From positions 19,354,168 to 19,418,167 of the forward strand of contig OZ316897.1 of assembly GCA_973895155.1 (NCBI GenBank): DNA of 64,000 bases, written 5' to 3'. The notes beneath the pieces are model-generated. The model saw only the letters and a program-made list of their open reading frames with translations, searched no databases and was not told where the DNA came from. The first letter of the stretch is position 1, and every line of letters starts with the position of its first letter. The DNA is from Marsupella aquatica. Its lineage: Eukaryota > Plantae > Marchantiophyta. The translations under genes were made by a program, and so were the position numbers. Of the stretch, positions 1-64,000 are shown one piece after another.

Positions 1-1149
1 GGTACCCTCTTAAAGTTATTATATTCTCCTTTCTCAGTTCTCACCATTATTACCCCCGTGCTGGCCATTGACCTCGATTGCCAAGTCGCCAGGAACCATT
101 ATTTTGTCCTTTTCGAGTCACAACGTTTGCTTACTTTCCTATTTTCCTGTTCCTATTCCTCCATTGACATTCCTTACAAATCCAAAACCTTTCCTGTATT
201 CCATTGTCAACTCACTATACAATTGCTTTCATAAAGATGTGAGGAACAAGAAGGGACAAGTTTCCAGGCTCTTCCTCTCCCCCCTTTCACAAAAACAACA
301 CCAAGGGACAATTTAGATGGCTTCACAAGCGGTTACACTTCTTGTTGTAACTATATACTTGGGGCCAAAAATGGTTTAAAATGAATAAAATGTAACATTT
401 AGAATTCCTTTCCTTTTACTCCATGCGCGCTTTTTAGGAATTGGTCTTTCTTTTGTTTTCCCTTGAATGACGGAAATTTTGGACCACCTCTGCCAAAAGT
501 TAAGACAAAATAAGCACTCCAATTTGGCATTTACTTGGGCCCACTGCTTGAGGTCCAGATTTAGTGTCAGAGTGAATAGAAAGACAATGTGGCCCAAGGT
601 CTTGTAAAGCCACACTTGGTTTAACAAAGGGAGAAACGTTTGCAACTTCAAAGGGGTTTTGAAAAAAACTGTTGTTTGTGGACAAGCCAGCTAAGTGGCT
701 TATAGGCAAAGAAAAACCAGGTTATTTATTTTTGCATTTTTTGCATGTATAATAACTATCACCAGCCTCTGGTGCTTAAGGGCATTACACCTGCACTACT
801 GATGCTCCAAGGGATTGATAGGATATGGGAATATTGTCCTAAAAGTATCTAATACTGAAAAATGCGCAAAAGAAAAGCAATTTGTGTTCATAGGTCACCT
901 GTATCTGAAACTTGAGGGGGGACCAGGTTGTTTGCACTTCACACCAATTTTTTTCCTTTGTCAGCTTTTTACTAACCTGTCCCCCAAACTACCCAAACTT
1001 TCTAACCTCTCCCCCAAACAAAATTAACTATCAACCTGTTCCCCCTTTTGTATATTGGTTACCACTAACTCAACCATGGTTACCATTTGTTCTCATATAT
1101 AACCATGGTTTTGTCGTGTATTTGTCTGAAACCACCTTCTCCAGAACAT

Positions 1150-1234
1150 TGGCTCCGTCTCAATCACCTCACAAATGAAATGATAACAAATGTTGATGTG
1201 CTTTGTCATAGTATGGAACACAAGGTTCTTAGCT
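1150..1234 (-). mobile_element. Ty1/Copia RNase H relic, C-terminal half (continues 4271-4510 across the MULE insertion)
   Basis: The minus strand reads AKNLVFHTMTKHINICYHFICEVIE, a decayed form of the Copia RNase H motif AKNPVFHxRTKHIDIRYHFIRE. Confidence 0.85.
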
Positions 1235-1556
1235 GAGAGATATACTTAATGGACCTCCAAATGCAATTTTTCTCTTAATGGACCAAAAGTTGCACACTCT
1301 CTCCCAGTGGACCTTTGGGCCCACCAGAGGTACCATTTCATGTGAGATGAACATTCTTCTAACACACTGCACAGTTCTTATAACGCTGGATTGTCATTAT
1401 AAAATGCAGTGTCATGTTCTACTGTTCTTCAATGTCCGACCGCATCGCCGAATGCAGTCAACTACGATCACAGTTCCGAGTGAATCAATGTATACATTCA
1501 TTGACCACAATGCATACAAACATCAACTGTAATGTTGAATAAACAAAAAAAATTAT

Positions 1557-2100
1557 AAGTGTGAAATCTGATACAACATGCAACCTGTATACATGACAAA
1601 TCATACTTCTATGTTGAATATTCATGTGCAGGTTTTGTCCATTTGGGCAGGCTTTGGCGGGAGGGGGGGCGTCTTCTTTAAAGTCAGAGGGACTGAATTT
1701 TTTTCTAAGTGTGACATCTGAATACAACGTGCAAAGTCTATACATCACAAATCATACTTCTAAGTAACTTGAATACAATAGGTTTTGTCCATTTGGGCAG
1801 GCTTTGGTGGGGGGTATCTTTGTAAAGTTGGAGGAAATGAAAATTTTCTAAATGTGAAATCTGAATATAACGTGCATATTTTACACAAACTACACATCGT
1901 TCTATGTTCAACATTATGTGGTTTTGTCCATTAGAGCAAGACTTGGTGCTTGTATATAAGGCCAGGGAGTCATAATTTTGTTTAAGTGCAACCTTGGAAT
2001 ACAATGTCTACCATGTATACAAGGTAAAAATGGTTTTGTCTATTTGTAGGCTGCAGAGTCTTGAATACATTGTGCGACATGTATACCATTCAATCATGGT
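1557..2100. repeat. Degenerate tandem repeat, ~150-bp unit, about 4 copies, inside the MULE
   Basis: Recurring AAGTGTGAAATCTGA(A)TACAAC...CAAATCATACTTCTA...GGTTTTGTCCATT(T/A)G(G/A)GCA blocks. Confidence 0.75.
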
Positions 2101-2133
2101 TTGTGCATTCTTGTGTACTCCGTTCATTTTTGG

Positions 2134-2428
2134 CTTGGGGGTCTCACTATATGGGGACCTCCCCATAACCTGCAATGTTTTTAGGCCTCGGACCCCCTAA
2201 AATGTAAGAAAAAATTATTTTTTTTAACCCCTATAAAGTTAGAATATTCTTGGAATATTCTAAAAATTGGATTGAAAAGACCCTAATGCTCTTATAAGTC
2301 TCAAAATTGAATTTAAAGACCCTATTGTTCTTCTACAAAAATTCTTAAGTCTTCCCTTAGAACCAATATAATGACCCTATCCTTCGTCGCACGTGATATG
2401 TCATTTTTGTGGAAGTGAAACCCCCGAG
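2134..2428. mobile_element. hAT-type MITE, copy 1
   Basis: 15-bp TIRs CTTGGGGGTCTCACT ... AGTGAAACCCCCGAG and a perfect 8-bp TSD ATTTTTGG (2126-2133 / 2429-2436). Homologous to 51926-52225. Confidence 0.88.
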
Positions 2429-3279
2429 ATTTTTGGAACATCTCATGCAAGTGTACAGTCTTCAAAGAGAACAAGAAATCAAGCAACATTGGACATTATT
2501 TACTAAATCCAACAACAATTTACACATACATAGGCCTATTGATCGATCAGTTCATTTACACATTGGTGACAAAACAGGGCTATAACTTTCCCCAAGTTGT
2601 GAACCATATTGCCTTCCAGCATGTATTCTCATGAAAGAAACAAATGTTAAGACATGTTACAAGAAACAGAGTTTTAAAAATACATAACCATGTAGAATTA
2701 TGTGTTCTATTCTCAGCATACAAAAGAATGTTGCAACGTGTTACATAACAGAGACTTTAGTGAATCCATAAACAACGTTGAAGGATCATAACACATTAGA
2801 AAGTACCAATTACACATACACATTTTCAAAATTATGCAAGGGCTCCTCCAATATTCACATCAAATGTAAACTGCTCATCATTGAAGCTCAAGAGAATGCT
2901 AAATGACACAAAATCATTGTCCCAAACCACCAATCAATCTCTTGAAGAAATAACAAAAATACAACAACCAAGACGTATTCTTCATGGCACATACAAAATC
3001 CCTATCATTTCTCTTCGGCGGATTTGATGGTGGACAAATGAAATTTGAAATCATTGTTACGGTCACCCTCCTGCTGCTGCATAAAGACATCCGCATCCAC
3101 AAGATTGTTGTTGCTCATCACTTTCTCAACTCTTGTTTTGCACAAGGGCACGACTAGGAGGGCAATGTCTACGCTCAACAACAAGCTTATTTACAACAAC
3201 AGTGTTGTCTTGCTTTAATCCACACTAGACAATATGGGATCTATCTGAGCAATTTGCTTGACTGTGCATTGTCTCAAGC

Positions 3280-3636
3280 TGGCAAATGGTACCATACTCT
3301 GCAAATTCATCAACATTCATCTCCACAAGCTCTCCTACAGCTTGAAAGATTGTGGCCTTGAATGGCCCAGTGTTCTCATACACATCAACTATGAAAATTT
3401 GGAACCTATATACAAATGACAATTGTTCCCGTCCAATAGCGGGTCATGGTTGCTGCTTCAATGGATTTCCCACAAACCAAATGATCATTGCCAATCCCAT
3501 GCCTACAACCTCTGTAAGTGAAATTTCTGGGCCACGGGAACTCAAAGGCAAAATTACAAACATATACCGGGATTGGCCCAATGATGTTGTCTGGCCACTC
3601 CTTCATTGCAATTTGCATATCCTCAATGGTTGACAT
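3280..3636 (-). pseudogene. Frameshifted RPA70-like C-terminal OB-fold/zinc-ribbon fragment inside the MULE
   Basis: MSTIED...FTYRGC..CGKS (ORF 3406-3690), then in another frame VYRFQIFIVDVYENTGPFKATIFQAVGELVEMNVDEF (ORF 3225-3422). This resembles the RPA1 DBD-C pattern YxAC..CxKK...RY.L...D.TG....T.F...E. Confidence 0.5.
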
Positions 3637-4270
3637 AGCAGGAACACAAGCAAGAACATGAGCGGGAACAGGAGCAAGAACTACCAACACAAGCAGGAAT
3701 GCAAGAAAATGTTGAGTAACAAACCAAATGACAATAAAACAACAGGTTCCAAACGGGTTCCATGAAGGGCAGGCACATTTGAATTTTGAAAATTCCTTTA
3801 AAAGTTGTATACATTGCGGATAATGTCTTCATAAAATCAAGGAGGTCGGGGGAGGTATGACGCAAGCTCCAATGCAGTCATAAACTATTTCCTTTGTATC
3901 TTGAACTTTAGCGTCGCTTGTGTGATCTAATGCCACCGCAAACTCGTTCAATTGTAGCCATATTGTATTCAACAAAACTAGGAAGCCATGGTGCTACGGC
4001 GCTTGATTGCGGCCAAGGGCTACCATGCTTGTGTGTTGCAACGTTATCGACGGCCTATTACACACGACCAACCATGGTGTCCATAGGGTACGCAGTGGAC
4101 CTGAACTGTGTGGTAACTAAAGATGTTTCAAAAGAACATACTTGTACGGAGTGGGCCCGGAGGTCCATTGGGAGGGAATTTGAAAGTTTGGGTCCACTGG
4201 GAGAGAGTGTGCAACTTTTGGTCCATCAAGAGAAAAAGTTGCATTTGGAGATCCACTAAATATATCTCTT

Positions 4271-4510
4271 GTTTTTAGCCAGATGCAAAACACTTTGACT
4301 ACCACACAGTAGTACTGGCAGATCATTCACCAATCTTTGTAGTTATTTCAGCTCCTTGGTTCCTCACAGGCAGCCATGTGCTCAGCCTTAGTAGTAGTTA
4401 AGGCAACACAAGATTGAGTTGCCAACTTCTTGCTGATACAACCTCCACCCAGCATGAACACATGCCTATAGTAGACTTCCTGTTATCCAAGTTAATAGTG
4501 TAATCCAGAG
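4271..4510 (-). mobile_element. Ty1/Copia RNase H relic, N-terminal half
   Basis: Minus strand, with frameshifts: LDNRKST / VFMLGGGCISKK..QSCVALTTTKAEHMAACE / PVLLCGSQSVLHLAKN. Confidence 0.85.
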
Positions 4511-5541
4511 CCCGGGCCTCACTTAATGACTCCCTGATGGAGGGAGCACAATGCCCCTCCCCGCTTCTTCATAATGCTGCAAAAACAACCTTGAGCCCTC
4601 CTCGTGCATGTATAGGGCTTTGGGCCCTCTCAATGGCTTGAGCCCTGTATAGGGCCTTGTGCCTACAATAAAAGCTCCCAAGAGAAGGAAGCAAGTAATT
4701 CCCCCTCCCCTTGCTCAATGCACTTTGGGCCTTGGGCCCCCTATCAAAAGCTCGCGAAAGGAGGGAGCATTTAAACTCTCCTCTTGCTCCTCCTTGTCCA
4801 CTTGTACATTGATGGGGCTTTGGGCCCTCTTGATGCCACAAGCCTGACTAAAGGCTCCCTAGGGAAGGGAGCCTAGTGCTTCCCCCTCCCCCAATTAAAT
4901 GAGTGTACCTTTGGGTACCCCTAGCTTGCGCTACAAATGCTCGTACCTGGGCTTGGTACAAAACCTATCAATGCCCCTCGTAGCCTTGTCATCCTCCGCG
5001 CCCTCTTTGCCTTGTCCTGGCCAATGTGCCTGAAAAAATTGCATTGTGGTGACTACATACCAGGCAACACAAGCAAAGCAAAATTAAAATGCACCTTTTG
5101 CATACAAGTGCACAACATTTTTTGAGAAGAAACCATGACCCCATCGACCCTACAAGTGTTTGTCTAAAAACTACGAGCCATAGCCAAGGATTACAAGATC
5201 TAATGAGCAAAAATTGCCAACCAATATTGCTTCCCATTCTTACGACATAACATTTTAATGTTGCCACTGAAGACAAAGTGCTCACCAATGCATTTGATAA
5301 ATTGTTGACTGCCTTCCTGACAGTATCTTCAAAAACACCGTGACACCTCCAACACTTCAGCTAAAGTTTTGAGAAACCATCACCACTTCCAAACACAAAA
5401 TCTTCAACACAAAATGACCAATGAAATGATCAAGTAGTTGCCAACATTTGACGATTCAATCTTTCACCCCAATTCCACACAAGAAACACTCTCAACACTA
5501 TCCAGACAACCAAACCTTGAACACAAAGTTGTAATACCATT

Positions 5542-5846
5542 TGTAAGAAACCATCAGCTCAGACTATACAGCCAGCGGCACATGAGAGAGACACTCGATC
5601 AGACGCTACACTGACAAGACACCACAAGTGGAGAAACTCGTGAAGGACCCATAGCATATGAGAGTATATGTGAAGAGTGAGGGAGAGAAGGCTCTCCCTC
5701 CAACCTATATAGGGGAGAGATACTCCCTAGGGGGGCGGAGATGTGTGGGCCTAATCAAGCAAATCTTATCTTAATGTAATCAAGGGTAAGCTAACTCTAG
5801 TAAGGCCAAACTAACTAAAGTCAAGAACTCGAGTCAATTCTTAACA
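5542..5846 (-). mobile_element. Copia-type LTR with a degenerate tRNA-Met primer-binding site
   Basis: Termini TGTAAGAA...TTCTTAACA and an internal CCTATATAGG. On the minus strand it is followed by AA-TGGTATTAC (compare TGGTATCAGAGC), facing the Copia relic. Confidence 0.6.
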
Positions 5847-7909
5847 AAATGGGGGCCAGGTTGATAATTAATTTTGTTTGAGGTACAGGTTAGTAAAAAG
5901 TTGTTTCCTTTGTATCTTGGGCAGATGACACTTGTAGGAGTTGAGAAGCCTCCCATTGGTGAAGAATTAAACTTCAGCTGTACTTAAAACTTTGTAACTT
6001 CCAAGAAAGAGAAACAAGCCATAATGTATACAAAATGGAACAAACTAAGTACAAAGAAGAGAAAGCAATGAGGTTCAAAAAGGACAAACACCAAACACTA
6101 AAAAGAGGAAATGCAACCCCAAGGAAGAGGAGAAAAAAAGGGAAAAACGGGGAAAGAGCTACCACTTCACTAGTGTGATGAACTAATAGTCCACATCTAC
6201 ATTGGTGTTGTAATAAATCTGCAAGTGGGACAGAGATGTCCTCTAAGGGGTCAAGTCTACAGAGGCACACTAGCACCCATGGCCAGAGATTGACGGCAAA
6301 TTGCACTAGCTTGAGCACATTGCAATATCACTGAAATTTTCTAACAAAAGCGCATGGTCAAATTAGAATGTGAGGGTCAAACCGTCCATGAACATTGCGA
6401 GCTGCTTGTCAGCCAAGGTACACTGATCATCACAGACCATGGTAAGATCACCCCATGAATGGTGTGATGGAGAACTATCAATTCAACAGATTGATAAGAA
6501 CAAGGATCTAACTTATTAAATTAGTATCTGAAGTCAAAAGAGATATCAGAGTTTTCCGTAAAGTGGTCAAAGGCGAGTAAGTTGTGGGTCATATTGACCA
6601 GATTCAGGGTTAGTGAAGGTTTGAACCCAATCTCAACTTCTTTGTGTGTTGAACAGGGGTTGAAACTGTCTGAACCCCTCCCAGAGTGATTACAGTGTCC
6701 CAGATTGACTTACCCTAAGTCACCCACAGTTTTAACAAGAGAGGTTTAGTGCACTGCTGCAATGGAGGTTTTGCACCTAGCAAGGAAGAGGAGATGTTGA
6801 TTGCCCTCCATAAAACTAAGCCAAGTTTGGTGAGTTAACAGCACTCAGGGGGCTCTAGGTAAATACTCTTTTCTGGGTTTAACTCACAATGAGACTCAAA
6901 GTTTCTACCCCCCTGCATTTGCCTAATACTCTGAAAAAATATTGTATTGAATTTTATAAATTTGAGGAGTTTGTGAGGACACTGGACGACCTACTGACCA
7001 CAAGTTGAGGCTGTTACTGGGAACTAATGGAGGGGGACTTAGGAACTAATGGAGGGGATCAAAATCTCAGTCAAACATGAAATACATGAGGCTTGAAACC
7101 AAGCACATGTAGGGCTCTAAATATACTTTTCAAAGTTAAGGGTTGCAGACATAGCAATTTAATACATCAAACAAACAACAAGAAAATAGTGTAAAATGAA
7201 TCTTTAGTGCATGCTGAGCTACTGCCACCTTAAACAAGGCACAGGTTTCTTGCCCAGCAGCAAGAGAGGCACCCTGGGCAGTGTTGTATTCAAATAGTAC
7301 ACCATGGGCTCAATAGTTGAGGTTTAGCCATAGGTTTATTGAGGAAAGGATGAGGCTTTCTATTGAAATCGCAAGCCATGGGTTTCTTTTTGAAAGGCAT
7401 TTTTCATTAAAACTTGAGATTTGAATTTGGTTGTTCTTCTAACACAATAGCCTTATTCAGGTGCAATGCCCAGATCCCATCACAAGGATCATACTCTCTA
7501 ATAGAAAGGGTTTTGTGTACCACATCCCAAAGTGGGCTCACCAAAGCCCTCTGCACACTAAAGACTTGACACTTCAGAAAATTGGAGGTCACTCTCTTTT
7601 CATTTAAATGGACACGTACAAACAGGTAGGCAACATCTAAGTGTGGGACTCAAGCGATTGTAGTAAATTATTTTTCCAGAAGCTGTCAACCTGAATCATG
7701 TACTTATGTACTCAACAAAGGGTCTTTTAGTTCAAAACGACAAAGGGATTAAAAAGCCAGCAGAGGAAAACTCTACCAGCAAGCCAACAGGCCATAAAAA
7801 CCACAAACACTCTTGAAACTAGTTCAATGAGGAGCAAAAGTAGATCTGTGTGAAAGCAAACCACCCCAATTGGTGAAACAGAGTATTCCAAAGTTTACCA
7901 AGTAAAGCT

Positions 7910-9858
7910 TGTCTCCAGTCGCGGAACTTGACTACCTTAACACTTAGCTCCAACGTCGCTGACTCCGACGTCGAGCTCCCTTATGGTCCAGGCCCGGATA
8001 GGCCATCCAGGGAGGACTTAGCATGGGGAGACTTGTATGTGGACAATGGGACGTGGCACTAGCAAAGGCAATGCGCCAAGCTGGTGACACACACTAAGGA
8101 CTTAGACTAGTTGAATGCTGGTCGGGTCAAGGGGAAAGGGGCCGGGCTCAAGGTTGACCGTCCGACCCCCGGACCGACTTTGAGTTATGAGGGCTTGATT
8201 GAGAGCTCCTCTTGGGCCCAAGGCCAATGGAGTTGATGCCATGGGCAATGGACGCTTGGGGCGCGAGTTATGGCCCGATCCGGGTTTGGCCGATCAGGGG
8301 CCCCAAGCGACAATGAGATATGAGGGCCTAGGCATGAGCACTGGGTCGGCCCAATCACAATGGGCTAAGGCACTCCGCGTGCGGACGCCTAACTAGGAAG
8401 TTAGGGGCATTGCCAGTTAGTGGCGCGCCCAAACATGCGGGATAGTATCCGGGTTGTGGACCAAAAAGTTGAGGACCAAAGTTGGTCCGGGGGTGGCAGG
8501 TCTCCAGAAGCATATATGAGGGGAGTGGTGTCTCCCTGGGGGCTAAGGGCGAGCGGAAGTCATGAGCCACGGTGGTCGCGACACTAAGGGAAAACGCCAA
8601 ACAGAAATGGCGATACCTTCCCAATGGGAAGTCCGTTGGAAGACTTCTTGGGTGCATTGGAAATCTCTCAAGGAAGGCTACATCCTCTTGAGCTCAAATG
8701 GGGCTGGGGGTGCCGTAGGTTCTTGAGGTTTGCGGGTATTATCTCATCCGCCTTCCAAATCCTGCCGAAATAGTAGCCAAGCCGCGTTCAGTCTCTCAAG
8801 GGAGCTTGCATCGGGGAGGCAAGGCCAAGTTGGCATGGAGTTTGAGTTCCAAGGGAACTTGGCCCCTATACCATCAGTGGGGTGAGAACCGGAAGTTGGT
8901 TGCTAGAGTCAGGGCCATTCTGGTCCCGGCATGTTGGGACAAGCTATGCTATTTGGGCCATGAGCATGTCCTGGGGGCAGGGCGGTCAGTTGGTGATGGA
9001 TAGGTATGAGGGGGAACCCGAGCTGCGCCCAAGGAAAGAGTTGTTTTGGATGAATAGTGGGCGTTAGTTCTGGTTCCGGCTTATGGCATTGGGAGGACCT
9101 GTCGTTGACCTACTTACCAATGTCTGTTGAGCTTGAGTTACGATGCTAGACTTGGGGAGATCTAGATCCAGAAGGGTTACTTACTGAGATGCTTGGTTGC
9201 TTGTACAGATAGTGAAGACCATTGAGTAGCGGTCGTGTTGGAGAGCAAGTGCGGCTTTGTATGGGAGGGGCCGCTGGTGATGCAAGGGGCACTAGGTTGT
9301 TGCTCAAGGTATTCCGTGGAGGCGTTCGGGCACCAGGGGCACTTAGACGTGGGTGCTGGGGTTGGCAAGGGGCACTAGGTTGTTGCTCAAGGTATTCCGT
9401 GGAGGCGTTCGGGCACCAGGGGCACTTAGGCATGGGTGTTGGGGTTGAGGGCGCTGGGTGGCAAGGTCCACCACTTGTCCCTAGCCATCTCCTGGGCTAA
9501 CCCACTCGTGTTTGTGGGGCATCACTGGCCTCACAAGGCATCATATCCTTATATGGGAGGGAGAGGACTGCAACACAAGATGTCTGTGATGTGGTGGCTG
9601 TCCCTGAGACTCCGGACTCATTATCCCAGTAGAGCAGCTCCATGTGCTTTGACCTTGGATGGTGTTCCAGACATACACAATGGGCTGTCATGACATATAG
9701 TATCGTAGCCATAGTGTATCGAAAACATACAAGTCACCGACAATGCATGTGCAAGCTGCTAGCAACCAACATGCATAGAAAAAGTCCAATCACATTCCCA
9801 AGTGCCAAGAAAAAGCAACTGAGGTGGTATGTACGTAGTGGAGGTGTAAACCTCTGTA
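7910..9858. mobile_element. GC/CpG-rich LTR-like segment downstream of the Gypsy PPT (3' LTR or a separate nested LTR; unresolved)
   Basis: Non-coding and CpG-retaining, with a TATA-like CATATATGAGGGG at ~8511 and an internal 83-bp tandem duplication. It starts right after the PPT on the minus strand. No partner copy was found. Confidence 0.4.
9282..9447. repeat. 83-bp tandem duplication
   Basis: GCAAGGGGCACTAGGTTGTTGCTCAAGGTATTCCGTGGAGGCGTTCGGGCACCAGGGGCACTTAG at 9282 and 9365. Confidence 0.95.
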
Positions 9859-9870
9859 TCCCCCCCAGAC
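9859..9870 (-). promoter_or_regulatory. Polypurine tract of the Gypsy element
   Basis: Minus-strand GTCTGGGGGGGA about 30 nt after the polyprotein stop. Confidence 0.6.
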
Positions 9871-9898
9871 CACAACCAAAAGGAGGGCTGAAGAAAAG

Positions 9899-10300
9899 TC
9901 AGGTAGTACGTGGAGCACAGGAAGGGCAAAACCATAACCCTTCTGGCACCTGGGTAAGTTCAGGCCGAAGGCAGAAAAGATGGTACCCTCCATTGCAATT
10001 ATCACACAGCAGCATCTGGTCAGCATCATCAATTTGCAAACACACTTTGCAAGGGTAGTCCACAGGTGGAATCCAGGTAGAAGTCACAATGGTGGGATCC
10101 AGGTTAGGCAGATGACAAGGGGCGCAATTCTTGGCATTGTCAGCAATTGTGCGCCCATCTGCCCCTTGTAACTCTAGCACTCCAGATGGTCGAATAGCTT
10201 TAACCCTGAGAATAGTACAACTGGTAGAGGTGTCCAGGGTGTCATTAGCTTGCCGCTGCAAGTACACAAAATCTCCCACATCAAAATTCCTGACCTTGGG
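9899..10300 (-). pseudogene. Integrase C-terminal module plus PHD finger (C4HC3; 9917-10051)
   Basis: In frame with integrase after the TAG at 10301: PKVRNFDVGDFVYLQ...ILRVKAIRPSGVLEL..., then CKVCLQIDDADQMLLCDNCNGGYHLFCLRPELTQVPEGLWFCPSC. Confidence 0.93.
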
Positions 10301-12229
10301 CTAAAAAATGCCCCCTCGTGTGTGTGCATAACGCAGTGTGTCCCTATGTTGTGCAATGGCCAAATTCTCCATGGGCATGGGCATAACCCTCCTGAATAGG
10401 GTAGCCCTCTCAGAGATCACATCAGACCAAGTCACAGCTGAATCCAAGTCCACCACCTGAAGCATGTGAACAGCAATAGCAGAAGGTGGAACTGGGTGAC
10501 GACCAAACAACAAGAAGTAGGGAGAAAAGTTAGACAATGATGCATTTCTAGACATCCTATACCCCATGGCAATGTAGGGTAAGGCCAGGTCCCAATCCTC
10601 CTTGTTTTTGGTGAGGCAAATCTTCCGGAGACCCTTCTTGCATGTCTGAACCATGCGCTCTGCCAAGCCATTTGCCTGTGGGTGATCTCGTGATGTCCGG
10701 CGATGATCAATGAGGGCCTGATCAAGCAGATCCTGGAACTCTCCTCTAAACTCTGAGCCCTGGTCAGTGAGACATTTTGCACAAGCTCCAAAGCGGCTGA
10801 GAACTTGTTGCAGGAATGCCTGGCTGGTGCTACGGGAGGTCTTATCCGGCAATGCCACAAGTTCTATCCAATTGGAGAAATGCTCTATCATGATCATGAT
10901 GTAAAGATTACCCCGAGATGTGAGGGGTAATTCTCCAGCCAAATCACATGACCAACGATAAAACATGCCCTGAATAGGGAGTGGATGAAGTGTGGGTTGC
11001 CGAGATGTGAAAGAAGTCCTTACCCTATCACATTGCTCACACCGGGCAATAACATCTCGAACCTGGCCATGCATGCCTCTCCAATGATAATGAGGGACCA
11101 AGAGGCTGTAAGTCCTCTTAACGCCAAAATGACCAAGCTCAGAATGTACCTTACGGATAAGGCCAACCCTCTCATGAATGGGTGGAACCACCACTTCCCT
11201 ATCTGGCAAGCAGCGCACAAGATGATCTCCCTTCCACAAGTAGCGCTTGGACCTTTGCTGAATTTGGTCTCTCTGGGCAGCAGTAACATGGGTAGGGTAC
11301 TCCCCATGCTGCAGAAATCTCAGAGTGTCGCTGTCCTCCCATATGTCCACCACAGGTTGGTCAACAATGTAGCATGGCAGCAAAGCAAGATAGGTAGATG
11401 CATGAAATGTAGGCAGGATGGAAACCTGGTCAAAATCCTGCCATGCATCTGAGGAATCATCAGAGGCAATCAAAGGGCTGCGGGACATAGTGTCAGCATT
11501 TTGATGTGTCACACCAGGCTTATGAATTACCTCAAAATCATACTCCTGGAGTATGAGCGCCCAACGAGCAAGCTTGCCAGTAAGCTTGTCGTTGGTCATC
11601 AACCACTTCAAGGGCTGGTGGTCGGTGTAGAGGACAAACCTGGTCCCATAGAGGTAGGGCTTGTAATGTATGACAGCCCACACAACAGCAAGGCATTCAC
11701 CCTTATACGAAGAATAATGACTCTCTGCCTGATTGTTGCTCCTAGATGCATAGGCAATGACGTAATCTTTACCTTCCTCGTCATGCTGGCCCAGAATGGC
11801 ACCAATCCCAAGGGCACTCCAATCTATGTGTAGCACAAAGACCTTGCTGAAATCAGGTCTTCTCAGCACCGCGTATTCTGAGAGCTTCTCCTTCAAAGTG
11901 GCAAATGCTGCCTCAGCATCTGTACTCCATGTCCAAGTCACATTCTTTTTCAACAAAGCATACAATGGGTGTGCAATGGTGCTGAAATCTTTGATGTAGA
12001 TCCGGTAGTAATTGCACAACCCAATAAAACTCCTCAAAGTGTGAACATTGGTAGGAGTGGGCATTTCCAAGATGGATACCACCTTGGCCCAATGAGCCAT
12101 GGTTCCATTTGGAAGAATGCGGTGCCCAAGGTATACTACTGATCTGACAGCAAATTTACACTTCTTGGGGTGTATCTTTAGGTTCACCTTCTTAAGCCTC
12201 ATGAATAGCTCCTCAAGGTCAAGTAGATG
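10301..12229 (-). pseudogene. RT thumb/connection, RNase H and integrase of the Gypsy pol
   Basis: KC.F...V.YLGH and LRSFIGLCNYYR. RNase H: FVLHIDWSALGIGAIL, GECLAVVWAV, TDHQPL. Integrase HHCC: VHSELGHFG...CEQC. Catalytic D-D-E: WSCDLAG / LTDQGSEF / NGLAER. Confidence 0.95.
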
Positions 12230-12830
12230 CTAGTCAAATCCTTTGCTGTGGACCAACACATCATCAATGTAGCATTTCAGAAACTCAGCACCTTGAAGAA
12301 CCTGGTCCATGACTCTTTGAAAGAATATGGATGCATTCTTTAAGCCAAATGGCATCACCAACCACTCCCATAGTTGGTTACTACCATGGAAAGCTGTTTT
12401 CTTGCGATCCTTTGCAAGCAGCAAAATCTGGTTGAAGCCTTGCCTTAGATCCACAAGAGTGAAGATGTCTGAGTCTCCAATGCTGTCAAATAGCTCCTCT
12501 GGCCGTGGCATGGGGTACCTGTCCTGGGGTGTGACCAGGTTCAGTGGCCTATAGTCCCCACATGCGCTTCTCTGTCCACAATCCACTGGAATCCTTCTTT
12601 GCTGGCATCACTGTAGTTGCTGCAAAATCTGATGTAGATGGCTGAATAAGACCAGCTTCATAGAGCTCTTGGCACCTCTCATCCACCAGCTGCCACTCAT
12701 GCTTACTCAAACGGTGTCTTCGCCTGAAGATAGGTGTTTCATCAGCCAACTCAATGGAGAACTGCATAGTCTTGCACTTACCCAAGTCCTTCATAGAGAA
12801 AGCAAACACGTTTTCATGCTTGAGGAGAAA
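12230..12830 (-). pseudogene. Reverse transcriptase core
   Basis: FAFSMKDLG...GLIQPSTSDFA...KKD...KRM, frameshift, CGDYRPLN...YPMPRPEELFD...DLRQGFNQ...KTAF...VMPFGLKNA...YIDDVLVHS (YIDD at 12260-12271). Confidence 0.95.
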
Positions 12831-13229
12831 ATTCAGTAGCTGGTCCTTCTGTCTTTTACTCAGGTGGTTGCCCATGATGAATGTGTATTTGGCAACACTA
12901 GGAATAGGACCTGATGTACTCGTGCTTGAAGAGCTAGAAGTGCCAGCCTCTCCACTATCCAAGCTGCTAGCATGCTGCTGATAAGGTGATGAGGCCTCTC
13001 CAAGGCCTGTTGTACCTGCTGATCTGAGTTGGTCCACACCATGAAACTCAGAAATATTGTCAGCCACGTTACAAGGGACCTCCTCCCCCCCAACACTTGG
13101 ACTGAAGCGGTGAGTGTTGAATAGAGGTAAGTGCACCTGGTCTGGATGCCATGTAACAGCACCATGGAGTGGGAGAGCTGGAACTCCAGATGCTGGATGA
13201 ATGTACATCTGAAAAAGGATGCAAGTGAC

Positions 13230-14175
13230 CAGAAGCCAAGTGAGAGCATTAAGATCCATTACCCTGCCAAGTAAAGCATTCCTGACCAGCTTGGTGATGT
13301 GGGTGTGGCCTGTAGTACCGGATTGGAAGCCCATAGCCCCGTTCTCTCTCCTCAGGACTAGGTTCATCCCAAGTACCGGTAGAATGTCGATAAACCAGGC
13401 CAGGACCATCACCCTGAAAGGCATGTGCACCTGGAAAGGATACAAATGTAGGCCAAGCAGCACGAGGCTGTCCAATGGTATTGGCTGGATACCAAGGTGC
13501 TGGCTCTTGCCGTGTAACTGGTTGGCAAGAACTGTTAGGATCCAAAATCTGGTCCACTGTGAGGTTAGTGTCCCTAGATGTGTGGTGAAGAGCTAACTCC
13601 AACAAGGAAGGTGGTGCAAGGTTAGTCCAAAAGTTACGAAGACGATGTGCATAAGAACCATAGTGCACTGCATCAATGAGAAGGGGTGGTCCCAAGTAGT
13701 GCTGGACCACACTGAAATCCTCTTTGACCTGTGGACGCTGGTCAAACTGAGATGGAGTATTCTCAATGATATAACCAACAGCAGGATAAAGGGATTGAGC
13801 CCAGGTGAGAATCTGAACCAATGCTGTGAAAAGGCCAGAACGAGAATCATGCAGTCCAGCACCGTGACCAGCAGCTGAAAACCCTTGGCATTCCCAACCA
13901 GCTATGATCAAATCAAGGGAGCCAAGAAGGGTTAAGTGCCGGTGCTGGACAAGTTGGATATCTGGAGGAAAGAAAGAAAATGTAGACTTCCATGCACTGT
14001 GTGGAAACTGCTGGGGAAATCGCTCTGAAAATTCCAGCAGACGAGAGTCAGCCACTTGCCTTGCACCTGGATCAATGTCCACGTAGATGTACTGCTTCAC
14101 CACCATGCTGGACTGTAGGAGAGCTTCCAGGCCTGTAGAAATGTCACCAAAAAGCTCAAGCAATGTAAGGCCATC
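13230..14175 (-). pseudogene. DNMT3-like C5 cytosine DNA methyltransferase domain within the polyprotein
   Basis: Motifs in canonical order: I LLELFGDISTG; II YVDID; III DIQ; IV DLIIAGWECQGFSAAG (Cys at 13888-13890); V GLHDSRSGLF; VI YIIENT; VII-VIII IDAVHYGSYAHRLRNFWTNL; IX PSPEERER-AMGFQSGTT (across a +1 G at ~13339); X RNALLGRVMD. Confidence 0.92.
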
Positions 14176-14572
14176 CGGAGGAGGAGTCCATGTAACTGGT
14201 ACGCTCCAGATTGGGGCTATTGGTTGTCCATTGTGCTGCCCAAGGTCCTCAAATTTGCACAATGCAGCCACCAAAGGTCCATGGGTTGCTTGGAGCCGTT
14301 GTACCACCTCTGGTTGATGATCCACGTTGATGGAAAGTGCTGCTATATGTGCAGCAGCATGTGCAGCAGCATGTGCAGCAGCCACCTCATCATCATCCTC
14401 CTCAATCCAATCCTGCAATGGGTGGTTGACATAGGTAGCTGTGTGCACTGCTTTCAACACACAGTGGTGAGCCATAGGTGTATGAGCACCATGCAAATCA
14501 AGTGGAATGTAGCCCAAGTGTGAGCCATCCGTATGCCAATCAACTCTGTAGTATGCATGCTCATGCCAGTTG

Positions 14573-15499
14573 TCAATGGTAAAACCTGGGTGGGAACAAA
14601 GCCTCCTGGCCAATGAGCACATCATACGTAGTGGCATTGGTAACCAAACATCTGACTGGGAAATGCAGTTCTTGATCTGTACCGCCATTAAAAGTGAGAG
14701 TGAGTAAAGTAGAACTCTCACCCAGCACATCCTCCACAGTACCACTAGCAGTCCGAATGTGCCACCTGGATTGTTGTAAATGATCAGTCAGCAGTCCCAT
14801 CTTCTTGGCAAACTGAATGCCCAATATCACTGGTTGAGCGCCTGTGTCTAGCATGACCACCTGAGGAGTGTGACCCTCCAACTTGACCGCTGAATTCCTG
14901 TTGTCAACAATGGCAATGGTGGTGGAAACTGAAGTCCTGTCGCTAGGTACCACTTTTGGCAAATGATGAGGTACCTTGTGAAGGGAGTTAGTGTCCACGG
15001 TCTTTCCACTCAACAGCATAGTCAGGAAAGATGGAGCAGCATGACCAGAGTCCAGTGTAGCTCTAGTCACACAATCTGTAACAATACTGTCATCTCTACC
15101 ACTGGAAATTGGTACTGGGATAGTCAAACCAGTGGAAGCATGTAATGGAGAAGAGGAAGGTCCAGTATGTACATGAGATTGGACCTCCACAACCGGTGTC
15201 ACAGGGGCTAATGAAGAATGCAGTGAGCCCTCTAGCGCTCTCATGACAGCTCTAGCATCCAGTTGTAAATCATGGCAACTGAAAAATGGAGTTGTAAGGA
15301 TCCTTTGTGCCATACCGGAGGTGAAATGCTCAAGCAGCTCAAGAGAAACAACTCCCTGTGAAATGTCAGCAGCACCTGGTGGTGGAATGGATGTAGGTGC
15401 AGCTCCCTCCCCCCTCGCCAACAAGGTGCGCTCTTCAGCAAGTGTGAGTGGCTGAAAAGATTGGGGCAAGACAGCCCGAGCTCCCCTGGCTCTAGTCAT
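14573..15499 (-). pseudogene. Retroviral-type aspartic protease region
   Basis: VVMLDTGAQPVILG (Asp at 14846-14848)...IRTASG...YDVLIGQEAL. A +1 C near 14589 shifts the frame into the DNMT-containing ORF (FPP-GFTIDNW). Confidence 0.9.
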
Positions 15500-15652
15500 A
15501 GGACCGGTAGCAAGACCATCAGCCTGTACAATGCGGCGTGTGGGAGCAATACGGGAAGCTACACTAGCCTGCTGGTAAGAAAAATAGGAAGGGCAGAATG
15601 AATCTGAAAATTATGTTGTAAGGCCAGGCTGTGTAGCAGAGGACAGCACACA

Positions 15653-17305
15653 CTAACCCATATGAGCATCAAATGGCAAGCCATAGAAAGAGCGGGGTAG
15701 AGATGCTGAACTGTCAGTGGTGCCTGGGCCAGAGATGGGTTGCACGTGACCAGCCGGTTGAGAAGGACCAGCAGAGGCAGGTGACTTGCCTTTGATGCTG
15801 GCAAGTTGGGCACGTAGGGACTCAACCTCATGAGTCAGAGACTGGAGTTGAGTTGCCTGGGCATTGTGAGCCTCCTTCTGAGTTGGTTGCTTTTGTTGCT
15901 GCTTGGGCAATTTGTTGGCACTAGGTGCTTTGCCACTGGAAGGAGGAGAAACTGATGCAGTAGGAGCCCTCCTAGCTGGTGGGGGAGTGGAAACAGGAGC
16001 AGGATGAGTGGCCTGTTGTCGTAGCTGCTTCCTCTCTGGGAATTTGGCAAAACAAACTGCCTCCAAGTGACCCACTTTCCCACAAAAATCACAAGACAGG
16101 TCCTCAGCAACAATATCACATTCATTAGCCTTGTGATTAGGATTGCCACAGTAGTTGCAAGATGGCAGCATGAAAGCAGCATGTGCTAGTTTGGTCTTGG
16201 AAGCATATTGTGGCCCACGGGAAGGGGTGGCCATTGTAGGGGCAGCAGCCTGGTACTTGGATCGCGGTGGACACGCAATACTAGCCTCATAATGTGCATG
16301 GGCCAACTCAAGTTTCTCAGTAGTGTCATTGAGCAAGGTGTAGCTGTCTCCAAACTCTGAGAATACTTGCTGCAACACTTGCAAATGGAGAGCTGGTGTG
16401 CCCTCCAATGCGCGAAGATAGCAATGAGCAGCTTCCAGGTCAGTGATGCTCTGGGTGTCCTCCTTCAGCTTGAGAAGCCGATGATAAATCATCTTCAATG
16501 TTTCATCGCGCTGCCTCACAAAGGTGGCCAACTGTATAATTTTTTCAGCACTCTTGATTGGGAATTCCAATTCAAGAACCTGGAAAAATTCAGCCACTGG
16601 ATCAGCAAAGGCAGGGGAATCAATGGTGGGAGAAATGCCTGATGTAGCCTGTGCCAAGTCAGTGGGAGCGGGAGTGGGAGTAACTGGTGTAGTGGTGGGA
16701 ATTGGAGTAGGAGGGGAAGTGGCAGGAGCAGCAGCATGGGCTGCAATGGCATTCTGTAATGCCAGTTGTGAGGCATCCGCAATTGCAATGGCATAGGCAG
16801 GGTTAGGCAATTGTGTGACAGCAAGTAGCCATTGAGAGTGCTGCTCATACACATCCAAAGCCTCGTGGTGCACATACCTGGCTAGCTGCTTAAATGCAAA
16901 AGCATTTGTGAAATTGCTGCCATACTTCAACTCCAATTCGTAAACAACAGTGTAGAAAGTGGATTTGAACTCATGCAAAGAAACAGTGCCTGGCCGCCCA
17001 CTGAAGCGTTCAATGCGGCCAGATGAGTGGCTGGCGTCCATGCTGTATGTCGGTGAAGCAGGAACAACCACAGATGCAGAAGGGGTAAATGGCAATGAAG
17101 TGATAGCAGGCTTTGGAGTAGTGGTGAAGCGACCGCCAAATTGAGCAGAAGGATTGCGTGGTGTGGGTGCTATTGCTGTCTGCGGACATCGTCAAAATTG
17201 CCGAGACTCCAATGAAATTGGCACCAATGGTCGTGGATCACTCCGTAAATGGTACCTGGGTGTCGGTGGCGATGTGCTGCTACCTCCTGGCTCGTCTACT
17301 GACAT
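15653..17305 (-). pseudogene. Gag with two CCHC zinc knuckles
   Basis: ATG 17305 MSVDEP...PRYHLRS, in frame with ORF 15653-17095 across a TGA at 17192. RIERFSG capsid-like start; CNYCGNPNHKANEC and CDFCGKVGHLEAVC. Confidence 0.88.
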
Positions 17306-17699
17306 ACTGTGTTGCAATACCGGATATACTGAAAACGTGCAAAATGTGTAAACACCAGGAAAACCGTCACCGTCAAAAAACCGTCGGGGAAAAAGGACCC
17401 TTAAAACCTCAAATTTAGCCCCCTTCGTGTTTGCCTATGTATATGCCAAATTGACCGTCCGGTGTGTATATACCGGGCCGTATGCAGACGACCTGACATC
17501 GGCGACAACAAAGGAATATGAGGAAAATGGGCCCCCTGAAGTGTATACCTCGGGCCCCTATGTGGACCCAAAAACGGAAGGACTGGCCGGCCCCAATGCC
17601 CTATGCTGTCATCCCGCGCGTGGTGAATGAGCGAGAACGGCCGAAAACAAAAAGAAAAGGGCCCGAATTAAGTGTATACACTTCGGACACTCGGCGAAG

Positions 17700-18130
17700 G
17701 GAAAGAAATGGCGGATGCAGGGGCCCCTCTTAATGGCACGAGCCCTGCGTAGGGCTTCGCGCCCCCTCCTTATGAGCTCCCGAAAAGGGGTTACGAACTC
17801 CCCCCTCCTCTCCTTTAATGCTGCCTCGCTTCCCCTCCCCTCCTTAAGGCTGAAAATGGGCTCCGTGCCCTGCAGGAGACTCCTGAGGGAAGGAGTTGTA
17901 TGTACTCCCCCCCTCCATTTAATGTAGCACATAGGGCCTCGTGCCCACTGCCTCGGCTCTGTCTCGCCCTGCTTTAATGCTGCTTCGTGTGCTGCAGGAG
18001 GACTCCCGAGAAGGGAGTCGTATGTACTCCCCTTCCCCCTTTAATGCAGCATAGGGCCTCGTGCCCACTCCTTGCGCTGCTGCCTGCCTAGGCTCTGTCT
18101 CCCCCCTCGTGCTTGTGCTCGGCTAGTCGA
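17700..18130. repeat. GC-rich degenerate repeats upstream of gag; related decayed copy at 4530-4990
   Basis: Repeated GACTCC(C/T)GAG..GGAGT(T/C)GTATGTACTCCCC...TTAATG..GCATAGGGCCTCGTGCCCACT. 17720-17810 aligns by eye with 4620-4720. Confidence 0.65.
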
Positions 18131-18716
18131 CTCCCTGCCTCCTTAATTAAATGCTGGCAAAATGAGAGGGCCCGATGCCCTATGCGCAGCCTGCCTTATG
18201 CGATCGGGAGGGAGGCAAAGGGGAGACTACGGCCGGAAGCGGCAAAAAAGAGAAAAATGGGGCGCGCGGTCGGAAGGGAAGTGGTCGCGCGGCAGCCGTG
18301 GCCGGGAAAATGCCCATAAAAACTAACGAACAAGGGTCTTAAAAACGTGAGCGAGGGCGCAGCGGCCTGTTCAGTCGGCAGCAAGTCGCCGATGTAGGTC
18401 ACAAAGAAGGTTGCGGCCAGAAAAGGAAAACTTGGGCCCCGACGGGAGTGTTATGTGTATACACTTAAGTATACACATAACTCCACACTAAACCCATAGT
18501 TTTGAAGCCTCGTTCCAATGTCTATCGAGGAAATTGCAACGGCTTAACCAAAAATTGTCGAAACTGCCACGAGAAATCTTCTTTCCGTCACCGCTAACTC
18601 GACAGTTCTTCTTGAATAAAAGGCGTAAGAGAAACAATCGTACTGAAATTGAATCAAAAACCGGCAGGATGCCAAGATCAGTCGGGAGCATCTAATGAAT
18701 CATTGTGTGAATCCCG

Positions 18717-19245
18717 TGTACGGAACCGACGAGCACTGTCTGAGCTTTGTCAACAGCGATTCAAGAAGAACTGAAAACCGACAAAGAGAAACACACCCTA
18801 AGTAGATCAAGTCAAGGCATCACACTAACAAGCACATTTTGCTACAAGAACATGACACTAACTCAAGTAGTACACTAGCCCTAACTACATACCTAGCGGG
18901 CATGCGAGGGACATGCCGATGTGCACAAGCGGCACTGTCCCTCGGCATGACAGGGCTGATATGGTCTCTAATAAGGCAAGAGTACATCCTAGAACAACGT
19001 AACATAGATGAAACCCCATCTAAACAAATAATCTCTAGCTGGGGCCACTGCGGTTGGTACAGGCATCTATGCCTTTCACAAGCACCAGCAGCGAGCTGTG
19101 GTTGATGATCACGGAATCCTCACTCCAGGGACCGAGCCGATTACCATCTCTTGTAAGTCGTTGTGTCCTACGTAAATATGGGTCCAAAGCACTCTGTAAG
19201 CTAGAAATACATGACTCTGTGATGCAGCTTGCGGGATGATGTACA
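18717..19245. mobile_element. LTR-like segment (candidate 5' LTR or unrelated solo LTR)
   Basis: Bounded by TGTAC...GTACA, with an abrupt shift to AT-rich DNA after 19245. No TSD, no canonical TGG PBS and no partner copy. Confidence 0.35.
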
Positions 19246-20944
19246 TTAATGTTGTTTAATACAATGCTAAAAGTGACTATAATGTACAGATAGCTTAAAA
19301 ACAGACTTGATACAACATGGCAAACAATGTAAAAGGGAAAAAATGTAGTTGTGCCTCCACCATATTAAATAATTTTTTTTTTCTAAAGGGGAGATCTATG
19401 AAACCAAACAAAAGGGAACAGTTAGGTACAACGTTTGAACACTAGAACAACGAGTCTCAACTTAAGTGAGCTACCACACAGCCATGCCTTTCTGGGCTCC
19501 AGAACTTGGTTTTAAACATCTATCTTTCTATTATGCTCAAAATTGGGAAAAAAACCCAAAGGTTCTTCCACTAAACCCCCAAATAACCCTATGCTAATTT
19601 GCACTTGATGCGTAGGAAGGATATGAGTGAGGAAAGGGGGGTTTAGTTACCTAAAATAGTGAAAACCATGTGAGATCCAAAATATGTATGTTTTATTGTT
19701 TTGACCAATTGAAGTTTTATTTATTTTTATTTTATATATTTTACACGAGTAACAATCTTTATAAAAAATGCCAACTTGACAGCAAGGGGACAGAACCGCC
19801 CAAGCGACAACCGGAAGGAACAACCACCGGAAGAAATGAAACAGGAACACCACCCGATGCCCCCAAACGGCACGTGGGGAAACCACCACCAAAAAGAACA
19901 CTAGTAACCAATGTCGGCCGAGTACTGGTGGACAGTGAGGGTGATAAGCACCCTGTAAATACCTCTCTCTCTCTCCTCCTACCGTTCAGCTTCCTACTCT
20001 GTCGGTCGCTATAACACTGGACAGTGGCACTATGATCATGGTCCGTGACATGGAACCAAAAAGAACACTAGTAACCAATTGAAGTTTTATAAAACGAAGG
20101 GAGTAAATTAAAGTGTTACCAATACAAAAATAAAGAAATGCCTCCTTTAGTACCTTTCATAAGTAATGTAGTTCATTTAACATTCAAAATGGGAATATTT
20201 ATAGCATATTTGACTGCAGATAGATGCCCTTTTGATTGAGTCATGGCTGCACATGGTATCTGAAAATATACTCTAGGTTAACCTCTTAGGGAATACCATT
20301 TCTAGCCACAATGGGACTTGAAGTTGATGCTTGGTTAGATGGATGTCCATGTTTGACCTAGGGACTTTAATGGACTGAAAAAAGCATTTGACACCCATCA
20401 TGTGCAAAGCATGTCTATTTTGATTTGAATAACTGGTGATATTTTAAATGATCCATGTGAGCATCTTGTCAACATTGTGATCTACGGGAACTTCAATTTC
20501 ATATGATTCTAGCTAGAGTTAGATTATCATTGAAAACCTCAGAACATTTGTTTTTAGTTGGGTGTGATAGTAGCAAATTAGTGAGCATACCCATTAATAA
20601 TATAAAGCACAGAAGTGTTTTGAGTTTTTCACCGTGCATTCGTTAGATCCAAAATCTAATGTTTGAAATTAATGCTCACCAACCAGAGCCATTTGCAGCA
20701 ACAAGAGAGAGTGCTAATTGCAAAGTACGTGGGCTTAATTTTTCCATGGTCAAGGTACCAACCATCCAATTCTTAGATCTAGAATTGAGCTGTTGAAATT
20801 AGGAGCTGAGTCACCCCGGGAGTCACCAATCAGAGCCATTTGCACCAGCAGGACTAGATCTGCTCCAACTCTTGCTATTGTGTGGCAATAGCTGGGATGC
20901 ACCTCCGCAAAAGAGATTGCAAAAGCTTTTGAAGCCAGAAGCAA

Positions 20945-21680
20945 GAGTGGATGTAATGTGATATAGCATGCTCATCCTGGAACATACTTTACTTTTTGTC
21001 TTGTAGTGATATTAAGTGGACAAAATTAAAGAGTAAGACTAGAATAGATATTAAATGTGAATGAAATCAAATAATATAAATAAAGTACATGCACTAAAAG
21101 CACATAGTGACCAATGGAAAGTACAATTTTATTACACAAAGTTGCTACCAGTTGTGCACAATGAAATCAAATAATATAAATAAAGCACATGCAATAAAAG
21201 CACATAGTGACCAATGGAAAGTACAATTTTATTACACAAAGATCCTACTAGTTGTGCACGTATTTCAGTGTGTCTTATTAATGACTTTTATTCAATAAAA
21301 ACCATAAACTTAGGAAAGAAAGCCACAAGGGGAGGTTAAGACAGGATGTGCTGACATTTGTTAGAGTCATTCCTCTCACTCATGAGTATACTTAAAAGCG
21401 AGAGGTAGAAAATGAAGCCCTTAGTTTCTCTCTAGGACTTAACAAAGTTTACAAATTATACAAATTAAGGGGGCTGCCAAAATAAATTCAAAACACTATA
21501 GAATACTAAAAATTTAAAGGGGTCCAAAAATGAATTAAAAGTCTATGTGATACAAAGGATGCCCCTTGTTAAGGTACATTCAAATAAAAATTCATGATAC
21601 ACAAATATGAATAAGACAAAACATGAGAGTTGGATTCACCATATAGCAGCTTCAAAATGTGAATAGCACCCAGTTTTTTG
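20945..21680 (+). mobile_element. Degenerate copy of the arm of the 49262-51240 foldback family
   Basis: Shares ATATAGCATG(C/G)TCATCC, TTTTTGTCTTG, TCTCACTCAT and GATGC(C/A)CCTTGTTAAGG...GAATAAGACAAAA with 50327-51200. Confidence 0.6.
21060..21259. repeat. 100-bp tandem duplication
   Basis: AATGAAATCAAATAATATAAATAAAG...AAAAGCACATAGTGACCAATGGAAAGTACAATTTTATTACACAAAG at 21060 and 21160. Confidence 0.92.
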
Positions 21681-23772
21681 ATAGCTTGGGGGTTCTTGAA
21701 GGGAGAAACTTATTTGTGGAGTGGGTCAAAGTGGAGTGGGGGCTTCTTGAGTCAAAGGGAGAGTGATCACCCGTGCACAGAATGAAGACTCCTAGCTGTG
21801 CGTGCCATCAGCACGGAGTTAGTAGAAACATTACATTCACTGTGGTGCTCTAATTTACAAGAGGACCTGGCTTTAGAACTGGGTTTTGGTATTGTTATAG
21901 TGGGAAGTTGTATTGGACCTTATCCATCAAGAAGTTTCTAGAGGGTCAAAATGGACTTGGTTGGGATAGAGTAAAATGGGCATTTTCTAAAAGTGGGTTT
22001 TTGAATGGGATTGAGTAAAGTGAGCATTTTTGAAAAGTGAATTTTGCTCAAAGTCAGATTTTTTTTCTCGTTGAAATAGGACTCTTTTTGGTTAACAAAG
22101 CTATTTTGTCTGAGTAAAGATTACAAGAAATTGCCTGGCTAGACACAAATTTTTAATGGACTCCCAGAACTCCTATAGATCCAAACATAAAATTGCACTC
22201 CCATAACACTGTTTATAGTTTTTCAACAATGCTTTGCACCTGTTTTATAACACTATGGTTTGATTGAAGGGGTCTATCCAAGTCTCCAAGTCTCCTCATG
22301 CCTATGGGGGCTTCTCTTTTGGGTATGGAGGGTTTATGTGTACAAAGCCTAGAAAATGGAAAGATATAATCTTAACTGCAGGGGGCCGATAGAAAAGTGG
22401 AATTAGACAACATTAACTCTGGGTGGGTCAATAGAAAATTAGAATTAGATGACTCTTAAGCACTATAATTGGAAAATGTGTTGATGTATAGAAAGTGGAA
22501 TTTACCTTAGCTTTAACTGTAGGTAGACCAATAGAAAATGTGTTGATGTATGGAAAACTGGAATTAGATGGCTCTAAGCACTAGAACTGGAAAAGGTGCA
22601 AAAAGGTGCTTAGCCCCAATGTCCCACTGTTTTATGATTTGCTGACTATCAACCGACTTTGTCAGTGCCATATTTTTTTCGACCCCCTCAATATTCCTGC
22701 TCCCATTATCGTCGCGTTCCGAGTCACTGTCGTGCCAAATGCCAATCCTGTGGTTCATGCAGTGGGGAAATATGTGGGTCTACCACTCATTATCTTGCAA
22801 AAGTGAGGTGACATTATCTTGTGGTACAGTGCTGACGGTTTCTCTGAACACACTGATGGGCGAACTTTTGCAGCCATGAAAGTAAGCAAATGAGGGCCAC
22901 CTAGAGGAAGAGCCCCTCATCTACAGGGCACCATTCTCACAATCTCAACCAAGTGTCGAGATTATTAATTGGAATGGAAAAGTCTAAAACTGCAGAATCC
23001 TCACCTCAGCTGAGTTTCGTGAATTAAAAATCCTCACCTCAGATAGAAAGAGATACTGAATACGAGGAAGATGCCGTTTGACATGAAGGAGCCCGCTGTA
23101 AAGTGGTCTGCATCTAATCATTTATCAAGAAGCCCCAGCCCAAAGGTGGAAGACATTGCCACTCATATCTCAGATTCCCGATTAGCCATTCTAGTTGACA
23201 CAAACCCCTTGGCCAAGAAAGGTCTGTCAGTGGTCGAAGCTTCAAGACGAATTCATTAGAAAATCATGGCCTTTTGAGGAGACAGCTGTGATAACAATCA
23301 AGCTGATTTGCTGTAGCTCCAGAAACTTTTCAAGGAAATCTTCAACTTCCATCCCTTTCGAGGGTATCGCACATGTCAATCTCCAAACTCTCAAGACTTC
23401 CCCATGTAGCAGATGGGCGTCTATTTTCTTCGTTCCAGAGTAGAGAGCTACCTCACACAATTAAGTGGGCTTCTTTACAAGACCCGAAACAATGTGTCCA
23501 ACCTATCCGACTTACTAATTAAGTTCTACTATGTCATGTCTCCCAGATAATAGAGTAGAGGATTCCTTGTTGATATGACCCAAATCGCGGGGCACACTTT
23601 TGTACGAGGACGTTACAAAGTACTTCTGTATGGGTTTGGTTTTCCCAATATCTACATGTGTCCGATGGCAGCTGACATATCTGGTCACCTTTCTCGTCCA
23701 GTTAAGCCAGGATAATCCAATTGAGACAACCGAACTTGAGACCATATCGTATAACTGCTGCAGGTAGGAAAC

Positions 23773-26700
23773 TCATTTCAGACTCCGAGGACTTCCAGGA
23801 ATGGAGTTGTTTGAGTCAGCTCTCATCAATCTCTGCTCAGTGAAAGACCCAAATCTACTAAGCTGTACGTCTTTTGCGGTTGCACTAGTTCTGGTGTGAG
23901 TGTGAGCTGCAGCATATGGAGCATCACCAGCTGCACATGGAACAACAGCAAATTAGGACTGGGCTGATTACACAAATGAGTGTCCGTCTATTTGAGTCGG
24001 AGTACGATTTGAACTGTTTTCCTAGTACTAGCCATCCGACGCTGGTTTGCTTCAGACAGTATCGTTGAAACTTGTATATCTAGACAGCTGTACGTTTTTC
24101 TCGATAGAACTAGTTCTGGCAGCCGCATAGGGGGCTTTAGGAGCTGCACAGACCACAAAATGTTGTAGCGAATTAGTAAAGTGTAATCAAACCGTATAGG
24201 ACTTTTCTTTTTCTCCGGCCTTGGGGGTTGTGGTTGTCGTGGGGACTGGACTAGACCATTCGTGTTAAATTCCCCAAGCGCGTGTATTGCTCATACGTCT
24301 ACCTTCGGCGCGGGTCTTGGGATGTTTTAAAAAATCTTAAAAATGCCTATCCTGGTCCTACGGCAGAAATTTCCTGTTCAGTACATAATGAAATCACTAT
24401 TTTGGGGAAAAGCCAAGTGGGAAAACACAGAAAAGGACTGGGTTTGTGGGCTTACCCATCAAGATCTTGTTCGCCCGGGAAATATTCTCTCTCCTCTTCC
24501 ACAATATATAGCCAACGCCAAAAACCAGAGCAAGTCCAAGCAGTACCCCTAGTACAATGCCAAGAATTGCGCCCGCTGACAACCGGCTACATGATCGCAG
24601 GCCCGGGATTCCACAGAGACCTGGATTTCCCAGAAAACTGTATAAGACAAAACAAGAAGAATTGTTAGCTGTATACTGAGAGCTCAATCTTTGGATGAGC
24701 AGGGCCGGATTGAAGTCCTGTAGAGAAAAGGTCGAAGTTCGCCTGTGCAACTAGCAGCAGTGTTTACTGTTGCCAAGGGTAGTGCAGAACAAGCAGAGTT
24801 TCGAAGTCCTTCCTTCTATTGGTAGCCTGACTAAGGGTGTGCACAGCTTACCATGTCCAGGTCCCAAATAGGAGGAAATAGGGGGAGAGGGCAAGTAGAA
24901 CAGGGAACAAAAAACACCAACGGGTGTCCAGCTTCATCCAGGATGAGTTAGAGGGTTAAATTAGGAATGTCAAGATATCCAAAGCATGCCCAAAATAAGA
25001 ACTCGAAATTCCATAATTGAGACGAGTAAGGATGTAGGCCATACTTGACGCTTACTCCCCGCACCGGCCCAGCAGCAAGAGCAGGAGGAACTCTTCCAGT
25101 TAGTTGATTATTGTTCAGATATCTGAAAACACCGAAAAGCCACTAAAGAATAAGGTCCACAGGAACCTTTGTCTATTATAGTCTCGTGTAGGCATGAACT
25201 CCTTTTATCTGTAACTGACCAAAAGATTCAATAGTTACAAGAGCGTTCAGATATATATGATCAAATCCTAAGTCCAGATTAGGTGAAGTCAAAAATCTTC
25301 AAAGTGCGTTGAACAAAAGACGGCTATCACCGCTTACAATTCAGTAAGCTCGGGTAGGGTTCCAAGACTTTCTGGGATTGAGCCATTCAATTGATTGTTG
25401 GAAAGATCACTGCGTGTGCAACAAAAAACAGTAAGACATGCAACCATAGGTCATTCCACAAGCTACATGAAATGTGGCTGGAAGTCTAAATCTCCACAGG
25501 ACGCAAAATGAAAAAATCTATGCAGAGATCTTGGGAAACAGCTGATCCAAATCATGTTCTCAACCCTTTGTCTACGACTACAGACTTGATCGTTTCATTC
25601 GGTAGCAATTCTCCAAACTCGATAAGAAAATATCTTATCCAGCTCGCAAGTATGCCAATCTTAATTCATCACCATTTCCTCGAAAGTGCAATTTCAGTAA
25701 GCTGGATGGCCGTTGGGTGCTTACAGAATGGTGAGACTGGTAAGGTTGCCGAGGGAGGCAGGTATCGGGCCTTGGAGAAAGTTGTTCTTCATAATTCTGC
25801 AACAACAAATTGGACCGTAACTAAACGTTTCGCATTACTGATAACTATCACTCTCAATTCTTATCGTTAAGAGACAATTAAGACAATGCGCTCCATTTTT
25901 AGATGCTACGTTCTAAAGTTTCTAAAGTTTGAAAACGATACTCGGGCGCAAAGCACAAGGTTAAACGTATGTGCTCGTCAACTCCCGGTATGGAAGACAC
26001 TCTCCCCTTGGTATGGGAATTAGATCGTTTGCTGCAGAAGTTCTTTATTAGCTCTCGACTCTACGATCTCGTTCCCCGATTGGGTATTTGTTAACAAAAA
26101 CTTCAGTCGTCTATTTCTAATGTTACATTCTGTCGTGAAGGACACAAAAATAGGACAAAATGAAGAAGTTTTAAATGCAGATACCTAACAAATACAGCAG
26201 CATGGTTAGCCATGCAACAGACTCAGAACCCTATTATTTTCTAGAGGAGACATTTTGGATCTCTGGTAAAGAGAGCCCAAAAAACCTACAAAAAGTATGT
26301 GAGCTACTAGGTTCTTCAGTAATCCTCATTGTACAAAGTGGTAGCAGGCGCTGCTATTAGCAGGAAGAACAACTAATGAATAATTGAACTGTTAGTGCGG
26401 TTGATGGGTATCTCGGCATTTGACAAGCCCCCTTTTAGCACAAGCACAAAGAAATAATGGAGAGCTTACATATGGTCAATAGAAGTAAGTGAAGAAAAAT
26501 CATTGGTCATCACCCCCTTCAAACCTTCGAATTCAGCAACCCTGCGGGAGTTTTGAGAGGAACAAGAATAAGTATCTTAAAGACCATGATTCAATTTAGA
26601 TGCCATCTAGAAAATCTCCGCATCGATTATGAAGAATCAAGTAACAAGTTAATTAGATTAAGACGGCAACCATAGTTGAAGTTCCATTACAACAACTGGG

Positions 26701-29198
26701 GAGACTTAAGGATCCCATCCATGAAAGAACACTGGACAAGAAACGTCAAAACAAACTCAGTCATCTGGACTTTTGAACGTACTCTAGTCTAAGACACTCA
26801 TATGTACATCCGAACAGCAAGCAAACGAGAGAAAGTAAATAAATGGCAAATTATACGCAAGCATAACGCAAGGGTCACCCCATCTGCAACCTGGATGATT
26901 TGTGGTCCATACAATAGTCGAAATTAGCTTTCAACTTAACGTCACTTCAAGAATAAATTGACAAACTTGATTTTGACGAATATTCGAGGATTCCAAAAAG
27001 TAATCTCAGGTTCTTAGATCTTTGTGGTCGATCATGGACTTCAATGTGCATTGGGAATGTTAGGTTTGTGAAGTTGTATGTCATGGACAATGGTTGGACA
27101 CCGTACTAACACCGTCTGACAAATTTCGAACTCGAGACTGGGTCGTGAGCTCTTCAATCCAAAAGAAAGTCAAGTGCATTGATTTCGTGGAATGATCATT
27201 TTTCTAATTGATTCCTGTTCACATTCGTACCTCCACATTTGCCAACAGTAAAAAGCTCTCATTCCACGCGTTTCTTGGTTCCCGTTTCTACTATCCATAG
27301 ACGAAGAAAGCAAGCTGTGGAGACTTACAGTCCATCGATCAACCAAAGCTGCTGACCACGGTCAACCCTGCAATCGATGCCATTCCAAGGATGTTGTTGG
27401 GGGACACAGGGATCACCAATCCATCCCATACGTGCAGGAATGCCCAACTTTGGTCTAATAGCCTGCAATGCCCATACTGCCACACGCCAAGTAAAGGCAA
27501 ATGCCAGTCAAATGATAATTTCGCTAATCATGATTGCCAAAGTAAGAATACAAGTGCGACGAAGAAAATCGTAGAAAAAATTCAGTTCGATTCAAAGAGA
27601 TATTAGTGTGAGAGTCCAACCAAGCATTCACTCCTTTCCGTTGGCGAATGTCAAGTACAAAGTCCATCGGCACACAATCAGGCAGTACAACGAGGTTCAT
27701 CGATATTTAACTCAAATTCTCCTACAAAGGTTTGACTTGTGCTTTGAGGAAGAGAGACACCATGCTCATCTACATTCTTCAAGAGGCAAAAACATTCATA
27801 CCTGGCAACAACGTAGGCTTTGATAGAGTAAATACCTTCGTCACTTTGCGTGGGTAACTCGCGCTCCATGATCTGGTAGACTTCAATTGCACAGACCAAG
27901 ATATCACCGGTCACCGGCTCAAACCTAAGGGTCAAAGTCTTGCCATCTGCTAGTACAGTTCGATTGAGGACGACAGCAGCATTGGCACCTCCCGCCAGAG
28001 CCCAAATATCTACATTGTCAAAGAGACTTTGTTCGTTGTACAGAACATTGAAAATCCTCTGGCCAGCACCTGTCACCAGAGCCCCAATCTCGGCGAAGTG
28101 TAACCATATTGAGTAGTTTTGACTCGGCTCAATGTTAAAGGCATAAGAAACAGTTCCATTCCTCGTGGTGATAGTCGCACCTTGATAAATAGCCTCCGGG
28201 TAGAAATTTGGGGGAACATTGGTGTTCCTTATGCGCTCAGATGTCTCCACAGAGGAAACACCTATTCCCTGATATATGTAATCATCCTTCGACCAATAAC
28301 GATCTCCACCCCAGGGATCAGCCCCCAAGGAGGTTCCGTAAGCAGATTTTAGGGCACCACAGCTCACTCTGGCAGTCGCAATGAGAAGAAACTTATGGTT
28401 TTGAGGCCCATATCCTTGGTCATATGCATTCTCATACAATTGCATTATCTCGAGAGTAACCACAGCTGGGTCCCCGTGGCCTGTGCTGTGGAAGCAGGCC
28501 ATAGCTGCCTCGTCATCGATGTATACCAAGGCATCGGCATACCTGGTGTCATCCCTGCTGCTCCATCCGGGCTTAAGGGCGAAACCTAGTGTGCCCTCTA
28601 AGGAAACGTCAAACTGCGGTTCCCGGTCACCATTGTCCGCTTGCCCGTAGCCAAAAAAGAATCTGATGAGGTAGTGTCCACCGGGCACAGAAATGTTGTA
28701 ACAATTGTTTGGCCCATCAGCACTCGAAAAATAACGCAGATTCGCAAACCCCGATTGCGTTGCTAGCTCCGCAGTCAGGTTGCCCACACTCCCTCCCGAA
28801 TATCCATGATCCTTGCTCCATGAGTGCTCAGTCGTCGTGTAGTCTACAGAAGACCCGCAGCTGATGCGCACTGCGATGGGAGCTGCCACAGCCAAAAGAA
28901 CATTTCATTGACAGTTGTTCAGCTGGTTGATCTTTCTTCTTCCATTACTCATTTTAAAATTTTCTTATTTGAGTAGAGACATCAAACTCCATTCATTTTC
29001 TCAGCAGATACCAACGGCAATCCAATCCAATCCAATTCTTATTCTTATCTCTCTCATTTGCTTCTTACGTGCTTGTTAGAGTTACGTAAGAGGTAAGAGG
29101 GGCTCACAAGGTGCTTGGGCAGCTCCACCCGCCAGTGCCACAGCAACGATGACGACCAGCAGCACCGTCACACACGATCCTGGTGCAGGACCGCCCAT
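23773..29198 (-). CDS. RLP4: Malectin-like-domain LRR receptor-like protein (RLP4-like), no kinase domain
   Basis: Exons 29198-29108 (signal peptide), 28882-27836 (malectin-like: RISCG, LRYF..DG..NCY, DPWGGDRYW, WLHFAEI), 27476-27329 (GWIGDPCVPQQHPW), LRR exons 26541-26470, 25796-25725, 25409-25338 and 25122-25045, TM exon 24637-24456, last exon 24143-24052 or 23930-23773. All introns are GT-AG with consistent phases. Confidence 0.9.
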
Positions 29199-29859
29199 GG
29201 TCTCCAAACACCTTCACCTGTGATGTGGCAGTCTTCTCCGAAACGCAGCTTCAGATGCTCCAACTTACTGGGTCAACAATGACCTTCCACCGCCACTGGC
29301 GTACTTCTCAATCAAGCCTCCGCTGTCCTCACACACCAGCCCCAAACACAGCCGATTCATTCGTTTGCCTAGACGTCCAAGCCGCCCGTGCTCAGGGAAA
29401 TTCAAACGGGCCCCTTTCCAGTAAGATTATGCCTGTTTTCCCCTGTCCGTAGGTCCGAGACAGTCCATTCCAGCTGATCAGCTGATCAGCAAGAGTGGCT
29501 GTCAGTCGTCTGACCAAATCCAGAGTCGTACAATCATCCCAAAAGGGTTCGACGCAGAGGAATCCAACGTTATGAACGTACGTCTTCTTTCAAACACAGA
29601 AGCCACGATCTACCTGCACACGAAGCAAAGTTCAAGAGTGTAAACAAGCATTGTGTTTCTCTTTCACTCAGCTCAAGAACCAGTACAATTGCCAGTGCGG
29701 CCGAATCGAAGTACACCGAATTGACGAATCTGGCTGGGCACCCTGAGTTGGTGAAGAGTGAGCCACAAGTAAGTACTGTAGTCCCTTGCTGATAATCTTG
29801 GGTCAGCCCACTTCTACTCAGTCCACTAAGATCAGTATCGGGTCAGCCCAATCACACAG

Positions 29860-29972
29860 AATGTACATTCCACTCGCTTGTTATCTCAGACCACCACAAT
29901 GTACATTCCACTCGCTTGTTATCTCAGACCACCAGAATGTACATTCCACTCGCTTGTTATCTCAGACCACCA
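29860..29972. repeat. 38-bp tandem repeat x3
   Basis: AATGTACATTCCACTCGCTTGTTATCTCAGACCACCA at 29860, 29898 and 29936. Confidence 0.95.
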
Positions 29973-32521
29973 CCCACCCAGTCACATCGCCAACGGTACG
30001 AAGACACCGTGACCACCACCTACCTAGTCTCATCGCCAACGGTACGACGATACCGTGCTTGGAAAGAACTTACTAGGTTACCAGAATTCAATTCATCCCC
30101 CTCCCTAGCTCAGCACGCAGAAATGTCCTTCCAATATCAGAAATTTGTCCTCCTATATCAGAGAGGAGACTCCTACAGCTTATCACTCCATTGCGCAGCG
30201 CTTCTCCGGATTCATCTATCTCGGCAAGTTAATGTCAATCCATCCCACCAAAATTTATGGAATCGCAACTAACGAATGCCAAACAGGAAATCCTCGTCGT
30301 CCACGTTAAGATTCTTCCTGTACTTACTTCATTCGTTCATGCACCAGGTCTACAAACGGAATGCTGCAACGCCAAGCCAAGCCCGCTCGCAAAAGCTACT
30401 AGCTGCTGTACTTTCGTCGGTGGGAAACAGCATTTGTCCTACACTTGCAGAGCATCAGCAGCAGCAGACGAGTGTGAGTGACCATCCAGCGATCCACTCC
30501 TCACTCAGCGCTTCGAGCGAGCGGGAAAAAAACATCGACGAGGCTGCAGACAGCGCTCTCTTCGAAAACTCCCAAACGCAAAACCAATCAGATTCGATCT
30601 CTCATTCATTCAATCCCTCACGGACAGATCCAGCCCATGCGATGCGCATTCACGAGTCCGAACAATGCTGGTAAGAAAACTCACTCTCGACCACGAACTC
30701 AAGCCTCTTCACTGCCTTCGACTGATGACTACTAGTGTACTCTCTCTTTCTCACTCATGCCAACTCAAAGCCGCCTTCACTGCTAGTCTGTAGCTCGGTA
30801 TTCTGCAGAGCTGCTAGACAACTCAAGCTCCTTCACCGCCTTCGACTGATGACTGCTCTCTCTCTGTGTCTCTCTCATTACTTCACCGCTAATCTGCAGA
30901 GAGGTATTCTGAAGAGCTCCTTGAGGAGGAGACGAGAGGTCGACCATTCCGAAGAGACAGACGGTGGGGAACCAGCTGAGAGGATCCGGAAATCGAGGGG
31001 AACGGGAGCTAGAAAACAGAAGATTGTCGAGCACTTGGAGCGCACTACCGAAATCCGGAGACCATCATCTCATGCTGGCGGACAAACACGGCCTTTCCGC
31101 TGATTTCTTTTTCGGGTTTGGTGTCCAACGGAATGCTTTATTCACAACCTTCCGTTGCTTTTTGTCCACCAATTTACTAAAAGCGTTTTAGAATTTTGTG
31201 TCCAAATTAGAACCGCCTTTAAGGCCTTTTACTCTCCTTACTGCCAAACTTCTCGAAGTTGATTACTAATGTGTTTTCAAAAGTATTACTAATCATGAAG
31301 ATTAGTCTGAGTGCAGAGTTATACGGTACACTAGTCTTCACTGCAGTCAGTGAAGTGGAAGTGTTTACCACTGCAGCCGTCACCATTGGAGGAAGGTCTG
31401 CATTAGTTTGCGGTTTGCTCTCGAATGTGGAGCTCATGTCCAACTTAGTGGCAGAAAGCACAATTGCAAGAAAATAACAAGGAAGACAAGGAGGAGTTGA
31501 GTAAATCAAGCTAGTAGCATAAGGCTAATCAGGCTAGTAGTAGTTGGCATTCACAGACTGAAGTGGTAGCCTCATATGCCAAACTATCACTCGCATTTGG
31601 TGGGGATGCAACATGTTCTCACATTGGCCCTCCCATTTGGTGAGGAGGTGAGAAAGTCACCTAAGTTCACATCGTTACACGTGACATTGTCTCCCCAGTT
31701 GGTTGCCTCCAAATCTTGCTCCTTTAATTTTGCCACACATCCTTTTCCAAGTTAGTTTCCTCCAAATCTTGCTCCTCCAGTTTTCATCACACAATCAACA
31801 ACAAATTTATCAGCAACAATAGTTACAATCCATCATTCGTAATCGTCAGACTCACCTTTTTCAACACTAGCACATGTTGGTGGGCGCACACTCAGGGGGC
31901 AGGGGCCATCCCACCTCCATTGGCAGGGGAGGCCAAACAATCAACCCCATTTGGTGAAGATGCAATATTATCGTCCCAACTCACATTGGCCTTCCCATTT
32001 GGTGGGGATTCTAGAAAGTCACTAAAGTTCACATTGTCCAATGTGACATTGCCTCCCCAATTGGTTTGCCTCCAAATCTTGCCCTTTTGCCTCCAGTGAT
32101 GCTGCAACTTTAAATCTTTACTAGTCATCATGACATGTGTGCATCATCTTGACTTAGAAGTATTGTATTTCTACCAAAGCGATTGAATGTTCCATTGTCA
32201 AGAACTATTTCAGTTTTCAAGACCAAAGCATTTGTTCCATCGTCAAGACCTACTTCAATCTTGAAGACCAATTTACAACTAGTCAATTATTTATCTCATC
32301 TTTTGTGAACCAAGGTCAGAAAACCACAAAACTGATTATACAAGCTCTGTTGCACCATTTTCACATCAAGTCTTCCAAAATTGTGCCCACATGTACTTTC
32401 CTACCGTTTCTTGGCGCAAGGAGGTAGTACAGCTAGCTGTATCATCGGTAGCACCCATGTCAAATGTTAGATAATGATCAGAGTCTTATGCTTTACTAGG
32501 CTTGACGCATAATCTTTTCAA

Positions 32522-32605
32522 CTGAGCGGTCTATACTTACAATTGTTATGTACAGACTAGCCCCTGAGCGGTCTATACTTACAATTGTTATGTACAGACT
32601 AGCCC
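32522..32605. repeat. ~42-bp tandem duplication
   Basis: CTGAGCGGTCTATACTTACAATTGTTATGTACAGACTAGCCC occurs twice. Confidence 0.9.
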
Positions 32606-33330
32606 CATGCCTGTGCGTTGCACAAAAGATATTGAGGTGAGGAAAGGATGTCAAGGTGAAAAAATATGTTAATAAGAGCAAAAGATGTCAAGGTGAAGGA
32701 AAGAAATCAAGGTGCGAAAAAGATATCAAGGAGAGAAAAGAGTCTATGCGTTACACAAAAGATGTTGAGGTGAGAAAAGATATCGAGATGAGGAAATTAA
32801 AGACGTTGAGTTGAAAAAAGATGTCAAGGAGAGAGAAAAATGGCAAGGGTGAAGGAAAAATGTTGAGATATGATGAAGATATCAAGGTGAGAAAAAGATG
32901 GCGAGATGAGAAAAGATTTCAACACTGAGAAAAAGATGGTGTGATGTGATAAAGATGTCAAGGTGAGAAAAGACCTTGAGTAAAGAAAAAGATCTTGAGT
33001 AGATAAAAGATGCTCAGGTGAGATAAAGATGACAATGTGAGAAAGAGATTTGCTTCCAAGTAAGACCTTAAGACTATATATGGAAAATTTTGTAAGACAT
33101 TCATGATTAAAAACTATAGAGAATTTTGTCACATTGGGTGTGAAAATCTCATCATTTTGACACTATATTTATAAATATTTAGGTATATTTTTTAAATGTT
33201 TGGGAAGTTTAAAAACACTAAATTAATTTTTTTCTCCCTTTATCATCTTTTCCCACATTCTAATATTTGTTCCTATCCCAACTTTTATCTTTAATTTCTT
33301 TTGTTTTTCTTTTATTTCCCCTCCTCCCCT
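32598..33330 (+). repeat. Dispersed repeat family with an internal ~18-bp purine-rich array (copy 1)
   Basis: AAAAGATGTCAAGGTGAG-like units. The entry motif ACTAGCCC..TTGCACAAAAGAT is shared with 56520-56940 (minus), and CACAAAAGAT...GAGGTGAGG with 63640-64000. Confidence 0.8.
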
Positions 33331-34695
33331 TTTCTTGCTCCCGAGCAGTTTCTTTCTACTCTCCCCATCAATTGCATAACATTATATTTTTATGGGAGCA
33401 TAATAATTGGTTGTACATTCTAGTACAACACACATTCATGGTACTTTCAAGTACAATAGTCTCATGTGCATGTACTGTGGGCATGTGTAAGGTGTCTTTT
33501 GTCCTATGTGCATGTACTTTTGGCAAGTGTACCTTAAACATGCTACTACTCCTATTAGTGTTACTATACCTATTATTGTGAAACAAAAGAGATGATCATA
33601 TGGGTTTGTGTGCACCTGATGGTGGGAAATAAATAATCAATTCAATGGATGGTCATGATTGTTTCCCGCCATTTCTGATTTTCGTAAAGGGACGAAGGAC
33701 GAAAAGAGGCGGGATGCAGTATTATAGTTGTAGATGAGCACCCCTGAGGCTCTGTGTCTACCTATCAGACAATTACCAAAACTGATCAATGCCCTTCACT
33801 TAGCTATCCAGAGAAGGCTTATGTGGGCCCAAATGTTGTGCTTTGTCCAAAACAAGGTCCAAAGCCCAGTGCTTTGAGACAAAGTTGAATATCACTTAGA
33901 AAATAGGACATCCACAAGGAAGTACTAATGAGAACCTTGAGCTCTTTTTAAGGAAGACCACCCCCAGGCGTGCACAAGGTAGACATAACACTTAGCCGGA
34001 CTTGTTGATAAATAACACTCCAGCACCCTACTGTTGGTGCCATGTGGGAATTTGGTCCCTTGATATACATCTCTCTATTTAGAGAGTCAGCCCTGGCCCC
34101 TTGGTCAATATGTACATTTGGAATCACACTCACGTATTTTTAGGTTAGTAATATTAATGGAGCCCCCGCAATTGCACATTAACAATAGTCAGATTCTGTT
34201 TAAAGTACTTAGGAAATTAAATAGAATAATTTCAGTTTATCACGGTATGGCATGACATCATATACTACATTTACATCTTTTTGTTGCATAATGCACACAT
34301 ATATTGCCACCATTTTTTTTTCCTAAATTTATCAAATTGTCACTGATGTTGTCTATGGGTCAAGAAAAGTAACCCAGGTTAGCTCCAACAGGCACCCAAT
34401 TACAGATGTTTGTGTTCCCCCTGTCAAGATCCGATAACTTTGGATTTCCTCAGTCTCATCTTTGACCACCCTCAGGTCAGTTGGGCCAAAGGGTAGCCTG
34501 CCCCAAATCATACCCCTTCTCAGCCGTGCCCTATAGCCTGACTGCACCACGGGCTGCAACCAACGAACTGAACTTAAGGGCGTGAGGGGTTATGGGTTCC
34601 TTGGATATGAGACACCCTTGAGGAACTGAACTTAAGGGCGTGAACTTAAGTAGTGTTTTTTTCAAAAAGCTAAAAACTAATTATTTGAAGGTCAT

Positions 34696-34895
34696 TGTTA
34701 CGGAGCCAGTTGAGAGATAGGGAGAGCTTGTGCTATGAATGTTTGGTATGGCCGGTCGGCCTAGAGTGTAGTAAAGTTCTTGTGTGTTCTCGTGGATGTA
34801 GCCTCATGTGGAGGTGAACCACATATTTCTCTGTGTTGATACTTGTGTTTTGATGGTTCACGGGCTTGTTGTTGCGGTGTCGTCTATGCTCAACA
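34696..34895 (+). mobile_element. Copia-type LTR fragment
   Basis: TGTT...CAACA ends. Contains CGTGGATGTAG...GGTGAACCAC..TCTCTGTGT, a motif typical of plant Copia LTR R/U5 regions. No TSD. Confidence 0.5.
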
Positions 34896-35253
34896 AGATA
34901 TATCATAGTCATGAGTTTTCCCATACACATGATAAGTCACGGAGTTAGCGTCTAGAGGTTTCACTCTAGAAATCTTGGCCCTAACTCTAGCTTGTAGTAA
35001 ATAAGATGTAAACTCATAATCATGGATGCTTTTTGTCATGTTTTTTATTTATATTAAAAAATTGGCTCTATGGCCTCACCATAACATATGTGTATAGAAA
35101 GAGGGATGTGCATAGAAAAATGTATGGTTTGTTATGTATTATTATTAAAATGATGACATGATATTTTTTTATCATTTCATTGCCTTCAAAAAATAAAAAT
35201 ATGAATTAAGGAATACATTTTGGCCACATTTTTATAGCACTCTATTCACTTTG

Positions 35254-35793
35254 AAAGTGGGCTAGTATATAAGTAAGAAAAACCCCTTAGGGCCATGGTT
35301 ACACTAAACAATACCCTCGCTAACACCCTCGCTAATACACTAAAAGTAGGCTAGTATATAAGTTAGAAAAACCCCTTAGGGCCATGGTTACCCTAAACAA
35401 CACCCTCGCTAACACCCTCGCTAGTACACTAAAAGTGGGCTAGTATATAAGTAAGAAAAACCCCTTAGGGCCATGGTTACCCTGAACAACACCCTCGCTA
35501 ATACCCTCGCTAACACCCTCGCTAATACACTAAAAGTGGGCTAGTATATAAGTAAGAAAAACCCCTTAGGGCCATGGTTACCCTAAACAACACCCTCGCT
35601 AACACCCTCGCTAGTACACTAAAAGTGGGCTAGTATATAAGTAAGAAAAACCCCTTAGGGCCATGGTTACCCTGAACAACATCCTCGCTAACACCCTCGC
35701 TAATACACTAAAAGTGGGCTAGTATATAAGTAAGAAAAACCCCTTAGGGCCATGGTTACCCTAAACAACACCCTCGCTAACACACTAAAAGTG
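35254..35793. repeat. Young 89-bp minisatellite, 6 copies, with a variable 12-bp sub-repeat
   Basis: Units start at 35254, 35343, 35432, 35533, 35622 and 35711 (89, 89, 101, 89, 89, 77 bp). Length differences equal 1-3 copies of AACACCCTCGCT. Confidence 0.97.
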
Positions 35794-37522
35794 ACTACGG
35801 GGGTTAAGAATCCCACAATGCACACCCTCGCTGTACTGCTTGTTGCCTTGTTCCCGTAGAAGCTGAAGGGCTTTGCTCCGTCAGCATCGTTCGTTGTGAT
35901 CGCTACAGTTTGATGCGCTTTTCGCTCTGCCTTTTGCAGCACGATTCACAGTCCCTCGGGTCCTCCGTTCGACTGCTCTCCGGCCCTCTCTGTTTCACTC
36001 TGAAGCTTGTGCTCTGCTCTGTGAAGTTTCTCTCGCATTACATTACTGTACTTCAACGCAAAGAATGTTTACTTGTTGTTGATTAATTTAACGGACTGGA
36101 TTCAGGAGAGGGAGAGGAGGACAGATTATTGGAGAGAGCAAAATCGACCTCGCAAGATGGCAGCCTTGAGAGTGATTGTTTGGAGAGGAGGGAGAAGCGT
36201 GGTTTGCGTCATCGTTGCTTGAGGCCAATCGTAGTTTCTCCCACTATAGGTGGTGGTAAACTATCTACTTTATCGGTTATAGAAAACCCCGTGTTAACTT
36301 TTAGAAGGAGAAGGGAGAATTGGTAGATAATAATAGGTCATAAATTGGTTTGCTCTGCACGGGAGAATTGCGTAGAGACGAGAATTGCGTACAGACAGCA
36401 CGTAAGATTTTAGGGAAGAGCACCTTTGTGGCTGCTGTGTATTTCAACAGCTGCAGTAGTAAGGAAGCAAAGCGAGGGACGACGTCAATCGACTTTGAAG
36501 CCGCGGAGGAAATTTGAGCTGTGGGAAGCAGGTTGTGTTCAGTAGCAGCTCAATAGATAGACGATCAGATAGACGATCTGGAATTGGTGTTGAAATCGGC
36601 AATAGAACAAGCAAAGAGGGAAACTGCTTGATTTTCATGATTTTCCTCTGTTTCAGCCAGTGGAATAGCGGAGAGAATTTGAAATCGAGGGCCTGCAGAA
36701 ATGCGTCACAGCGCTGGTGTCTACATAGCTCGAACGCTTTTAAAACACTGACGAGGTGTAGGAATTATAAGTATACGTGACCTGTGAAGAACCGCAGCTG
36801 CAAACTAGTTTTTTTGCTCGACCTTCGGCGTTCTACTCTGTCGCTGTAGTCAAGAATGAATGGTCCTTAAGATCTTGGTAAAGAGCTGATGACGATGACG
36901 ACGAATGCGGTGGCTGCCTGATGTTGCGGCAGCACGTGCTGGAGTCACACTGCCGTATCTTCGTCCACGCACACCTCTTTCTACAGCGTTGGCATCGTGT
37001 TATGAGAAGAAGGATTCTTCTTGTTGATTCGCATCACAGTCTAGGGGCCCGTTTTCCAAACATGCTCTCCTGAGCAAAGCGCTGAAGATTTGTCACCACC
37101 GCAACAGCTCCGAAATGGCAGGTTGGCTGTCGCTAACTTTTTGCCTTCCCTGTGCTCGACCAATTTATCTGTTCTTTACTCACGATGGCGTAAACTTCGG
37201 ACTACAATGAAGGGTCGGGAATTCTATCTGGTTCTGTTTCGAGAATTGGGGACGCGTAGCCTGATTCTGTTCTTACTGGTCAATATGGCAGGGTTGAATT
37301 GTCACAGAACAGGAAGGTTGTTCGAGGCATAGCGGGCCCCAAGCCTGGAGGAAGGACGGCTGGAGATACAGTAGCAGGAAAAAGGATGACGAGGTGACAG
37401 TCGTCTGCGAGAATCTGTCACTGCGGGCCTCGCTCGTTCCTTCGCCTGTGGCGTTTTTCACTTTGTCCGTGGGAGGTTGCAGGCACAATCGTAGGTCGAC
37501 AGTGACACGAAAAAGCAGGGAA

Positions 37523-41779
<4,257 letters not shown>

Positions 41780-42722
41780 AACAGTTCGCTGTATGATAAA
41801 CTTTGTATCTCAAGGATCTAGGAAGCCTTTACCTGTGCATACTTCTGATTGAAATGTAGAGGAATTCTTGCTACAGCATTATTGTTTGTTATTTATTATG
41901 ACAGACAGGCCAGGCAACAAAAATTTGCTCCACCAGGAGTGCAACTATTGACCCTAAGAGGATTGTGGCACTGATGATATAGATCTGCAGCTGAGAGCTA
42001 TAATCGTTCTTGGGGTTATTTGAATTAGGTGCAGTTCCTGGATTTCGTTTCAATGTTATCAATGGGATTTTCCCGAAGCAAAAGTATAACCTTGCACAAG
42101 TGTAGCAGATGATGAGATTGACCGACCTTGCTCCGAGCGAATACAAATGTGTACCAATGTTCCAGATGAAAGAAATGTGTAGCAGATGAAAGATTGAGGA
42201 GAGGACTATTGCAGGGAATCGAAATAAGTGATGCTCCGCTTTGTTTAGAGGGGTGTAAGCGATTACTTTTTCCTTCTGTCCACCATTTGGCACTTTCTTG
42301 GATTGATTGAAGCGCAAAGGTGCCTTGCAGGACATGAGTATATTACGTGTTCTTCGCTGTTCTTTGCAGGATGTCTGTCAGGGAATTTGTCGGTGCCCCA
42401 GAATGCATGTGACCTTCACTGACGCCAAACCAAAGTTTGCAGGTGTTTGTTGTGTCCCTGTTTACTAGAGTAGACAGTGAGAGGCCTAAGTGAGAATGAT
42501 TGTTGGAAAGTCACTTTGCCTTAAGTTGGAGATCCCTTCGATAGAGATAGAGTCTAGAGCATTGTAATAGTTAGACCATACCAGATATGTAAGTACCGGG
42601 GAACAACGGAACATGATGTGTGTTGAGTACTTCCAATTTTGGTAGAACTTCATTGGACCTTCAGTGACTTATGAATCTTGCAGTAGGAAGGCATCAATAT
42701 TTGGCCTCATGAGTATTTCAAT

Positions 42723-45700
42723 TCAATCAAAGTCCATCTTCACATCAGTTACATCCAACTGTAAAATTTCTGCAACGCAGCCTAGCAGCGACCCAACACT
42801 GCAGAAGCCGTAAGGAAACAAATCTGGTTAGTAGTTGATTGAGAAGCATGTCACAGGTACTTTAGATTAGTCCTTCAATACAACTGTTGGTATCCTCCGC
42901 GTTAAGATGTTGCACATTGCTGGATCTAGTGAGCAGAAATTCCAACAATTTAAAATACTTTTCTGTGCAAAACTACAGACAGCTGATCTTCGACGAGTGA
43001 GATGAACCTAGCTTAGAGTGCTATTCATTTTTTAATTTCCCTTGCTGGATTTACGTGGGACGCAACTTATCTGAGGGAACCTGTAACGGTACATATAGAT
43101 TGCAATAGCCCTTCAACCTAATGGTAACCCTTTATCTTATGAGCATATTTAGATTAGAAAACTCACTTTGGATAAGTTCGACCTAGGTCACCATGAACAA
43201 ACTCCTTGATGTAGGTTCCAGCCTATACCAACAGAGACCGAACGTCAGAGATTTCATGCAGTCACATCCAAGAATGCGATTCCTTAAACCAGACCATCCC
43301 CCTACAGCATGGGTTGTAGAAAGGAGAGCACAGGATTCCAAACAGCTTACTACATGACAAGAAAACGTGAGTACTCAGCAGGTTACGTCACTAGACGAAT
43401 AGACCAACACCAGAATATGTCCGCAGTTGTTGCTGCTTTCCTAGCCTCTGTTTCTTTAGCATTCTCAACTATGACGTTCTACATCTTTCTGAAGGAGTAC
43501 GGTGAGCTTAGCTCATGTTGTATGGTCTACTGGCTTACACCTGAGGCGATCAGGGAAATTGGATGCCACCGATATGCACATAAACAAATAGGCCTCTACA
43601 TTTTCAATGCTTCGTTTGTCAACGCACCATCCATACACGGAGGTGAACTGATGAGGTTTTTATCAGTCACACTCTTTATCAGTACATATTATCGATGATT
43701 GCATACCTGCGTGCAAAGGTGGAGAAGGAAGTAGTGTTCGCTGCCTTCTATCCGCTCACATCGTACCCTGCAATTTTACCGCGTGCAAGTGAAACCAGTC
43801 GTCAGAACCCTACCTTTCACTGCTCCAGGTTTGATACGTTCAGTAGCTTAGAACGGAAAATTATTTTGATTCAAACGTTGCAGTTCCTCATACTTTGCAC
43901 GCACCAATGAATTGTTCTTGGACGAGTAAGTGGACTCCGACGATGTAGAACCCTTATCGGAGTCTTCTGCTGCACTTCCTGCGGATTAGAAAGGAAGTAA
44001 GACATTAAAAAGGACATCTTAGAGGTAAGAAATCCTCCTTCTGTTCCTCAGATGAGAACATGAGTGTCATGACGGAACAGACTTGCTTACAACGGCTTCA
44101 TTCCGTGAGTAGCATATTCAAATCTACCATGTCTGTCCGGACCGTTATGCAAAGGGTGCAGAACCGGAGGACTAGAATTCCACATTTCACAATATGAAAA
44201 GTCAACAGTGTTAAAAGCTTGGAGAAAAACGTTGTGTGAAGAGATGTGAAAGGAAACTTCTTGAAGCCCCAAACCCCCACTAACCCCCTTTAAGTGGTTT
44301 ACAAAGAAAAGCAGGGTGCGTTACCAATTCCTTCAGATCCGACAAACATTTGAAATCTGCTTCTGTCACAGGGCGGTCAAGCCATACAACTGCAGCATAT
44401 TGCTTCTGCAACCAACGAATGCAATATGCAAATTTTAAGTGAGGCTAGAACATCGTTTGCGTGGCCTCTAAGAAAGGTAGATTTTACAATGAAGTTCTGC
44501 AGCGTTATACATGAAGTTTTGAAAGTAATGGAGAAACGTAATAAGAAGTACATGAGAGGATCTTCGCTACCAGGTCTTTATGTCAAATTCTCATACCACC
44601 TGAAACTGTCTACTTTGGTCTTTATAGGCAGCCTTGATCCATAGATGACCCCATTCTCGCATCCTTTACCATTATGCAGTAATATGGGAGGTAACATTAG
44701 AGTCAATAGTACAGACCCCCACAATGGATTCGAAATTGCGGTCGGTGCAGTTACCTGCTTTTCTGTTTCTCCCTCTCGCATGAGAGCACACACTTCACTT
44801 CCAACTTGCCGGAGGCCCTTTACTTTTACCTGCTCTGCCTCATTCCAAGGACAGATGGATCAGCCATCATGCAATGCCAATGACAACTACACTACACAAA
44901 ATTTAATATGAACAGCGCACTTGAGTAAAATACTGTGAACATTCCATACCGAACTATCATTCGAACACAATTGGTTGTGGAATAGATAACGTCTTTCATA
45001 TTTGAGTATGGTCTAAAATTCATTGCTAATTGCTTTTGACTATACATTCAAGTCTCTGGCCGCTTGTGCTCATATCCTTTCCTAATCGCCCTGTAGAACA
45101 ACTCTAGGACATGAGGTCTTGTATCATGACAAGCTGTGAACGTGCAGGTACATGATTGAGTTAGAAGGACCCTGGTAATACACGTATGGCACCGAATCAG
45201 CTGCTTACATCCAGTTCTGGAGATCGACTTATAATCTCTAAAGAATCTACTAGATACAAATAGAATCTCAATGACAGAGGACTCACCCAGCCTTCTTTAT
45301 TGCTATTAATCTCCGCTTCTGCCTTAACCATATCTGATGCTGATGGGATAACACGAGCATTACAGATTTCCAAGATAAAGGGTCGACCATTTCCTAGCAT
45401 TCGAACCTGGGATAGCCAGACAAAGACGTATCAAATTTTCATCATCAATCTTCAAAAGCCGACCGAATGAAGACAAGCTTGATCCTTCACAAGCATATTA
45501 TCTGCTTGTGAATAAAAAGGGCACCAGATGCTATTAAGTTTCGAGGCACAGTGCATACGTCGATGTCCTCACGGCCGGCAGCATGAAACTTATATGAGTC
45601 AGCCCTGTGATAGGGGAACACCACATCACCTATTATCTCCTGCATGGAAAAATAAGATAAAAGATCAAGTAGATCCTTTAGAAAGACGAGGCATTTCAAG

Positions 45701-48700
45701 AGCCCAGTGGTTTGAGATTCAGTAGATCTTATGACCTGACGAAGGAAAACATGATACATGAGACAAGAGTGATTTTTTGATGCAAGATTCTAGAAAGGAC
45801 TCCATGACTCAATGACCCTTTTGGCAACGACAATTCCATAGATTTTACTAAACGAACTGGATAACTGAGAAGCACCCACCTGCACCGAACCATCTCCCAT
45901 GCGTTCATCATCAATTAACCAACGACTCTGGCTGATATTGCGGGACAGCTACATAAAACAGAGAATCTTTAGAAACTCCGGAAGACATTCTAGGGCACGT
46001 TGAAGGCCCTTTGAAATTTGAGTTTAACTACTGAGTAAAGGTCGCTAACTGTAGCATTCGAGGTTCGAAATTGTACCTTCAAATACCTCCCACCTACATA
46101 GATTGAGTTTCTCCAGCACATCGCTGTAAGTTGACACGATATTTCCACCTGCATACTTAAACGGGAGGAGATAATTGATCAGTGGTCTTCACTCCTTGGA
46201 CACTTCGAAATTCTAGTTTTAGAATTATCCTGAAGCTAGAGACACTCATCTCTGGCAAGGGACGGCCTTGACGTAATATCTCCTTTCAGGTAATATAATG
46301 TAAAGCTAAGTCCATACTTTGCAATCCTAGAAGTCCCCGTAATGTTCTAACATGAGTTTCCAAATCATCCAGGTAGCCTCCTTTCACCCATATATTGACG
46401 ACCCAAAGCTTGCAAGGAAGCAGATCACCTCTGATGGAGGACAAACGTATTGTCGATTAAATGAATCATTGCTCATCGAAGCAAGAACTCTCTGCACTGA
46501 ACCTAGAGATTCCCCAGCTTCTGCTGCTGCTCGTGCAGCTACAACAGCTCCAAAACCTTTATTACTGTTGGAATCATTCTGCCCTGCAGCCCAGGCAAAT
46601 ACGTGTTTTCGTTCACAGATTGGAAAACTCTTTACAAATGTACAAGACCCCTTCCAATGCACTGGCCAAAGACACTCATTTGCCTTTTGAACTTCTTAAG
46701 AGATACACCAACATGAGTACGTAGTGAACAACACAGATCTTACCATAAGTAGAAGAAAATCCAGTACCTGCACCCTGTCGTCTTCTCTTTCCATCCCCTC
46801 CAGCTGCAGCAGCTAAAAACTCATTGTCCGACACAGATCCCGGGTGTTTGTAGACCAGAGCAATTCGAAATGTCGAGTTTGCATCAAACTTAACAGACTG
46901 CAGTAATTAAAGAAATTTAATACGACGGTCAGACGTGAGAAAAAGTTAAGAATGATACCATTCGAAGCATGCATGAAACATGAATTGTGAACAGCCAAGC
47001 ATCAATCTAGCAAATCATGATTCGGAGGCCCAAGACGTGCCAATCAAGAGAAATATATACCAGTGATTGATCAAGTCGATCGATCAGAGACCATTTAAAA
47101 GCTTCTTTCAAGGATATGATGTGATCATTGACATCCTGACCATTAAAAATGGCCTCTTCTTTATATTTATCCTTCAAATAGCACCTGTTCCAAACATACA
47201 AATCATTGGTAATTTGCGTTACAATAAGATCATAAGAACAAGTCATCTTGATACTAACCCTTTTCAAGAAGGACGATAAGCTGCACCTGATCAAGAATGA
47301 TCCTTTTGTCAAAAGACTAGTTTTTATCCTTAGTTTAATTTCAAGGGATGTGTCCACTAAAAGGACTACAAACGAGCATTGGTCGTCATCATCTACACTA
47401 TTTACACCTAAGCACACGAGTGTTTCCTCATTAATCTGTGCTAAATTCATTGACCAGTGACTTGAAGGGATTGAGAGGAGTGGCGGTACCAAAGGCCACG
47501 CTCCCGGACAAGAATCACAGCTGGCAGAGAAATCTCCAAGCAGAAAGAGTCAAATGTGTGGCCTCCTTGTCGGATTGCTTGAGATACACAAGTCAATGCA
47601 TATTGACCAGTATCAGTACCATCTCCTGATCCCTGTAATTGGCACTCGATTTCCTCTTCTTTCTGATCCAGATGTTCCAATGTTCCAAGGCACACTAAGC
47701 AAGGCTTAGCTTTTCCAGCAGGAGCCACGTCCAGATCCGTTTGTTTAAGAAGACCTTCTCTCGGGGTATTTCCATTTACAGAAGAGAGTTCGTCCTGAAA
47801 GGTTGCCGGTGTGGGTAACGAGATTGCATACACAGGACTCCGTACATTCAAGAATCGAAAAATACACCGCAGACAGATCTGCAGCACAAACCTCGATCAG
47901 TACCCAAACTAGTTAAATTAGCTTATATCCAAGTAAAACTCGTTGAAAACCTAAAATACAGCTGAACTCTCTCCCCTATACGGACTCGATAGGATGGTTC
48001 TCACTGCAATTGTTTTCTGCCCACACGTCCCAGACGATTAATACCTTGAAGTTTCCGGTAAAACCTTCAGCGTCACTAATCGCAAATTATTTAAATTATG
48101 AGGCCTTGTTGAGGTAGAATCTTCACGTTTCTTCAGGTTTATTGTCTCATACATGATTGAAATCTCCTAACAGGATACGCCTGTCTTTAGGTTTCTTTTT
48201 ATCTCACATATGATTGGAATTCTTTTAACAGGATACCATTGTTGTCATTACATATTATGAAATAGTTGCCGCTCAACTTCGTGACAGTGGTCAAGACACA
48301 GTTTACAATAGAGCTATGACATTCTCAGAGATTATGCCTCACTATATGCTATGAAATGACTAGGCAATGCTGCTGATTCCGGACTTACTTTAGTTTACTA
48401 TAATTTCCCTGGAGGTAAGAAGTTGATTATGGAGTTTGGTTTCATATTCAGTTTTGAAATTAAGCTTCCCATTTGTCCACCAGTGCATTACAACACTGTC
48501 GTTCTGTTTCTAAGCAGGGGTTGATCAACATTTCAGATCAGGGGTAGCACCATGAATACCACATAAGAGAGCTCCACTTAATTAAGTCCTACAAGCTAAA
48601 TTGTGGTAGTGACAACGAAAATACTGGACAGCCATGACAGTCAGTAGTAAAATACGTGCTCAAACCGTTACAACGCGCGGTCTTCCACAAGAGATACCGT

Positions 48701-48888
48701 CGCTCTCAAGAGACACGCCGCTCATTGCATTCCATCAACAGTTTCGAGCGAAGCCAGAAGTAAAAAAACCCTAATACTTGACCGGAATGTGGAGGTAGAG
48801 AGCGAATTACCCGCAGCCGCAGCAGCTCGAGAACAATTGGTTTCGGGAGCGTGGGCAACACTTGTTGCAGCGCCTCCGGGATAGTCAT
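42723..48888 (-). CDS. PUS10: tRNA pseudouridine synthase Pus10
   Basis: 15 GT-AG exons: 48888-48811, 47878-47490, 47184-47061, 46897-46768, 46583-46429, 46148-46077, 45948-45880, 45639-45559, 45406-45287, 44829-44755, 44405-44325, 43978-43905, 43767-43707, 43222-43167, 42798-42723. Motifs: ICLRCIFRF, GGRYLKLSRNISQSRW, FHAAGREDIDVRMLGNGRPF, QKTPIRVLHRR, TQAGTYIKEFVHGDLGRT, ILQLDV. Confidence 0.95.
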
Positions 48889-49261
48889 AACGACAATCTG
48901 GCGAAACACAGGGCTGCCTAGCTCGCTGCCTCCTTGCCTCCTTTAGCTCGCACCCGTTTTATCGTGCAAGGGCAGGGACCCCAGATTTCATGCTTGATTT
49001 TCTTGCCTCACCTGCAGTTCACCTGCAGATTTCAGCGAGTGGGCTCCTCACTATCGGGATTCACGTCTTCGAAGCTTTTCTACGAGCGATTCTTGACGAA
49101 GCACTCGTCTAGCCACTTTGTCAAGTGAAGTTCATTACTGTGCTCTTCGATTCGAACCCTCTCAACGAAAGAACACGATACCAAAGAACAATATTTGGTA
49201 TCGTGTTCTTTCTTATGTTAATTAAAGTTAGCTCATAACCAGTTCAGGACCTGAGCTGATA

Positions 49262-51240
49262 CCATTTTGATGATGCTATAATTGGTGAATACACCTTTTA
49301 TATTTTGTTTTATCCGTACTTTTTGATATGTCAATGTGTCTTAACAAGGTGCATATTTTTTGTCATGTCAATGTGTATTAACAAGGTGCATCTCTTTTAT
49401 AGTTTAGATTTTGAACTTATATTGGCATGTCTGTAAATATTTTTATTTCTTGCTATCCTAGTGCTCTTCTTCCTTGGCTAATTCTAGATTCCAATATTGT
49501 GCAACCAACACTTCAACAGCTCTCATGGAATTTCTAGCACTTCTTCTCATGAGTGGGAAATGATTCTAAACAAAGTGCTTGACATGTGTCTTTAGGTTCT
49601 CCTCATGGTTTTGTTTACTAAATTTACTGTTTGAATTGATTTGTGTGTCATTACCTAAGGTAAGTACATAAGTATGTCTACACTTGTACAGTATGTGCAC
49701 AACCCAATACGGTAGACTTGAACTTGTCCAGTTGTCCTGGTCATCATTACTTTTCCTTACATGTGTTGTACTTCTACTCTTGTATTATATGTGCTTCAAT
49801 ATCATACACTTGTAATTCATCCCACTCAATCTTAACAAATATGCCGTAGCTAGCCACAAAAAATAAGATCACCTACATTTCACTTAAAGACCAAAAATGA
49901 AGCATGTTCATCTATATATTCTGAAAGTGAGTTAAGAGTGGCTTTATTGGAATTCTGGCCTAGTGCTTCTTTCTATTCCCTCTAACATTCTGAGGGTGGC
50001 TTTACAAGAAATCCCATTCTCTAAGATTGTGAGCTCGATCAAGATGTACTCTCAGCCCATTTGCTTCTTTATATTCTTGCTACATTGCTGGCTCAAGACT
50101 CTTCTCATTCAGTCTAAGATTAAATCTGGATTGTAAAATGAATAAAACTGTTGCAATTGGCTTAACAACAAATAGGGGCCCATTTGGGCATGGGCGTCTA
50201 TCTATGCTACATGGCAAGCAATGGGCCCAAGCAAATGCTTACTTGGAGTGATTATTTTCTAGAGTTTTAGACCACCTCCCTCTCCATTAAGTGGCTTAAA
50301 AATGTGCAAACTTTGGCTAGCTAATTCATATAGCATGGTCATCCCAGATTGAACATGTTTCATTTTTGTCTTGCAGACAAACATGTAGGTGATCTTATCT
50401 CTTTTGGGCTGTTGCATAGTATTTGTTAAGATCAAGTGAGATAATATACAAGAGTAGATGTACAGAAAATGTAGAGGAAATATATACCACAATGACCAGA
50501 AAATTACAAGTCTTGGGTACCTAAGAGTTGATGTGCACATAAGATACAAAATCTGACTTGCCTTAGGTAATGACACTCAAATCAATCAAAACAACAACCA
50601 TGACCATAACCATGTGATTGAGGAGAACTTAAAACAGCAGGTGTCCACATTGTTTAGATTAATCATTTCTTTCTCTCACTCATACCAGGAGACAAAATCT
50701 ATCTCAAGTGGGAGAAGTTCCTTGCAGGGTTTCCTAAAGCAATTGGACACACAATATTGAAATAAAAAATTAGTGGGAATTAAAGAAGAACTCCATATTA
50801 CAAAAATAATTTTGGGTCATTTTGTTGTTTACTTAATGTAGAACAGATTAATTACTGCAAATTTCTACATCTGTTTGATATCATTTCTATGATACCCGAT
50901 CAATAGTATTCACCTAAAATATTGTAAATACCATCACATTGCCATTAGGGGAATATACACCTAATGCAAACTGGAGGGCAATATCCAAAACTCTTGTCAA
51001 TTTGATATACATTTCTTACACTAACAACTCTGGATATCAAATGGATAATTATACAACCCACTTTTGCGATGGCCAGGATAACAAGGATTACATTAAGAGG
51101 ACTGCCAAAATAAATTCAAAGTCTAAGTAATCCAAAAGATGCACCTTGTTAAGGCTCATTGAAATATAAATACACAACACAAAGTTTGAATAAGACAAAA
51201 TACTGAAAGGTGGCTTTGCCAGATAGCCCTATCAATAATT
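49262..51240. mobile_element. Degenerate foldback / long-TIR element upstream of PUS10
   Basis: Arms ~49262-49910 and ~50340-51240 are diverged reverse complements. Examples: GTGTCATTACCTAAGG(T/C)AAGT, ATAAGATCACCTACAT..AAGAC(C/A)AAAATGAA and GATGCACCTTGTTAA in opposite orientations. Confidence 0.7.
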
Positions 51241-51925
51241 AAGGATTTGTTTATTGAAGGATTTGCACCTATTGAACTTCAGTTCAAAAGATTGTTGGTC
51301 ACTAGTCTAACTTTAGAATAAGAAGTGGCCCTCCAGTTAATTTGCTCTTGCAAAAAATCGTCACAAGTGCCACAAGGTCTTGTAAAGCCATCCTCATACC
51401 CATGCAACGTGTTGCATAGCTGACGTTATTAATGATTAAATATATATACAGACAGCACATAAGACAATAGTCAGTGTTTCTTGTGACCGTTCAAGTGCTT
51501 CTAGACCTTGTTCACGTGGCTCTTTTGAATCTGATGGTTTAGAAAAGTCCAAGGATGAATTTCACAAGCAATCCCTACAGGTCTCATTTGATTTTGTAAC
51601 CAGACCATGCCTGCACTCCTCCCAAGATCACATATTATAGAAGCAGTCTAGCCCAATGCTTGCATGTGCAGTGCACAATGTTGTGGAGAGGAAGAGTTGT
51701 TGAGTGGAATTATTGTGGTGATGAAGAAAATCCTTATCAAAGTGGGATCGAGTATTGTTAAAACTAAAGTGTTGTCACTGCAGAAAACGGTAAAACTAAA
51801 TTTGCACCCCAGTTTGCACGCAAAAAAGGGTACTAGTCCAAAGATAAATGTTGTCATTGCATCTTTGTTGTTGATGCAAAAAGTGATGAAACAGAAGATA
51901 TATGGTCAACACATAAGATGAAATG

Positions 51926-52225
51926 CTCGGGATCTCACTATATGGATGTCTCCCCCATCACCTACGACATTTTTTGGCCTTGGACCTCCTAAAATGTAAG
52001 AAAAAATTTTCAACCCCTATAAAGTTGGAATATTCCAAAAATTTAGTTAGAAAGACCCTAATGTTTTTATAAGTCTAAAAATAAAATAAAAAATAAAATT
52101 GGATTTAAAATACCCTATTGTTCTTATGAGAAATTTTTTAAGTTTTCCTTTCAAACTAAATAATAAAATAACCCTATCATTTATTGTACATGATGTGCCA
52201 TTTTTGTGGAAGTGAAATCCCCAAG
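51926..52225. mobile_element. hAT-type MITE, copy 2
   Basis: TIRs CTCGGGATCTCACT...AGTGAAATCCCCAAG and an 8-bp TSD ATGAAATG/ATGAAACG. Colinear with 2134-2428. Confidence 0.85.
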
Positions 52226-54367
52226 ATGAAACGGAATCATTCAACCTCTCCCTTTCTCCACCCTTCCCTTCCCCTCGCCTCCCCTCCCCATTGAATAGAA
52301 AAAAAATGAGAAACTCTCTATGCGTCCAAAAATTAAAAAAAGAAAAACAGTGATGGTTATTCTTGCCCTCACACTTGTTATATACTAACTTCTCCCACAC
52401 ACCTACTAGACACTTCATTGGCTGCATATCGTCTAGGATTACTTAGTTTGCATGTCACCATATCAAACTGCCTGTTGCCTGTTAGATGCAATCCTAGTCA
52501 TTCATATGTGAGAAAGGGCCACACTTCATTTTACATGAACTTGGGGGCACAAGCAAAACCATTAAATCCAACCTAGTCATCTGTCACTGGGCCCTTGTGG
52601 GTCCTTTTTTTGGCTGATGTGTGCATGCCTTTTTTTGTCAAAAACTTAGATCTCCTCTACTTCATTTTAGCTCAGGCCTTTTAACTCTTGTGTCTAGAAG
52701 AGACCTGAAAGGCCAAGTGAACGGCCCCCACCTTCTTGTAAAGCCCCCCTAAGCAAGCCCCCCTAAGCAACAAGCCTAAAAGATTGGTAAAGTTCAGGAG
52801 AGCCTCACAGGAAGATCACAAAACTAGATTTTAGAAGGTCCCCAAATCAACCCGTGAATAGTGAATGCCTCAGCCCTACTAGGCCAACAGAAACAATGAG
52901 ACACTGAAGGTTTCATATATTAGCTGACCTAAAACTTGACCACAACCTCTCATTTGCTAAGAGATTTGGTAATTATAAGTTGCCGTCACACATCGTTTCA
53001 CAGATCTACATCTAGAACACAACGTGACTGGGTCCTCTATCTGCAACGACAAGGAATGATCAACCGCATGAGGTCTTCGTTGACCAGCAGATGGATAGAC
53101 CTATCCATAATTATACCTAGGTGGCTGAGCCTAGCAGTGGATCAGACTCCAGAAGAAGTCTTGCTAAGATATCTAAATCCACTCCATCCATCCGCGCTGT
53201 TACGAATAGATCATTAGAGCTCGGTCAAAGGCATGGAGCGCACGAGCCATCTGCGACGCTGTAGGACTTCTGTGCGAAATTGAGTATATTAGCCGCAAAA
53301 TACTTGACTTTGCATGAGTTAAAGTCTAGTTTGGAGCAATGGGCCGTTTACCGTTCGCCCGGTTAGCCCGTAATGAGGGATAAAATGTCCCTCTTCCATC
53401 ACCCTAATAGCCCAATTAAGTGCACCCTATGCATCTTGCTGGTGTCAGATTAGGCAACTGAATGACTATAATGAAATCTATGGGGGTAGGGTTACAATTT
53501 GACATTACTGATCCTCTATTACGATAGTGATCCAAGTGAGTAGCAACCAGATTATCGAATGAGTGACTGTACAATCTCTCTAAAGTTTCCAGTGTCCTTC
53601 GATCCAATTCAATACCGGCCCGGGGCTTGATAAATAGTAACAGTTTCATGATTTATCAAAGTGAAAAGGAACTCCTGTTGACGTGAAGTTCTGTACAGGA
53701 TGACAATAGAGTTATAAACAAGGAAAGATCGTGAGGTTGTTCTGTCCTGTTATGTTACAGTTTCGGGATCCTATGTAGCGAATGAGGTACGTACATACTC
53801 TAGTAATGAGTTGCTCTGTGTTGGCCAGAGTAGGCACGTTCACAGAACTTCGAATGAATATAAATACTCCTAGTTCAACTATCTTCTCAGTTGTATACCT
53901 AACACAGTGATTGTAAGGCCGCGCCTTGACTGAGCGTTGGAGGCCGAGGGTTAGAACTCTTGGCAAATAGATCGAAACGTTTTATGAAGGCCTAGTGCCA
54001 AGGCTTTGTGTCTGTTAGAGGATACTGTTGGAAGTTAGTAGACACGAAAAACAATTAATTTCAAACGAAACACGGAAACAGTTTAAGGGGTGTCTGGTCC
54101 TTTCCTGTAAAAAGTTTGTATATTCTCCTTTAAATTTAAGGGGTGTCTGGTCTTATTCAAAAAGTTGGGAACAGCAAAGAGTGGACTCTCCTCCAGTAAG
54201 TTAAAAACTAAATAGTCACCTCTAAAAAATACTTCCGAGTAGCAGGTGACAAGGTGACGTCATTACCGAGGAGCAGGTGACAAGGTTGCGTCATATAGCA
54301 GATTCATCGGAGTTCACCAACAAGGTTTGAGCCACACAGACAATGATTGGTGTGCCAAAAGAATTAT

Positions 54368-54449
54368 ACGGGGTGATAGTTAATCGAGCTGCAAGGGACG
54401 ATAGGTAACAAGGAATGATAGTCCCATGCAGCTCGATTAACTTCACCGT
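54368..54449. ncRNA. Candidate MIRNA-like hairpin
   Basis: GTTAATCGAGCTGCAAGGGAC (54379-54399) pairs with GTCCCATGCAGCTCGATTAAC (54421-54441) at 20/21 positions, with a 21-nt loop and a bulged basal extension. It lies in apparently unique non-coding DNA. Confidence 0.4.
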
Positions 54450-56073
54450 CCGTCATTTACATGATGCCATGTCATTGATTCCGCTGTTCAGATTTACATG
54501 ACTCGTCAATGAAGCAGTTTCTCGGGCACTAGTACATATTTTGGCCCTGAAAAGTCATATCATTCACTAAGGTGAAGAGCAGAGGCTCGGCATAACATTG
54601 GTCAGCACTTTAACTGTTCCCTCAGTGAGTACATGGACTTAACAAGGCTCCGCAATCTTATTTTTGGAAGATTTCAATCGGGATCCAGCACTCGATCACA
54701 ATTCCCTTCAGCATGTTTATGCGCAGCTTCTTTTAGCATTTCGCGTGACAGCTGCGTAATAAATTGATATGAACTTTTGCGTCTTTGTCGAACGGTGCAC
54801 ATTATTGCAACTCAAATCTGTTTTGGATTGCTGGAAACATATTGGCTAGACTTTCTGGACTTAATTATTAACAACTTGCAATTCATCTCGGTCCCTGGTC
54901 TGGCACTAAAACAGCCACAACCTGCAAGAAAAGCGAGGGTCGATTCACGAGTGATGGAGAAGCGTTTTACAAGACCAATCATGAATCAAGTAAATTAAGA
55001 AATTAAACTACACCCGTGAATGAAGCCCAAGTTTAAAATCTACACGATAGAGAGTTTGGAGAAATCTACACAATCAGAGGGTGTACATCGAGTCTCTTCA
55101 CTAGAAGATTTGTAACCAGTCTGTGAGGAGAAGCAACAATGCTCGGTGTGCACATTTCTGGTTGATAGAATTTGTAGTGGATAACAGTGAGTTTTCCGGA
55201 TCCAATTGATGCATAACAGCAAAGTTTGCCTGGATATCTGTCTCGATTCGCTCTCAAGTAATTCAAGGTGCCTGCGTTACAATTACTGAGTATAAGCCAG
55301 TCAATCCGACCAAGAGAAGTTTGCTTTGTCCATGACTACATTGGAGGCAAGGTAATGTCGAATCCGCAAAGTCTGGGAGGAAAGTCGGAGACCCGTTCAA
55401 CTGTCTGGGAAGAATCAGTCCAACAAGAAGTCAGACCCAAGTAACTGGGTTTGTTTCATCTATGTCCGTCCACGTAAGGAACGCTGTTCTCTTTTCGATT
55501 CAATTACGTGGCGGGTCAGCTATCGCAGTAACTTGCTTGCAGCAGAACTACGAACTATTCCCTCCTCGTAGTGAACCCATCCAGGGCTTTCGTTCAAGCA
55601 ATTATTGATTATGGAGGCCGTGGGAGGTCCCGATCATGGGTCCTTTGAAAGTAAGTTTGGACCATGTTAAATCCATGCATGGTTTCACCGACAGAGGGGG
55701 CTGGGCAAGTCTTGTACTCGTGCAGAGCTAGACCGGGGCCGCAGAGAACCCATTTGCATGAGACAACTTGCTGTAGACGTATCCCAAGTCTTCGTCTGGG
55801 TTAAACTACAGCGTGAAGTAGAGCAAGTAGCTAGTACACAACAACCAGACACACGGTAGGTACTAGGTAGATTGCACGAATAGCATCAGGTACCTATTGG
55901 CTCAGATTTTAGACGCTTTGTCTCTTGTGAGATGCAACATCGATCAATGTGAACTCAGAATTTTGAGCAATCTGAAAATCAGCATCTGGCATGGGCACTG
56001 TCGGAAGGAATTAAGGACCAAATTAATAGACCAACTGCTCCCATAATCAGGCAGACTTCTAAGGCATAATTAA

Positions 56074-56206
56074 ATGGAACTTTAGATTAATAAATAAGGA
56101 GTAGAGACAAAGTTAGCATGGCATGTGTCATGTTAGGCATAGTTATATGGAATTCTAGATTAATCATTAAGGAGTAGAGACAAAGTTAGCATGGCATCTG
56201 TCATGT
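56074..56206. repeat. 73-bp tandem duplication
   Basis: TAGATTAAT..TAAGGAGTAGAGACAAAGTTAGCATGGCAT(G/C)TGTCATGT occurs twice. Confidence 0.85.
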
Positions 56207-56519
56207 AGCATTGACACACTGACTGGCCTAGTCAAGGGGCCTAATCAGTGTGTGAGCAGAGTTAAAGCGGTCTACCAAGACCCACAAAACAAGCCTTCTT
56301 TGCATGAGATCTAACTCTATAACATCCCGCCATTATTGGGTTTTGTGTTCTTAAAAACTTAAAAAAGACTGGATCTGATCGTGGTGATAGTCCATTTAAA
56401 AGATTACTTTTATTCACCCTTAGGTGCAAGCAACATTATCACATTGCCCCTCTTATTTGACAGTAATTGGTATGGCAGAGGCTAACGTACAGTGTACATG
56501 CACAAAGACAAAAGACTTA

Positions 56520-56940
56520 AATACACCTTCAATAAGGACAAATGTACTTGAAAGTATTGAGACATGTTAAAAAAGTGGGGAAAAGAAAAGAATGGGAGAA
56601 AGGGGGATAATGTAGTATTTTTATCCCCCCAAAATATTTTTTAAAATATATATATTTATATTTGTATATATATTGTGCCAAAATAATAAGTATTTCACAC
56701 ATTGAAAGGAGAGGCTTCAGCTTGCCCTTTCCCTTTGCGGGTAAGGGTGGAAAAAATGTCAAGTTTATTTTTTCATCTCAAAATCTTTTGCTCTATTTTT
56801 TTTCAATTTTTTTTTCTTTGCACACTTTTCTCTCTTCAACATATTTTGCTCACTTCAATATCTTTTATCACCTGGACATCTTTTATCACCTCGACATCTT
56901 TAGTGCAACAGAGGTACATTGGGCTAGTTTTCTCATAACA
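56520..56940 (-). repeat. Dispersed purine-array repeat family (copy 2, inverted, short)
   Basis: The reverse complement matches 32598-32660 and 33160-33270. Confidence 0.65.
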
Positions 56941-57458
56941 TTCTTTGAAGACATGTGTGCTATCATCCCAACACAAACTAAGGGTCAAATTTTGAGGGGT
57001 TATTATTGCCCTGCTAACAAGGATTTAAAACACTATTATCCTTCAACTATTTTTCACTCTTGGTGTTTTCTTTTAATTCTGTTTCTCCTCTCTTCACACT
57101 ACAAACCCAGATTTCATGCTAATTTATTTGACTTGTGTCTTTTCTTTACATCTGAAATTATTATCCAAATTTCATTATTATCCAAATTTCATGCAAGAGC
57201 CAAATTTCATGCAAGAGACAATTAGAAGACAAATCTCAAACTCTTGCATTGCTAGCTTGGGATGCGCGTTCTGTTCCATGAAGTACAGAAATATAGAAAA
57301 AAATCTTGAATGTCTCTCATGAACGTTCTGAATTTAAATAATCAGCTTGAAATTTGTAACTTTTTATGACTGTGGACCAGGTCTGAGCTGAGTCAACACC
57401 AGTCTGAATGTCGGTTGGAGCCACCCAGACAACTCCTTCCCGCTTCGATGGAGTCATT

Positions 57459-57474
57459 CCAATCACCTATATAA
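57459..57474 (+). promoter_or_regulatory. CCAAT plus TATA box upstream of the secreted-protein gene
   Basis: CCAATCACCTATATAA about 205 bp upstream of ATG 57678. Confidence 0.5.
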
Positions 57475-57677
57475 TAAAGTGAGCTCAGAGTTAGCATTCA
57501 CTCTCAGTGACGTGCACCACTCTTGAGACTTTCAAACTGTATCTCAATTCACAGCATTTCATCATCAAATCATCTCTTGATCATTTGCGTAGTCACGTAC
57601 TTCGACAATCTTTTCTTAGGTACTTTTCCCATCTGCTGTCTTTCATCTCTTCACATCGCTCGCCAACGTACATCAAA

Positions 57678-58238
57678 ATGAATTTCTCATCAGCATTCGT
57701 CCTGGTGGTCATCTGCTTCATCGGCATCTCGACCCGCGTCCCTCAGGCTCTCGGCGACTACTCTGATCATGAGCAGCCCCGCATTTGCCCGCATCTCAAA
57801 GTTGCCGACTATGGCTGTATCCGCTATGTCAGGGGCTTCGACATCACCGGCGTCGTCACCGAAGTAGACATCACCTTCCCCACCGTGCAGAGCGTATGCG
57901 ACTGCATCCAGCAATGCCTCAACTGCCCCACCACCTGCGCATCGTGGGTCTACAAGTTCTCGACCCCCGCCTCGGTTCAGTCTGGCCACCGCACCTGCAC
58001 CCTATACAGCCAGTTCAATCTCCCGTCCCAGGTCCAGATCGAGATCGACCTCGACGACGTCGACAGCAACTTGAACAAAAATATCAATGCGGCGACGCTT
58101 GTGGCCAATGGCAATAATCCCCAGGCGGGCGCTCCTGTGCCGCAGACCTTCAAGGATGCGAATCTGAACACTGTGGCTGATAATGATGCTGTCTCGGGCC
58201 CGGTCTGGCAGCTCGCTAATGGCAAGGTTCTCTGCTGA
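57678..58238 (+). CDS. Intronless secreted cysteine-rich protein, 186 aa, PAN/apple-like Cys spacing, unknown function
   Basis: AAAATG start context and a hydrophobic signal peptide MNFSSAFVLVVICFIGIS. Pattern CDCIQQCLNCPTTCASWVY...CTLY with a terminal Cys. Strong C-ending codon bias indicates a real coding sequence. Confidence 0.85.
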   Translation: MNFSSAFVLVVICFIGISTRVPQALGDYSDHEQPRICPHLKVADYGCIRYVRGFDITGVVTEVDITFPTVQSVCDCIQQCLNCPTTCASWVYKFSTPASVQSGHRTCTLYSQFNLPSQVQIEIDLDDVDSNLNKNINAATLVANGNNPQAGAPVPQTFKDANLNTVADNDAVSGPVWQLANGKVLC

Positions 58239-58802
58239 GCGTAGTATCCAGCCTTTCGATCTTGGGGATACAGAGATCTCCAAGGCGGCCAAATAAGATG
58301 GGATGGGAGACGGTGATCATTTCAAGTTATACATCGCAATATATATTTAGTCTGGTTTGGATTTGTGTTCCACGTTCTTCCTATTATAAGTTGGACGTTC
58401 GCTATCAGCGCCGATTGTGTGTTAACCTTTTCAGGTCTGTGTGGCCTTAACCGAGGACTTATATAATAGAGCTGTGAGCAATTTGTAACACGAGTTTTGC
58501 GTTCCGATTGTGGAGCTGCAATTTTAAATAAAGGCGTCACTCTGTGCTTAAGGCTCATCGGAACCTGTCAAAAGCTTTCGTTTTCAGGAAGTCCAGCTTT
58601 ATAATTTCAACATAAAGAACGATTGCCACGCATGCCATGCTCGAAATATAGAGAGACGAACAGTACGTGAGAAATTCAAAAAGTTGATGAGCGAAGAGTG
58701 TAATTTCTTTGAAGACACCCGGCAATTCACTCTGAACCCTATCTTCCTTTCTCCTGTGCTTGGACAAACTCGGCAATGGTCCAGGACACTAAGTACGTTG
58801 TT

Positions 58803-58903
58803 AACGTTTTGATAGCTAGGATCATGTGGGACCAAGGAACCGAGAAAGGCGTTAAACGTTTTGATAGCTAGGATCATGTGGGACCAAGGAACCGAGAAGG
58901 CGT
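58803..58903. repeat. 52-bp tandem duplication
   Basis: AACGTTTTGATAGCTAGGATCATGTGGGACCAAGGAACCGAGAA at 58803 and 58855. Confidence 0.92.
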
Positions 58904-60071
58904 ACTTATCAGCTCCAATGTCGATCGTTGAAGCCCGTTTTTAAGTTCGGCGTGCACGTGAATTAACAATCCGGCTCCTTTCTATCTTCTTAGTTGACCC
59001 TCGTTGGGACATTCTATGAGCTCAAATGGTCTCATTTTCCTTCCAATCGTTCGAGTAATTGATTATGAATGACAAAGCTCGGATTGACTCGGTGGATGCA
59101 GTTCAGAGGCTGAAAATAGGAGACTTGAATGGATTTGACCTGATGTGAAACCTTCGGACTCCGTATATTGGCCGATAAAGTGACACTGTGCCAGCATTAC
59201 ATGACGAGCCTTCATCATCTAGCTCGGAGACATGGTGGATGGCCAAGATCGCTGCCTCTGGCTGAGCAGCATCAGCAGAACAGTCTGCCGTTCAAGTAGA
59301 AGAACGCAATATCAAGTGATACGGCTACGAATAACGACAGGAGGAGGATTTCGGATGCTGCTGCTGAGTGCTCGACTGTCGTTAAGAATAAAGCGCTACA
59401 AACTTTCGGTGACGAAGGATAAGTGACGTGATCGTATCGCAGCACAGTCAGCAATGCTGTACAGAAACACTGGTCATTTACTCGAGCAAATTTCTGTAGG
59501 CTCGCAGATTCCCGTGCACTAAGAGTCCAATTCCGCAAGTACTGTATGTAGATCATGACTTCCACTGCAGCTCCTCTGGACCATATCTCTGAGGTAAGGC
59601 AAACTGCATGCCTGAGTCTCATTATTGCGCCATTGCTAGTTTCGACACTTTTTCACAGCCGTGGGATGGGACAGACACTTCAAAACATGAGCTCTGCACT
59701 GGCTGCCTGTGTACATGGTCCCTCCTCTGCTTTGGATCAATTTGTCCCGCTGTCTGAAACTGCTAGGTCACTTTCATTGGCCTCGGAAACCTCTACTCTA
59801 CAATGAGTAGAAGAACCTCTAGCTGCAGGCTGAGGGGCATTACTCGGAAAAGGTTCTGGCAGCTTTCAGAAGCTTTTTTTCTAATCCAGTATGTCACGGT
59901 AACTTGAGCTTCTTTTCAAGTTTTGGAGCTATAGGTTCTATAATTTCTTTTCCACTCGCCACCGAAGACTAGCAGGCGAGTTGATGGTATAGAGTGATGC
60001 GTGGGAAGGTGCGTGAGCAAACTGTGAATCCTATAGAAGAACGTTAGTCAGGGCGTCGTGCATCTGTCGGA

Positions 60072-60073
<2 letters not shown>

Positions 60074-60146
<73 letters not shown>
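60074..60146. repeat. (GA)n microsatellite, ~36 units
   Basis: Uninterrupted AG run. Confidence 0.99.
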
Positions 60147-60150
<4 letters not shown>

Positions 60151-62479
60151 TTGGTGCAGTTGTCGCTTTGTCGACGTACTTAATCAACATTCAGCTGTTA
60201 CCATGAAGGAGCACTAAGACTGTGTCAGTGAGGGATGTCGAAGACTACAGATACATAATAATGAGTTTCGGAGAAGTTTTACCTTCATAAAAATGCACAT
60301 TATTATGTGCTGTTATCGTGAAGTTTCTAAACACCTACTGTAAAATTTGAACGTTTTTGATGAGCAAATTTCCGCTTCAATTTCTCCCTTGATATGAGAC
60401 ACAACTGGCTGCTCCTGCCTTAGTTAGAAGCCAGTTGTAAAGATCTTTCATGCTAATTTAATATGGCAAACTCTCATTATGAATTGAGAGAGCTAGCTAT
60501 GGATTCAAAGATTACTTGTCGCCTCGCTGCACATTCTTCGACCCTTTTCCAAAAATGTTTTGTTTCTCCCTTGATATGCAGCGGAAATGGCTCTTGTTTG
60601 CCTTGTTAAAAGCTACTTAGAAAAATCTTTACAACGAATCTAATATGTCCAGGTTTTATTGAGAATTCAATGAGCTACGAATTTCCACAACTAATCTAAT
60701 ATGTCGTTTCATGTAGGCTGTTTGGGATATCACCTGTCAAGAAATTACCTTCTAAGAAATCACTGAATCCTCGAGCTTTGACTCCATTTCTTGAAGGACT
60801 CGTACAGGACTGTGCTCTGCGATTCTCGCTCCTCTCAGTCCTCACATCGTTTTTAACAGATGAAGGGGAATCAGGAATGACCGTAGCAGCGGCCATGTTG
60901 CCAATAACTGAACTTGCTTCTTTAGCTTGAAAGGAATTGTGCAAAATGTCAGTGATGCTTGGAATGCAAAGTCTTTAGCTCTGTCCCGTTGAAAATAAGA
61001 ACACACTGGGCCACAAGAACAAGACTCGCAATGTCTGTTCAATTGGGCCACAAGAACAAGATTTGCAATGTTTGTTCAAACAGTGCCGAAGAACCCGGCC
61101 ACAATACGTGAATGTCGCATAGAGTAAATGTCAACTTTGATGGAGTGAAAAAACTTATCAGATGTTAAGTTCCATGCTTTTTGGCACTTAACTTTCTGGT
61201 TCAGTACTCACCCAACACCCGAGTCTAACTAACAATGGTTAATGACTTTAACTATCAATTTTAACTACTCCTGCCAATTGACCCTAAACCCTGCGCCAGT
61301 TATCGTTTCCTTTTAACAGGATCAGTTAAAAACTTGATGATAGGTGGGAACCCAGCCTAATCTCGCCATAGTCAAAGCTAAATGTGTGTACCTAGGAGAG
61401 TTGTGCACAATGTCCTGGGTTTAAAAATAAATAAATTTGAGGGGAAATATGTGAAGCCTCACATAAAGGGAGGAGTCAGTCACAATAGTTGAACCCAAGA
61501 CCTATCAATCTCTATTCAAGTGAGCTACCACAAAGTCATGCCTCTTTGGGCTGTCCTGTGGTTTTTTCTAGACATGCAATGCCTAATAAAGTGTATCACA
61601 TAGAATTGCATATATATTACATGTTTGATAGCCCAAATGAATGCTAGTGCATTTAATGAGGCCACATCATTGTTGGTGCAGACCATGTACCAGTGCATTG
61701 CACAAAAATGTTGACATGAGATGAATTGCAGTGGGGACTGTCTATTGTTGTTGGGACTATGCAATTGTTGTGATCATTAGTTGTGAGTTGCAGTGAATGT
61801 CAAGGTGAGGTAAAACAATTCAAGTGAGATAAACTAAGATTCAAGTGTTGTTATTATGACTGGGGCATTGGGTCATCTGTTTAGCATTCATGTTCCTACT
61901 GAGGTGCAAAGGTCTGATCATTTGGACTAGGTAATTGTTTTTGTGAAAATGTTATCATGTTGGTCAGTGTTGTTGTGGAGTGTTGATGTTGTTGGGAAGG
62001 GTAAGAGTGAGGGTGGGGGGATGCAAGACGGGTGATGGTGACCACAACGTCAAAGACTCCAGGAGTTTTTAATTTGTTAATTTTCTATGTATACATGTAT
62101 TTTTATATTCAAGTATATATGTTTTACATATATTCAAAGTTTTTCCTTCTAATTGTTCAATTATTATTTTAAAACTAAAATTTGATTTGATTTACTTTGC
62201 TTTTGTTTTCTCATGGGCAGGTGCGGGCAGGTGCAGGGCAGGTTGCACACAACGTTGCATAATATTCTATTTATATTTATTTTCCAATTTCTTTAATTTA
62301 AATTTAAATAAATTCAATATAAATAAATTCAATATAAATAAATTTAGTTATTTTTTGAGGCAAGCTAAAGGGAACCTTGGGCAGGAATTTATTTTAAATG
62401 GTAGTCATGGGCATCAAGGGCAGCCGTAACAGCCGGGGTCAGGAGGGCAGCCGTACCCAGGAAGGAAGGGCAGTAATGG

Positions 62480-62885
62480 GCTAGGCAGGACATGCATAGG
62501 CTCTGGAGAGAGGCTCTTTTCCCAATCCAACAATGTGAAAAAAATGGCTAGGCAGGGCATGCAAGGGCTCCAGAGAGGAGGCTCTTTTCCCAATCCAACA
62601 ATGTGAGAAAATGGACGGAAGGGCCTCTTTTCCCAATCCAACAGTGTGAAAAAAATTGCTAGGCAGGGCATGCAAGGGCTCCAGGGAGGAGGCTCTTTTC
62701 CCAATCCAACAGTGTGAGAAAATGGAGGGAACGGCAACAGCGGGCTAGGCATGGAATGCAAGGGTTCTGTAGAGAGGCTCTTTTCCCAATCCAACAACGT
62801 TAAAAAAAAATAACTAGGCAGGGCATGCAAGGGTTCAAGAGAGAGGCTTTTTTTCCCAATCCAACAGTGTGAAAAAAATGGACAG
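62480..62885. repeat. Degenerate tandem repeat (~65-110-bp variants)
   Basis: CTAGGCAGGGCATGCAAGGG..AGAGGCTCTTTTCCCAATCCAACA(A/G)TGTGA repeated 5-6 times. Confidence 0.9.
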
Positions 62886-63639
62886 GGTGTGGGTGGATCT
62901 GATGATGCCAAAATATCAGGTTAATATATGAAGGGCCAGGATTGCATCTCACCATAATTAAAATTTTCCCATTTTGTGACCCTTGAGCAATCTATTAACC
63001 AGTGACAACTTTGTCCTTCTATCAGGTTCCCGCTTCACCAAGTACCCATTGCATCCTGTAGTTTTCTTATCGACATCCTTATATGCACAGTCAGCCGAGT
63101 TAGATAAGTTTTGAAACACACTCCTTTCCTTATTTTCACTGCAATTATGACTGCATGTATGTATGTTCTACAAGTTATTGATGACAAAATCCAGCAGGGT
63201 TTGAAATACCCCCCCAGCTATGTTCCAATACTCTCCCATGGAAGTTGTAAACCTTACTCCTCATTGTGGACAAAATTCTGGGATTTGTATCATTTACTGA
63301 TCTCCAAATGTTGAGAGAACTTTGATCACTCATGGTCTTACAAGGATAGGTTTGCAACATCACCTCATTTTTACTACTTACTAGTTCAATATAGTCCCAA
63401 TGTGGAACAAGATCCTATTGTCAATGGAAGGGGAGAGGCAGGGGAAGTTGAGAGGGTTTGAAGGAGACTTAAGCAGCAAGTTTGATTCACATGGAGGACT
63501 GTTAATGGACAAGATGGACTGCTAGTAAGAAAAATTTTTGACAAAGAAAATTGTTGCATGACAAAAAGTGTTTTACACTTAGTCAAGGGAGAGACTTTAG
63601 AGTTTCATATGCCACTTGCCCAATGCCTAATTACGGATC

Positions 63640-64000
63640 CCACAAAAGATGTTGAGGTGAGGAAAAGATATCGAGGTGAAAAAAGATATCAATGAGAGAA
63701 AAAGATGTCGAGGTGAGAAAAAATGTAAAGATGAGAAAAAGATGTTGAGGAGAGAAAGGATGTCGTGGTGAGATAAAGATGTTAAGGTGAGAAAAACATG
63801 ACAAGATGAGAAAACAAAGATGTTGAGATGAGAAATGATGTTAAGGTGAAGAAAGCATATCAAGGTGAGAAAAGATCTTGAGGAGAGAAAAAGGTGTCAA
63901 AGAACAAAAAAGATGTCAAGTGAGAAAAACATGTTGTGGTGAGGTAAAGATATCAATGTGAGAAAAATATGTCAAGGTAAGGAAAAGATGTTGAGGAAAG
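63640..64000 (+). repeat. Dispersed purine-array repeat family (copy 3, runs off the window)
   Basis: CACAAAAGATGTTGAGGTGAGGAAAAGAT..., as at 32621. Confidence 0.8.

Follow-up and report, generated by a model that had tools for sequence, protein, structure and literature searches.

The question raised by this locus is what a cytosine methyltransferase is doing inside a retrotransposon. A preliminary description of a 64,000-nucleotide stretch of the liverwort Marsupella aquatica (contig OZ316897.1), here called the window, had placed a C5 methyltransferase (DNMT) domain between the protease (PR) and the reverse transcriptase (RT) of a Gypsy element. In this study, we found all the domains in that order on the minus strand. 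The window contains a Ty3/Gypsy element of 9,267 bp, running from 18952 to 9686, which encodes Gag, PR, DNMT, RT, RNase H (RH), integrase (INT) and a PHD finger. With TG..CA ends and a 4-bp target-site duplication (TSD), it is longer than the 9899..17305 given before. The element is no longer functional and belongs to an old bryophyte family of high copy number. On balance, we lean slightly towards the reading that the DNMT of active copies methylates the element's own cDNA in the particle before integration. The features of the element are as follows.

9682..9685, minus strand: TSD on the 3' side, 4 bp, identical to 18953..18956
9686..9859, minus strand: repeat B, 174 bp, ending in CA, with no second A-B after it in the window copy
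9860..9866, minus strand: G-run, likely polypurine tract, adjoining repeat B
9899..10300, minus strand: C-terminal region of the integrase, with a PHD finger at 10051-9917 (PF00628, E 1.4e-12) and the stop codon at 9899
10304..11182, minus strand: DDE integrase, H2C2 zinc finger (PF17921, E 5.5e-14) and rve core (E 6.6e-13); stop at 10303
11540..11930, minus strand: RNase H (PF17917, E 7.7e-37)
12110..12890, minus strand: reverse transcriptase (RVT_1, E 2.3e-16), YIDD at 12271-12260; frame break near 12557, stop at 12232
13203..14190, minus strand: DNMT3-type C5 cytosine methyltransferase, intronless, motifs I-X unrearranged; frame break near 13337
14590..14900, minus strand: aspartic protease (PF13975, E 1.5e-7), DTG at 14851-14834
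15656..17041, minus strand: Gag, two Cys/His knuckles at 16159-16052 (zf-CCHC, E 0.004)
17042..18615, minus strand: long, GC-rich 5' leader, not CpG-depleted (CpG o/e 0.85), with a 90-bp internal duplication
18616..18952, minus strand: repeat A, 337 bp, beginning with TG; forms a 7-bp terminal inverted repeat with the last bases of B
18953..18956, minus strand: TSD on the 5' side, 4 bp, identical to 9682-9685

The window copy is dead, as had been stated. Judged against natural unbroken relatives it carries seven breaks, not eight: stops at 15655, 15613, 12232 and 10303, and frame breaks near 14588, 13337 and 12557. Gag had been implied to start at 17305; the probable start is ATG 17041, which aligns to residue 1 of the unbroken relative P0042. 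The window Gag is 61% identical to P0001 Gag. The protease may release the DNMT, as proposed before; no protease site was identified in the polyprotein. The best solved relative of the window integrase is Ty3 Gag-Pol (E 6e-19), and the best PDB matches of the PHD finger are those of WSTF, CHD4, EHD3, ATXR5, BAZ2B and KDM5. The CpG o/e ratio is 0.22-0.33 in the coding region, 0.60 in the right flank and 0.32 in the left flank. CpG depletion was rejected as a sign of self-methylation, since host methylation explains the coding-region depletion equally.

The methyltransferase assignment was confirmed by PF00145, which matched the window domain at 28.5 bits (E 1.3e-6), above the cut-off of 22 bits. 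The motifs reported before, including the catalytic Cys and ENT, were all seen: motifs I (14160), II (14085), IV with the Cys (13905-13885), VI ENT (13770) and VIII AHRLRNFWTNL (13650) lie in one open frame, and motifs IX-X (13353-13254) span a frame break. The glycine of motif I is substituted in the window copy and kept in 182/184 homologues. The catalytic Cys is conserved in all 215 homologues, the Glu of motif VI in 212/213, and the two Arg of motif VIII in 207/214 and 204/214. The residue preceding the catalytic Cys is Glu in 140/215 homologues, including 28 of the 29 from the land clade, and the usual Pro in 64/215. In profile ranking, DNMT3A was the best PDB match (E 8e-19), followed by DRM (5e-11) and bacterial HaeIII/HhaI (1e-6). 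A predicted model of a Calypogeia homologue (pLDDT 91.9) matched DNMT3B/A in Foldseek at E 4e-18, with DNMT3 in all top rows. By profile and fold scores, the domain thus resembles DNMT3 more closely than it does DRM, DNMT1/2 or the bacterial enzymes. The ESM Atlas returned generic C5 methyltransferase clusters only, the first listed being phage clusters at 0.96. In 5/64 parts of the prokaryote genomes no close donor was seen, the best match having E 5e-9 and the matches reaching 22-47% over short segments, and none of 41 pattern matches in viral contigs was confirmed.

We examined whether the domain belongs to the family or to this copy. In the liverwort Calypogeia fissa, P0042 is one unbroken ORF encoding Gag-PR-DNMT-RT; P0034 is likewise a single Gag-PR-DNMT-RT ORF, and P0003 encodes DNMT-RT-RH. 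These natural relatives establish the continuity of DNMT with PR and RT without mending of the window copy, and bear out the earlier view that the domain is part of the polyprotein rather than a later insertion. The DNMT is present across the family and precedes RT in 33/41 fetched loci (27 distinct groups), as it does in Calypogeia and Closterium; all 39 fetched loci with the domain order of the window copy are broken. Among 128 long homologues, 117 join the DNMT to other Gag/Pol domains within one ORF, in two different slots, and the other 11 have no second scored domain. The architecture strings of these homologues leave out RNase H, which was placed by Pfam; in chlorophyte members the DNMT lies between RNase H and integrase. 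In 64 of the 128, the integrase has a PHD finger.

The median dN/dS between the window copy and the loci was 0.125 for DNMT, 0.081 for RT, 0.072 for INT and 0.41 for the PR-DNMT linker; the DNMT value covers the 37/39 pairs with unsaturated dS, dS being near saturation and the pairs not independent. Judging from these sequence comparisons, the DNMT is under purifying selection. In the DNA runs holding the window locus, family depth is roughly of the order of a thousand times that of single-copy contigs, and DNMT bins equal RT bins in depth (runs X1 and X2). Among 13 runs, no RNA run was listed as holding the locus, which speaks neither for nor against expression. These results support the DNMT as a trait of the whole family and not a one-off capture.

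A land-plant host is also supported. In a FastTree tree of homologues, from which host DNMT3 was absent, the nearest named relatives of the window element were bryophytes, not algae, which speaks against the algal contaminant considered before. A gene flanking the element, previously described as of land-plant type, has a lycophyte as best named match (52%), angiosperms at 41-45% and no named bryophyte among the 120 matches listed.

The ends of the element are unusual. Contigs of other copies show the joints 18953/9686 and 9859/18615-6, from which those of A and B were set. At 9686 the family depth drops from >100,000 to about 100, and the flanks beyond are unrelated; depth is also low over 17582-18215, within the leader. 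The 4-bp TSDs recur at 4/5 full-length relatives and at one solo A-B. In the relatives the layout is A-ORF-B-A-B, with 2 nt separating B from A, and in the window copy it is A-ORF-B. Both A/B and B/A junctions are present in contigs of the element family from the host. At the 3' ends of 20 distinct insertions, we found B-A-B in 11, B alone in 6 and no match in 3. The G-run stands before the first B of the fetched loci and is absent before the second. It is likely that the window copy lost its second A-B through recombination between both B repeats. No LTR pair or tRNA gene was found within the window, and no TGG primer-binding site follows repeat A in the window copy or in five loci. A canonical LTR retrotransposon was therefore rejected, there being neither two terminal LTRs nor a tRNA primer-binding site. 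A DIRS or tyrosine-recombinase retrotransposon was rejected as well, because the element has an rve integrase and 4-bp TSD; no tyrosine recombinase matched in the 7 element ORFs scanned. The Gag-PR-RT-RH-INT order, DDE integrase, TG..CA ends and 4-bp TSD place the element in Ty3/Gypsy.

The algal precedent cited in the preliminary description (de Mendoza et al. 2018, PMC5890265) is real, and closer than had been stated. KnitGypsy-Dnmt3 of Klebsormidium nitens is a Gypsy element with Dnmt3 in Pol and DIRS-like repeats. By its published description, it shares with the window family the Gypsy domain set, the intronless, unrearranged Dnmt3-type domain in Pol, the A-ORF-B-A-B layout and purifying selection on the DNMT. 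The window family differs in its embryophyte host and far greater abundance, Klebsormidium having 33 DNA-methylase genes listed in all; for KnitGypsy-Dnmt3, the text of PMC5890265 mentions no PHD finger, 4-bp TSD, TG..CA ends, 2-nt B/A spacer or polypurine tract. The same paper describes SymbioDIRS-Dnmt3 and SymbioLINE-Dnmt of Symbiodinium, in which Dnmt3 likewise lies within the Pol ORF, with two domain orders and the A-ORF-B-A-B layout; they are tyrosine-recombinase or LINE elements, whereas the window family has a DDE integrase and TSD. The EpiLTRs and DAM-LTRs (bioRxiv 10.64898/2026.05.21.726589) are likewise Gypsy-like, with a DNA methyltransferase and a chromatin reader. However, their DNMT, a sister of DNMT4, occupies the 3' end of pol, where DAM and a chromodomain accompany it, and that preprint sets the EpiLTR DNMT apart from 'streptophyte Gypsy-DNMT3'. 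In seed-free land plants, the host proteins PpDNMT3a/b (Yaari et al. 2019, PMC6453930) share the unrearranged catalytic domain of DNMT3 type, but are described as stand-alone proteins with a C-terminal DUF3444, whereas the element DNMT lies inside Pol without DUF3444. Gypsy-7a_cRei of Chlamydomonas, likewise a Gypsy of the green lineage, has a PHD finger in Gag-Pol that is presumed to direct its insertion; it differs in its near-identical LTRs, and passages of PMC9940879 name no methyltransferase in it. The window family thus belongs to a known kind, Gypsy with Dnmt3 in Pol, which is now extended to liverworts, mosses, Closterium and chlorophytes.

Since the DNMT is always part of Pol, it would be packaged with RT in the particle, and since no targeting domain is attached to it, nearness to fresh cDNA would choose its substrate. 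A new insertion would arrive pre-methylated; it might then be taken for host DNA and evade editing, or be silenced at once. The PHD finger on the integrase would steer insertion to chosen chromatin, and the internal B-A junction may serve as a template for rebuilding both ends without a tRNA primer. We infer methylation of the element's own cDNA with a little more belief than doubt. Kept catalytic residues, purifying selection and unbroken single ORFs count for it, and the Glu that precedes the catalytic Cys in most homologues counts against it, as does the lack of an identified protease site. Isolated SymbioDIRS-Dnmt3 domains gave de novo CG methylation in yeast, and their authors propose cDNA methylation; the KnitGypsy-Dnmt3 domain gave none, a result that the authors termed inconclusive and that also counts against this reading (PMC5890265).

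It is possible, though unlikely, that the DNMT instead works during integration or afterwards, in concert with the PHD-bearing integrase, so that the flanks of the target or the inserted copy are methylated rather than free cDNA, and local heterochromatin is seeded. The frequency of the PHD finger on integrase and its likeness to WSTF, CHD4, BAZ2 and KDM5-type fingers agree with this. Many such fingers read unmethylated H3K4, as does the ADD domain of animal DNMT3. The DNMT also directly precedes integrase in the algal-type order, but RT and RNase H separate the two in the window clade. Less probable again, the DNMT may be kept as a SAM- and DNA-binding module or covalent trap, for example one shielding cDNA or ends during the unusual end repair, and not as a productive 5mC writer. 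The Glu-Cys in motif IV and the inactivity of the algal domain in yeast would fit; however, all catalytic residues and the SAM loop are kept among members only 35-40% identical, and binding alone hardly explains an invariant Cys. We regard as improbable an action in trans on the host genome, as a DNMT3-like CHH or CG writer adding to the host methylome when the family is expressed. The very high family depth would favour it, and in bryophytes DNMT3 is a functional class of plant enzyme (PMC6453930), but every fetched locus with the window order is broken, and PMC5890265 describes the Klebsormidium methylome as land-plant-like despite such elements, the copies themselves being methylated as silent TEs. 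That the domain is a single, neutral capture of a host DNMT3 retrocopy, or the locus an assembly chimera or algal contaminant, is scarcely credible: the window copy is decayed and no fetched contig spans the whole element, but the family-wide order, purifying selection, TSD and bryophyte relatives contradict it, and one error-free contig reaches from the flank 28 letters into repeat B (bridging threshold, 31).

A bolder extension of cDNA methylation is doubtful. It would make the family part of an ancient Gypsy clade that comprises at least 501 clusters (50% identity), spans the green lineage from chlorophytes through to mosses and liverworts, and has no LTR pair or tRNA primer. Ends would be rebuilt from an internal CA-NN-TG junction cut directly by the DDE integrase, like a transposon circle junction. 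Each new copy would receive its own 5mC, and with thousands of copies in this plant, the DNMT3 would help shape the host methylome.

We found no published report of a land-plant retrotransposon with a DNMT3-type domain, only algal ones, the supplementary figures of PMC5890265, PMC12344493 and the 2026 preprint being outside the search; the PMC12344493 supplement table has no Sphagnum, Calypogeia, Closterium or Gypsy entry. The REXdb survey (lineages Phygy, Selgy, OTA and chromovirus) is described as demanding a pair of LTRs at 95% identity, a rule under which split-repeat elements were bound to escape it (PMC6317226). With such ends, the clade is missed by LTR finders. Copies of DNMT-bearing elements can inflate DNMT3 counts in bryophyte annotations, and the handling of DIRS-like repeats by a DDE integrase calls for an explanation of its own. 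Since 2018 the question has been why a retrotransposon carries the very class of enzyme by which it is silenced, the known cases being in algae with few tools. With a high-copy moss and liverwort family, and unbroken ORFs in a sequenced liverwort, this question enters lineages with methylomes and DNMT mutants.

The Pfam scan of the window gave, on the minus strand, the order Gag (zinc knuckle), protease, C5 methyltransferase (DNMT), RT, RNase H, integrase and PHD finger. The methyltransferase frame scored 28.5 bits against PF00145 (cut-off, 22 bits), confirming the domain that the preliminary description had placed between protease and RT. A single open frame, 14160-13618 (-), holds DNMT motifs I, II, IV, VI and VIII. 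The set I-X claimed earlier is in unrearranged order, with motifs IX and X split across a frame break near 13337; the motif I glycine, present in 182/184 homologues, has been lost in this copy. Measured against natural unbroken relatives, the window copy carries four stops (15655, 15613, 12232 and 10303), and its reading frame is broken at three points (near 14588, 13337 and 12557). The copy is dead, as had been stated, and the slips placed at ~14589 and ~13339 were found; the lesion count of eight is replaced by this one. At two of the breaks, the contigs with most of the depth in sequencing run X2 read differently from the window, and these breaks are therefore not family traits. Gag most likely starts at 17041 and the element reaches repeat A at 18952, not the 17305 first given. 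The protease-DNMT linker of the window copy (~14340-14380, minus strand) contains a short in-frame tandem duplication of three Ala-Ala-Ala-His units.

DNMT3A was the top match among solved structures in a single-sequence search with the window DNMT. A 12-sequence profile also placed DNMT3A first (E 8e-19), followed by DRM (5e-11) and bacterial HaeIII/HhaI (~1e-6). When the predicted structure of the Calypogeia homologue (pLDDT 91.9) was searched with Foldseek, DNMT3A/B/C occupied all of the best 30 rows shown (best E 4e-18). No close DNMT relative was seen in viral contigs or in the scanned part of the prokaryote genome collection. Judged by profile scores and predicted fold, the domain is DNMT3-type, in line with the original assignment.

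Natural unbroken ORFs join Gag-PR-DNMT-RT in P0042 of the liverwort Calypogeia fissa (1549 aa, CAM6101866.1) and in the homologue P0034, and DNMT-RT-RH in P0003; the view that DNMT is part of the polyprotein thus holds. DNMT was followed by RT in 33 of the 41 fetched loci (27 distinct groups), while 4 end too early, 2 are internally deleted and 2 have the alternative order, which does not bear out a one-off capture. None of the 39 loci of the window's domain-order type has an unbroken polyprotein. The relatives in which DNMT follows RT/RNase H or precedes integrase include an unbroken ORF of 1,870 aa (L040:5700-11309). The DNMT profile search returned 501 clusters (50% identity) at E up to 1e-30. 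Among 128 homologues >600 aa, DNMT lies after RT or directly before integrase in 101, after protease or before RT in 15 and after Gag only in 1; 11 have no second scored domain. The relatives that carry a name come first from Calypogeia, Sphagnum compactum, S. magellanicum and Closterium, and next from Chromochloris, Monoraphidium, Scenedesmus and Cymbomonas. In Scenedesmus, Cymbomonas and Monoraphidium (P0344, P0386, P0031, P0179) DNMT follows RT/RNase H or precedes integrase; the Chromochloris match is DNMT-only.

The proposed trees both group the window with bryophytes, the DNMT tree being one of element homologues (217 sequences, midpoint root). There, window and Calypogeia grouped together (support 0.975) within a land-plant clade with Sphagnum proteins (0.999), which Closterium joined in a wider clade (0.969). 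The RT-RH tree (99 sequences, rooted on two unrelated, distant Gypsy RTs) has three separate groups: the land clade (0.995), Closterium, and the clade with the second domain order (0.958). P0006 (1440 aa) has the protease-DNMT order, yet its DNMT falls in the RNase H-DNMT-integrase clade; the DNMT slot may have changed more than once. DNMT in Pol is a family trait.

The catalytic Cys is present in 215/215 homologues, the motif VI Glu in 212/213, and the two motif VIII arginines in 207/214 and 204/214. The dN/dS comparison suggested earlier was made by simple counting, with dS near saturation and pairs not independent, and gave window-versus-loci medians of 0.125 (DNMT), 0.081 (RT), 0.070 (RH), 0.072 (INT) and 0.41 (PR-DNMT linker). 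When decayed loci were compared with each other, DNMT, RT and INT gave 0.40-0.47 and the Gag-PR linker 0.74.

No LTR pair was found at the element by repeat search within the window. Two joints seen in contigs from other copies, 18953 with 9686 and 9859 with 18615-6, delimit repeats A (18952-18616) and B (9859-9686). Repeat A begins TG and repeat B finishes CA, the two together forming an inverted repeat of 7 bp; the window element has a 4-bp TSD on both sides. Family depth falls exactly at 9686, from >100,000 to ~100, and beyond it other copies carry unrelated flanks; other copies also run from the start of repeat B into sequence resembling the end of repeat A. Fetched loci show A-ORF-B-A-B as the full form. 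Among the 20 distinct insertions that were inspected, the 3' end was B-A-B in 11 and a single B in 6 (1 interrupted, 1 close to a contig end), while 3 had no match. The TSD was exact in 4/5 copies with both outer ends and matched at 3/4 bases in the fifth. A solo A-B unit (L022:18090-18568, 479 bp), likewise flanked by a 4-bp TSD, is the family's counterpart of a solo LTR. Across these copies and the solo unit, three end points were placed by end motif after the flanks had been inspected. At the inner B/A junction, 16 loci have CA or TA and, 2 spacer bases further on, TG or TA. In fetched loci a G-run precedes the first B and is absent before the second; no TGG follows repeat A. The window's A-ORF-B form is most simply explained by recombination between the two B copies; a circle opened at the B/A junction and then integrated would be expected to leave the same structure.

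In runs X1 and X2, both of which may include the source sample, summed contig depth over the element body was 89,000-160,000 and 40,000-74,000, respectively, and 51-75 for error-free flank contigs. DNMT bins and the RT bin had similar depth in both. The depth is not itself a copy number; it suggests hundreds to thousands of copies. A separate repeat adjoins the element (~7900-9450) at ~4x its depth (~500,000 in X1), with an 83-bp tandem duplication inside and no match to fetched loci. The flanking host genes were as follows:

24400-28904, minus strand, malectin-like receptor protein
41462-41779, plus strand, C2-domain exon
45490-47896, minus strand, Pus10 exons

The malectin-like gene had only land-plant relatives among the 120 matches listed (best named, a lycophyte, 52%). 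Taken with the trees, this suggests a seed-free host, probably a leafy liverwort. An intronless GC-rich gene at 57681-58238 (+) encodes a small protein that is hydrophobic at the N-terminus and weakly matches PAN/apple (E 0.003). The closest Atlas clusters (0.95, 0.91) come from fungi, chiefly Ascomycota, Atlas taxa being a lead only; this is possibly a fungal-type gene in a land plant. A degenerate 18-19-bp purine-rich tandem repeat forms three patches, one inverted (32621-33064, 56826-56901 and 63641-63986), and nested foldback- or MITE-like inverted repeats lie at 49323-51170 and 999-5896.

Element anatomy, conservation, selection, DDE-type insertion and, as a predicted model, the DNMT fold are shown. 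Because the domain sits in Pol in two slots, without its own targeting domain, we slightly favor a role in which DNMT is packaged with RT; its substrate would then be the closest double-stranded DNA, namely the element's own new cDNA. That the enzyme instead works where the element inserts, alongside the PHD-bearing integrase, is unlikely, although the element's finger resembles those of WSTF, CHD4, BAZ2 and KDM5 in structure-database matches, many of which prefer unmethylated H3K4. A binding-only role, with which the Glu replacing Pro before the catalytic Cys in 140/215 homologues is consistent, is less probable still, and action in trans on the host genome is improbable. That the DNMT-bearing element is an artefact is hardly credible.

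In the portions available, de Mendoza et al. 2018 (PMC5890265) describe KnitGypsy-Dnmt3 of Klebsormidium with Gypsy domains, Dnmt3 in Pol, DIRS-like repeats, Ka/Ks <0.2 and no activity in yeast. The window family matches it in every feature that could be compared, a likeness by published description. The novelty first supposed is narrowed by this algal precedent and appears to stand for land plants: full-text search, thin on subscription papers, repeat databases and supplements, found no report of such elements in land plants or chlorophytes. No land-plant or chlorophyte case of Gypsy with DNMT was found in the accessible parts of PMC6453930, PMC9940879, PMC9033089, PMC6317226, PMC11982613, PMC8616336, PMC11244446 and PMC12885004. 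Later texts, as far as available, still say 'streptophytes', and either cite de Mendoza et al. 2018 or give no example from land plants (PMC12344493; bioRxiv 2026.05.21.726589). The end anatomy and the wider green-lineage range of KnitGypsy-Dnmt3 relatives were not found in print in the literature searched. These results indicate that the window element is real, a land-plant, high-copy relative of KnitGypsy-Dnmt3.
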